The notes beneath the pieces were generated by a model. The model ran no database searches, was not told where the DNA came from, and saw only the letters and a list, made by a program, of their open reading frames with translations. Positions 1 through 42,243 of a stretch of 42,243 nucleotides of DNA are shown here, one piece after another. The translations under genes and the position numbers were made by a program. Numbering within the stretch: position 1 is the first letter of the stretch; each line of letters starts with the position of its first letter. Source of the stretch: a virus. Taxonomy: Duplodnaviria; Heunggongvirae; Uroviricota; Caudoviricetes. The stretch lies in the IMG/VR virus record IMGVR_UViG_3300029976_000110, one strand, 5' to 3'.

Positions 1-279
1 GCACTTCATGCTAGACTTCATCACATGGAAAATGATGAGAATATAACTAAAAAAGGTATTCCTGTAGTTGATAATGACGGAGAATAGCAGGCTGAAATAG
101 AATAGGGAGAGATAATATATAGGAAAGAAGTAACTTAGAAATTAGAGGAATTAGAGAAAAAATATAGCGATGAAAGTACTTCTGAAAAAGAAAAAGATGA
201 ATTTGCTTTAGAAGCAGGAAAATTAATCGCAGAAGAAACATTAAATAATACTTCTGATAATACAAATACTTTATTATGA
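1..279 (+). CDS. 3' end of a crAss-like structural/cargo protein (partial, TAG=Gln)
   Basis: Frame 1 reads ALHARLHHMENDENITKKGIPVVDNDGE[Q]QAEIE[Q]GEIIYRKEVT[Q]KLEEL...NTLL-TGA with 3 in-frame TAG; the stop overlaps the next ATG (ATGA at 276-279). Confidence 0.8.
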
Positions 280-1043
280 ATAATATAAGATATTAGAGAC
301 CTATAGCTAAATTTTAGTACGGAGGAAGAGCTATTGCTATTGCTAGAGAGCCAGCTCTGCTAGATTATATAGATGATGCTGTTTCATCCATAGGTAAATC
401 TGGAGCTTTATCTAAAGTAGGAACTGTTGTAAAAGGATTAGTTAAAGCTAACCCAGTGGCAACTTTTGTTTCTGCATTATTAACTCCAACTCCTACATCA
501 GCTTCAGATACAATGACAGCTCAAAGAGAGATGTTAAATGAGGGTAGAAGAATGATTGCAGAATAGCAAGCAGCTGCTAAACCAAAAGCAAAACCAAAGA
601 CTAAATCGAAAGTTAAACCGAAAACTGAAGCTGAACCTACTGCAAAACCAAAAACTGAAGCTAAACCTATAGCAGAACCAAAAGTTAAACCAACATTACG
701 CCAGCGAATCGGAGATAAAATTGCAGGAAGATCTTAGTCTACACCTTCTCAAACTCCTCAAGATCCAATAGAAAAACCTTGGTATAAAAAGAAATGGCCT
801 TATATTACTGGAGGTATAGTGTATAGTAATTATGCTTTAAGAAATAATCTTATAAACCCTGCCATTAAAACATGGGCAATCGGACCTGATACTACTTCAG
901 TATAGCGACCAACCACACAAACAACATAGTAGTCAGAAACATATCAGCCAATAGTACAAAATAATGATACTGTTGTACAAAGTGATGCTGCATTTATTCC
1001 AGGAGATAGTATAACAATAGGCAATTAGATCTATGGAAGATAA
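276..1043 (+). CDS. hypothetical virion-associated protein, 255 aa (TAG=Gln), N-terminal KFQYGG motif and Pro/Lys-rich linker
   Basis: Manual translation MNNIRY[Q]RPIAKF[Q]YGG...IYGR-TAA; 8 in-frame TAG and no TAA/TGA; absent from the ORF track. Confidence 0.8.
572..695 (+). repeat. degenerate Pro/Lys/Glu-rich coding repeat (AAKPKAKPKTKSKVKPKTEAEPTAKPKTEAKPIAEPKVKP)
   Basis: Recurring aaacca/aaaccg/gaacc units, in frame within CDS 276-1043. Confidence 0.7.
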
Positions 1044-1060
1044 TTGATAAAAAAAAAACA

Positions 1061-2326
1061 ATGAGTACACCCAAAGGAGCAATTAAAAAGAATGGTAAAT
1101 GGGTAACTAAAACCAGTGGAAAGGAATTACATTATACTGGTGGAGGAACAGATTATAGTTATTATGCAATAGGCGCAGATGGAAAACCTTATTTTTATGA
1201 CCCAAACACAGGTAAGTTTACCGCAAGAAAGGCATATCGTCCAAATCCTAGCAAAAATAAAAGTGTAAAAGCACAAGAAGCTGCTTATGCTGCATAGAAT
1301 ACTTTACGTGGAGGTAACTATAATGCATCTAGAAATAATATGCAATTAGCAGACAATGATTTAAGTAGTCACTTTAAAACATTTAAAGAAGCATTTGATT
1401 ATGCGAGATCAGTAGGTGCTTCGGGTTTATTATGGAAAGGTGGAAGTTATAATACAAGATCTAAAGGAGAAACTGTAGAAGAATGGCAGAATCAAATGAA
1501 AGCTAATAGTAAAAATCCTGTTTCTTCTGAGTTTACTACTGGAGCTATGGGTATTTTTAATAATGGCAAATACCTAAGCAAAGTAGATGAGAATGGATAT
1601 TATGGTTAGAAGAAAATGGGTGATACTAAAACTGTAATTGAGAGAAATGAAGCTTCAGTTTTACACCCTAGGAAAGAACCTTATCATTGGGAGTATTCTT
1701 CTGCCTATGATCCTTATATGTTTGGTAATATAATGGGAATGTTTAGTCCTACTAATCAAATTGGAGCTATTGCAAGAGCTACTAGAGGAGAAGGAGCAGG
1801 TAACTCTTGGTCTCAAAGATACTTTGATAATCTTCTAGGATTATATGATTCCACTGCAGCTTTCTAGAATAGAGGATTAACTAGTGTAAGTTCTGCTACA
1901 GAATAGTTAGCAGATAAACATCCTTATGCAAATGCTGCTGTTAATATGGTAGTAGATGCTGTAACCTTAGGAGGACCTAAAAGAATACCTGAACAAAAAA
2001 TTCCTATTAGAAAATGGGGATGGAGAAATAGATATAAAAGAGTACCTACTTCTACTGAAGTTCCTGTTGATGAGGGATATATAAATCCATTTAACCCAAA
2101 CGCAGGATAGTTTGTAAAAACAGGAGAAGGAACTGCTACTATTCCAGGAAAGTCAATAAGAGTCGAAAGACCTTAGTCAGAATGGAAAAGAGTATAGAGA
2201 ACTACTGGTTATACCACAATACCCGCATCTTGGGATTTTGACGCAGGAACTAGTCTTCTTGGAGGTTTTGCTTCTGCAAATAGCAGTTAGGATTTATTAA
2301 ATAGAAGTAATGAAAATAACAATTAA
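1061..2326 (+). CDS. hypothetical protein, 421 aa (TAG=Gln)
   Basis: Track ORFs 1061, 1340 and 1616 share one frame and each ends at TAG; read-through continues to TAA at 2324-2326; 8 in-frame TAG. Confidence 0.8.
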
Positions 2327-2888
2327 TAATAAAGAGTATAATGTAAAAGAAGCTCATTCTGAAGAGGAAAAAGAGAGAGGTTTACAAGGAATAGAGAATT
2401 TAGGAGAAAGTGAAGGTATGCTTTTTTTCTTTGATCCTCCAGAGATTGTAGAATTTTATATGAAAGATACTCTTATTCCACTTGATATTATATTTATCAA
2501 TGAAGATCAAGAGGTAATCAAAGTTGCTAAGGGCAAACCAAATGATGAAACTCTCATTTCCTCAGATGAAGAAGTTGCTTATGTCTTAGAAGTAAATCAA
2601 GATTCTAAAATTAAAGTAGGGGATGAACTAGATTTTTCAGACGAAAAACTTCCAGTAATGAAAGTATTAGCCCAAGACGGTAGTACACAAATGGAATTAT
2701 GGGGAGGGGAACGAATTTTCCGTAGAACATTTACAAAATAGTTAATTAATTTAGTTAAAAAATCAAAAGAATTAAAAGATGATGAAGAAAAACTAAATTC
2801 TTTGTATAAACGAATTGGGAGAAAAATGTTTAAAGAGATTCAAGCTCAAAATAATCGTCCTAATGAATATGTTAAATCTCCCAATTAA
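2310..2888 (+). CDS. DUF192 (UPF0127)-family protein with C-terminal extension, 192 aa (TAG=Gln)
   Basis: Motifs EEKERGLQG, GMLFFF, FYMKDTLIPLDIIFI and YVLEVN are typical of DUF192; one TAG at 2739-2741 is read through to TAA at 2886-2888. Confidence 0.8.
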
Positions 2889-2900
2889 AAAGAAAATATA

Positions 2901-2932
2901 TTTGGAATAATCAACTTTAATTAGTATTTTTG
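2901..2932 (+). promoter_or_regulatory. Bacteroidota sigma-A-type promoter (-33 TTTG, -7 TAnnTTTG)
   Basis: TTTG (2901-2904), 20-nt spacer, TATTTTTG (2925-2932), 38 nt upstream of ATG 2971; exact match to the TTTG-N19-21-TAnnTTTG consensus. Confidence 0.7.
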
Positions 2933-2970
2933 ACTTAAACTTAGTTTAATTAATTAAAATTTTAAAAATT

Positions 2971-3261
2971 ATGCGTATAATACCTAAATTTTAGCAAGGT
3001 GGTCCTATGGGTGCTGAAGCACCTGTAGAAGAGCCTATGGCAAGTGCACCAGAGGAAGCACCTGTACAAGAGTAGCAAGATCCAGTAATGATGTTAGCAC
3101 AAATGAGTGCTCAAGCACTTCAAAGTCAAGATTGTCAGATGGCAATGCAAGTATGTCAAGCATTTTTAGAAATGATGCAACAGAATCAAGCTCCTCAAGA
3201 AGCTTAGGGTGAGCCAGTCTTTCGTAAAGGAGGTAAACTTGCCTATAGAATTAAGAAATAA
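2971..3261 (+). CDS. small Gln/Pro/Met-rich putative virion cargo protein, 96 aa (TAG=Gln)
   Basis: MRIIPKF[Q]QGGPMGAEAPVEEP...E[Q]QDPVMMLAQ...EA[Q]GEPVFRKGGKLAYRIKK-TAA; 3 TAG; flanked by a promoter and a terminator; missed by the ORF track. Confidence 0.85.
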
Positions 3262-3277
3262 TAATTATTTAATTTAG

Positions 3278-3313
3278 ATGGGAGCATATAATTAAGTATA
3301 TGTTCCCATTTTT
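3278..3313 (+). terminator. intrinsic terminator
   Basis: Stem ATGGGAGCATATA / TATATGTTCCCAT (one G-U pair) with a 6-nt loop, followed by a T-run, just after the stop at 3261. Confidence 0.75.
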
Positions 3314-3325
3314 AGTTTAAATATT

Positions 3326-6319
3326 ATGTCATTAGTAAGGAAATTAGCAGAAGGAGGAAATACTCCAACAACATATAAAATGTATGGTAAAACATACAAT
3401 TTTGATGATTTTCAACGATCTTCGGATGAAGGATTAGATGAATATCTATCTAATTTAAAGAGAGGAGAAAAGGATCGTGATTAGTTTATCGAAGCATATA
3501 ATAATATGATGTCTGGTATTAAAGACGGAACTATTACTTTTGAAAATGGGTATTATCATGATTCAAAAGGTCGATATTCTAATTCTAAAAAGAAAAATAG
3601 AGATTATTATGGGCTAATAGCCAACTATTTATATAGTAAACAAGGAAAACAAGGGGAAGTAGAATCTAATTGGAATGGAAGTGAAAGTATAGGTAAAGAT
3701 TTAATTAAAGAAATTTTTAATTCTAATACTGGAAATTTACAAGATTTTATTGATTTAGATCCTCTTGATGAAAAAACTAATAAACGAGGAATAGATAGAA
3801 GAGCTAGTTATTTAGCTGATAAACTTCAAGAAATCTATAATACTTTTGATACCAGATATTCTGGATATACTACTCAAGAAAAAGCTGATGCTTTAAGTAA
3901 TATACAAGCTGCTATTAATGCTTTAAGTAATAAAACTATCGATGCTGGAGATTATCTAGCTTTAAGTAGAGCAGCAAGTGGTTTGGATTATCGTACAATG
4001 TTTGGAGATGTTTCTAATACTCCTTCTATTATTCAAGATAGTGAAACTCCAACTATTAATGAACGAGTTACCCCTAATCAAAGAAATGGTCAAGGAAATA
4101 ATCACTCATCTGAACAACTATCAGAAGATTAGTTTAACACTTGGATCGATTCACAATATAAACCTGTTACAAAATATGCCACAGGAACTTTAACATTTAG
4201 CAAAACTGGTAAATGGACTTAGGATCAATTTAATAAAATATTGGGTTCTTTGTCACAAGCCCAAGTATATGGTATGATCAATAAATTATTTAATGATCCT
4301 ACTTATAAGTTTAACAAAGATTCTGAGGTTACGAAACGCTTTGGACAAGGGTATACATTCCAAGTTGCTAATAACACAGCATTATTTGGATTACTTCATT
4401 GGGCATAGCAAAAAGGATGGCTTGAAGATATAGGTAATGGTTCTTATTATATACCATATAGTCATAAAAACGGAAGAACTGGGTGGGCTGTTAACCTAGA
4501 CACTAATCAATTACAAGAAATTGATAGAACTAAAGTTCCTTCTGTTCGCAAACAACTATCAAAAAGTTTTCAATAGTATTTTACTCAATCACATAAAAAC
4601 GGAGGTATTTTAAAAGCTCAAAACGGTACTTTTTTTAATAACATCTGGGCTGGTGATAACTCTGACACTGGTTATAGTACTTATTTAAATAGAATATTTA
4701 ATAATACTAATGTATTAGATTGGATGAAAGGTAATTATAATGGAGATACCGCCACATCCGACTATTCTAATTACGTTAAACGTAATGTTGATCAAAGACA
4801 TTAGTATAAAATAAATGATTACAATAATAGTTCTAAATACACAGCTAATGAAGGTGTTAGAACGTTTAATACTGGATATTAGAATAATGGTAATACATTG
4901 AATTATACTCTATTCGGAAATACTTCTGAAGACTATAATAATAAAACAGGTGGAGCTGCTTATAGTTTGATTAATTTCTCACGTCCTAATAAAGCGTTGA
5001 ACACAGGGGATAGTTATAATTCTGATAAATCTAAAGCCTACATTGACAATGCATTAGGACTTCAAACGTACTCTAGAGTTGCATCACTTACTGATCCTAA
5101 TATTAAGACTGGAGGATTCGGTGATTGGGGCTCTTATTGGAAAGGATTAGGTAATACTGGTGCTTATTATTATGTTGCTGAGGGAGATACTTCTGGAAAA
5201 GGACAATGGATTCCTACTTCAGATACTTCTTTAAATAATTATCAAGCATTTGATAAACCTGCAGATTCTCAACCTGCAGTTGAAACTCCTACTGAACCAA
5301 CTAATGAAGGTCCGAGTTCAAATATTTATAGAACTCCAAATTCAAAAAATCAAGGTTCTCCTATTGGAAGTGCCATAGGAAATGCATTAGGTACAGTAGC
5401 TTCTAATGGAGATTTAGTTGGAGCAGGAAGATTATTATATTCATTGAGAACTAATAATCGTGTTGCTAAAGTATTACGTGATGCCTTACATCCACTATTA
5501 ATAGATACTTATGAATTATATTCTCCTGTTACAGGAGCATTTAGTGAAATGTAGTTTAGAAATAGGCAAGCTGCTAATACACGTCGACTTGGAAATAAAA
5601 TCGCAGCTAGTAATTCTGATGCATCTCTTGGAGCTGCTGCTATGTTAGATGCTAATAGGCAGGCTACTGATCTAGAGTATCAAGGATTCTTAGCGGATGA
5701 TAAGGAAATTAAAAGAACACAGGCAGAAGCTCTTAAAAGACAAGAGGCTAATGCTTATCTTAGAACAGACGTTGCTAATAAGAATAGAGAATCTATTCAT
5801 AATACTAATGTATGGCGGTCTCAATTAGAAGCAACTAGACTAAAATAGAACTGGCAATCTACTGATAATTTCTTATCAGGAATTGAACAACGACAAAGAG
5901 CTAAATATGCCGAGGATAAAGCACGTAAACAACAATTTGATTATCAAGTTACTGAAGATTAGCTTAATTCAGAAGTTAATAGCTATTTAACTCCAGAAAT
6001 GTCCAAAGTTGAAGCAGCAAAACAAAAACTTGCAACTGTTAATCCATTTAATACTGCTGCTTATAATCAAGCATATAATGAATATGTAACAGCAGCACAA
6101 GCTTATTCTAAAAAGAAAAGTCAATTATCTAATTGGATTCAAGCAAGACAAAGAGCTAATTATGCAAATATATATGGATATAAATATACTAATCCATATT
6201 TAAATTAGACTGCTGAACAATATTGGAATAAAAACTATGCTAGTTTACGTAATGGTGGTACTTTAAGTTTAAAAGCTAGAAATACTATAAATAAAATAAT
6301 TCATGAAAATCATTCCTAA
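3326..6319 (+). CDS. large putative virion cargo protein, 997 aa (TAG=Gln)
   Basis: ATG 3326 (MSLVRKLAEGG); track ORFs 3506, 4898, 5642 and 5999 are all in this frame and end at TAG; the gaps translate without TAA/TGA; stop TAA at 6317-6319. Confidence 0.85.
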
Positions 6320-8174
6320 ATTTTAGAATGGGGGATTTGCTAGTTATTTTACGACATATCAACCAGTATAGGTGCCAAAAATTGATGCTGGAACTACTAC
6401 AAAAAGTAGTTCTAGTTCATCAACTAAGTCTAGTAAGGAAACTGATGATACTAAAGGCAAGTTAACAGAAAAGGATTTCTTTAATATGATTAAAGATATT
6501 GATGGACTTCCTAATGAAATGACTGAAATAGTATAGAATCTTACTAGAACATTTTAGATTTAGAATATAATGGGAATAGATACTTAGGATCTATCTACAA
6601 CATATCTTAAAAATTTATTATAGATTAAAATTGCTTCCTAGAATAAAGCAAAATATGATGAAGCTTGGAAAAATGCTTCTGAAAACGGTTCTATGGCTGA
6701 ACCTGCTATTGCTCTTAATGGCGATATAATGGTACAAACTAAAGATGGATAGTTAACTAATGTTAATCTTTAGACTTATTATGCTAATAAGGATTAGTTA
6801 ACACCATTATCTGTATCTTAGTTACTAAATCTACGCGCTCATTCTTCTGCTTCTAATTGGGATTAGAAAATATTCAATATTGTCAATAATAGTATGGGAT
6901 ATGAGAGTTTTTAGGCTTTACTTGATAAGGCTAAAACAACTTTAGGATCTACAGAATACTCTGAAAAAGGCATACGCAGCAAGGATGCATTATTAGGATT
7001 ACAAACAGTTTAGGCTTTATCTCCTCAAGATAGAGAAAAATATATATAGTGGGCAATGGATGGAGTATATAATTATGATACTGCTTCATCTAACAATATT
7101 GAATAGATTAATGCTCTGTTTAATTATATGATGTCTGTTTTACCACAACGAGCAAAGACTTGGGCTTCTATTAAAACTGGAATTGCTAATAGTGAAATTG
7201 CTGCTAGAGAATTAATTGGAGAATACTTAAAAACAGGAGCTATTTCTAATAGTCATTATAATGTTTCTTATGAAGGCTCAAGAGATAGTATATCTAAGGG
7301 TTCTTCCAAGTCTGGTAGTAAATCTGGAGGAATAGATAATACTGATGCAGGTTTCTGGACTCAATTACAAGCAGGTCAAGGAGGAGACGAAGCTCCTTAT
7401 ACTATATTAAATGGAAAGGGAATGCAATCAATTACTGGTAAATATTATGGAGTAACTCCTGGGTTAGATAATAACAAATCATTAGGAGATTATATTTCTG
7501 ATTCCAAGGTTGGATATTTGATTAAAAATACACATAATATTACTTTTGGAGATATTCCTATTTCAACAGATAGTTTTAATGATGTTATGATTAATGCAGC
7601 TTCTGGAGTCATGGCTGTTACCCTACCTAAAAAATTGGATGGAACTGTTGATTTATCTATTGCAAAAACTTATGATGAAATAATTACACGATTACGGGGT
7701 GAAGGTTTATAGATAGGCACAGATTAGTATAAGAAGCGTATGGGCCAATTACTAAAGGATGCAAAATTAGATACGCTGTTAACTTCAGATGGGACACCAA
7801 ACCCAGATAGATTTGGATTTTTCTTAGTTCTTACTGGTCTAACTAGCAAAAAAGCGCAAGGAGTTGTAAATAAAACTAATAAATCTTTTGATGACATACA
7901 AAGTGATTGGATAATTAATGCAGGAGATGATAATGGTTTATATGATACACTAAAGTAGGGTTTAACCAATAAAGATAGAGGTGAATATGATGTAGATGCT
8001 GCAGGATATGGATTTATCTATAATGATGATCTGTATAAAGGTAACATCTATATACCTCTTAATATTAATCCAATTAATGCTAAAAATGCAGATGATAGTA
8101 CTATTTCTGATGCTGAAGCTAGGATCTATGAGAAGTTAACACAATAGAAATCAAATGAATCTACACAATTATGA
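6303..8174 (+). CDS. putative virion cargo protein, 623 aa (TAG=Gln)
   Basis: MKIIPKF[Q]NGGFASYF...; track ORFs 7128 and 7740 are in frame; ends at TGA 8172-8174 overlapping the next ATG. Confidence 0.85.
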
Positions 8175-11100
8175 AATAGAATGATTGGATAGTAGCAAAG
8201 TTAAATAATCCAGACTACGATGTCTATGATTTTAAATATATTTCAGGTTTAACACTAGATAATACACAATTACTTCCTAAAAGTGCTTATATTAATAGTC
8301 CTCTGATTACATCCAATTAGTAGTTTTAGAATGATAAAGGAGAATTTAAAGAATCAATGTTTGATACCTTTTATTCTAAATCAGCTTCGGATTTTTCTGA
8401 TTTCTCAGCAGAAGATGAGATGGATAATTATCAATATAGTATGTGGGATGTTAGGAAACCTAAAGACGGAAAAGTAAAAAATCCTAATTTCTCATTAAAT
8501 ATATAGAATAATCCAGACCATGTAAAAATAGGAGCTTATGATTTTAATCAAATAACTCCCTCTGATAAATCAAGAAGAGAATTAGCATAGGAAAGTAAAA
8601 TATACGATCCTGCTACTAATACTTGGTCTGAGAATACTCTTAATGATATTTCTTTATTTAAAAATCCTATAAAATATATTGAATCTTTATTTGATGATCC
8701 ATTAGTATATGCTACTTATGATGAAGACACTTATGAAGTTGATCCTAATACAGGAAAATAGGTTCTTCATTAGAAAGGAGAATGGAAAATTAATGAAGAT
8801 GGAGAATATTATACTGAAAAACTAAATGGAAGATCTTTAGTTGGAAAATCAGTAGTTTCATCTACTGATTATTTAACTAGTGAAGATTCTTCTGTAAATA
8901 AATATGATTTCTTTGATTCGGATGGTTTAGATAAATCTGTAACAGGAACGATAGTTAAAAATTTAGCAGCTTATGCCCCTGTTTTAATTCCAGGTGTAGG
9001 TACAGTTTATGCTGGATTAATGGTAGGCAGAGAAATAACTAAATCTTTACCTATGCTTTATGGTATGGTAACAGGTTTATCTGGTTCAGATAATACTGAT
9101 TCTTAGTTATTAAATACTATTGCTGCTTATGGGCAGAAATTTACAGGAAGTACATCTGACTATTCTCAAAATAACACTTTTACTTTTGAGAATATTGGAT
9201 CTATGATTTCTGATGTTGCTCTTCAATGGGGACAATAGAGATTTATAGCTGATACTTTTTCTAAACTAACCACAGGTGGTGATCGTGCTATTAAAACTGC
9301 TTACGTAAAAGCACAAGCTGACTATGCGAATAGAGTAGGGAAGGTGTTTGAAGATGCTTCAAAAGGTAAATTATCACTAGATCAATTAAGTAATTATATC
9401 GGGACAACTAATCTCAATAATATCAAATCTGATTTAATTGATTCTGGAAAATGGGTAGATTCTGTATTAGGAAAAGCAGCTATAGCTAAATACGTTACTC
9501 CTGCACAAACTATTCTTAATAATAGAATAAAAACTGGTTAGGATTTATCTTTAGCTTATATGGCTGTTATATCTAATACAGACGTATATGATTCAGTACT
9601 TCAACACGGTGGAACTCCTTTTGAAGCGGCAGCTATTGCTTTAGGTAGCACTATAGGAATGTTTTCAGTTGATAAGTATCTTCACTTGGGAGAGGCTTTC
9701 TTTAATGAAGATTCTGCAAGAAAAGCCATCAGAACATCTGCGGTTAATAGTGTTAACGAACTTAGAAATACACTCGGATGGCAACAAGCTGTCGATACTA
9801 CTACAAAGAAAGGTATTGTTGGATTAATTCAAAAAGGTATTAATTCGGGTAAAAAAGCTGTTCAAAATTATGAAAATGCTTTAAAAGAACATACTCTTGG
9901 ATTTGCAGGAAAAGCTCTTGGAGAAGGTGTTGAGGAAGTTAGTGAAGAAATTGTAACTGACTTAACCAAAACCTTAGGAGAATTAGCAGGACAACTTGGA
10001 TATTTTTCTCAAACAGATTATGGTGCTTGGGATAATGTCATGGAGAGATATGGAATGTCTCTTTTAGGAGGTGCTGCTGGTGGTGGATTATTCTATACTA
10101 AATATGCTATTGATAATAGAGGAAGAGCTAATCAAGAATTTCAAAATGATCTTGTTTATCTAATTAGAAATGGTAAGAAAGATGAAGTTCTTGCAGAATT
10201 AGCTAAAATGAAAGATAATAATCAACTTGGTGATAAAAATCTATCTGTTGATACTACAACAGATGATAAAGGGAATAGAACCTACTTAACAGCAGATTCT
10301 GAACACCAATCTCAAGCTGATTATATATATAATACTCTTGTATCTAATATAAATCAATTAGACACAATACTTAATGGAAGTGGTTTAAGATTAAATGAAG
10401 ATGAACTGTTTGATAAAATGGTTCAAGGTGAATATACTGCAGGAGCATTAAAAAAGTTTTTAGCGGATAATAAACAAATATCTTATATCACTAATTATTA
10501 GCAAGATTTCCAAAATTTAGCTAATTAGATAATTAATAAACAAAAAGAAATTTAGGAGCATATTAATAATACTCCAGATCCTTCTAAAAGAGGAACTGAA
10601 TTTCAAGAGAAGCTATCCAAATTAAAACAAGAAGAATAGGAATTGATTAATCAGAGAGATTATTTATTTGGCGAAGGTTCTCTTGGATATGTTGAAAAAA
10701 TGCTTTTTGCTATAGATTTAGGGGTTAGTGGTCCATTAGTCTCTTTGTCTAAAGAACAATATGCTAAAAATAATTTCGGAAAAGATATTTCTGAATTATC
10801 TGCTTCTGAAAAACAAACTCTTGATAAGTAGTTTGAAGATTATGAAAAAAATTCTAAGAAAACAAGCTTAGATACTGCATTTAAACTATTTAAGTCAATG
10901 CAGAAGAAAATTAACCCTTCTGTACAAGAGTTAAATTCATTAGATTTATCTGAAAGTATTGCACAATTTAAATAGCTAATCGAAGAAGATCCATATTCTA
11001 AATAGAAAGGTATTTATGATTTATTAGACGGAGAAACTGAAGAGGATTTAAAGGCATTACAACAACAAGAAGGAGAATCTGATGAAGATTATCAAAAACG

Positions 11101-14100
11101 ATTAAAAGAACGTGAAACTAAAGTTAAGGAATATAATCAAGCTCATATTAACGAATGGATTGATAAATTTACTAATTTAAATTTAGATAGACATCATTTA
11201 AGACTCTTACATAGTAAAATGGGAGTATTAAAAAATGAAATAATTAAATCTATTGCTTCTAAGTTTATAATTCCTAATGAAACAGCTTTATCTAATTCTA
11301 TTCGCGATGCTATAACTTCTGGAGCATCAGATGATGTTATTAGAAGTATTATCCAACAAAGTAAAGAGGATAAATATAAAAATTTATATGGTGAAATGCC
11401 TTTTATCGATCCTATTCTATTCAATCGATTATATAGAAAATTAGGAGAAGATAGAGGTAATGAAACTGATTATTTAACTTAGGGCGATATATATACTCTT
11501 TTTAATCAATGGTTAACTGAAAATCCAGATAATCAAGAATTATTAAGTGATTCTGATAATTTAGGAACAAATTACGGAACTGTTTATAATAATTTTCTAA
11601 ATTACTTATACAGTTTAATGCAGTATAATCCTACTCAAGCAGAAAATAATGGGATTACACCATAGTTATCTGGAGAAACTGAAGAACATGATTTATCTAG
11701 AGGTTTTCTTGATTATTACTCTCAAGTTTTAGATCCTAAAGAAGGCGTTTCTTTGTAGGATAAGTTTCTAAAAAATGCAGTAGCATACGCTATAAATAGA
11801 CACGTTTCTGAAATAAATGGTACAGAAATTAATGGAGAAGAATCTGCTCCTGTTAATACTCCAGGATTTTTAATTGATAATTTAGTTAACTCTGAAACAG
11901 ATTCAACATTTGGAAATATTATTGATACTATAAATGAAATTAGAGAAGAAATCAATAATAACTCTGATATTAAGACTTTTAATAAATTAGAATCTGTTAA
12001 ATATGTCAAAAACCCAGCATTGTCTGTTGTAAATCAAATTAATGATTCTGAAAATTTCTTAGAATCTATTTATGAACTATTTCAACAAGGATCAGATCAA
12101 TTTACATTATCTGAAGAATAGATGGAATAGTTGAAACAGATAATGCAAGATATGAATATTGCTAAAGCGTTCATAAAAGCAGCATCTGTTGAAGGAAGTT
12201 TATCTGAACCAATTGGACATAATAAATTCTTAAATGATTATGTTAAAAGACACAGTGATATATTTAAGAACTTTGAAGAACTTCCAGAATTAGATTCTGA
12301 TACAGCATATTTATTAATTAATGAATTAGATAGTTATCAACAAGAAATACAAAGTTGGATAGCTTTATCTAATAGAAATAAAGGAAATCAATTAAAATCT
12401 TTCATAGAAGCTAAATAGGCTTTATAGACTGCTAATATTGATTTGTATAGAAAAAATAGAGAATCATTTAAAATAACTCCAGAAGTTGACTTACTTGAAG
12501 GTTTTGAAGATCTTGAATTAGATAATTCTCTGCAATCACTTATTTTAGTTGAGAGCTTATTACATAATAACTATTTAAAAGCTATAAGTAAAGGATTAAC
12601 AGTTGAACAAATTCTTGATAAACTAATTCCAGATTTATGTAATATTAGTCGCTTAAACTATTAGGAACATACTAATTTGGATGAAAGTCTAAAGTATGAA
12701 ACATATTCTGATTATGATAAATTAATGCAGATAATAGCCAATTTTGCTATTGATGATAAATCTTTTTATTCTAAATTACTAAATATTATTAATAATAATG
12801 AAGGATTTGTACCGATTGCTATTCAAGAACAAGTACTCAAATTAGTATAGGCACAAGGTTCTAATTTAGATCTTATTAATAGGGCTTTACGTTATATTAA
12901 TTCTAAGTTAGAAATAAAACTTCCTATATTACCAAATACAACTATAGTTACTGGTGTAGCAGGTGCAGGAAAATCCTATATTATATCTAATTCAGTGGAT
13001 AATGATAGTACTACTTGGATAAGTGGTCCAACTTAGAATTAGATTGATAAATTATCAGAGAATCTTTCCAAAGCTAAACAAATAACTAAGGAAGATTTAT
13101 TAAAATTAGCATTGGGTTCTGATTATGCTGCTTTTTAGGATGAAATAGCTAAAATTGGAACGTCTAAGTCTGGAAAATATTTTAAATTAGTTGATGGCCT
13201 TAAAAATTACAAGACACTTGAATTAAAAGAAGGAGTTACTTTTAATAAAATTGATAACCCTCCTAAGAAACTGGTTATAGATGAAGCTTCTCATTTTAGT
13301 ACTGGAGAAATGTTAGCTATATCTAATTGGGCTGAATAGAATGGTATTCATGTTATTGCCATAGCAGGTAGTACACAGAATGGTTATTCTAAAAATAAAA
13401 TAGAAAATATAACTTCAGAAACAGTATTAGCTTGGAGAACTCCAAACTTATTCATGTCTTTACGTACAAATAATGTTTAGAAAACTCAAAATTTAAAAAT
13501 TCTTGATACTATTATAAATGAACTTGATAAAATAGATAATGAAACATAGTCAGAACAAGCTATGTCTGCATTGGAATCTACAGGAATTACTCTACATTAT
13601 TATAATGGAGATATTTTTGCAGGAGAGCAAATAGTATCTAAATTAGGAGATGTTTCTAAATTAAAGGGAACTGTAGCTTTTATAGGATCTGAATCTTCAG
13701 AAAACTATAAAAGGTTACAAGAGGCAGGATTAAAACCAGAATTGATTGATCCTTTAAATGTACAGGGATAGGAATATGATTATGTCATTGTTGATAAGAA
13801 TTGGGACTTCGGAGATAATCATTTTAGTAAATTCAAGGGATTAATGGATTTATATACTATGGTTAGCCGTAGTAAAAAGGGAACTATTATTATTAAAAAT
13901 AATTTACCTACTTGGATTGTATCTAAAGAAGATAATTATACTTCTGAAGCAAATACAATTACTAAAGCTCTTCCTATATTTAGAAAAGCTACAATGGAGG
14001 AATTAAATTCAGTTAAATTCCCTGATGAAGTAACTGTTGAAGCTCCAAGCGCAGAAAAACCAAAAGACATACCAAAAACTACAGAAACTTTAAAAGAAGA

Positions 14101-17041
14101 AACAAAACCTTTAGAGGATAATAAAGCCTTAAATGATCCAGAAAAAACTAAAGCTACATAGTAGGAGCAAATACATGATGCAATTGCTATATCTGGAAAT
14201 AGTTTATTAGAAAAATATCCTATAAGAGTTTATGGTAATGTATCTTTTGCAGGTATTGAAATAAATGACACGGATGAAAATAGGGTTCATATTTGGACAA
14301 ACAAAAATAGTTCATATTCTGATTTAGGTATATTTATTGATGAAAATACTACAGTTATAGATCCTAAAGAGCAAGAGAATTATGTAAAATTATTATTGCA
14401 AATTAAATGCTTATTCCATTACGGAACTGATTATTATGATAAATGCGATTCAATAATTACCAGACGATTTAGTAAAGAAAATTTTGATAATGCAAAATTT
14501 TTCATTAAAATTGAAGAAGCTAACGATAGTAACTTATTAGTAGGTTTAACTGATCTTGAAAACGAAAAGAGAGCTATTGGAAATGGAAGAATCGTCAAAT
14601 TAATTGCGAGATTTAATGATAATAATGGAAATTCATTTGATGTATCTTTAGGTGCTTTTGCTAATCCAGAAACTTGGAGAAAAGGATTAAATACCATCAA
14701 AACTTCACTAAAACAACAAATTGATGAAGGGAATACTGAGTTACAAGACTATTATAATAACTTAGATTCTTTAGTTGATCAATATGAAACTTGGGTTAAT
14801 AATAATACAACTTCTGATTAGGAAATTGAAATTGACAAACCAAACTTCAGTCAACTAACTTCTTTAGTTTAGAAAGATTAGTTGTTAAGACTAGAAAAAA
14901 TTGATCCTAGCTCACACTTTAGCCCATATAAATATGCATCTCATTATTCTGTTGATTCTCCAGTATATATTATAACTGATGATGAATTGCCATTTATAGA
15001 TAAATCATTAAAAGGAAAAGCAGTTATATTTTCTTCTTCTAATATATTCTTATCTCCAACATCATTAAAAGACATCTATATATAGGAAAAATAGTCTGAA
15101 TCAACCTCTGGAAGTGTTAGAATGTTGATTTTAGATAATTTAGGTGTTTCATTCCGTTCTTTATATGAAGAAAAGTATAAAGGTATATATACTACTGCTG
15201 TAGGAAATAGTAAATCCTTTGTTCCTTTTAGAACAGAAGATACTGGAGCACGAATGTATATAGGTGCATGGAATTTCCGAGCTAATTTGAAGAATTTTAA
15301 TGCTAGAGTTAGAGCATTTAAGCAAACATCTGGATTATCTAATGACGACATACATATTATATGTTAGTTAGATAACCAATATTATAATGAAATTCGGGAA
15401 AAAGAAGGATAGGTATTAAAAAATGGTAATAAATACTTAGATGAAGCAACTTATCGGCAACGAGTAAGTTAGGTACATCCTAATGATGTTGAAGCCTTAA
15501 AGAAAATATGGGATTTCAATGATAGTTTAGCTACTCAAGTAAGAGAATTTAGATTGGGTTATAATAAGCCTAATGGAGCATATATACGCAAACTAACACA
15601 TCTTGAATCTGGAGGTTTTTACAAAGATATTAATAATACAAATGGTATGTATATTAATCCAGAAATAGCAGAATTTTATGAATAGGTATTGGATAATTTA
15701 TTTACAAACATCTATGATAAGATTATTACTATTAATAAAGAACCAAATGTATTATTAGACAAATCTAAACTTGAAAAAGGTTGGTATAAAATAGCAGAAG
15801 ATTTTAGTAAAATTACTATTCCAGTTAATGATGAAGATGATGCTTCTCTTACATTTAATGGAACAGATGCGTTAAGTGCAATAACTTTCTTAACTATAAA
15901 AATAGGGAAATATCTTAATTATGAGCGACTATTTCCTGATTTTATGTAGAAAATTGCTGAGAGAAAACCAGAATCTAAGTGGTGTCGTTTACAATATAAT
16001 GGTGAAGAATTAGATTGGATTTCAATTATTCCAGATGATTCTAATCTTCCCGAAGGTATAACTATTGAACTGGCTGATCCCTTAACTGAATGGGATGAAA
16101 GTTCTGCAGAGGTAGGTGTCAAGCCTTATTCAACTGAAAATGGAGTTAATAAAGGTTATTTTGATGCAAAAATAACCAATTTATTTAGTTTAATGTTTCA
16201 TGGATTAATTGACTTAAAAACTCCTAATGATTTTACAAAGGGAGATATTAGAGCTACTGATGCTGCCTTTAAATTTGGTTTTATGTCTGACCCTTTAATT
16301 GCAAAAATACCACAAGAAGGAAAGAGCACTTTTGCAGGAACAGTCACCTCTAATAAATTCTATGGAACAGATGCAGTATGTGGATTACCTATTATAGGTG
16401 CTTATTTAAAACCTAAATCTACTGAAAGTTCTGAAGAAACAACTGAAAGTTCTGAAGAAACTACAATAAATCCATTATAGAAAGTTGTTGAGAAATATTA
16501 GCAACTAACTGGAATTACAAGTAATATAAATCTAGATCTATTTGAAAATGAAGAAGAAGTTAAAGATTTCTATATTGAAGAAGTTAGAAATAATCTAAAA
16601 GCTGCATTTTCTAATTAGAAGATAGATCCAAATTAGATTATTTATTATAATGATGCATTTACTAAACTAAATTCTATTATTCCTAATATTTCAGATATTG
16701 AATTTGTAAATGGTAATTTTATTATTACTACATCTGATGAAAGAACTTTTAGTATGATATTAAATAATAAAAAATTAGATATTTAGGAACAAAAGAAAGA
16801 ACAAGAAGAATCAACTTTCAAAACAGATGTTAATAACTGGCTTGAACAAAATATATTTGTAGATACAGAGGAATCTGAAAAGCAAAGTATTTTAGAACTT
16901 TTAAATACATTATACGAGCAGGCAGGAAATAATATTGGAACTAAGACTTCTAATTATATTATTAATCAATTAAAAGAAAAGTTATCTGGTTTAGGATTTG
17001 ACAATTTAGATGAACTAGACAATTTTAGAATAAACTGTTAA
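8171..17041 (+). CDS. giant crAss-like virion protein A, ~2956 aa, with an SF1 helicase domain (TAG=Gln)
   Basis: Starts MK[Q]NDWIVAKLNNPDY; 13 track ORFs from 9344 to 16193 share this frame; contains GVAGAGKS (Walker A, ~12953), LVIDEASH (Walker B, ~13271), QG[Q]EYDYV and YTMVSRSK; ends FRINC-TAA. Confidence 0.85.
16421..16462 (+). repeat. 21-bp in-frame tandem duplication (TESSEET x2)
   Basis: actgaaagttctgaagaaaca followed directly by actgaaagttctgaagaaact. Confidence 0.9.
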
Positions 17042-17042
17042 T

Positions 17043-20000
17043 ATGAATAAATGTTTATTACCAAATTATAAAGAATCTGATTACTCAAAAGTAAGTTTAA
17101 AATTATAGTCAACTGATAATCTAGATTCTTTAGTAAAATAGATTTTGGACGGATTGGAGAAGCAAAAAAGCTTCTCCATAAGTCCAGAAATGTCAGTTAA
17201 TAGAGAAGAATTTAATGATAGCGTAAATCTTTTATTAGATAAGATTATACCCGATGCCGAAAAAGTTTATACCGGGTCTAATATATCTGAATTAAGAGAT
17301 ATACTCTATAATCATTTAACTGAGTTTAAGTATACTCCAGTAGATGAGGTTATTATGGCTGTAATATCTGGAACAGATTTAGTTACAGAAGGAGAACGAC
17401 AAGAAGTTAAGTTTTCATAGCTTGTAAAGGATATTCAAGGTACGTCAAATAGCTTTATTTATAATACTATGAGATAGAATTTTTCTAAAGATATGAAAAA
17501 CAGAACTATTATAAGTGATAATGGTTTAGTTACTTCCTATGAAGATATGAATGAATCTTTAGAAGCCTACTTATCTGAACAATATTTAATTTTAAAGAAA
17601 TATTTAACTTCTATTGATGAAAATAATCAGCTTTCTTCCATTATGGGAAATAGTTTATTTATTAATCATCAATTTAATCCTGCTTCTTCAGCTACCTTAC
17701 AGGCAATGTACAATCAAATAGTTAAATTAAAAAAGAATAAAACTTTTGATGATACTATTAAGCAAGATTGGGAAAATAAAATGGTGTCTAATTCTCGTGA
17801 AATATCATTTTATGATGCAGTTGATGCATATATGAAAATTGTCTATTTTGATGATTATTTATCTACAGTATTAGGTGGATATATTAAAATAGATCATAAA
17901 ATGGACACTCCTATTGAAGTTGATGAATATGGTAAAAATAAATATAAATATTCCTTTGTTTCTGGAAATATTAATGCTGTAAAAACTTGGGGAGTAGAAG
18001 AAAGAAATGCATTATCTGAAATGAGTAAATTCTCAAAAGTTTTAATTGAGAGTATTCCTCTTTATGATTTTAATTCTAAAGTACAGAGCTATGGATATAT
18101 GCAAGTAAAAGACTTTGTTAATACAATGTCTAAATTGTTTGATTTAATTCCTTAGCTTACAAGTAATTCAAATATTCTACATAATGCTTTAATAAACTTT
18201 AAAAACAGTCCTACTGCATCTATTTAGACAGTATTTGATGTAATCTTCCGTAATCAAGATATGCTTTCAACTCTAATATCAAAAGGATTTGATGAAAATT
18301 ACTTAAATTATTTATATTCAATATATAAAACAGTATTTAGTGGCAATAATTCCTGGTTAACTATTGAAAATAAATATAAATTAAAGCATGGAATCCCTAA
18401 TACATATTCTATAGTTGATACTATATTAGGAGAAATGAACGCAAATGTTTCAGCCAACTATGTAGAAACAGTGTATGAAAAGGGAGATACTATAACTAGA
18501 ATTAGGACAAAATATAATATTAACAGAACTATTTATCAAGTTATAGATAATGCTAATGAAATAATCAATCTTTCTACTTCCTTAAAATAGGACTTATTAG
18601 ACAAATATCAAATTTCTGGAGATTCTGATTATTATATTACGGTAGGATCTAATACCATTTTAATTAGTCCTAAAGGTTCTAATAATATATTAACTAAACC
18701 CTCTCAATCTTCAAATTCTATTGATATTTCTATTAATGGTTTAAATGATATTGCTAATTTTATCCCAGATATAAGCAAGGCCACAATAAGACAAAGAATA
18801 TTTAAAGGGTAGGCATCAGACGATGAAGTAAAATTACTTTCGGTACTTAAATTCATAGATGATATGTTAGGAACTAATTTTTCCAAAGATGAGCAAGGAT
18901 TATATTCTTTTTATTTATTGCAAAAATTCAATAAGAACAATCTAAGGGAAATGATTGCATCTGCATCAAGAGGTTTATTAGTTACAAAAATATATCATGG
19001 ATTTGAAACTACACTATAGGATGGAAAGAAATACTATAGAAATGAGTTAATTAAATTTTTACAAGAACATCAAACTGAATATATTAATAATAATTTAGCT
19101 AATTTACAGAATCGCAGAAATTATTTCAGAGATATAGAAAATGAAGGAAAGCATTTAATTGTAATTTCTGGAAATGAGAATTGGTTAACTGATTACTCTA
19201 AAGTACAAGCTATTTTACGAAATGAAACTTCACAATCTACAATTAATAGTTTAACAGGTAAAAAGTTTCCTAATTATACTCCTTCATTTTTAGGTTCTTC
19301 CTTATGGTATCAAATATAGCAAGCAGCTTTAACACATTCTTGTACCGAAAATCTATTATTTACTAAAAACATTGATAAAATCAAAACTGTTGGAATTAAT
19401 TCTGAAGTTAGAACACAATTTGGAGTTAGAAAGCAAATAAAGGATTTAAATAATGGAGAATTATTATATGACTCTATTGTTAATAAATTTATAATTCCAT
19501 CTTTAGAGGGTAAATATTATTCTCAACCTACGACATACTCTGATAAAACTAAATTTATTATATATGAGATAGCTTTAAGAGAGTTACTTGAGAATAAAGA
19601 TATTTATGATTAGAATATAGAAGAGTATGTTGAACAAAAAATAATGTCAACAATAGGACAGTTCTACAAGCAATCTTGGAATGAGATGTTATAGGATTAT
19701 ATTAAATTAATATCCTATTTAAATAACTCTGGCATTGAAACAGGTATAGGAATTACTCAGAGTGTAGTAAATTATGAAACTGTTACATCTATTAATACTC
19801 AACAACTTAATAATTGGTTAAAAACTCTTTCTGAAGAAAAATTGTTAAATTATGCAGAACAATATAATAAAAATAATCCTTCAGATCATTTAACATTATA
19901 TTCTGAAACTCACTACAGAGTTGGAAAAAATGGATTAACCTTAAATGAACTTACTAATTATTATGCTAATGTTCTATATGCACATCAGAATGTGTTACAT

Positions 20001-23000
20001 TAGAGATTATATCAAGAGAAAATAAATTTAGCTAATAATTTACTTAAATATAGAGTAAAATTTAAATATAATTCAAATCCAGATAGTACTGATGCAATTA
20101 CTCTTACTGCTAAAAGAGTATTAGGAACAGAAGTAAAAGATTGGTTATCTGGCAGCTATCTTGCTGTAGGTAGAATTACTAATATAGCCACGGGTGAATC
20201 AAGATTGATTTCATACGGATAGGTTTAGTTAGAAGAAAATGAAGTATTTGAATTAAATCCTATACTTAATTCATATTTTATGATTGATAATTTAGTAGGA
20301 AACAATTTAAGATATACTCTTACTGGTTCTGAACTTAATCATAAAATTAAATCTCTAAAGAAACTTAATTTAAATAAGGAATTTAAAAATTATATTCCAA
20401 GAATTAGAGAATTAATTGGAGATACTTCTAATTTAACATTTTATGACATACAAACTGCTATTTCTAATATGCAGGAAATAACTCCAGAAGATTCTGAGAT
20501 TATATCTTTATTTAATAAATTAATTTATAATTAGGAAAATTTAGGATAGAACGCTCAATTTAAGCGTAATGTTATAATTCCAGGTACAATTCGACCCTAC
20601 ACACCTAAATGTATTAATGGAATGTCTTCAAAAATGAATATTGCTGTGGTAAAGGATGTTGCAGCAAATATTTTTAATTTTGATGGAATTGCTACTACAG
20701 AGGATGCACACGATGGCTCTGCTTGGATTAATCCTATTGCTTCTTTATTAGAAAACTGGTCTCTACAAAGTTCAGAAGTTGGAACAGTAAAAAAACCTAT
20801 ACACCATTGGATGAATAATAAATATGGAACAGCAACTTTGTTAAAATATGCTGTTGATACTATGACTAATCAATGGATGAGATAGGCAGAAGGCAACAAA
20901 AATGGTATAGTAATTAGAAATCTAATAAAGAAAATGCTCGGAGTTAGGTGGAATGGCACTATTGATTTAATAAATAGTTGTCAATTTAGAGTAAAATCTA
21001 ATATAGACTTTAAAACTGACATTCTTGCAGGTAAATCTTTATATTATAAGGATGGCTTAAAACATTATCAAATATAGGATTTTGGTTTTGAAAATGGTGC
21101 TTATTATACAGTAGAAGCAGAAGTTAATATGGTTGGAGAAGTTCAATCTGAGCCTATAAAAGTATTCCATTATTTTGATGATGAGGGAAATCACTATACT
21201 GAATTTTCTGAAGGATTACATACTATAGATTCACTTTATGAATTACATACTGCTTTAGGAGGTTTGTTCTCAGAAAGTGAAGCTGATGGAACTTTACAAT
21301 ATTCCGAAGCATCAAATGAAGCTGTTGCTAGATTTTGTAATTATGTTGCTCTTAAAAAAGAGAGTACAAATATTAAAACTGATCCTATAGATCAAGATCA
21401 TTATTATTAGCCTTTAAAGGATAAAATGATACACATGGTTGCCAATAATAGTGCAGTCAAGAACGGGGCAGGAAATATTAATCAATCTAGACGTTTATAT
21501 AACAATGAAGAATTGTCTTATATGACAATTGGAACTGAATATTATGGAGTTCAATTAGATGCAGACCATACTGCGGATGAAGCAATGTTGACTGAGTTTT
21601 CACAGGTTATATCTTCTCTTGATTCTGGAGGACAATTACATGAGTATGTAAATGAAATTTATAAAGTTCTTGGATAGACAGCTTTATCTCTTTCACAAGT
21701 AGAACTAGATGCAGTTGCTGCATTTGAAGATAGTGGAAATAAAACTCATTTATATGAAGTAATAGGACGAACTATCGTTGACAACGTATTATCAAAAAAT
21801 TCTAATTCTGCAAGTCTAACTGAAAGTATATTGAACAATATTAAGAAAGAATTTGATTTACAAGCAGACCATATATTTGATAAAGCTAAAATACCTTTCT
21901 CTGATCCAAATATATATTCTTAGATTCTTCCTACTTTTGTTTCTATTATTAATAAAAAGTCTATTAAAAGACAATTCCCTGGATCTGGAACAGTTATGGT
22001 TCCAGGATATGATTTATCAATGATATATGAAATCAATGGGGAAACTTATTAGTATGAAGATATTTTAAAACGAGCTTATCAATGGGCGGTTTAGAATAAT
22101 ATAACTTCTACTAGTTAGGATTTATATACTCGAAATAATGAAATTGTGACTGCTTATTTAGATAGTATATAGGCTGAACAACCAAATATTGAAATCAATG
22201 ATATTATGCCTACAGATAATGTTTATTCTATCTATATAGATAGGGATGGAACTTAGATTAAAAAGCATAAATCATTAAATGAAATATTTGATTATTATAA
22301 TTATACTAATCCTACTTTTAATTTATTTGGAGTAGATGAAAATAATGTTGAATTTGAAGTATCTGATAATATATTAAATCTATATATTAAAGGGCATAAA
22401 GAATTAGGATCATTTTAGTTACTCTATAATGGAGATAATTATGTTATAGAATTTAAACATTCTTCAGATATTAGTCCAGAATAGTTACAAATTCTTTCTG
22501 ATGCATTAATTGCAGCAATTCCCTATAATGCTAAAGTATCATTATCTAATATTAGTACTTCGGATAATTTTGCTCTATGGTCTAGTATTTCAGCTGATAT
22601 GATAGACACTTCTAATTCTGAAAATATTTTATTAGATGAAACTGAAGTATCTATTCCAGTAAAATAGAAAACTTGGGGAAAAACAATTTTATCTAAAGAT
22701 GTAACTGTTCCAAGAAATCTTGCTCCAGCTAAAATATCTTATATTGTTAATGGAAAAAGAATGAGCATTTATCAACATTGGAGATTAAAGGGTCTATTCT
22801 TATCTTTACAACAATTACAAAATTCTGATATTCAAAATAAGGAAGAAGAAGAAAAGCGAATAAGAGAATATTATAATCCTCAAAAGGCTTTTGAAGAAAT
22901 TGCCAATAATCAATATATCTCAGAGGAAGAAACTAGAGCTGCCATAGCTGAACAAAGAGAACCAAATGCTATATAGGTAACTGATATATAGAATATACCT

Positions 23001-26000
23001 GCTGAAATGATTGTTTCAAATCTATTTGCTTCTAAATTTGGATTAAAACCAAATACTAGTATGGCAGATATAACCGAAAAATCTTTTATTAAAAGCAATA
23101 ATATAAGATCTTCCTCTAATTTTGATATAGTGTTTACTGGAGATACTGATTCTTATATTTCCTTTAAACCTTTATTTAATAATAGTTAGTGTAAAAAAAC
23201 TAGTTGGAGAAAAAATATAAGACCCTTTACAGAATATCCATCTGATGTAACCGATAAAAATATAGTTAATACAATTTATGCTGTTTCTGATAGTAATGTT
23301 AGATTGTTTGAAATAGGTAGAGAAATTAAAGCAACTAATGTTAAAATGGAGCGCGATGGAGATGGAAAAGCTTAGTTCTATGAAACAAATGAATCTGGAG
23401 AAATTATTTCTGAAAATGGAGCAAAGAAAAAAGCTAAAGGAACTTATAAACTCGCTAATGATGGTTCTATTATTCAAGTAATAGAATTTGTTACAAAATA
23501 TAGAGTTAAAGAGAAAGGTAAACGTTCAGTAGCATACGAAATTAATAAGGATGCTATCAAACGAGTATTTTTAAAGAGAAAATATTCTGAAGAGGAATTA
23601 TTATTAAGGAATCCAGACGGTTCTATACAAGTAGATGATCAAGGATTTCCCAAAAAGCTAACTGAAGAGTAGAAGTTTAACACCGAAGTAAATAATTTTA
23701 TTGGTAATTTATTAGGTAAAATTTATTCTAGTTCTAATCATGACGGAGTATAGTTAAATAATCAAATGAGTATGATTTCTGGAAATATTCTTAGTTCTTC
23801 TGCTTGGAATAGCTTTACTAGTTAGTTGTAGTATAATTCTAACTTATATAATTATCTTTAGAATTTAAAACCTCTTTTAACTGCTGGCAAAGAAAATTAC
23901 ACTGTTAATAAAAGACGAATGTCTCAAGCATTAACTAAATATAATGAAGATACAGCTAAAGAAAGATTTGTTTCTTTTTTGAAATCAAAATACTTTACTG
24001 TGGCTCGTATTCCGGCACAAACTTTACAATCTTTCATGTAGATGAAAGCTGTCGGGTTTACTCAAGTGCCAAACGCACAATGTTTTGTATCACATTGGCA
24101 GACATGGCTACAAGGGAGCGACTATAAACCTAAAAATCTTCCTTGCAGCTTAATTAAATAAAAAATCTTATTGTAGTCGTTAAACTTCGTGAATTGTCGG
24201 GAAATTCCTTAGAGCTTTTTCTACTAAACTAATTTAGTAATAAGTTAGTGGTGATAATTAACTATTATCAGTATAGTAACAAGGGAAAATATTGGATAAT
24301 CCGCAGCTAAATGTCCTAGATAAAATTTATGTCAAATAATCTGTAAGTTGACAAATTATTTATTAAATTTGTAGGATGAAAGTTCACAGACTATCCCATA
24401 AGGGAGTAGGAACTTTTATTTAATATCAAACTAAAAATATTAGATAAATGGTAAGAAGAATTTATTACTCAGCAAAAGCTGATTCCGAAGTGCGAAGCAT
24501 CTAGCAATAGATGAAGATATAGTCGGGCTTATATTGAAAGATATAAGAATAACTGGATATAGATAAGGCTTACATAATGGGTCTTAACTTTGATAACAAC
24601 GGTAAATATATTGGATGGAGTAATTTATTTGATTATTCTTCAATTGAAGCACTTTAGGCTTCAGAATATTTACCAATGCCAGAAGGAAAGCGATATAATT
24701 TTGATAAAAATGGAGTTGATATATCTACTTATGTTGATCAAATTATACAAGCTGAACAAAATAATGATAAGGTATCTCGTATAAAACTATATGTAGAACT
24801 TTTAAAGGCTATTAAAGATACTGATAAAGTTTCTTATAATGGTCAAAATAATGAAAATTTATAGCAGATATTAAAAAATATTAATCTACATCAATCAACT
24901 AAATTACCTTTATCTTTAACTGAAGGAGCTTAGAAGAATTTTATTTCTTCTCATATATAGAATACGATTCAAGATCTTCGTAATATGGTTAAGGCTTATG
25001 CTCCTATAGATATGGAGATATTTCGAGATGCTTCTTAGTTAAGTCCTAAAACTTCTGAAGCGAATCAATTAACATTATTAAATCCTGCTACCAAATTTAT
25101 AATGTAGTTTTAGAATATAACAGGTAAGAATGTAATTGGTATTGCGGCCAACGGAGAAAAAGGATCTTTTATGTGGCATTATTATCTAAATGATATGATG
25201 AAGCATCCAGAGAAGTATAATATTGAGAATGGGATGTTTGAATTTAAAACAAATAGAATATTAGGCAGGTCTTTAGGATCTCCTACTGCTCAAACTATTA
25301 CAATGTTACCAGACGTTAGGGTAGCAGCGGATTGGGCACTCAAACATCCTGATAAACCAATATATCGACTTACAGGTAATTTAGCAGTTGACTTAATGAT
25401 CAGTTAGGTGCTATCTGCGGCCACCGATTCTCGTATGCAGCAATAATTATTTTGTTATTTCAGAAATTAGTATTATATTTGTATATAAATTAAAATTATA
25501 TAGGTATGAATAAAATTTCTGAAGAAACTATTGGAAAAATTAAAGATCTTTATGATCAAGGCTTTAGCAATTAAAATGGCTAAAAGAAAAATGGAATATA
25601 GATTGTTCCAAACATAAGAACTCATCTAATTTCACTATCTATTTAAAAGAAGCCACTAGACTTACATTTGAACAATTAATTTTTCCATACATGCTGCCAT
25701 CTATGTATTATAAGCTAAAGTACATAGACACACTACAAGCATAGTCGGTGTAAAACTACGTGAACTCAGGAAAAACCCTTAGAACTTTAACTACCAAGCA
25801 TAAGTAGTAATACATTATGTGGCTTAATTAACTATTAAGGTATGGTAAAAAGATTAAAGATTGGGCAATCCTGATCCAAGCTTCCTAATGGAGGAAGAAG
25901 GAGCAACGACTATCGAAAACACATCTAAACAAGATGAAAGTGAGTAGAGTAGGGAAACTGAAGTGCGTAGACTTGTTTTTACAAGTATGATATAGTCTGA

Positions 26001-27943
26001 ACTTACATGAAAGTGTAAGATTAACACAATTGAATGCTAAAGAGCTTATTCTTGCAAAAGTAAATGCAGGAACTAAACTCGCTAAAATGTATCTATTCAT
26101 GATTACACTGGGCTTTAATATAAAAGACATTGTTTCTTTTATGACTAGCCCAATTGCAACTTTTATAGATACTATTACTGATACAAATATATTTAATAAT
26201 GAAGAAATTAGATTAGATTAGGCTTATAAATTAGCCTCTGGTGATTTTTCCTCATTAACGAACAATAATTTAATAGATATAATACAAGGAGTTTATCCAG
26301 ACATAGATGTTAATTCAATTAAACACGGAATTATTCCAGATGAAGTAGATGTGAATCAGTTTGATGAAGTAACTGCTGACTAGATTAATTTAATTCAAGA
26401 AATTAAAGCATTAATGAATTTTGATCCTAATTTATCGGAAGTAAAACAGGATATTGAAGAATTTAGGCACATTATGAATGGGGCTAATGAATTTAGTAAT
26501 TATGCTCGAGTACTAGGTATTAATTAGGGAATTAAAACATCTAAAGCAGATTTATAGCAACATATTCAAACTTTACAAAGATTAGTTACTGATGCAGCCA
26601 AAGCAAAAGGATTTAAAGAGTCTGATATTCCTAAAGAATTTAGAAGATTTGATTTAATTTCTTTTGTAAAAAATACAGAATATGAACCTGGAAAATTTTA
26701 TAAAGATGAATTAATAAAATATTATAATACAATTAAACAATGTATTAATATTTTTGATCACATTGACAAAATTGATTAGTTTAGAGCTTTATTTTAGATT
26801 GAAGCCGCAGTATTATAGTTTGATAAAAATATATCTGTTAAAACAAAAATATATGATACTATCTACAATATCTTAAAAGATAGTAAAAATGATTATATTC
26901 AAACTAATTACTTAGATAGATTAGTTAAATCTATTGACAATGATTTAATTATAGGATATTTTCAAAGTCGAAATATTCAAATTCCTGTACAATAGGGTGT
27001 TACTTTATTTAAAAGAGATGGAACACCAATTATAACTAATAGTGATGAATTATTACAATTAGATTCCATTGAATCAATTGCTTCATTCAAAAATCTAATG
27101 GATTCAGTAATTATTCCTAAATTAAAACAAGGAATATATTATAGATGGAATGAAAATTCTGTAGAAGAAGTATCTGATAATAAATTAACTTCTAATAATT
27201 TTGTACAAGGATTAATAAAAGATAGAGATGGAGATATTCCATTATATAAATGTGATTTAAATATGTTGGCAATAGAAGATTCAGCTTTTAATTAGCTAAC
27301 CTATTCTAATTATATTAGAGGTTTACAAAGCCTATAGAATATAAAAGTAACTGATAAATTATCTTTAGCTGATATGTTTATTTTATATAATTTGGTTGTT
27401 AATAAAAATCAATATGGATCTAATCGAATGACAACAATTTTAGATGGTCTTTTAAAAGAAGATAATATTTTGTCAATTATTAAAGATTATATAAATTTTG
27501 TTGGAGATTTAGATTACTTTGGAGAAGCAGCTAATGAGCCAGGATCTACTATTATAACTATTACGGCAAATATTCCTGGAGAAAACCCTGTTAATTTCTC
27601 ATTTGATTATCGAGATAATTTAATGTTTGCTGCTTCAACAGTAAATACTCTTAAAAATCAAAAAGATCCTAGTATTATTTTATTAAATCCCGATGGAAGT
27701 AAAACTTTTTATATTAAAAAAGGAGCATATACTTCATTTGATGTATATTCAAATACAGGAGACACTGAAGAACAAATAAATAAAGCTAACAATATTAAAA
27801 GACATTTTACTTTAGGTAATTATATAAAATCTAAACAAGATTCTACTCTAGAAAGTTTTAATAATTTAGATGAAAATACTCTTAAAATAATTTCACAATT
27901 AATAAAAGAGTAGATACTAAATATTTCATATCATTGTAAATAA
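17043..27943 (+). CDS. giant two-barrel (double-psi beta-barrel) virion RNA polymerase, ~3288 aa; join(17043..24125,24556..25428,26033..27943), TAG=Gln
   Basis: Splicing restores WQTWLQGSDY^DIDKAY (catalytic DxDxD, compare DFDID of the phi14:2 gp66-type RNAP) and LSAATD^NAKELILAKVN. Other conserved-looking blocks: QFKRNVIIPGT, DAHDGSAWINP, KRQFPGSGTVMVP, VARIPAQTLQSF. Exon frames agree with the track ORFs. Confidence 0.88.
24126..24555 (+). mobile_element. group I self-splicing intron 1 (430 nt, no ORF) in the RNA polymerase catalytic motif
   Basis: Exon ends in U and intron ends in G. P1 is cgactat (24119-25) with gtagtcg (24173-79), giving a U-G pair at the splice site. Core elements: P aattgtcgggaa (24192), Q aatccgcagc (24298), R gttcacagacta (24382), S aagatatagtc (24514). 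Confidence 0.92.
25451..25481 (+). promoter_or_regulatory. intron-internal Bacteroidota sigma-A-type promoter for the endonuclease ORF
   Basis: TTTG (25451-54), 19-nt spacer, TATATTTG (25474-81), 24 nt upstream of ATG 25506. Confidence 0.65.
25506..25753 (+). pseudogene. internally deleted LAGLIDADG-type homing endonuclease remnant
   Basis: N-terminal 22 codons MNKISEETIGKIKDLYDQGFSN-TAA, then in another frame QLKWLKEKWNIDCSKHKNSSNFTIYLKEATRLTFEQLIFPYMLPSMYYKLKYIDTLQA[Q]SV-TAA. LIxPYxxPSMxYKL resembles the C-terminus of LAGLIDADG_2-family enzymes. The LAGLIDADG helices themselves are missing. Confidence 0.7.
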
Positions 27944-30258
27944 TGAGATGTTATTATGATTTTTTAATAGGAGATAATCAACAAGTTTCCATCCCCATTG
28001 ATAGTGAGGATGGAAACTTGATTTTAAACGATGAATTATTAACATCATTAGAAAATAATCCAGAGTTACGTCAACAAATCTCCGATTTATTGTATGAAGA
28101 ATTAAATAAATCTAAATCTGCAAAATCTATTACATTTAATGATTTAGTTAAAAAAGGAGCATTAATAGCTAATACTAATCTTGAATTTTTAAAAAGTGAA
28201 TATCCAAATGTTTTTCCAGAAAATGCAAAAGCAGAAGTACTTCTTGTTGAAAAACTAAAAGAATTTGGAACTCCTATTTCTGGTAGGATATTAAATTCAA
28301 AAGGAAAAGAAATATTTGTTATTGATGGTTCTGATAGAGATATATATAAATTAGCTAACTATTTAAAACTAAGAGAACAATACGAGATTGGAGCTGCTAA
28401 TTTTGAAGATAAAACAGGAATTATTAAGAAAATATTGAAAGATACTAAGTTTAAAGACTTATCCTCTTTATTAATAGATTTTAATAATAACGATAGTAAG
28501 TATTTAAATAAGTTTATTAAGAATTAGAGTTATTATAAAATCTTATATGATATATCAAGACAAGTATTAAATAAACCATCTTTAAGAAGCTTTAATAATC
28601 CTATATTAGATAATATCTATATTTATTTACAAAAACATGATGCTTGGAAGTTTAAAGATAATTCTTTTATAACTGATGGATCTAAGTTAAATATTGATTT
28701 TTTATATAATATATTAAAACAGTATAGCTCTGATTATAAGGATATAGATCTTAAAACTTTTAAAGCACAACTAAAGAATAAAGATTTCGTTACTTCCTTA
28801 TTTAATATGTTTCATGAATTAAATTCCGCATTTAATTATGAATTTATTAAAATTAAAGATGATGATATTTATGCTAAATCAGCTCCTTAGACAGTCTTTG
28901 AATAGTATGGTTGGACGTATGACACCATACAATCATTTGATTTTTAGGAATCTTATCGTGGATATTAGATTTATGCTAAAAATGATAAAGGAATAACTAA
29001 ATATTATACAACAAAAGAATCTCTTAATCAAAATAGTTTTGCAACTAAATCATTTGAGACTATTGATGAAATAAAAGTTTATATTGACGATAAAGTAAAT
29101 GAAACTAAGTTAGCTAAACATAGTTTACTAGATTTTAAGTTTGGATTAAATGATAATACTATAACAACTAAAGATAAATTAATTGTTGGAAGTATAATTG
29201 GAACATTAGATATTCCTCTTAAAAAAGTTAGAGCATTAACTCTATTTCCAATTAATGAATAGCAATTATTAGAGGATAAAGCTGTAAAGAGTGTAAAAGA
29301 CTTTGCTGACGTAGTTAATTCTTGGAACATTGAAACTTCTTTGAAAAATGAAATAATCTCTGAAATTAATACTCCAGAAAAAATAACAATATTCTTATAT
29401 AAAGCTCAAGAAGAATTTAAGGGCAGAGATCGTAATGATTCAGAAAAAATGCGATTAATCCTTAGATAGATTCAAGAAGCAGGAACTAAATATTACTATA
29501 TTGATGAAGAAATTAGTCAAGGAAAATATAGAATAATTCCAACAGAACCAAACTCTTTAGAAAATTATCATAAAGAAGGTAAGAATTTACCTACTATTAA
29601 ATTTTTAAATGTGTTAGCACAAACTCTTGAAACACAAATTCCTGGAATTAAAGTTAATATTGAAACTTCTAATAACATAAAAGAATTATTCGGAGATATT
29701 GATACTAATACTACAAGAGCTTTTATCCGTGATGGACAAATTTATTTAAATAGTACTTTGTGTAAAGCTACGGATTTATTACATGAATATACTCATTTAA
29801 TCCTTGGAATGTTAAGAGCTGATGAAGCTACACGATCTAATTATGAAAGTCTCTTGCTAAGAACAATGTCTTCTAAGACTGCAGAAGTAACTAACGCATT
29901 AAATAAAGTATTAGAAGCCTACCCAAATATAAGTCAAATGGACGCATACGAGGAAGTGTTTGCTAATTTATTTAGCAGGTATCTTGTTGATAATAATATT
30001 AAAATATTTTAGAATAATGAATCTGAATTAAAGTCATTAACTGAAACAATATTTGGACAAACTATTGACACTCCAGAGGATATGAGAGATTTCTATACAG
30101 GTAGTATTAAATCAATATTTTCGAGATTTAATTAGGATATTGCTACACTGTTACAACAAAAAAATCTTAGTTGGGAGGATAGTAAAACATATCGTTAGTT
30201 ATCTAATTATATTTCAGATTAGATTAGTAAAGGAAAAATCAAAGAAAATTGTATATGA
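27943..30258 (+). CDS. giant-operon protein C, 771 aa, with a zincin-like metalloprotease (HExxH) domain (TAG=Gln)
   Basis: TAATG overlap with the RNAP stop; track ORFs 27943 and 29611 are in frame; RAFIRDGQIYLN...LLHEYTHL (29782-29796)...YEEVFA; ends KENCI-TGA. Confidence 0.82.
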
Positions 30259-33200
30259 TAAAATGTACTTATAAAATAGGGAATAAAACATTTAATAATT
30301 ATACTGAATTACTGAATGCTTTACAAGATCTTCCAGAATTAAGTAATTTTAATGATGTAGTATATAGTAAATAGCTTAAGCAACAAACTTAGATAGATTT
30401 AATAGATAAAATTAAACATGATTATTCTATTAAAGTTAATTCTACTTCTTTAGGTTTTTTAAATGGAGAGCCTGCTACAGAAAGTGGAATGAATATTCTT
30501 CAATACATTGATAGTGGTTAGTTTATTGTTAATGGACATAGACCAGTTACTCCTTATAATGAAGAGGATTATATTAAAGAAAAGACTGAGAAACTAAAAG
30601 AATCTGGGATGTCTGAAGAAGAAGCAATTAATCAAGTACAAGAAGAACTGAAACACAATCAGAAAATTGCAGAAGATGCCAAGTTATTTCATCAAGTAAT
30701 TAATGATCCAAGTATTGCTGATCCCAATTTTACACAAGAAGAGTTTGTAAATAGATATTCTTCGTTATTTTCAGTATTTGGAAATAGTGAATCAATTCTA
30801 TCTAATTTATATAACAGGTTAAAGCAAATATATATTGAATATAAAGGTAATATTCCAAATTCAATTGTTAAAAGAAATGTCAATTTAACTGCAAAAACTA
30901 AAGATGGTGTTGAAATCTTAGGTCATATTGATCAGTTAATTATTGGTGAAGATGGATCTTTACATTTATTCTTATTTAAGACTACTAGCGATTCTAGAAA
31001 GGATTGGGTGGGAGTAAAACGAGAAAAATACGATTTTTAGTTGTCATTTTTAAAATAGATGTTAAAGGCTAATGGTATTGATGTTAGTAATATAACTCTA
31101 TCTATCATTCCAATTTGGATGCAATATAATTCAGATTATTCTGATCTTACTGGTGTACAAGTAAATAATCCAGATGAAAGGAGTTCTTCTAAAAAGAATC
31201 AATATGTGTTTGAAAAGTATGATAAATATACTCGAATAACTATTCCTAATGTCAGTAAAATGACTAAAGTACCTTCTACTACTTTATCTAAAGCTGACGA
31301 AATATTTGATGCAGTATTTCCAGATTTAAATGTAAAAGAAACTGGTATTTCTGAATCTGCAAGAATTTGGATTGATAAAGCACCAAGTGCCGATCCGAAT
31401 GGAACAGCTTAGTTAGTAATTAAGGAAGTTAATACTGATCACCGTTATGACGTAATCATTAATGAAACAACTTATAATATAAAATCTGGAAAATCTAAAA
31501 ACGTAAACTCAGAAATTATTAAATTAGTTTCTGAACATATATCTGAATTAGAAGATAATAAAGGATATTCAATTCAAAAACTTAAAGATGCTATAAAATC
31601 TAGTTATAAAAAAGGATTTTTAGATCTTTCTTCAATTAAAGGATTAAAAGGTTCAGAAGTTAAATTAAGGGGATTATTATACAAGTATTTACACTATACT
31701 AAAGATGATTTAGATAATAAAATCTATGAATGGGTATTAGAAGATTAGTTAGTTGATAGTAATATATTGATTTTTAGAAATAAAAAATCTAATGTATTAG
31801 ATTTTATTGATTTAACTGCATTTAATATAAATGCTAATGCTCATTTAACTAAAGGAGAGGGTATTTTAGGTGCTTATGAATATCAAGATTCTGTTGGTTT
31901 AAAGGCAGATTATGGTAATATTGAGGCTGTAAGAACAATGGTATTGATTAATGAATTAATTCCAAATTTAAAAGATGTTGCATTAGGTACAATGCATATA
32001 TTAAGTTCTACTAGTAGTACTAATTATCGTTCTTATAATATAGGTGATTTTAATCAAAAATATTTTAGAAAAATTATTGATACTGTTAGTCATGAAAATT
32101 CTGATTTAAGTATCAGTAATAATTTTGGATCTATTGAATTGGAAAATCCAATTGATAGTATTCTTTAGAGTTTATTATCAATCTTAGATGGTAAAAACAG
32201 TTCTCAAAAAGAGCGTATAATGGATCTAGGATTTGAAGAACTGACCGAATTAGAACCAGAAGAACATGAAAATATTGTAAATGCTTTATATAATATTATA
32301 TAGAACATATACAATGAATATCCAAATTTACAAGACCCAGAAGAAGTAAAAAATCTGTTATATGATTCTACTACTTCTTAGTCTGATATAGCTAAACTAC
32401 TTGAATTAATAACTCGAATTTATACTTCTTATACAGGAGAAAGTCCTGTTTATTTAACAGAATTTAGTAAAATAGAAAGAAATGCTTTTACAGCTACAAC
32501 AGTATCAGACTCTAATGTAAAAACTATAGTTGATAATTTATAGATTACCCACGATGCTATAGCAAGAGAGTTCTTAGAGAAATATGATCAAATTAATGAT
32601 CCCATAATGACTTATTATCAAGAAATAGGTTATACTTCTGCTAATAATATGCTTTTAGGAAATCAAGCATCTCAATTTAAAAATCTATTTGAAAGAGATC
32701 TTGATACTAACTAGAATACAATGATATTTAAGAATCCTTACGATAGGACTAATAATTTAACTGAATCAGAACGTAAACTTCTAAAAAAAGTATTATATAA
32801 TATTGCTTATATACATAGTAATGGAAATTTACCTTTCTTCTCTGGAGAAGATTCTAAAATCGAAGCATATATTAAATCTAATCCTCAATATTTATGGGTT
32901 CCTTTAATACGAGCTTCTTCAGCAACAGCATTACAAAGTAAAGATGCTTGGAAAGCTAAATTTAAAAATGGTTACAAGCGTTTTAAAAGAGCTATTGATC
33001 GTTATGATGAATTTATAAATGGAGTTACGGAAGAAGAGCGTAAAGAAATTTTATCGCAAAGCGATAACTTTTATATGATGTAGGCTCATAATCCTTTTGA
33101 TTTAAGTATTCCTAATAGTAGAAATACCAATATTATTGAGGAAAAACGCCGAAATATGATTGAGAAGTACGGTCCAGAGTTTTTTGAAACTAATGTAGAA

Positions 33201-34814
33201 AATATTATGAAAGAGTTTTTAGTTCAACAAATTGGTACATACCAATTTAATAAGTTATTGGTTGGAACTAAAGCTTTTATGTTACAATTAGCATTAAGAG
33301 GAGAAGAATCTGGAAATTCTAAAGTAATGTAGGATGAACTTGAATGGCTTCAAAATTATCTAAGAGTAAATGTTTTTAAAGAGTCTATTATGTCTAAGGA
33401 TGAATAGAAGATTATAGGAACATTAGTACCTGTAAGAAAAATAGTTTCTCATATGTTAATTGGTGGTAATATTGTAGGTGCATTTCGTGATGTATTTGAA
33501 GGTGTACAGCAGAACTTTATTCGTTCAGTATTGCAATATCAAACAGATTTAAAACCAAAATATATTACTCAAGCTTTAGCCTATGTTTCATCTCATGGAA
33601 CATCTAATGCAATGTCTGTAAATCTATTAAGTAAATTATGTTTGATGTATCGTCTTTCTAATACTGATGTTGGTAGAATTGCAGAACGTGCAAAAACAGG
33701 TAGAAATGGTTTACTGAACATTGAAAACGGATTATATTTCACACTTCGAGGTCCAGACTTTCTTAATCGAATGACATTATTCGTTGCTCGTTGTATGCAA
33801 GATGGGGTTTGGGATGCTTATAGTCTTGATGATAATGGAAAATTAAAATATGACTGGAAGAAAGATGCTAGATTTACTTAGTATGCATTAGGAAATAATA
33901 ATCACCCAGACTATAATAAACAAAGAGCTTTATATCTTTCCAAAATTAGGGAGTATAATCAAGAACATCCTAATCCAGAAGAGAAAATTCCTTTTGATGG
34001 AGACCTTCCAGCACCTTATTCTGATAGAGAAATATTAAATATTAGAAATTTAGGTGATAATATATATGGTTCTTATGATAAAAGTAAGAAAGCTATGATG
34101 GAAAACTATTCATGGTGTATGATATTTGGTATGTTTACAACTTGGATGAATGGTATAGTTAATAATTACTTTATGAAATCATAGCGTAATGGAGCATTTG
34201 GTTATAAACGAGTTTAGGCTCACGATACTCAAGGAAGGGCACTTTATTTTGATAGTTTAAATAATATAACTACCGAAGTAACTAATACCCCAGTATATGA
34301 AGATGAGCCTATTGTAGTTTAGGGTATTTTCCCAACTTTAAAGACTTTATATAAAATTCTAAGGTCTGAGGATAATATACCAGAAGGATTGAAACGTATT
34401 AAAGAATATTTAAAAGCAGATTAGCATGAACGAGCTAATATGTTAAAGCTCAGTTCAGATGCTTTAATGACATTGTTATACTGGTTATTATTCTCTCAAC
34501 TCTTAGATCCTGCTTATAAAAATTATAAGAAGAAAATGATAGATAATCCTGTTGTTGCTAATGCATTGGTTGAAGTGTTATATAAATCTACTTCTAGATC
34601 TCATGATTAGTTCAAAGGACCTTTAAATATCATAGAATTTCTTGGAACTAATATGAATCCGCCTATTTATTCACAGCCTACACAATTAATGGTAGATATG
34701 GGAAAATCTATTTTAGGTGATAAAGAATGGTCGTATACACTAATAAATACTAATGGTATTACACGCTCATTTAAAGATACTGGTAAAGCATATATAAAAT
34801 CCAAATAGCAATGA
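30255..34814 (+). CDS. giant crAss-like virion protein D, ~1519 aa, with a degenerate PD-(D/E)xK-like domain (TAG=Gln)
   Basis: ATGA overlap with the upstream stop; MIKCTYKIG...; track ORFs 30609, 31059, 31767, 32721 and 33453 share the frame; GHIDQLIIGEDGSLHLFLFKT at ~30921-30983; ends KSK[Q]Q-TGA. Confidence 0.82.
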
Positions 34815-34993
34815 CGTATTCTGAAATAAAAGAAATAGTTAAGAAAGGTAACTTAGCTAAATTACCTTATTTTGTGGGATATTTTCGATGGAATTATAAC
34901 ATAGACGATTTAGAATTTTTTAACAAAGATTTTATATGCCCTGCTAAACAACTAAATGTTTAGAATAGAGAAGACTTTTATTATATAATATGA
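34811..34993 (+). CDS. small hypothetical protein, 60 aa (TAG=Gln)
   Basis: ATGA overlap; MTYSEIKEIVKKGNLAKLPYFVGYFRWNY...NV[Q]NREDFYYII-TGA; immediately followed by a terminator-like hairpin. Confidence 0.65.
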
Positions 34994-34996
34994 ATA

Positions 34997-35051
34997 AAAC
35001 CCTTATTAGTAATTCAGAGAAATCTGTTTTATTAGTAAGGGTTTAATTTTT
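34997..35051 (+). terminator. probable terminator of the + strand operon
   Basis: Imperfect stem aaacccttattagtaa / ttattagtaaggggttt followed by aatttttg. Confidence 0.5.
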
Positions 35052-35101
35052 GTTAATAGTAAAAATTCAATTTATATATTTATAAAAAATGTGTATATTT
35101 A

Positions 35102-35423
35102 CGTTGTCTTAGTGCTTCTTTGCAGATCAGTTCTAGCACATAATAAATATTAGAACCGTGGGTGTAATCCCTTGTCAAGTCTAATTATGCCGTAGTTAAT
35201 CCCGCTCTGTCTCAACCTCGACAACGGGTGCTGGTAAAAATCGCGGCGTGTCCAGTATCACCGAGTGTACACTCGAAATTAGATGCGACGACTCCTTAGT
35301 AGATGTTTTTAACATCCAACGAAAATAGTACCTAAGAAGGGGAAGGAGTTCAAACTGATATATCAGTATGCTTTTTATCGGAAGTAGGATATACCAGTAT
35401 AGGAGGTTCTATATCCTATACTG
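35102..35423. ncRNA. putative structured non-coding RNA of unknown family
   Basis: No credible ORF and GC-richer than its flanks. Helices: cgttgtc (35102-08)/gacaacg (35220-26); ggtg-ctgg/ccag-cacc (35227-61); palindrome cgagtgtacactcg (35262-75); actcctt (35291-97)/aaggagt (35343-49); palindrome actgatatatcagt (35354-67); cagtatagga/tcctatactg (35395-423). Confidence 0.4.
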
Positions 35424-35427
35424 AAAT

Positions 35428-35474
35428 AAAAAAAAAATAACCCGAGCAACGTGTTTTCGTTACTCGGGTTTATT
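35428..35474 (-). terminator. intrinsic terminator of the - strand repL operon (possibly bidirectional)
   Basis: Stem taacccgagcaacg / cgttactcgggtt preceded on the + strand by a 10-A run (U-tract on the - strand), 3 nt past the stop at 35478. Confidence 0.8.
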
Positions 35475-35477
35475 GTT

Positions 35478-36035
35478 TTATAATACATATTGATATTTTT
35501 CTTTAATGTGTTTATTTTCTTCCATTAAAAATTTTACAGATTTCGTTAAATCTTGTACTTTTTCTTTTAGTTGGGTGTGCTCTTGCTTAATTTTAATATT
35601 TTCTTGTTTTAATTCATCTATTATATTTGACTATTTCTCTAGTATTAACGTAGTACGCTCATAGATATTAATCTATGTTTGTAATGCGTGAATTGAATAA
35701 TACATATACTCTGTTATCTTAGATATTTGTTCTTTTAAATCACATTTAGTTCCATATTGTTCTAAATTCTAAATTTTAGCGCAAATTGAACCAATTTCAA
35801 ATAACTTAAAATTATTCCAAACTTCTAATACTTTTGGATTATTATAGAACCATTCTGTCTAATACTTGTAGTCTTTTAATAACTTATGTAAAGTAGTTTC
35901 GTTCTACTTCGTTCCTTCCATTGTGTCTAAAACTTCAAAACTCGGATTAGTAATTTTATAAGCTTTAATACGCTATTTAAGATTATCTGTAAATCCGATT
36001 TTCAAGTAATCTCCAGATTCAATTAGATATAGCAT
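35478..36035 (-). CDS. T5orf172/MUG113-type GIY-YIG-like domain protein with a C-terminal coiled coil, 185 aa (TAG=Gln)
   Basis: MLYLIESGDYLKIGFTDNLK[Q]RIKAYKITNPSFEVLDTMEGTK[Q]NETTLHKLLKDYKY[Q]TEWF...; 6 in-frame TAG; ends with TAA; missed by the ORF track. Confidence 0.78.
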
Positions 36036-36037
36036 AA

Positions 36038-36484
36038 TTATTCTCCTATTTTAAAAGTAATTTGTATATCTTTATCTTGTAATAGCCTTTCTCTTACTGC
36101 AATATCCCCCTTCCAAAAAATTTGTGGGTTAATTATAAACTCTCCCTTTTCTCCAGAGATTAACCCTTCTTTCTTTAGAGTAGCAAGATTATTGGTAATG
36201 GTGTTTACACATATATTCATATCCTTAGCCATATTTTCTCTAGCTTTTGTAGTTAAAGATATCATACCTGTATTAAATTCAGCATGTTCACACATCCATT
36301 GCAATATGTTTTTTGCATTTAATTTAAGATTATGTTGAGGTGCTACAAAATCTATAAATGTCATGTAAAATGCACTAGCTTTAATCTTTCTTCTAATAGT
36401 CTTAGAATAGTCAATAGTGACCAATTCTCCTGTTTCAGGGTCTAAATACTCCCTTTGCGTTGTTTGTATTACGTTTTCTTTCAT
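36038..36484 (-). CDS. RepL-like winged-helix DNA-binding / plasmid-type replication protein, 148 aa
   Basis: YLDPETGE N-terminus, HTH-like segment (ENMAKDMNICVNTITNNLATLKKEGLI) and C-terminal FIINPQIFWKG resemble the RepL family; no in-frame TAG. Confidence 0.65.
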   Translation of the reverse strand: MKENVIQTTQREYLDPETGELVTIDYSKTIRRKIKASAFYMTFIDFVAPQHNLKLNAKNILQWMCEHAEFNTGMISLTTKARENMAKDMNICVNTITNNLATLKKEGLISGEKGEFIINPQIFWKGDIAVRERLLQDKDIQITFKIGE

Positions 36485-36508
36485 AATTGATATATTTAAT
36501 GTTCAACG

Positions 36509-36540
36509 CAAATATAGTAAATTAAAATTCAACTTCCAAA
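36509..36540 (-). promoter_or_regulatory. Bacteroidota sigma-A-type promoter for the repL-like operon
   Basis: On the - strand: TTTG (36540-37), 20-nt spacer, TATATTTG (36516-09), 24 nt upstream of ATG 36484. Confidence 0.75.
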
Positions 36541-36560
36541 TTAAAATTTAGAAAACTCAC

Positions 36561-36663
36561 AAATTTGGGGAGCAAATTCAAATTTGGTAAATTAATTTCT
36601 AAGTTTGGATATAAATGCCTTAAATTCGATATAAGTACTTCTCAATTCGGAGAAATCCTTGTA
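36561..36663. repeat. degenerate ~21-bp periodic iteron-like array
   Basis: Cores aaatttgg (36561), aaatttgg (36580), aagtttgg (36601), aaattcga (36622) and caattcgg (36643), spaced 19, 21, 21 and 21 bp. Confidence 0.4.
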
Positions 36664-36884
36664 ACTAATTGAAAATCAGAAACTTATATATTTTCAAGTA
36701 TATTGTCTTATTTGCAAAATCCTACATGAATCAGTCTATAAACTATACTTACTCAGAACTATACTTAAAAGACCATTTAAGACCTCTAACGTTCTCTACA
36801 ATCCACTAAAAAGTATCGGATGATCAACTTATTCAGAATGACTATTAAAACCGTTAGAAAGTCTTATTTTGTCTCAAAAAATAT

Positions 36885-36926
36885 AAAAAAAAAATGGGCA
36901 GAAACGTAAAAACGCTCCTGCCCATT
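36885..36926 (-). terminator. intrinsic terminator of the - strand metabolic gene operon
   Basis: Stem atgggcag / ctgcccat (with inner cgt/acg), preceded on the + strand by an A-run, ~50 nt past the stop at 36978. Confidence 0.75.
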
Positions 36927-36977
36927 AAAATATATATTAATAACTCTTATGTGTAATCACTTACTATTCTGTTATCT

Positions 36978-37295
36978 TTAATCAGATTTCTCATTTAAAA
37001 CTTCAAATTTTAATTGATTTCCATCACAGATGACTGAAATACATTTATCATTTGAATTAAATACAATATACTTTCTATCACAAACTTTAAATTCTATTCC
37101 TTCACAGGTCTCTAAAATTAACTCAGAAAGTAAAAATCCATTTATAGGAGATTGTATAACAATACTCTCATTTATTCCGCTTGATATTGCAAAGATAACA
37201 TTATTAATTCCTGCTTTGAAATACATTAGTCCAGAATTAAAATCAGAATTTACGTGCTTTAACGGATTTCCAACTGTCTTATTCTCTCCTGACAT
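36978..37295 (-). CDS. hypothetical protein, 105 aa
   Basis: Open frame from ATG to TAA in a co-directional gene run, overlapping the upstream gene end; no recognisable motif. Confidence 0.6.
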   Translation of the reverse strand: MSGENKTVGNPLKHVNSDFNSGLMYFKAGINNVIFAISSGINESIVIQSPINGFLLSELILETCEGIEFKVCDRKYIVFNSNDKCISVICDGNQLKFEVLNEKSD

Positions 37296-37792
37296 ATATG
37301 TATAATTTTCTTATAATCGAGTATTCTGGATTCTGTATCGGACATTCCAGGTTCCTCTTTAGTTCTTAAAACACGTTTAACTATATCTGCATCCCAAGGA
37401 TTGAGGCCGTAGTCTTGCCAAATCGCCCATGGTTGAATAGTATGTTGAGAATAGTTGCTTCGACCTTCATTATGATCTCTTACAGAGGAATCAAGCAAAC
37501 CAAGTTTACAAAGGTTGTGATAAACTTGATTATTTACTTTTAAGATCTTCATTTTATCATCATCAATTGCATCTAAGTTAACGTCTTGTGTGGTATTTTT
37601 GACATTTGGATCAACATAAGGTTTACACTTAGATTTAATATCCTGAATAACTCCTAACATACCATTAGAAAGATCTACTCCTCTTTTCCTATTAATAATT
37701 CTTTCGTCTTTTATCTCCAGAATATCATTTACTTCGGCTATTACAACATCATAATATCTATATGGTTTTTTCTCGCAGTATTTATACAACAT
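37259..37792 (-). CDS. DUF3310-like protein (T7 gp1.7-related nucleotide kinase-like family), 177 aa
   Basis: NYSQHTIQPWAIWQDYGLNPWDADIVKRVLRTKE...DYKKIIHICQER resembles DUF3310. The protein given in the track is encoded on the - strand (cat at 37790-92, tta at 37259-61), although the track labels it +. Confidence 0.65.
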   Translation of the reverse strand: MLYKYCEKKPYRYYDVVIAEVNDILEIKDERIINRKRGVDLSNGMLGVIQDIKSKCKPYVDPNVKNTTQDVNLDAIDDDKMKILKVNNQVYHNLCKLGLLDSSVRDHNEGRSNYSQHTIQPWAIWQDYGLNPWDADIVKRVLRTKEEPGMSDTESRILDYKKIIHICQERIRQLEIR

Positions 37793-37812
37793 ATTTGATT
37801 AAACTATCTACG

Positions 37813-38502
37813 TCAATCATTCCAAGTTATATCTAAATAAAGTGGTTCATAAACAGGCTCATATTTCTCATCTTTAATACTTACATTATAGTGTGTAGTA
37901 TTATTTATTTTAATAGCTTCTTTTGGACAAGAATGTAAATGTCCACATATATGTAAAACAGGTTGTTTTTTCTCTATTGCTTCAAGCAACTGTACATTTC
38001 CAATATGAGTTCCGTCATTCCAAGGTACATCTTGTGTCAGAATATCACCATACTTATAAGGTTGATCATGAGTCATTAATATATCTAATCCTTCAGGTAT
38101 TTGACTATACAAATCAGTTAATTGTTCTGAATTAGCCATATAAGCCCAATTTCCAAATTGCTTACACCAAGGAGTGCCATATATTCTATATTGAGTACCT
38201 AAATGGTCATAAATATACTCATCGTCAAATAGAAAAGTTACTTTATCATCAGTAGGAAAGGCATCATACCATTCATCATCATGTCCTTGAAGACCAAGCT
38301 CGTGATTTCCAGCTATAAACAACACTTTATCACATGGTAGTGAGTTGGCCCAAGGTTTAAATTCCTTAATATACCAATTGTAGCAGGATTTATAGTAGAC
38401 TTGCTGACTTAAGTCAACGGAATCTCCACATATTAAGACTAGATTACATTGATCTAGAGTAGGAAGATAACCATGAAGGTCAGAAATTGCACATATTTTC
38501 AT
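37813..38502 (-). CDS. calcineurin-like metallophosphoesterase, 229 aa
   Basis: All five metal-binding motifs are present: SDLHG, CGD, GNHE, THD and GHLH. Confidence 0.9.
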   Translation of the reverse strand: MKICAISDLHGYLPTLDQCNLVLICGDSVDLSQQVYYKSCYNWYIKEFKPWANSLPCDKVLFIAGNHELGLQGHDDEWYDAFPTDDKVTFLFDDEYIYDHLGTQYRIYGTPWCKQFGNWAYMANSEQLTDLYSQIPEGLDILMTHDQPYKYGDILTQDVPWNDGTHIGNVQLLEAIEKKQPVLHICGHLHSCPKEAIKINNTTHYNVSIKDEKYEPVYEPLYLDITWND

Positions 38503-38517
38503 TTTTTATTCAAAATT

Positions 38518-38811
38518 TTAGTTAAGAGCATCATACCAACCATCTCCTTCATCTTTATGATATTGAACTACGTCACAACCATATTCAACAGACAGACAAC
38601 GCATGAAAATGTCATCTTTGTTTGGTATAGACTCATGTAATTTATCCATTTCTTTATCTGGAAAGGTCCATTTAGAATCAAAGTAACAGTCTAAACCTTC
38701 ATCTCCAGTCCATTCAGCACTGTCCCAATTATCGAAAAATTCTTCTATTACTTTTAAATTTTCTTTATCCTTAGAATAAGCATAAAATTCATTGCGACAT
38801 ATATTAGCCAT
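38518..38811 (-). CDS. hypothetical protein, 97 aa
   Basis: Compact ATG-TAA ORF in operon context; the FDSKWTFP segment weakly recalls YubB/DUF1281-like proteins (not verified). Confidence 0.65.
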   Translation of the reverse strand: MANICRNEFYAYSKDKENLKVIEEFFDNWDSAEWTGDEGLDCYFDSKWTFPDKEMDKLHESIPNKDDIFMRCLSVEYGCDVVQYHKDEGDGWYDALN

Positions 38812-38846
38812 AAGTATAAATTTTTCCAGTTTTAGAAGAACCTAGT

Positions 38847-39068
38847 TTAAGTAGTTTTTTCCCTTCTAGACTCATAATCTAATGCCTTAATTAAGTAGTT
38901 TATTGCATCAAGTTGTCCATTGGATAAGGAAATAACTCTCTCGTTTAAGCTAATATCATAGCCTTCTCCATTAGTCCATTCTGTAACCTCAATAAAATCA
39001 TCTTTCTTAGCTAGATAGTCATATTTTGTTAGGTCATCATTAATAGACCTTCTATTTTCAATATTCAT
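38847..39068 (-). CDS. hypothetical protein, ~73 aa
   Basis: Track ORF 38847-39119; the ATG at 39068 (MNIENRR) is preferred because it overlaps the ung stop by only 11 nt. Confidence 0.6.
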   Translation of the reverse strand: MNIENRRSINDDLTKYDYLAKKDDFIEVTEWTNGEGYDISLNERVISLSNGQLDAINYLIKALDYESRREKTT

Positions 39069-39735
39069 ATTCTTTATAAAATTTAAATTGATTCCCATTT
39101 TGTCCTTTAAGTATTTCATTCACCTTAGCAAATACATTAGGCATTTTCTCTTGTCTTCGTGCATAATAAGCTGGATGATATACTTCTAGGATATTTTGAG
39201 AACCTAATATATATTGCTTATAAGAACTTGCTTGATTTCCAAATAATACCCATATTAATCCAGAATTACTTAGACTTAGATTTCTAAATAAAGTAGAAAT
39301 AAATGGATGCCATATATTATAATGAGATCCTACTTGATTAACTTTACAAGTTAAAGCAGAATTAATCATTAAGATCCCTTGTTCACACCAAGATTCCAGA
39401 GTATTGTCAAACTCAATCCTCCCATGTGGAATAGTATAGTCAATTACAGCTTCCTTAACTACCTGCAGTGAAGGACTTAATTGATCTTCAGGAGTATCTA
39501 TACTATTGCCAAAGAGTATTCCTTGAGCTACTCCTCGCTGTGGATATGGATCCTGCCCTACAAAGACAGCTCTACATTTATTATAGGGACATAGTTTAAA
39601 AGCTTTAAAGATGTTCTTCCAAGATGGACATAAGTTATCTGGATGTATCGCTTTAACTTGCCATAATGCAAATATAGCTGCTTTACTATCGATAACTTGT
39701 GCCCAATCTCCAAAATATTCTTCAGCAGTTACCAT
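39058..39735 (-). CDS. ung: uracil-DNA glycosylase, family 1, 225 aa
   Basis: GQDPYP catalytic motif, GILF, EQGILMINSALT, WVLFG and HPAYY. Confidence 0.92.
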   Translation of the reverse strand: MVTAEEYFGDWAQVIDSKAAIFALWQVKAIHPDNLCPSWKNIFKAFKLCPYNKCRAVFVGQDPYPQRGVAQGILFGNSIDTPEDQLSPSLQVVKEAVIDYTIPHGRIEFDNTLESWCEQGILMINSALTCKVNQVGSHYNIWHPFISTLFRNLSLSNSGLIWVLFGNQASSYKQYILGSQNILEVYHPAYYARRQEKMPNVFAKVNEILKGQNGNQFKFYKEYEY

Positions 39736-39935
39736 GTCTCATAATCAGTTATGTCGTGGACTTGTCCACATTTGTTACATCTTACTTCTACAATATAACC
39801 AATTTCTGTACCAGTAATAATATAAGAAAATTCGTAACAAACACGAGGATCATCGAGAAAGACTGGACCACAGTTGTGATGCTTTAACCAGTCTTTAGCC
39901 CATCTCTTTTGCTTATCGTTTATTTCAATTGTCAT
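39729..39935 (-). CDS. small hypothetical protein with a CxxC motif, 68 aa
   Basis: ATG-TAA ORF between thyX and ung, coupled to both; RCNKCG motif plus an HHNC segment that may bind metal. Confidence 0.7.
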   Translation of the reverse strand: MTIEINDKQKRWAKDWLKHHNCGPVFLDDPRVCYEFSYIITGTEIGYIVEVRCNKCGQVHDITDYETW

Positions 39936-39940
39936 AGCAA

Positions 39941-40825
39941 TTATTCAAAATCATAGCCTAATCCTTCAAGTTCCTTCTTAATCATATTAGCAATTATTTG
40001 AGCATTAGGATGTGCACGTCTATCACTTCTAAGTTCAATAACGTGCCTCCATTCGTCAATAGAATAAGTATAGACTACTTCGGTGGCGGTGTCAAGAGGA
40101 AGAACGCCACGTGCGTCTTGACGTTTAAGACCTTTGTCCAATAATGCTTTATACGCAGTAAACTGAATGTTACAAGCAAGCAAATAATGTTGAACTAACT
40201 CATTGGACACGTTAGGAAGATGCTCATTTTCTGGAGTGTCTTCTTTATTCCAAATGTTTGCGTCTTCTTCAGTGATCCAATGAGGCCTTACGATAGTGCC
40301 ATTCTCATGCACATATCGAGTACTGCGTTCAGCGATGGCATTAGGACTGACCCTGTTAAGCTCACGAGAAGTACTGATTTGAGTAGTTATACGAAAAGTA
40401 TAACGCATCATGTTCCATCCTACCTCAGTATTAGCAAACTCATCAGGAGTTACCTGATGACAAGTAATAATGTTCCATATTGCATAATCTCTATAATCAA
40501 TCATAAAGTTATGGTTTGTTGCAATATATATCTTGTCATCAATTCTGTCAGCAAGAATAGGGGTTGGATAAATAATATTTACATAAGGACAATTATTAAA
40601 TGGAGAAATAACTTCTCGATTATACGGGGTGTCTGGAATAATAGCATATTCAGATCGATGTCTAAACATACTATTATGCTTAGCTTTAAGAAGCCTGTCA
40701 TACAAATCTTGCACAGTGGACTTGCCCTCCACAGGACTTCCATAACAAACTCTTGCACATTTTGCAACGTGTTCTATTGGGTCTTCCTGTTTCCACAGTT
40801 CCACTTTTGGTTCAATTATCATCAT
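39941..40825 (-). CDS. thyX: FAD-dependent thymidylate synthase ThyX, 294 aa
   Basis: CARVCY, LLKAKHNSMF, SRELNRVSPNAIAERSTRYV, QDARGVLPLDTATEVVYT and ELRSDRRAHPNAQ. Confidence 0.88.
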   Translation of the reverse strand: MMIIEPKVELWKQEDPIEHVAKCARVCYGSPVEGKSTVQDLYDRLLKAKHNSMFRHRSEYAIIPDTPYNREVISPFNNCPYVNIIYPTPILADRIDDKIYIATNHNFMIDYRDYAIWNIITCHQVTPDEFANTEVGWNMMRYTFRITTQISTSRELNRVSPNAIAERSTRYVHENGTIVRPHWITEEDANIWNKEDTPENEHLPNVSNELVQHYLLACNIQFTAYKALLDKGLKRQDARGVLPLDTATEVVYTYSIDEWRHVIELRSDRRAHPNAQIIANMIKKELEGLGYDFE

Positions 40826-40843
40826 AATTTTTATTGTTTATAG

Positions 40844-41428
40844 TTACACGAAGTCAAGCATAAGGACTTCATTCTCTCCGTCAAGTATCTCCTTAAACTC
40901 CTCCTTGAACTGGTTGTTGTGCTTTTTGGCATAGAGGTAAGGGATGCAATGTATAAAGCGTTTCCAGCCAAGCACGGAAGAATACTTATGCGTTATGTTG
41001 AGATGGACATCACCTTGCACGACCTCCTTGTAATCCCACTTTTGGTAAGCCCCACAGAAGTGCAGCTTCGGGGCAGGGTTTTTAAGGCCACTGGCCCAAG
41101 ACGTGAACCTTATCAGGATTTCATCAGAACGCTTGGGCTTCTTGTTATATTCAAGCATCACGCGAAAGTAGATGTCCACATCATGCCTTTGTGAGTAAGA
41201 CTGCAAAAGTATGAGTATGAAGTTTAGGCTTGGCGATCTGTACGAAGCGAGGCCATGCGCGAAGCAGTATTCTCCATTAGGCTTCATCTTGATTCTGAGG
41301 TCAAAGTAGCGCACGCCAGCCTCAAGCTGCTCAGACAACCACTTGGACTGGCATTTTGAGAACACGTTGAACGGTTTTAGATACCATACACAAGGATAGC
41401 TTGTAAGTGAGTTGTGACTTCCTAACAT
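40844..41428 (-). CDS. PI-PLC X-domain-like phosphodiesterase, 194 aa
   Basis: GSHNS, CQSKWLSEQLEAGVRYFDLRI and FAHG match the PI-PLC catalytic X-domain pattern with both catalytic His. Confidence 0.8.
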   Translation of the reverse strand: MLGSHNSLTSYPCVWYLKPFNVFSKCQSKWLSEQLEAGVRYFDLRIKMKPNGEYCFAHGLASYRSPSLNFILILLQSYSQRHDVDIYFRVMLEYNKKPKRSDEILIRFTSWASGLKNPAPKLHFCGAYQKWDYKEVVQGDVHLNITHKYSSVLGWKRFIHCIPYLYAKKHNNQFKEEFKEILDGENEVLMLDFV

Positions 41429-42054
41429 TACTCTTCACCTCCTTTCGGCGACTCAACATCATTGTTCAGACTGGCATCATCCTCTCCACGCCTTATGAGA
41501 ATATAGTCTGCCCAGATGCCAATGAACTGATTGCCACAATAAACGGCAAGCTCCTCTGTCTTCAGAGCAAGGCGAGCCGAGATGTTCGCGTTCGAGACCG
41601 ACCAACCGATGCCCGAGCGCGCAAACGCGAGACCGCAATACGAACCGGAGGTCGAGCAACCGCCGAACAGCCACAGCCGTTTCTTCTCATCCTCAACCAT
41701 ATTGCCTATCTCTTCCTGCGTATATAGACAGAACCACGGATACCAGCGTTCCTCATCTTCCGTGAACTGCGGTGTCCAGCCCTCATTGAGGGCGGCAACG
41801 ATAATGCGGAGCTTGAGGTACGCTATTAAGTCTGCCGTCCATACGCATGTCTCCAATCCACTTGCACAGTTGATGTATTGTGCCACGAGGATATTCTTTT
41901 CTCCAAGCTCCTCGCAAGCGTCCTCAAACGTCTTGACACGCTCCGTTACGTCCTTTGGTTTCTGCGGTGCTTCGTCAACCAACGTTAGCACTCCGTTCAC
42001 CCATTCGGCTTTCTTGCCGTCGGGAATTTCAACTGTAACTGTCTTCTGTTTCAT
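41428..42054 (-). CDS. hypothetical Bacteroidota phage/prophage-type protein, 208 aa
   Basis: Long ORF whose stop overlaps the next start (TAATG); motifs VKTFEDAC, LKLRIIVAALNEGW and RWYPWF; function unknown. Confidence 0.8.
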   Translation of the reverse strand: MKQKTVTVEIPDGKKAEWVNGVLTLVDEAPQKPKDVTERVKTFEDACEELGEKNILVAQYINCASGLETCVWTADLIAYLKLRIIVAALNEGWTPQFTEDEERWYPWFCLYTQEEIGNMVEDEKKRLWLFGGCSTSGSYCGLAFARSGIGWSVSNANISARLALKTEELAVYCGNQFIGIWADYILIRRGEDDASLNNDVESPKGGEE

Positions 42055-42061
42055 ATCTTCT

Positions 42062-42243
42062 TTATTTCACTTTGTTTGTCCTTACCTTGTCTATGCAGTC
42101 GCAAACCCACTCAACAAAGTAGGCATAATGCTCATCCTCGTCAAGATTGAATGTGATGCTCAAGTCTTGGAAGATTTTGTTTGCAACATGAATAGCCTCG
42201 TGTATAACCTGTGAGAGCTTTTCTATGCGCCTAATGTAAACAA
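42062..42243 (-). CDS. 3' end of an HExxH-motif (zincin-like) protein, partial
   Basis: The - strand reads VYIRRIEKLSQVIHEAIHVANKIFQDLSITFNLDEDEHYAYFVEWVCDCIDKVRTNKVK-TAA (stop at 42062-64); the start lies beyond the window. Confidence 0.65.
   Translation of the reverse strand, partial: VYIRRIEKLSQVIHEAIHVANKIFQDLSITFNLDEDEHYAYFVEWVCDCIDKVRTNKVK

Follow-up and report, generated by a model that had tools for sequence, protein, structure and literature searches.

Four giant proteins are encoded one after another in the window, by which we mean the whole stretch of 42,243 nt of DNA from a crAss-like gut phage (Caudoviricetes) analysed here, and each terminus that faces a neighbour carries a cysteine. 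On balance, the four proteins (A, B, C and D) are probably tied head to tail by reversible inter-protein disulfides into an ordered cargo chain. An earlier note on this DNA had suggested a covalent ejection train, linked by disulfides, a metal clasp or thioester/ligation chemistry. The head-to-tail pairing of the junction cysteines is supported by conservation, gene splits and fusions, and docking, while irreversible ligation does not agree with the bands on a reducing gel. Among the chemistries offered, a reducible disulfide is most likely the one that fits best. In the literature, no publication was found on a head-to-tail link of these cargo proteins.

The giant gene block and its cysteines

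The frames of A-D are open only if TAG is read as Gln (Table 1), and translation with table 11 gives no ORF longer than 313 aa. The genes are coupled as previously described, by a 1-nt gap between A and B, a TAATG overlap between B and C and an ATGA overlap between C and D. B is not one open frame. It consists of three exons with two group I introns between them, the first exon stopping inside the catalytic motif, after GSDY, and the spliced product has 3288 aa. Both introns match Rfam RF00028 with scores under the gathering threshold of 50: intron 1 at 24122-24546 with 33.6 bits (E 2.8e-6), and intron 2 at 25635-26019 with 47.4 bits (E 2e-10), which falls just short of it. In sum, A-D comprise 8534 residues.

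Table 1. Coordinates of the giant genes, introns and motifs in the window
Feature	Coordinates	Strand	Remarks
Gene A	8171..17041	+	2956 aa with TAG=Gln; first member of the proposed chain; ends INC*
Cys2956 codon (TGT), last residue of A	17036..17038	+	
Gene B exon 1	17043..24125	+	starts MNKC; Cys4 codon 17052-17054
Group I intron 1 in B	24126..24555	+	430 nt; boundaries deduced by comparison with the L002 homologue, which lacks the intron
Gene B exon 2	24556..25428	+	DIDKAY ... SAATD
Group I intron 2 in B	25429..26032	+	604 nt
Gene B exon 3	26033..27943	+	ends YHCK*; Cys3287 codon 27935-27937
Gene C	27943..30258	+	771 aa; MRC start, Cys3 codon 27949-27951; ENCI* end, Cys770 codon 30250-30252
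HEYTH (HExxH) motif of C	29782..29796	+	residues 614-618, at 157 residues from the C-terminus
Gene D	30255..34814	+	1519 aa; last member of the proposed chain; MIKC start, Cys4 codon 30264-30266

The six junction-facing cysteine codons and termini are as the earlier note had given them (Table 1): all codons are TGT, and each cysteine lies within 4 residues of its end. The outer ends, MKQNDW at the start of A and KSKQQ* at the end of D, have none, as had also been noted. How unusual is this arrangement? Cysteine is indeed scarce elsewhere in the giants. There are 24 in the 8534 aa overall (0.28%), and six of these fall in the 24 junction-facing terminal positions. The 18 that lie away from the termini amount to 0.21% of about 8500 aa, far under the proteome average if the 0.865% of N4-like phage proteomes (PMC11445570) is taken for comparison. 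None is present in the five virion-block proteins encoded upstream (2488 aa). The probability of finding a cysteine by chance in all six four-residue ends is 4e-13 to 2e-12. Across each junction in the window the facing codons are 14-16 nt apart.

What are the four proteins? A holds an SF1-helicase-like segment, with a match to Pfam AAA_30 at 25.6 bits (E 1.2e-5), slightly short of the cut-off, which is 27. B has the catalytic motif QGSDYDIDKAY at residue 2360, which marks a DYDID RNA polymerase, corresponds to the DFDxD motif of two-barrel virion RNA polymerases and compares with DFDID at 1361 in phi14:2 gp077 and DFDVD at 1483 in crAss001 gp50; judged by its sequence, B is the virion RNA polymerase. 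C, encoded after the polymerase, carries a zincin-like HExxH motif, and H614, E615 and H618 are invariant in the alignment of its family. A fold search with C gave nothing significant, its top rows being zinc metalloproteases with E 2e-3 and worse. In hhalign comparisons with the family of crAss001 gp49, D reached Prob 84% and E 7.5e-6 over about 300 columns, and C reached Prob 22% and E 9e-4. No search supported the earlier label of D as nuclease-like. BLASTP of the window proteins against those of crAss001 gave no matches, and neither did searches of PHROGs and of PDB sequences. By synteny with crAss001 and phi14:2, A-D are presumably present in the virion.

Conservation, gene splits and gene fusions

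If the terminal cysteines matter, they should be kept in relatives, and across Crassvirales, where the earlier note had proposed to look for them, they persist at identities as low as 22-31%. Within the lineage of the window itself, the rule is followed by all relatives checked (MT835470.1, MT835492.1, two contigs of 167-171 kb and the closest relative, L060), and the same goes for six Steigviridae relatives and four lineages at 31-34% identity. Both terminal cysteines are present in all 12 database homologues of C (22-66% identity). In the family of D, the N-terminal cysteine is found in 26 of 27 members and a C-terminal one in none of the 27. The same is seen for stand-alone representatives of the gp49 type, with a cysteine at positions 2-7 in 122/130 and in the last 10 residues in 0/130; several of the eight that lack the N-terminal cysteine look like mis-called starts. 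Cys5 of gp49 is among just 18 invariant columns in 29 diverse homologues.

In crAss001, gp47 has a single cysteine in 2341 aa, 3 residues from the C-terminus; gp50 has Cys5, Cys2404 (9 residues from the end) and one internal cysteine; and the single cysteine in the 1349 aa of gp49 is at position 5. In phi14:2, the sole cysteine of gp078 is the C-terminal residue; gp077 (2180 aa), the RNA polymerase of known structure, contains only Cys3 and Cys2179; and gp076 has its only one at position 3. The C-terminal cysteine varies in position (last residue to 9 residues from the end), so that the junctions do not share one geometry. In the window, crAss001, phi14:2, the gp49/D families and the four lineages at 31-34% identity, an N-terminal cysteine is never seen in the first protein, nor a C-terminal one in the last. 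In crAss001, L062 and L063, although the gene of the first protein lies on the other strand, its product has its sole cysteine at the C-terminal end. Since the rule holds where partner genes are on opposite strands, it is a feature of the proteins and not an effect of translation.

Does the cysteine pair come and go with the junction, as the earlier note would have it? Natural splits and fusions were compared, and the pair is present at the split and mostly absent at fusions. MT835492.1 splits A into two genes and has a cysteine on both new ends, the first product ending ..NNFEACKVIA* and the second starting MQSNC.., while the aligned site in the unsplit A of the window (..ESFK-ITPE-VDLL..) has none. 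Conversely, in 9 of 11 fused giants (3030-4674 aa) no cysteine lies within 60 residues of the internal junction; in the other two there is one within 60 residues of the extrapolated junction. One fusion of 4295 aa has a single cysteine overall, at position 6. Among the fused forms sampled, 8/11 retain the N-terminal cysteine and the C-terminal end is cysteine-free. From these sequences, the terminal cysteines are tied to junctions between separate proteins.

Docking of the tails and rival explanations

Can the facing tails meet? Docking was run on a cognate pair from L060, residues 564-775 of the C homologue with residues 1-200 of the D homologue, and thus covers one junction type in a homologue pair and yields contacts, not S-S geometry. 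The score was 0.82 against 0.00 for the best of 3 controls, one of three runs giving 0.31; at least 63% of contacts agree between runs, and the partner pLDDT is at least 55. The mark applied to such scores was reached by 58/80 solved complexes and 2/110 mismatched pairs, counts that apply only approximately here, since the docking used our own alignments. In the model the tail of C pairs antiparallel with the N-terminal strand of D, the register being given by the lowest-error contacts 774-4 (both Cys), 772-6 and 770-8. For the predicted contact between Cys774 of the C homologue and Cys4 of the D homologue, the expected error is 0.9 A. The facing cysteines, whose contact had been proposed as a check by structure modelling, are therefore in contact in the model, for C/D of L060 alone. 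An AF2 model of C as a monomer assigns low confidence to both tails, which is expected if these segments need a partner.

In the C/D model, residues 618, 619 and 622 of the homologue, which belong to HExxH, are part of the interface, together with the edge strands at 594-602 and the helix that follows, at 635-647. This raises the question of whether the proteins dock head to tail non-covalently, with the terminal cysteines as metal ligands, in a zinc clasp or in a cysteine switch by which the zincin-like domain would stay latent up to ejection. The position of HExxH inside the interface, in a model built without metal, favours this reading. Furthermore, the motif adjoins a junction in three lineages (157 residues from the C-terminus in C, 184 in crAss001 gp47, residue 245 in phi14:2 gp076), and one window junction has a His beside its Cys (YHCK*). 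However, A and B have no HExxH at all, and the A/B and B/C junctions have the same cysteine pairs; a pair of thiols is not enough for a zinc site; and the A1/A2 split in MT835492.1 gains its pair with no metal motif nearby. For the cysteine switch, the modelled interface does hold HExxH, but most junctions have none nearby. We consider metal binding unlikely as the role of these cysteines, although a metal clasp may be at work at the C/D junction.

Another possibility is that the terminal cysteines are functional without joining neighbours, serving to bind another virion partner, to form a homodimer, as a packaging signal or as an intramolecular N-to-C clasp. Several structural proteins of crAss001 do have cysteines and form disulfides (PMC10172136), and middle proteins with a cysteine at both ends could in principle cyclise. 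On the other hand, the AF2 monomer model of C gives no sign of its N- and C-tails pairing together. Neither the outer ends, always free of cysteine, nor the split that places cysteines on both new ends at once, nor the fusions that in 9/11 cases lack them at the junction would be expected from such roles, and facing cysteines meet in the docking model. This reading is also improbable in our judgement. Possible other partners would be the portal, the capsid interior and cargo proteins 1 and 2.

A third explanation is irreversible joining into a true polyprotein by thioester/ligation-type chemistry or an intein-like reaction. It draws on the recurrence of a C-terminal Asn-Cys (INC*, ENCI*, RINC*, KENC*) with a partner cysteine near the N-terminus, but Asn before Cys is not conserved (YHCK*, EKC*, EACK*, LRCNS*). 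More directly, crAss001 virions on reducing SDS-PAGE show bands of about 150 and 270 kDa (PMC6235969), sizes that fit the monomers of gp49 (154.5 kDa) and of gp47/gp50 (262.5 and 276.9 kDa). Thus any link is reducible, which speaks against irreversible ligation and makes it very improbable. Split inteins or trans-splicing were considered separately and rejected: 0-8 residues after the C-terminal cysteine are far too short, 2-5 precede the N-terminal one, and there is no His-Asn.

An effect at the level of nucleic acid or translation (a ribosomal hop over the stop from one Cys codon to its match, read-through or a leftover of gene splitting) might be read into the uniform TGT codons and their even spacing in the window, but it is hardly credible, and so is chance, given the partner genes on opposite strands in crAss001, L062 and L063, the pairing of TGC with TGT and a spacing of up to 27 nt in MT835470.1, the own ATG kept by every downstream gene and, for chance, a probability of about 1e-12 in the window alone. 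Programmed bypass of the T4 gene 60 type was rejected on the opposite strands, the TGC/TGT mismatch and a take-off codon that is often not beside the stop.

The proposed disulfide chain and known systems

How might a disulfide chain work? A, B, C and D would be cargo packed into the capsid and ejected into the host, and are purged of cysteine, like other ejected phage proteins, except in the junction-facing tails. Each C-terminal tail would form a beta strand that pairs antiparallel with the N-terminal strand of its successor, so that two thiols are brought together. When the particle is out of the reducing cytoplasm, the pair would oxidise to an inter-protein disulfide, and the four products would be joined in the order A-B-C-D into a single linear thread, about 8500 residues long, a functional equivalent of the fused polyproteins in other crAss-like phages. 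Such a link would set stoichiometry and order in packaging and ejection, and in the next host it would be broken by the reducing cytoplasm, with release of the polymerase. We infer the covalent bond itself and its timing, the threading of the proteins through the tail as one chain and its later reduction. The cytoplasm of assembly is reducing and the gut lumen anoxic, so that oxidation would have to happen in the particle. As for Crassvirales as a whole, it is a serious though still tentative possibility that the giant cargo proteins form a terminal-disulfide heteropolymer that is ejected as one unit and released by cytoplasmic reduction. If so, the order would run gp67-type, RNA polymerase, gp65-type, which here is A-B-C-D with about 8500 residues.

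The closest known systems are Cellulophaga phage phi14:2 and Bacteroides phage crAss001. In phi14:2, gp67-gp66-gp65 (locus tags gp078, gp077 and gp076) include the solved virion RNA polymerase, gp66, and the giants were found in the virion by MS (10.1101/2020.03.07.982082). As in the window, a polymerase with the D[FY]DxD motif stands at the centre of a block of giants, a zincin-like protein follows, and the cysteine rule is the same. The differences are that phi14:2 has three proteins instead of four, lacks the helicase insert and the introns and uses the standard genetic code, and that its proteins show no BLAST or phmmer-level similarity to those of the window. Cysteines are unmentioned in that paper, and gp66 was purified and crystallised by itself with DTT/TCEP present (10.1101/2020.03.07.982082). 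In crAss001, gp47, gp49 and gp50 are virion cargo by MS, placed in a capsid cargo zone (Bayfield et al. 2023, PMC10172136). The head-to-tail rule is shared and gp49 is distantly related to D, but the gene of gp47 runs on the other strand relative to those of gp50 and gp49, and the C-terminal cysteine of gp50 is 9 residues from the end. Cryo-EM of crAss001 virions revealed inter-subunit disulfides, which were reported in tail and portal-vertex proteins only, and the order of cargo ejection was left open (PMC10172136). These disulfides were observed in aerobically purified virions.

N4-like phages also pack a giant RNA polymerase in the capsid and eject it via a short tail, with cysteine strongly suppressed. 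The suppression in their ejected proteins has been explained by their transit across the periplasm (PMC11445570), and the ejection sets comprise the N4 vRNAP of 3400-3500 aa with gp51/gp52-type proteins, or gp71-73 in phage DEV (PMC11445570, PMC13434306). The N4-like vRNAP differs in that N-terminal domain, core and C-terminal domain are in one polypeptide with another polymerase fold, and in that it is essentially cysteine-free, termini included.

Outside phages, mucins and von Willebrand factor are end-to-end disulfide-linked polymers made from separate polypeptides. Their disulfides at the chain ends resemble what we propose for A-D by analogy only, since they are secreted eukaryotic homopolymers with cysteine-rich terminal domains, formed in an oxidising compartment and unrelated in sequence and context.

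A further comparison is with the fused giants of other crAss-like phages, which hold three proteins in one chain and are proposed to be cleaved (Drobysheva et al., 10.1101/2020.03.07.982082). They have the same modules in the same order. There the link is a peptide bond and release would need proteolysis, not reduction. If the disulfide chain exists, a redox-cleavable link would replace the peptide bonds of the polyprotein, and would set the order and stoichiometry of the injected proteins.

Terminal cysteines and the recoded cargo block

The earlier note had placed six cysteine codons at the facing ends of four consecutive giant cargo genes, A, B, C and D, of which B encodes the virion RNA polymerase, and a direct reading of the window confirmed these positions exactly. 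The junctions read INC*/MNKC, YHCK*/MRC and ENCI*/MIKC, and the outer ends, MKQNDW and KSKQQ*, are without Cys. Could such an arrangement arise by chance? Cysteines number 24 in the 8534 aa of A-D and zero in the five block proteins upstream of A (2488 aa), and the probability that all six four-residue windows at the junction-facing termini, the protein ends pointing at the next chain member, contain a Cys is 4e-13 to 2e-12. The terminal-Cys observation is real, far beyond chance and order-wide.

Long ORFs are absent from the block region under table 11, and the giant plus-strand genes appear when TAG is read as Gln. This reading extends throughout the plus-strand virion/cargo block (276-34814) with 8-51 in-frame TAG per gene, the exception being the plus-strand gene at 2310-2888, which has a single TAG. 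Most of the minus-strand genes at 36978-42054 are uninterrupted when the standard code is used; an exception is the ORF at 35478-36035, which has 6 in-frame TAG. A tRNA search of the window found none, and no suppressor tRNA lies within it. The reading frame of B shifts at ~24.1 kb and ~25.4 kb, giving two interruptions. Searched with Rfam in E-value mode, both gaps match group I introns below the gathering score (33.6 bits, E 2.8e-6 for the first; 47.4 bits, E 2e-10 for the second), and at the gathering threshold there was no match in the window. The first intron interrupts the catalytic DYDID motif. The polymerase homologue of the relative MT835492.1 is intron-free, and that of MT835470.1 carries an insert with a 234-aa ORF containing 5 Cys (L001 14497-15201).

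Coordinates of the giant cargo genes and of the exons and introns of B
Feature	Coordinates	Strand	Product or basis
A	8171-17041	+	2956 aa with TAG=Gln
B	17043 (start) to 27943 (end)	+	three exons, spliced product 3288 aa
B exons	17043-24125, 24556-25428, 26033-27943	+	alignment with intron-less homologue
Group I introns of B	24126-24555, 25429-26032	+	Rfam and homologue alignment
C	27943-30258	+	771 aa
D	30255-34814	+	1519 aa

What are these four proteins? QGSDYDIDKAY in B corresponds to DFDID, the catalytic motif in the virion RNA polymerase of phi14:2, and to DFDVD of crAss001 gp50; A has a weak match to the AAA_30 helicase of Pfam; C has an HExxH motif that is invariant in its family; and D shows a distant relationship with the gp49 family of crAss001 (hhalign Prob 84%, E 7.5e-6). 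Taken together, these similarities suggest that the block is a divergent form of the crAss-like RNA-polymerase cargo block. No relative was returned by an IMG/VR scan with C alone, and only two unannotated faecal contigs matched C and exon 1 of B in a tblastn search of a phage collection. PHROGs gave no match for A-D or the genes upstream, nor did the PDB when C and D were searched by sequence, nor a Foldseek search of the C model against the PDB at E <= 0.001. The first chain member has a conserved N-terminus, M-K/L-Q/N-NDWIVA (window 8171-8210; relative L002 7642-7680), which could be the leading end of a thread or a packaging signal.

Conservation of the cysteine rule

Does the rule of one Cys near each junction-facing terminus and none at the outer ends hold outside the window? 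The earlier proposal implies that homologues keep the terminal cysteines, and they proved to be conserved across Crassvirales, in the window lineage as well as in the distant crAss001 and phi14:2. The junctions of MT835470.1, under the standard code, read QNCKLNI*/MAC, RINC*/MSC and KENC*/MAC; its C has only two Cys, which are the terminal ones, and a single Cys is present in its D and in the 2447 aa of its A that were read (from the first ATG, the frame being cut by the locus end). The rule is kept at every visible junction in two contigs of 167-171 kb and in the closest relative, L060, and putative chains of four and of five members occur in this lineage. All 12 database homologues of C (22-66% identity) have one Cys as residue 3 or 4 and another as the final or penultimate residue, and D homologues have Cys at position 3-6 in 26 of 27 cases and near the C-terminus in none of the 27.

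For crAss001, the sole Cys of gp47 (2341 aa) lies 3 residues from the C-terminal end and that of gp49 (1349 aa) is at position 5; gp50 (2412 aa) carries Cys5 and Cys2404 plus one that is internal. Terminal Cys are absent from gp43-46. For phi14:2, the only Cys of gp078 is its last residue, gp077, the solved polymerase (2180 aa), has only Cys3 and Cys2179, and gp076 has only Cys3. The rule also extends to six relatives in the Steigviridae, with identities as low as 54%, and to four lineages at 31-34% identity. Among gp49 homologues of at least 73% identity the Cys is present in 119 of 120, with no other Cys in 117. When stand-alone gp49-type proteins were clustered at 50% identity, 122 of the 130 representatives had Cys among residues 2-7, and the final 10 residues were Cys-free in all 130. 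Cys5 is among the 18 columns that are invariant in 29 diverse gp49 members.

Some further features of these loci were seen. HExxH adjoins a Cys-bearing terminus in three lineages, on different proteins and different sides of the junction (residue 2157 of crAss001 gp47, L003; residue 245 of phi14:2 gp076, L056). Polymerases of the crAss001 type share one internal Cys in roughly the same place, ~100-150 residues ahead of DFDxD (Cys1334 in gp50 of L030, Cys1364 in the middle protein of L061, Cys1402 in L054). Proteins of L063 (18814-23233, minus strand) that match the Pfam families crAss_CARGO2 (PF25712) and crAss_CARG1 (PF25725) adjoin the chain genes, and the CARGO2-type protein is Cys-free.

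Gene boundaries, docking and the nature of the link

The earlier note asked whether natural splits and fusions gain or lose the Cys pair together, and this is borne out at a split of A and at most fusions. A is two genes in MT835492.1, the first ending ..NNFEACKVIA*, with the only Cys in ~1540 aa, and the second starting MQSNC. The aligned site of the unsplit A of the window, ..ESFK-ITPE-VDLL.. in the BLASTP alignment, is Cys-free; a single Cys at this site in unsplit A was considered and rejected, the nearest, Cys1490, being 50 residues off and unaligned. Eleven fused giants (3030-4674 aa) carry a gp49-type module at the end, and 9 of them are Cys-free within 60 residues of the junction, the fusion points being extrapolated; one fusion of 4295 aa has a single Cys overall, at position 6. 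Cys at both new ends of the split A, together with Cys-free fusion points, shows that the pair appears and disappears along with the gene boundary.

Structure prediction was applied to one junction, C/D, with the cognate homologues of L060, encoded by adjacent genes on one contig and 66% (C) and 80% (D) identical to those of the window. Residues 564-775 of the C homologue and 1-200 of the D homologue, supplied with family alignments, docked with a score of 0.82, against 0.00 for the best of 3 controls. Of 80 solved complexes 58 attain the mark of the docked pair, as do 2 of 110 mismatched pairs, counts that are rough because self-made alignments were used. The runs share at least 63% of contacts, with partner pLDDT at least 55. 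The most confident contacts are 774-4, both Cys, followed by 773-5, 772-6, 771-7 and 770-8, so the C-terminal tail is predicted to pair antiparallel with the N-terminal strand of D, and the facing-Cys contact envisaged earlier is recovered at this junction. The AF2 monomer model of the window's C has low confidence in both tails.

Head-to-tail pairing of the cargo proteins is well supported in silico. Which chemistry would link them? Among those proposed earlier, a chain held together by reversible disulfides fits best, and we give it a slightly better than even chance; we infer bond formation, its timing and threading. A metal-assisted clasp is conceivable at C/D, where the modelled interface also takes in the HExxH helix and its neighbours, but A and B are without any HExxH, so that a clasp might serve at this junction but cannot be how the proteins are linked in general. 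Irreversible ligation is unlikely, since crAss001 virions on a reducing gel give bands of ~150 and ~270 kDa (PMC6235969), which fit monomers of gp49 (154.5 kDa) and of gp47/gp50 (262.5 and 276.9 kDa). A ribosomal hop or read-through between TGT codons flanking the stops was rejected, because the rule is kept where the first protein is on the strand opposite to the other two (crAss001, L062, L063) and because paired Cys codons may differ (TGC vs TGT, in MT835470.1), with a spacing of 11-27 nt; the Cys rule is a protein-level feature. A split intein was rejected as the tails past the Cys are far too short. So was a phage thioredoxin as obligatory partner: it is present in L060 (12407-12721, minus strand) and MT835492.1 (L065, 41860-42108; PF00085, E 1.4e-20) but absent from crAss001, phi14:2 and MT835470.1. 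The equivalent position would fall just past the window's end.

Comparison with known cargo proteins

The order-wide rule predicts which end meets which, and it can be checked cheaply in cultured crAss001 and phi14:2. If true, it would explain why the cargo block tolerates fusions and splits so freely, show how each protein is delivered in one copy and how release could be triggered without protease, and aid annotation by marking true protein ends in recoded, intron-bearing giant genes. In the literature searched for cysteines or disulfides in connection with crAss cargo or RNA polymerase, only two papers came up, the crAss001 atlas and the one on DEV; terminal Cys are described in neither, and no published description of the rule was found. 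The phi14:2 paper calls fused polyproteins 'likely cleaved' and the polymerase self-inhibited, with its activation unexplained; it is silent on cysteines, and the polymerase was studied alone, in DTT/TCEP (10.1101/2020.03.07.982082). Packing, order and ejection of the giant cargo, including the infection-starting RNA polymerase, are openly unresolved (PMC10172136; PMC13434306), and the extrusion order in crAss001 is stated as unknown (PMC10172136). In ejected proteins of N4-like phages Cys is suppressed, a bias attributed to their crossing of the periplasm (PMC11445570). In crAss001, gp47, gp49 and gp50 are virion cargo, and disulfides link subunits of the tail and portal-vertex proteins in the particles (PMC10172136).

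Follow-up and report, generated by a model that had tools for sequence, protein, structure and literature searches.

An ORF-deleted group I intron, probably of LAGLIDADG ancestry, in the catalytic-loop codons of a predicted crAss-like virion RNA polymerase gene

Group I introns carrying LAGLIDADG open reading frames (ORFs) have been described in the RNA polymerase (RNAP) gene block of crAss-like phages, where, according to the legend of Fig. 3 in that study, they occur in the Delta and Zeta groups (Yutin et al. 2021; PMC7886860). In phage PhiPA3, the gp210 intron interrupts gp211/209, the gene of a virion RNAP subunit, and its endonuclease cleaves the homologue, lacking the intron, that a competing phage carries (Birkholz et al. 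2024; PMC11620839). The characterized RNAP gp66 of phage phi14:2 is packaged in the virion, transcribes the early genes and starts infection; Ala in place of any one of its three motif Asp residues abolishes activity, and Ile or Val is typical of motif position 4 in crAss-like RNAPs.

The locus analyzed here lies in a 42,243-nt stretch of viral DNA (Caudoviricetes; IMG/VR record IMGVR_UViG_3300029976_000110), the whole of which is referred to as the window. On the basis of sequence comparison, we consider it very probable that the window carries an IA-type group I intron (intron 1), inserted in phase 0 into the codons for the Mg-binding loop (D-Y-D-I-D) of a giant crAss-like virion RNAP and derived from a LAGLIDADG intron, and that two splicings together with TAG read-through are required for a functional enzyme. 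A preliminary description of this DNA had stated that introns are known, at family level, in Crassvirales RNAP genes, in agreement with the LAGLIDADG introns published by Yutin et al. as far as that account of them goes (PMC7886860). Within the same limits, those introns have the host gene class, the endonuclease family and the TAG recoding in common with our locus; they were found via their endonuclease domains, whereas intron 1 has no recognizable ORF and would therefore be missed by such searches. The PhiPA3 intron is likewise a group I intron located beside conserved aspartate codons of a virion RNAP gene, but it encodes an HNH nicking endonuclease and interrupts a multisubunit jumbo-phage RNAP (PMC11620839), whereas the family studied here carries a LAGLIDADG endonuclease, deleted in the window, and interrupts a single-chain two-barrel RNAP. 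The gene and its two introns are laid out as follows.

17043..24125, forward strand: RNAP exon 1, 2361 codons with 40 in-frame TAG, ending ...WLQGSDY (TAG=Q ORF; C-terminal homology to gp66)
24126..24555, forward strand: group I intron 1, 430 nt, IA-type, without P2 and without an intact ORF (RF00028, intron-less alleles, covariation)
24556..25428, forward strand: RNAP exon 2, 291 codons with 8 TAG, from DIDKAYIMG... to ...LSAATD
25429..26032, forward strand: 604-nt group I intron 2, splitting the trigger-loop DNAK motif (Rfam match 25635-26019 with 47.4 bits; allele boundaries)
26033..27943, forward strand: RNAP exon 3, 636 codons plus stop, with 11 TAG, beginning NAKELILAKVNAG

The preliminary description had reported a 430-nt insertion between the Tyr and the second Asp of DYDID, and this placement proved exact: intron 1 separates TAT (Tyr) from GAT (Asp) in ...WLQGSDY/DIDKAY..., with exon 1 ending ...GGG AGC GAC TAT at 24125 and exon 2 starting GAT ATA GAT AAG at 24556. 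An in-frame TAA follows 12 codons past the junction. An intein was also considered and was excluded because the insertion's length is not divisible by three and stops occur in all three frames. Related IMG/VR loci (n=80) were retrieved with an alignment query, a single-protein query for such loci having produced no matches. An uninterrupted G[SA]DYD[IV]DKAY was found in 52 of the 80 loci and in GenBank MT835492, and an intron occupied the identical phosphodiester bond in 26. The boundaries of intron 1 are thus fixed by the intron-less alleles, which read contiguously through the motif as GSDYDIDKAY or GADYDIDKAY, the outcome expected when this comparison was first suggested. Four pairs of intron-bearing and intron-less alleles (L022/L021, L073/L071, L062/L075 and L059/L060) had 900-nt flanks that were 95-99.7% identical, a presence/absence polymorphism among close relatives that characterizes mobile introns. 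The DxDxD codons harbor two insertion sites 17 nt apart, both of them occupied in L061.

The identity of the host gene was approached through its sequence and predicted fold. Searches of the three exons against PHROGs and Pfam gave nothing meaningful, and neither phmmer nor three profile searches with HMMER, run against PDB sequences, reached any RNAP; because HMMER profiles alone found no solved RNAP, the assignment rests on profile-profile and structural comparison. With hhalign, a 75-sequence profile matched gp66 at residues 1304-1648 (96.0%, E 4.8e-9), aligning GSDYDIDKAY to GSDFDIDKMY and the family's DYDID to the DFDID at gp66 1361-1365. A first AlphaFold model, built on an 18-sequence alignment, left the motif region unfolded and had no Foldseek match; the motif region folded in the second model because the 75-sequence alignment was used. 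This second model (pLDDT 88), which represents the intron-less relative L003 and not the spliced product of the window, retrieved the gp66 structure 6VR4 as the top Foldseek match in the PDB (E 3.8e-6), and structural comparison with 6VR4 (VIA) gave Z 16.5 over 431 residues with an rmsd of 3.5, the next matches being QDE-1 (Z 8) and RNAP largest subunits. Residues D799, D801 and D803 were invariant in the 75 sequences, with I or V at position 4. The family therefore shows the D-[FY]-D-[IV]-D motif along with sequence and fold homology over the DPBB, bridge helix and trigger loop, and the host gene is a homologue of the phi14:2 gp66 virion RNAP gene. Besides the fold, both proteins share RIP..Q..S ... 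GSD[FY]DIDK.Y.M, GK..G..AN and the trigger-loop DNAK; they differ in that the window's protein is ~1100 residues longer, with ~22% identity over 327 aligned columns, and in that gp66 has neither intron nor recoding. The spliced RNAP would comprise 3288 aa with 59 in-frame TAG, and the TAG=Q frame is open throughout. A tRNA scan of the window returned none, hence no amber suppressor tRNA within it. On the L003 contig, phi14:2 TerL has a TAG-recoded homologue (E 9e-13), and a single-sequence query with the phi14:2 MCP had no match on that contig.

Covariance-model analysis placed RF00028 on intron 1 at 24122..24546 over the full model (1-253), with 33.6 bits and E-values of 2e-6 in a local scan and 5e-5 window-wide. 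This score falls below the RF00028 gathering score of 50 bits, and at gathering thresholds Rfam gave no match in the window, the introns surfacing only under an E-value threshold. The low score of intron 1 is explained by its large insertions (L1, P5abc-like, P6 and P7.1/7.2); the intron of a relative at the neighboring site reached 60.2 bits. A hand-drawn model of P1 and P3-P9 was then evaluated across the relatives. It comprises 82 pairs, with 92.9% of the cells paired and double-sided compensatory changes at 33 of the 82, compared with 5-13 for slid partners, and the observed values were reached in 0 of 500 shuffles. The fold of intron 1 is far beyond chance. Its elements are listed below.

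24118..24125, forward strand: P1 exon strand GCGACUAU (covariation of the guide with synonymous exon changes)
24165..24180, forward strand: internal guide, comprising the P10 partner (conserved UAUU 24169-24172) and then the P1 guide GUAGUCGU (24173-24180)
24185..24383, forward strand: P3 5' strand, P4 (P, 24192-24204), P5 with three-way P5a/b/c, P4' (Q, 24298-24307) and P6/P6a (compensatory changes)
24382..24393, forward strand: element R (GUUCACAGACUA), including the P7 5' strand (24389-24393)
24394..24486, forward strand: P7.1 (24394-24405) and P7.2 (stem 24409-24412 with 24483-24486), an IA-type domain-7 insertion (covariation)
24448..24504, forward strand: LAGLIDADG ORF remnant, in which the ATG and 4 N-terminal codons run directly into ~14 C-terminal codons (alignment with ORF-bearing relatives)
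24491..24555, forward strand: P3' (24491-24497), P8 with GCAA loop (24498-24513), S/P7' (24514-24524), P9 with GAAA loop (24528-24547) and G 24555

In P1, the last eight bases of exon 1 pair with the guide, and the U.G at the splice site (U24125 with G24173) was present in 15 of 15 alignable rows. The guide covaries with synonymous exon changes at two positions, GAC/GAU being accompanied by G/A and AGC/AGU by CG/CA. Four P10 pairs, between UAUU 24169-24172 and GAUA 24556-24559, are kept in the relatives, as is G24555 in all of them. The conserved core P3-P9, with its P3/P7 pseudoknot, the P/Q/R/S elements and the terminal G, together with the full-length RF00028 match and the covarying fold, identifies a group I intron, as the preliminary description had concluded from a U-G P1, a terminal G and P/Q/R/S elements, all of which were recovered here (S at 24514-24524). 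The 8-bp P10 drawn in that description stood in part: its four splice-adjacent pairs are conserved, but no relative shows the AUCU/AGAU extension, a feature of the window alone. Since P3 follows the guide after only 4 nt, intron 1 has no P2. Its L1 loop contains an extra ~35 nt, AT-rich and absent from most relatives. The P1/P2 placements proposed by Rfam (24126-24170 in intron 1; 25635-25690 in intron 2) were rejected, as the guides at 24173 and 25744 covary with the exons, and a P6b trial helix was dropped, being unsupported in relatives.

The same alignment bears on the subgroup of the intron. The combination of P7.1 and P7.2 between P7 and P3' is a feature of subgroup IA2, which is described with an extended domain 9 consisting of P9.0, P9.1 and P9.2 (PMC4227781). 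Both hairpins covary in intron 1 (CG/UA in P7.1; GC/AU and AU/GC in P7.2), and on this account intron 1 is IA-type like the classic phage introns and no exception to them. Its domain 9 consists of one P9 hairpin (24528-24547) and the 8 nt after it, and intron 1 was therefore filed as IA-type and not strictly IA2. In the scheme that Michel and Westhof put forward in 1990, subgroup IC1 reportedly has peripheral P2/P2.1 and P9.1/P9.2 and no P7-P3' insertion. The preliminary description had instead assigned a Tetrahymena-type IC core, which would be unusual for a phage, because R and S were identical to the sequences given there for that core; the three-way P5a/b/c extension with its A-rich strand superficially resembles P5abc as well. 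This assignment did not hold and is very improbable: R and S are described as general elements of the group I P/Q/R/S core (PMC3984707), and those of intron 1 equal the family-wide Rfam consensus; moreover, intron 1 lacks P2 and P2.1, has just one hairpin in P9, carries P7.1/P7.2 as a 97-nt insertion, and shows 72-75% identity in its core with introns from Staphylococcus, Vibrio, Lak and other crAss-like phages. With the classic phage IA2 introns, our IA-type intron shares the core with P7.1/P7.2, insertion at functionally critical codons of an essential enzyme, and, at the family level, ORF-less derivatives and a peripheral loop that holds an endonuclease ORF (PMC3984707). It differs from them by the lack of P2 and by one P9 hairpin in place of P9.0-9.2, and its family differs by having the ORF in P7.2, overlapping the 3' core. 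For this comparison, we take the T4 td, nrdB and nrdD introns and the Twort and SPO1-type introns to be the classic IA2 representatives.

The relatives occupying the intron 1 site encode a LAGLIDADG_2 ORF of 229-234 aa (Pfam E 1e-23 to 1e-26), which lies inside P7.2 and continues through P3', P8 and P7', so that ribozyme and protein are tightly integrated in these relatives. These endonuclease ORFs are TAG-free though they sit inside TAG-recoded genes. In the window, only an 18-codon remnant of the ORF was found (24448-24504), and the fusion point coincides with a shared 8-mer, AGAAGAAT (24454-24461). Hence, intron 1 is a non-autonomous derivative, produced by deletion within a LAGLIDADG-bearing intron and with its ends rejoined at the AGAAGAAT microhomology; the preliminary description had recognized the group I intron and the D-Y/D-I-D split correctly but missed this family membership. 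The ancestor would have been a mobile intron with a LAGLIDADG homing endonuclease in the P7.2 loop whose target was exactly this conserved DNA, and loss of nearly the whole ORF between two AGAAGAAT repeats would have left behind an immobile ribozyme. Other ORF-less forms were found in L062 (359 nt, an independent derivative) and L061 (a 158-nt mini-version).

The loss of the ORF, together with the Rfam score under threshold and the additional AT-rich L1 insertion, would also fit a dead relic in a pseudogene or a defective genome. We consider this highly improbable, given that all 82 modeled pairs are standard in the window's copy (partly by construction, as the structure was drawn on it), that the invariant sequences of P4, P7 and J8/7 are unaltered, that the exons flanking intron 1 keep all family-invariant residues with the TAG=Q frame open for 3288 codons, and that the RNAP starts infection in the characterized relative. 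In some systems, the LAGLIDADG protein of an intron doubles as its maturase. A variant of the main explanation is that intron 1 splices only with the help of a LAGLIDADG protein from another intron in the phage or of a host factor, as could be suspected from the deletion of the window's ORF and from the extension of the relatives' ORF through P3', P8 and P7'; in addition, Yutin et al. label LAGLIDADG ORFs of the crAss-like RNAP block "endonuclease maturase" in the account referred to above (PMC7886860). Such dependence seems unlikely, as intron 1 retains every core helix and both GNRA-type loops in intact form and the existence of the ORF-less introns of L062 and L061 suggests that the ribozyme can do without a protein encoded in cis.

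According to the preferred reading, namely an active IA-type intron, the guide GUAGUCGU and the last eight exon bases would form P1 with the U.G at the splice site, and, following the usual group I chemistry, an exogenous guanosine in P7 would attack that splice site. The freed exon would then attack past the terminal G24555, aligned by the short P10, and the product would restore GAC TAT GAT ATA GAT, with the ligated exons reading ...GGGAGCGACTAT-GATATAGATAAG... Intron 2 starts 873 nt downstream of intron 1, and its boundaries were given by 73 contiguous and 7 occupied alleles among the related loci. Its guide GUCGGUG (25744-25750) pairs with the exon CACCGAU, with covariation between guide and exon, and its 315-nt L1 loop holds a degraded HTH+LAGLIDADG ORF that is intact in L008. 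Given this second group I intron and the 59 in-frame TAG, a functional RNAP would require both splicing events and the decoding of all 59 TAG as an amino acid, probably Gln, which supports the dependence on amber suppression and two splicings proposed in the preliminary description. The three ORF pieces might otherwise be translated separately without splicing and assemble as a split polymerase, in keeping with the tendency of gene callers to start the product at the Met of DIDKAYIMG (~50 of the best 150 family representatives). This is extremely improbable: the three Asp residues would be divided between two chains, the first apart from the second and third, 12 junk residues would follow GSDY, the conserved covarying ribozyme with its exon-tracking guide would be left unexplained, and the intron-less alleles indicate that a contiguous protein is the norm.

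Intron 1 would still interrupt the presumed target site of the endonuclease. In other homing systems, an interrupted target site shields the intron-bearing allele from cleavage. By analogy, endonuclease-free introns may be kept because they are useful, the interruption shielding the RNAP gene when co-infecting relatives bring in LAGLIDADG endonucleases and making the DxDxD codons a battleground among gut crAss-like phages; we put this forward tentatively, as a possibility on the doubtful side. If true, it would parallel the experimentally shown competition between PhiPA3 and PhiKZ, and the TAG-free endonuclease ORFs would fit proteins made before, or regardless of, the phage code switch.

Intron 1 is real and precisely mapped, and it joins the mobile elements of a kind that is already known and common; the rule that codons of catalytic residues are the targets of homing introns is established, and in conceptual terms intron 1 adds nothing new to it. 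Its main value is practical, in that exact junctions, guides and structure lead to correct gene models. About a third of the RNAP family is split at the motif (26 of 80 loci), so annotation pipelines report fragments that hide the catalytic site, the truncated calls from the DIDKAYIMG Met among the best 150 cluster representatives being of this kind, and ORF-less introns such as intron 1 evade endonuclease-domain searches. The family also offers a test system of polymorphic introns, whether ORF-bearing, ORF-deleted or miniaturized, at one site of an essential enzyme. The related contigs span 160-195 kb, resembling the intron-rich Zeta group as far as it is described by Yutin et al. (PMC7886860). 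Nearest to the window is record G001, a fragment of 81 kb in which five group I intron matches occur.

On the plus strand of the window, table 11 yields short ORFs only, and a few giant genes appear once TAG is read as an amino acid. The RNAP gene is interrupted as follows:

17043-24125, plus: RNAP exon 1, whose frame closes ...TGG CTA CAA GGG AGC GAC TAT
24126-24555, plus: intron 1, 430 nt, 28.6% GC
24556, plus: start of RNAP exon 2, where the same protein picks up with GAT ATA GAT AAG GCT TAC

Continued past 24125, the exon 1 frame meets a TAA after 12 codons. Intron 1 scored 33.6 bits (E 2e-6 local, 5e-5 window-wide) in an alignment spanning the whole Rfam group I intron model, and a default Rfam scan gave no match because this score lies below the 50-bit gathering score. 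The exon junction at 24125/24556, in combination with the full-length match, bears out the preliminary description, in which a 430-nt group I intron splits DYDID between the Tyr and the second Asp. A second match to the model was found at 25635..26019 (47.4 bits).

The boundaries of intron 1 were fixed by intron-less alleles. GenBank MT835492 reads uninterrupted ...WLQGADYDIDKAYVMG... across the site, and MT835470 carries a 1075-nt insertion at the identical position. An alignment-based scan of IMG/VR anchored on DIDKAY recovered 80 loci, many of them near-identical and hence not independent, in which G[SA]DY/D[IV]DKAY was contiguous in 52 and interrupted at the same bond in 26. Exon flanks are 95-99.7% identical between several intron-bearing alleles and their intron-less partners, which indicates recent gain or loss of the element. 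In three of the 80 loci an interruption falls within the Leu codon of WLQGSDY, 17 nt upstream of the intron 1 site; L061, one of the three, is occupied at both sites. This second site makes the DxDxD region a multi-site intron hot spot. Among the 150 best cluster representatives of an independent, exhaustive profile search, about 50 are gene calls with their start at the Met of DIDKAYIMG.

The related loci L008 (2594-3983) and L011 harbor a different intron of about 1.4 kb in the Leu codon (TGGT/TACAAGG), 17 nt upstream of the intron 1 site. In L061 (3596-4000), introns of 230 nt (Rfam 60.2 bits) and 158 nt (32.7 bits) surround a 17-nt mini-exon, tacaaggatctgactat, which finishes the Leu codon and then encodes Q-G-S-D-Y. 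P2, P7.1/7.2, P9 and the extension of P5 are all missing from the 158-nt intron, which, if active, would rank with the smallest group I introns.

With the host protein as query, neither Pfam nor PHROGs nor HMMER searches of PDB found anything that identified it as an RNAP. The solved crAss-like virion RNAP, phi14:2 gp66, has a single DxDxD, within ...RIPNQGQSS...GSDFDIDKMYVM..., and BLASTP aligned the closest intron-less relative with gp66 over this block (E 2e-4). The hhalign comparison with gp66 reached 76.6% with an 18-sequence profile and 96.0% (E 4.8e-9) with 75 sequences picked from 1300 family clusters, aligning family columns 751-1144 with gp66 1304-1648. With this deeper alignment, an AlphaFold model of the intron-less relative L003 attained pLDDT 88.1; for this predicted structure, Foldseek against the whole PDB placed gp66 (6VR4) on top (E 3.8e-6), with 49 bacterial beta-prime chains next. 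VIA-align scored gp66 at Z 16.5 (431 residues, rmsd 3.5), ahead of QDE-1 (Z 8) and the largest RNAP subunits (Z 6), the order of kinship reported for gp66. D799, D801 and D803 are invariant across the family, and in gp66 Ala in place of any of the three Asp abolishes RNA synthesis; crAss-like enzymes typically have Ile or Val at the fourth motif position (bioRxiv 10.1101/2020.03.07.982082). The host gene encodes an RNAP and the earlier reading of DxDxD as its catalytic motif holds, given the hhalign E value, the top Foldseek match and the three invariant Asp. TAG occurs in the family at positions of Gln invariant in relatives, e.g., WQTWLQGSDY; in the window, such columns hold 2 of the 15 TAGs checked, the others lying in variable columns.

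The intron 1 structure was derived from 18 distinct related introns with the ORF removed and drawn on the window's copy:

24118-24125 with 24173-24180: P1
24185-24191 with 24491-24497: P3
between the strands of P3: P4, P5 with a three-way P5a/b/c extension, P6 and P6a
24389-24393 with 24520-24524: P7
24394-24405: P7.1
24409-24412 with 24483-24486: P7.2
24498-24513: P8, GCAA loop
24528-24547: P9, GAAA loop
24555: terminal G

The 82 modeled pairs were standard in 92.9% of the alignment cells, and 33 showed both-sided changes vs 5-13 for partners slid by 1-3 columns; none of 500 shuffles reached the observed pairing and covariation. The exact insertion sites and a conserved, covarying ribozyme fold are established. 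The P1 guide follows synonymous exon changes (GAC/GUAGUC vs GAU/GUAAUC; AGC/CG vs AGU/CA), a sequence pattern that would be difficult to account for without P1 formation. Conservation in P10 is limited to four pairs (UAUU with GAUA); the longer, 8-bp P10 proposed previously is specific to the window.

The Tetrahymena-type IC core formerly assigned from R and S is not sustained, as both elements equal the Rfam family consensus and are general group I core sequences (PMC3984707). Subgroups are set by peripheral elements, and P7.1 and P7.2, two domain 7 hairpins, are named as IA2 features (PMC4227781). Both are present in intron 1 with compensatory changes; since the modeled structure has no P2 and lacks an extended P9 of the kind attributed to IA2, the intron was filed as IA-type. 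The core shares 72-75% identity with introns of Staphylococcus, Vibrio, Lak and other crAss-like phages, which, together with P7.1/P7.2, places it with the classic phage kind rather than as an exception.

In relatives, the intron at this site has a 229-234 aa ORF located in the P7.2 loop and continuing through P3', P8 and P7', which Pfam identifies as LAGLIDADG_2 (E 1e-23 to 1e-26). In the window, ATG plus four codons (from 24448) are fused to the last ~14 codons at AGAAGAAT, which the intact ORF carries at either end; the loss was a microhomology deletion. Intron 1 descends from a LAGLIDADG-bearing intron; an ORF-less derivative arose independently in L062 (359 nt), and a 158-nt version is found in L061.

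The LAGLIDADG ORFs of L004, L009, L015, L033, L056, L059 and L073 (upstream of position 4000) contain no TAG, and the surrounding RNAP exons have 19-37 TAG per 850 codons, a rate at which 5-10 would be expected per ORF (P(0) 4e-5 to 6e-3 per lineage). The mobile ORF uses the standard code within a recoded gene. Among the virus records compared, the nearest, an 81-kb fragment (G001:C1) having 20% of the window's 31-mers in common, shows five group I intron matches within ~30 kb, two above the gathering score, which fits a very intron-rich lineage.

Intron 2 is delimited as follows:

25428: end of exon 2 (...SAATD)
25429-25743: giant L1 loop, 315 nt between the 5' splice site and the guide
25506-25571: short ORF in L1, MNKISEETIGKIKDLYDQGFSN, N-terminal HTH remnant of the L008-type protein
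25744-25750: guide, GUCGGUG
26033: start of exon 3 (NAKELIL)

SAATDNAKE is contiguous in 73 relatives and interrupted at the same bond in seven. The guide matches the third base of the exon Thr codon in all eight alleles (ACC/GGU, ACA/UGU, ACU/AGU, ACG/CGU), and the P10 partner likewise covaries; the Rfam placement of P1/P2 is spurious, the covarying guide sitting at 25744-25750. L1 retains the remnant of an HTH+LAGLIDADG ORF that is intact in L008 (330 aa, Pfam E 8e-33). By alignment, the site corresponds to gp66 D1612/N1613, within the trigger loop (1598-1636). Introns 1 and 2 occupy the two most conserved catalytic elements, a placement in agreement with the habit of homing endonucleases of targeting critical-residue codons (PMC3984707).

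Guanosine-initiated self-splicing would rebuild GAC TAT GAT ATA GAT, possibly with a protein helper, which may or may not be required, and the 3288-aa enzyme would need both splicing events plus read-through of 59 TAG codons. The ORF-less intron 1 would still shield its site against related endonucleases. Published work already describes LAGLIDADG-carrying group I introns in the RNAP gene blocks of crAss-like phages, as well as TAG recoding and extreme intron density for the 145-192 kb Zeta group (PMC7886860); in PhiPA3, a group I intron adjoining conserved aspartates of the virion RNAP gene was experimentally characterized (PMC11620839). New here are the ORF-less state of intron 1 and its origin, its corrected subgroup and the true anatomy of intron 2.

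Upstream of the RNAP gene, 8171-17041 encodes a 2956-aa giant protein whose residues 1591-1907 weakly match SF1-helicase-type domains (AAA_30, Viral_helicase1, UvrD_C_2), of which AAA_30 (E 1e-5) falls just below the Pfam cut-off. On the minus strand, 36884-36968 matches Rfam L20_leader below threshold (33.1 vs 58.7 bits); the matched stretch is in essence a GC-rich hairpin with a T run behind it and is most probably an intrinsic terminator rather than a leader.

What the first reader, a model, noticed from the sequence alone, without database searches (positions are those of the whole stretch)
35060..35423. Unexplained ~320-nt multi-helix non-coding element between two convergent terminators
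Seen: in a very AT-rich genome this GC-richer, ORF-free stretch has a long-range 7-bp helix closing 35102-35226, several hairpins, two perfect 14-bp palindromes and mutually exclusive pairings (gtgct/agcac versus gttcta/tagaac; taggatata/tatatccta versus cagtatagga/tcctatactg). A near-consensus TTTA-N19-TATATTTA promoter (35071-35101) sits just before it on the + strand. I could not match it to tRNA, tmRNA, RNase P, SRP or hammerhead patterns. Inference: a separately transcribed structured RNA of unknown family, or a DNA-level cruciform/packaging site.
Basis: partly seen in the sequence, partly recalled or inferred. Interest (0 to 1): 0.7.

Follow-up and report, generated by a model that had tools for sequence, protein, structure and literature searches.

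The report
New pseudoknotted RNA gene in gut phages
The GC-rich gap between the two terminators is a self-contained gene for a folded, non-protein-coding RNA of about 300 bases that matches no catalogued RNA family, recurs in five lineages of large crAss-like gut phages at different places in their genomes, and keeps its many helices and pseudoknots through matching double mutations; what it does is still unknown.

Summary
The DNA-cruciform/packaging alternative is not.

Window 35110-35414 (+ strand) has homologs at 72-85% identity in four other lineages of 130-190 kb phage genomes, plus four near-identical contigs.

On a MAFFT alignment not fitted to any structure:
- 70 proposed pairs in 13 helices are 96.8% paired, and 22 pairs change on both sides.
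- 0 of 500 shuffles reach these values, and slid controls give 38-45% paired.
- Two pseudoknots covary. The strongest joins a hairpin loop (35214-35219) to the 3' tail (35403-35408) and has a different but complementary sequence in every lineage.

G·U pairs and a private downstream terminator in every lineage fix the strand as +. A TAnnTTTG-type -7 box sits at the same offset in three lineages.

The unit is an insertion cassette. Sister genomes lack it cleanly, and only 1 of 50 related genomes searched has it.

Rfam gives no match at E up to 10, although the phage's own group I introns are found by the same search.

Function is unknown and no transcript could be tested. This scan had not noted the family on other DNA.

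The parts
34994..35423 (.). Inserted cassette relative to the ancestral junction: an extra terminator, a promoter and the RNA gene.
   Evidence: L055/L056 have the same late-operon / T5orf172 / RepL junction with only about 52 nt and one terminator. That terminator, with its A-run, is homologous to window 35424-35475. L008, L017, L009 and L021 also have no insert at this junction.
34995..35047 (+). Intrinsic terminator of the + strand late operon (context; not part of the RNA).
   Evidence: Inverted repeat I1 followed by a T-run. It follows the small ORF 34811-34993, which is homologous to L008 5494-5676.
35071..35101 (+). Candidate host-type promoter: TTTA at 35071-35074 and the -7 box TATATTTA at 35094-35101.
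   Evidence: Alone it is at chance level. However, a TAnnTTTG box lies at the same offset (16-20 nt before the first conserved helix) in L062 (TATATTTG) and the L063 group (TATTTTTG). The transcription start, about 35105-35110, is inferred.
35110..35414 (+). Conserved core of the structured RNA.
   Evidence: Homologs: L058 (E 1.6e-42) and L060-L067 (nhmmer E 1e-21 to 4e-54). Core identity is 72-85% between lineages.
35112..35156 (+). 5' H-type pseudoknot: helix H1a (35112-35116 with 35135-35139) and helix P2 (35130-35134 with 35152-35156). An invariant A-rich loop spans 35140-35151.
   Evidence: H1a has 2 of 5 pairs changed on both sides (C-G to U-A; U-A to A-U). P2 has 1 of 5 (G-C to U-A). 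Cells are 98-100% paired.
35160..35171 (+). Hairpin P3 (35160-35162 with 35169-35171).
   Evidence: The stem reads GGG/CCC, GCG/CGC or GCC/GGC in different lineages. 2 of 3 pairs covary and 100% of cells are paired.
35174..35289 (+). Central multi-branch domain. P4 35174-35176/35287-35289; P5 35179-35186/35277-35284; P8 35189-35193/35243-35247; P6 35201-35204/35225-35228 plus 35208-35211/35220-35223; P9 35248-35250/35259-35261; P10 35262-35266/35271-35275 (this is palindrome 1).
   Evidence: Pair probabilities are 0.6-0.97 on the + strand. On the CM-fitted alignment A5, 95.9% of cells are paired, 14 of 40 pairs change on both sides, 0 of 500 shuffles match, and slid controls give 34-50%. P10 covaries at 5 of 5 pairs and P9 at 2 of 3 on the unfitted alignment.
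35214..35408 (+). Long-range pseudoknot PK2: the P6 hairpin loop 35214-35219 pairs with the 3' tail 35403-35408.
   Evidence: The sequence differs but is complementary in all five lineages: AACCUC/GAGGUU, GGCCC/GGGCC, GACCCC/GGGGUC, AACUCC/GGAGUU, ACCGCUC/GAGCGGU (read). 4 of 6 pairs change on both sides and 96.3% of cells are paired.
35229..35257 (+). Candidate pseudoknot PK3: UGCUGG 35229-35234 with the P9 loop CCAGUA 35252-35257.
   Evidence: 98% of cells are paired but the sequence is almost invariant, so there is no covariation either way. This pairing is inferred.
35290..35350 (+). 3' domain: P11 35290-35297/35343-35350 encloses hairpin P12 35302-35307/35311-35316 and hairpin P13 35331-35333/35339-35341. 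The invariant stretch GAAAAUAGUA lies between P12 and P13.
   Evidence: P11 has one pair U-A to C-G. P13 has C-G, G·U and G-C. P12 has a different sequence in every lineage, and RNAfold draws the P12 hairpin in six of the seven sequences (four of the five lineages). In L058 the MFE differs, though the matching arms UAAAUAC/GUAUUUA can be read from its sequence.
35354..35398 (+). P14 (35354-35360 with 35392-35398) enclosing a lineage-specific variable insert. Palindrome 2 (35354-35367) is P14's 5' strand paired to a duplicated copy of its 3' strand.
   Evidence: The closing pair is G-C in other lineages and A-U in the window. The inserts differ in length and sequence. L052 has deleted exactly 35364-35394, which leaves a minimal P14 hairpin.
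35440..35478 (+). Intrinsic terminator that ends the RNA (stem 35440-35469, then a U-rich tract). It is bidirectional and also ends the - strand T5orf172 gene.
   Evidence: All lineages have a non-homologous terminator 15-45 nt after the conserved tail. In L050-L053 this hairpin is replaced by an unrelated one while the RNA stays about 99% identical.

Best explanation
Window about 35105-35475 (+ strand) is an autonomous gene for a structured non-coding RNA: a conserved core of roughly 300 nt, or about 370 nt with leader and terminator. It belongs to a family that is not in Rfam.

Shown:
- The family exists in five lineages of large phage genomes.
- Its fold is kept by compensatory changes. It has 13 or more helices, an H-type pseudoknot at the 5' end, and a pseudoknot that docks the 3' tail into the loop of hairpin P6.
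- The RNA strand is +.
- The unit is a discrete cassette that is present or absent between otherwise collinear genomes and sits at three different genomic positions. It behaves like a phage 'moron' that carries an RNA in place of a protein gene.

Inferred:
- Host RNA polymerase starts just after the TAnnTTT(G/A) -7 box at 35094-35101 and stops at the terminator at 35440-35478.
- The RNA acts in trans as a compact, tertiary-folded molecule. Most likely it binds a protein or another cellular or phage component (an RNP partner or a decoy). Catalysis (a ribozyme) is the main alternative mode.

I put about 0.9 on 'real, conserved, + strand structured RNA gene of a new family', about 0.75 on 'autonomous and trans-acting, not a cis leader', and no more than 0.3 on any one molecular role. 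The confidence given for this explanation (0.8) refers to the identity and the autonomous-gene reading, not to a specific molecular role.
For: Homologs:
- L058 matches window 35107-35352 at 76% identity, E 1.6e-42.
- Eight IMG/VR loci were found with a conserved-block pattern, with nhmmer E 1e-21 to 4e-54.
- L114 is a further copy.
- Four contigs carry the same junction at about 99% identity.

Structure:
- On the unfitted MAFFT alignment A3, 96.8% of 627 cells are paired, 22 of 70 pairs change on both sides, 0 of 500 shuffles reach this, and slid controls give 38-45% paired with at most 7 such pairs.
- The central domain on A5 gives 95.9% paired, 14 of 40 pairs, 0 of 500.
- PK2 is complementary with a different sequence in each lineage.

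Strand:
- Conserved G·U pairs (columns 297/358, 341/347, 363/471, 184/290, 190/284) would be A·C mismatches on the other strand.
- Every lineage has its own terminator on this strand.
- A -7 box lies at the same offset in three lineages.

Cassette behaviour:
- L068 differs from L069 (ligase DNA about 88% identical) by a 568-nt unit inserted exactly between the stop codon of one gene and the ATG of the next.
- L055/L056 show the window's junction without the unit.
- Only 1 of 50 further related genomes carries it, and 0 of the 25 that are at least 90% complete.

Not a riboswitch platform:
- The terminator is swapped between the window and L050-L053 without any change in the RNA.
- The window copy has no downstream gene.

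Not coding. Not a known family.
Against:
- There are only five independent lineages, so single-pair statistics are thin. No R-scape test could be run.
- The promoter is weak evidence in this window, is absent in L058 and is displaced in L060.
- In three lineages the unit sits directly before a DNA ligase gene on the same strand. That is also what a cis-acting leader would look like.
- PK3 and the role of the second CCAGCAU copy are unresolved.
- Nothing ties the RNA to a partner. No neighbouring protein is shared across all contexts.
Confidence: 0.8

Rival explanations
1. The RNA is a cis-acting leader for the gene downstream: a riboswitch, an attenuator, or a put/EAR-like processive antiterminator. 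Ancestrally that gene would be the ATP-dependent DNA ligase, and the window copy would be a displaced orphan.
For: In L058, L060 and L062 the unit lies directly upstream of the ligase on the same strand, in the order promoter, RNA, terminator, gene. In L068 it is inserted between two genes that are translationally coupled in L069, so the ligase must now be reached through or past the RNA's terminator.
Against: The window copy faces a convergent junction with no gene downstream. In the L063 group the next gene is unrelated and about 400 nt away. Terminators are non-homologous between lineages and are even swapped between near-identical copies without any change in the RNA, so no conserved antiterminator/terminator competition exists. 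The three ligase contexts share synteny by descent, so they count as one placement, not three.
Confidence: 0.12
2. It is a DNA-level element (a cruciform, a packaging or origin site, or an operator array for the neighbouring RepL-like or T5orf172 proteins), as in the reader's second option.
For: It holds two perfect 14-bp palindromes, the only G/C-containing ones in 42 kb. A 13-nt motif is repeated at 31-nt spacing with an inverted third copy. A RepL-like initiator gene lies nearby.
Against: Palindrome 1 is not a palindrome in L058 or the other lineages, yet it still forms a hairpin through double changes, 5 of 5 pairs. Palindrome 2 is a window-lineage duplication that one natural variant removes. 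Conserved wobble pairs and pseudoknots are strand-specific RNA features. Homologs lie far from any RepL or T5orf172 gene.
Confidence: 0.03
3. It is non-functional filler: a recombination scar, or the decayed remnant of a foreign gene or intron brought in with the RepL-T5orf172 module.
For: It is lineage-specific at this junction. Its composition is foreign to the phage. A homing-endonuclease-like gene is adjacent. Folding energy is unremarkable.
Against: The core is 72-85% identical across lineages whose neighbouring proteins are 40-60% identical. Base pairing is maintained by 22 double changes. Each copy has its own terminator. No protein similarity appears in any frame. There is no group I signal, although the same search finds the phage's true introns.
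Confidence: 0.02

Closest known systems
Large, complex-folded orphan ncRNAs carried by phages and bacteria (GOLLD, ROOL, HEARO/omega-RNA, raiA, OLE; Rfam families; my own knowledge of the class)
   Same: It is long for a bacterial or phage ncRNA and has many helices and pseudoknots. Its junctions are strongly conserved and its hairpin tips are variable. It is phage-borne, sporadically distributed, and was found by comparative analysis before any function is known.
   Different: No Rfam model matches the window copy or three homologs, even at lenient thresholds. It is smaller (about 300 nt) than GOLLD, ROOL or OLE. It is not next to an IscB/TnpB-type gene or to tRNAs. So far its hosts are only large crAss-like phages.
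Phage 'morons': autonomous promoter-gene-terminator units inserted between conserved genes (own knowledge)
   Same: It is a clean presence/absence insertion between adjacent genes (L068 against L069). It has its own promoter box and its own terminator, occupies different positions in different genomes, and is dispensable in most relatives.
   Different: The cargo is a structured RNA, not a protein gene. The flanks of the cassette differ between lineages. Only the RNA, and in three of the five lineages a -7 promoter box at the same offset, is shared.
Group I introns of this same phage (window 24122-24546 and 25635-26019; Rfam RF00028)
   Same: The size is similar (300-400 nt). Both are pseudoknotted, GC-richer than their surroundings, mobile in crAss-like phages, and in the window the element lies beside a homing-endonuclease-like gene.
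   Different: There is no RF00028 signal at E up to 10, whereas the true introns score E 3e-6 and 2e-10 in the same kind of search. The element interrupts no gene: the flanking ORFs are complete when compared with relatives. It has its own promoter and terminator.
H-type pseudoknots with an A-rich third loop (for example the telomerase RNA, SAM-II or preQ1-II folds; own knowledge, a resemblance only)
   Same: The 5' module has two 5-bp helices that abut each other and an invariant 12-nt A-rich loop (35140-35151) placed to lie along the first helix.
   Different: This is a resemblance recalled from memory, not a test. Here the module is one part of a 300-nt RNA. No ligand or function is implied.

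Membership tests
Any Rfam 15 family | A covariance-model match at or near the family's gathering score. | tested here: not met
   There were no gathering-level hits in the window. Nothing relevant appeared at E up to 10 on 34900-35600; the best hits only touch the terminator. There were no hits on the elements in five homolog loci at gathering level, nor at E up to 1 on three of them.
Group I intron (RF00028) | A conserved P3-P8 core recognised by the covariance model. | tested here: not met
   There is no RF00028 hit at E up to 10. The positive control worked: the window's two introns score 33.6 and 47.4 bits in the same mode.
Group I intron (RF00028) | It interrupts a gene whose exons rejoin into an intact reading frame. 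| tested here: not met
   The small ORF 34811-34993 and the RepL and T5orf172 genes are complete relative to homologs. In L068 the unit sits between a stop codon and the next ATG.
tRNA / tmRNA | A cloverleaf or a tRNA-like domain plus tag ORF, as detected by ARAGORN. | tested here: not met
   ARAGORN finds no tRNA or tmRNA gene in the whole window. The T-arm-like 3' hairpin of the window copy is not conserved.
Riboswitch / transcription attenuator | It lies in the 5' leader of a regulated gene, with an expression platform (terminator) whose strands compete with the conserved fold. | tested here: not met
   The window copy has no downstream gene. Terminators are non-homologous across lineages and are swapped between 99%-identical copies. 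Three lineages do lie upstream of a ligase, so a cis role there is not excluded.
Phage moron (autonomous inserted transcription unit) | It is present or absent between otherwise collinear genes. | tested here: met
   Compare L068 with L069 and the window with L055/L056 and L008. Only 1 of 50 related genomes carries it.
Phage moron (autonomous inserted transcription unit) | It has its own promoter and its own terminator. | tested here: inconclusive
   A terminator is present in all six forms examined. A -7 box lies at a conserved offset in three of five lineages.
Structured RNA in general | Base pairs are maintained by compensatory substitutions beyond what relatedness gives. | tested here: met
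   (unfitted alignment): 22 of 70 pairs change on both sides, 96.8% of cells are paired, 0 of 500 shuffles match, and slid controls give 38-45%. One search covers the central domain. Caveats: only five lineages, and no R-scape test.

The most novel reading that the evidence does not exclude
The RNA is a new functional class, not just another orphan. One possibility is a new ribozyme: its size, its nested pseudoknots and its invariant junction nucleotides are what large ribozymes look like. The other is a phage-carried RNA that binds and neutralises, or hijacks, a host factor (for example a defence or RNA-processing protein), spread horizontally among crAss-like gut phages as an RNA-only accessory cassette.
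Probability: 0.3. Interest if true: 0.9.

Novelty: new variant of a known kind. Interest (0 to 1): 0.72.

Why it matters
crAss-like phages are among the most abundant viruses of the human and animal gut, and almost nothing is known about their RNA biology beyond introns and tRNAs.

New RNA families of about 300 nt with several covariation-supported pseudoknots are rare. Earlier ones turned out to be ribozymes, guide or scaffold RNAs, or large assemblies.

This one comes with useful handles:
- It is a discrete accessory cassette.
- Natural 'knock-outs' exist: sister genomes without it.
- A natural minimal variant exists (the 31-nt deletion).
- Five sequence-diverged versions fold alike.

Its structure and function can therefore be tested directly by probing, cryo-EM, pull-downs and comparison of phages with and without it.

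Tried and rejected
Searches that found nothing:
- The first homolog hunts all failed because they used the window-specific loop or palindromes, or relatives that were too distant. These were blastn against phages and plasmids; exact patterns in viral, metagenome and genome collections; whole genomes of five relatives; and a single-sequence CM. G001, the nearest record, does not cover this junction.
- The protein route through the tail gene gave only relatives at 59% identity or less, all without the element. The T5orf172 protein in viral contigs gave nothing.
- The family was finally reached through RepL homologs and their contigs.

Public reads:
- Sequencing runs hold only 2-3 of 37 sampled words.

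Leads that went nowhere:
- A pseudogene: no Pfam or PHROG similarity in any frame.
- A MITE: no terminal inverted repeats.
- Motifs of the 3' region elsewhere in the window: none.
- A shared neighbouring protein: none.
- Linkage to RepL: no.

Structure alternatives:
- RNAalifold proposed a long 5'/3' closing helix and a local UGCUGG/CCAGCA helix. The closing helix has no double changes and clashes with the covarying H1a and P14, so I did not adopt it.
- MFE z-scores cannot discriminate here.

Literature: searches found no description of such an RNA. I could not check the unnamed candidates of PMC8040213 by sequence.

Full report
**Context**

The window is 29.7% G+C. Its long + strand genes are open only if TAG is read as sense: ORFs of 2956, 2372 and 1521 codons appear. 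The - strand genes from 36038 onward use the standard code. Earlier notes of this scan call it a crAss-like gut phage, which I did not re-test. Relatives found through its proteins are 175-183 kb genomes.

The finding lies where the + strand late operon meets the - strand block. The late operon here is the tail-like gene 30249-34814 plus a small ORF 34811-34993. The - strand block begins with a T5orf172/GIY-YIG-like ORF at 35478-36035, which holds six in-frame TAG, and a RepL-like gene at 36038-36484.

**Checking the observation**

All listed features are present.

- The stretch has no usable reading frame, and its translated pieces match nothing in Pfam or PHROGs.
- It is a G+C island of 0.41-0.46.
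- It is bracketed by a terminator at 34995-35047 and a strong bidirectional one at 35440-35469.
- Of the eight perfect 14-bp palindromes in 42 kb, two are here, and they are the only ones that contain G/C.

Two things are not significant on their own.

- The loose promoter pattern is at chance level: 12 found against 9.8 expected.
- The folding energy is ordinary: z = -2.2 against shuffles and -0.8 against GC-matched windows of the same genome. The energy test is powerless here, because the phage's two true group I introns score between -1.1 and +0.1.

**Known families**

Rfam gives nothing at gathering level and nothing relevant at E up to 10. The same lenient mode does find the window's two group I introns, at E 2.8e-6 and 2e-10. 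ARAGORN finds no tRNA or tmRNA.

**Is it conserved?**

At first it looked like an orphan. DNA searches and exact patterns in every collection failed. Three complete related genomes lack it.

Synteny showed why.

- Relatives at 59% tail-protein identity or less go from the late operon through one terminator straight into - strand genes.
- A RepL-T5orf172 module 78% identical in DNA (L024) is followed by one terminator and no element.
- L055/L056, with 64% RepL identity, have exactly the window's junction but with a gap of about 52 nt. Their single terminator, A-run included, is homologous to the window's terminator 2.

So window 34994-35423 is an insertion.

**The family**

A RepL protein 98% identical to the window's led to four JGI contigs (L050-L053) that carry the whole junction at 96-98% identity. 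Within the element they differ only as follows:

- 35251 T to C, which falls in a loop.
- 35074 A/G.
- A 1-nt indel.
- In L052, a 31-nt deletion (35364-35394) between two 13-nt direct repeats.

Their terminator 2 is a different, unrelated hairpin.

A RepL homolog at 60% identity (L058) then gave the first diverged copy. Window 35107-35352 matches L058 5297-5542 at 76% identity, E 1.6e-42, in another genomic context.

Conserved blocks from that pair retrieved eight IMG/VR loci from phage contigs of up to 187 kb, with nhmmer E 1e-21 to 4e-54. One more copy is L114.

There are five lineages: the window clade; L062/L114; L060; the L063 group; and L058. Their cores are 72-85% identical. None hits Rfam.

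**Structure**

I derived helices from the pairwise and multiple alignments, from pair probabilities and from per-sequence folds. I then counted them on alignments.

- On the MAFFT alignment A3, which was not fitted to any structure, 70 pairs in 13 helices are 96.8% paired and 22 pairs change on both sides.
- 0 of 500 shuffles reach the observed pairing, covariation score or count of pairs changed on both sides.
- Sliding the partners by 1-3 columns drops pairing to 38-45%, with at most 7 such pairs.
- The central domain on a CM-fitted alignment gives 95.9% paired, 14 of 40 pairs, 0 of 500.

The fold, in window coordinates:

- A 5' pseudoknot: H1a 35112-35116/35135-35139 and P2 35130-35134/35152-35156. 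Both covary and they share no base.
- Hairpin P3.
- A multi-branch domain closed by P4 and P5 that contains P8, P6, P9 and P10.
- A domain closed by P11 that contains P12 and P13.
- A stem P14 that encloses a variable insert.
- A 3' tail.

The most telling element is PK2. The loop of P6 (35214-35219) pairs with the tail (35403-35408), with a different but complementary sequence in each of the five lineages.

It covaries at all five pairs, but it is not a palindrome elsewhere.

Palindrome 2 is P14's 5' strand paired with a duplicated copy of its 3' strand. The L052 deletion removes the duplication and leaves a minimal P14.

- The 7-bp long-range helix is 63.5% paired with no covariation, and it competes with the invariant P6.
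- The 10-bp 3' hairpin is 52% paired.
- The taggatata alternative lies in the piece that L052 has deleted.

**Strand and transcription unit**

Several conserved G·U pairs exist only on the + strand. All six forms have an intrinsic terminator on that strand 15-45 nt after the conserved tail, each with an unrelated sequence.

A TAnnTTTG-type -7 box lies 16-20 nt before the first helix in the window (TATATTTA), in L062 (TATATTTG) and in the L063 group (TATTTTTG). It is displaced in L060 and absent in L058.

**Distribution and mobility**

In L058, L060 and L062 the unit lies just upstream of an ATP-dependent DNA ligase, on the same strand, within a shared syntenic block. In the L063 group it lies between a ferritin-like gene and an unknown gene. 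In the window it lies at the convergent junction.

L069, whose ligase DNA is about 88% identical to L068's, lacks a 568-nt unit of promoter region, RNA and terminator. In L068 that unit is inserted exactly between a stop codon and the next ATG.

A covariance model of the central domain finds the RNA in only 1 of 50 further related genomes, and in 0 of the 25 that are at least 90% complete. It is therefore a sporadic accessory cassette: a 'moron' whose cargo is an RNA.

**What it does**

This is unknown. A riboswitch-type leader is unlikely for three reasons. The terminator is interchangeable. The window copy has no downstream gene. The three ligase placements are one placement by descent.

A DNA site is excluded by the strand-specific covariation. 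Junk is excluded by the conservation.

A compact fold with several pseudoknots and invariant A-rich junctions argues for a trans-acting RNA. Examples of those junctions are 35140-35151 and the GAAAAUAGUA stretch at about 35322-35331. Such an RNA would bind a partner or catalyse a reaction.

No partner gene is shared across contexts. Earlier notes place Ro60-like and RNA-repair genes elsewhere in this phage. I could not test any link, because the genome outside the window is not held.

**Verdict**

This is a real, conserved, + strand structured RNA gene of a family not in Rfam. It is carried as a mobile cassette by large crAss-like phages, and its function is open.

I rate the family as new, but the kind (an orphan complex-folded phage ncRNA) as known. 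Hence 'new variant of a known kind'. There is a substantial chance that the function, once found, will be new.

Noticed in passing
window 36631-37070 (- strand): The non-coding region upstream of the RepL-like gene is the strongest folding outlier of the whole window: z = -4.4 against GC-matched windows, on the - strand only. L050 and L053 differ completely from the window beyond about 36754, so a recombination breakpoint lies here.
   Followed up: partly
window 35432-35511 compared with L050-L053: The bidirectional terminator and the last codons of the T5orf172 gene are replaced by an unrelated hairpin in four contigs that are otherwise about 99% identical. This is a small cassette swap of a terminator.
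   Followed up: yes
window 35478-36035 (- strand): The T5orf172/MUG113 (GIY-YIG-like) ORF has six in-frame TAG on a strand whose other genes avoid TAG. Homology to the L024 module stops in mid-gene at about 35806, so the C-terminal half has been exchanged. L055/L056 carry the same RepL-T5orf172 pair, also with in-frame TAG codons.
   Followed up: partly
window 36486-36543: The RepL promoter region, which holds a strict TTTG-N-TAnnTTTG match at 36540 on the - strand, resembles a non-coding stretch of small Bacteroides fragilis plasmids at 81% over 58 nt (E 4e-3), and also a stretch of G001. This is consistent with a Bacteroidales host.
   Followed up: no
window 40826-42200: This is a sharp G+C island (up to 0.57 against 0.30). 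It covers two - strand ORFs, 40844-41428 (a weak PI-PLC-X-like hit) and 41428-42054 (no family). It looks like recently acquired foreign DNA.
   Followed up: no
window 17000-17400 (+ strand): This is the second-strongest folding outlier on the + strand (z = -3.5). It lies at the junction of the two giant genes 8171-17041 and 17043-24161.
   Followed up: no
L060 3906-4150 (- strand): A group I intron scores above the Rfam gathering threshold (70 bits) in one of the phage genomes that carry the RNA.
   Followed up: no
window 35229-35234, 35252-35258 and 35394-35400: One invariant UGCUGG faces two conserved copies of CCAG(C/U)AU, one in the P9 loop and one forming the P14 3' strand. This could be a tertiary contact or an alternative pairing. 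There is no variation to decide between them.
   Followed up: partly
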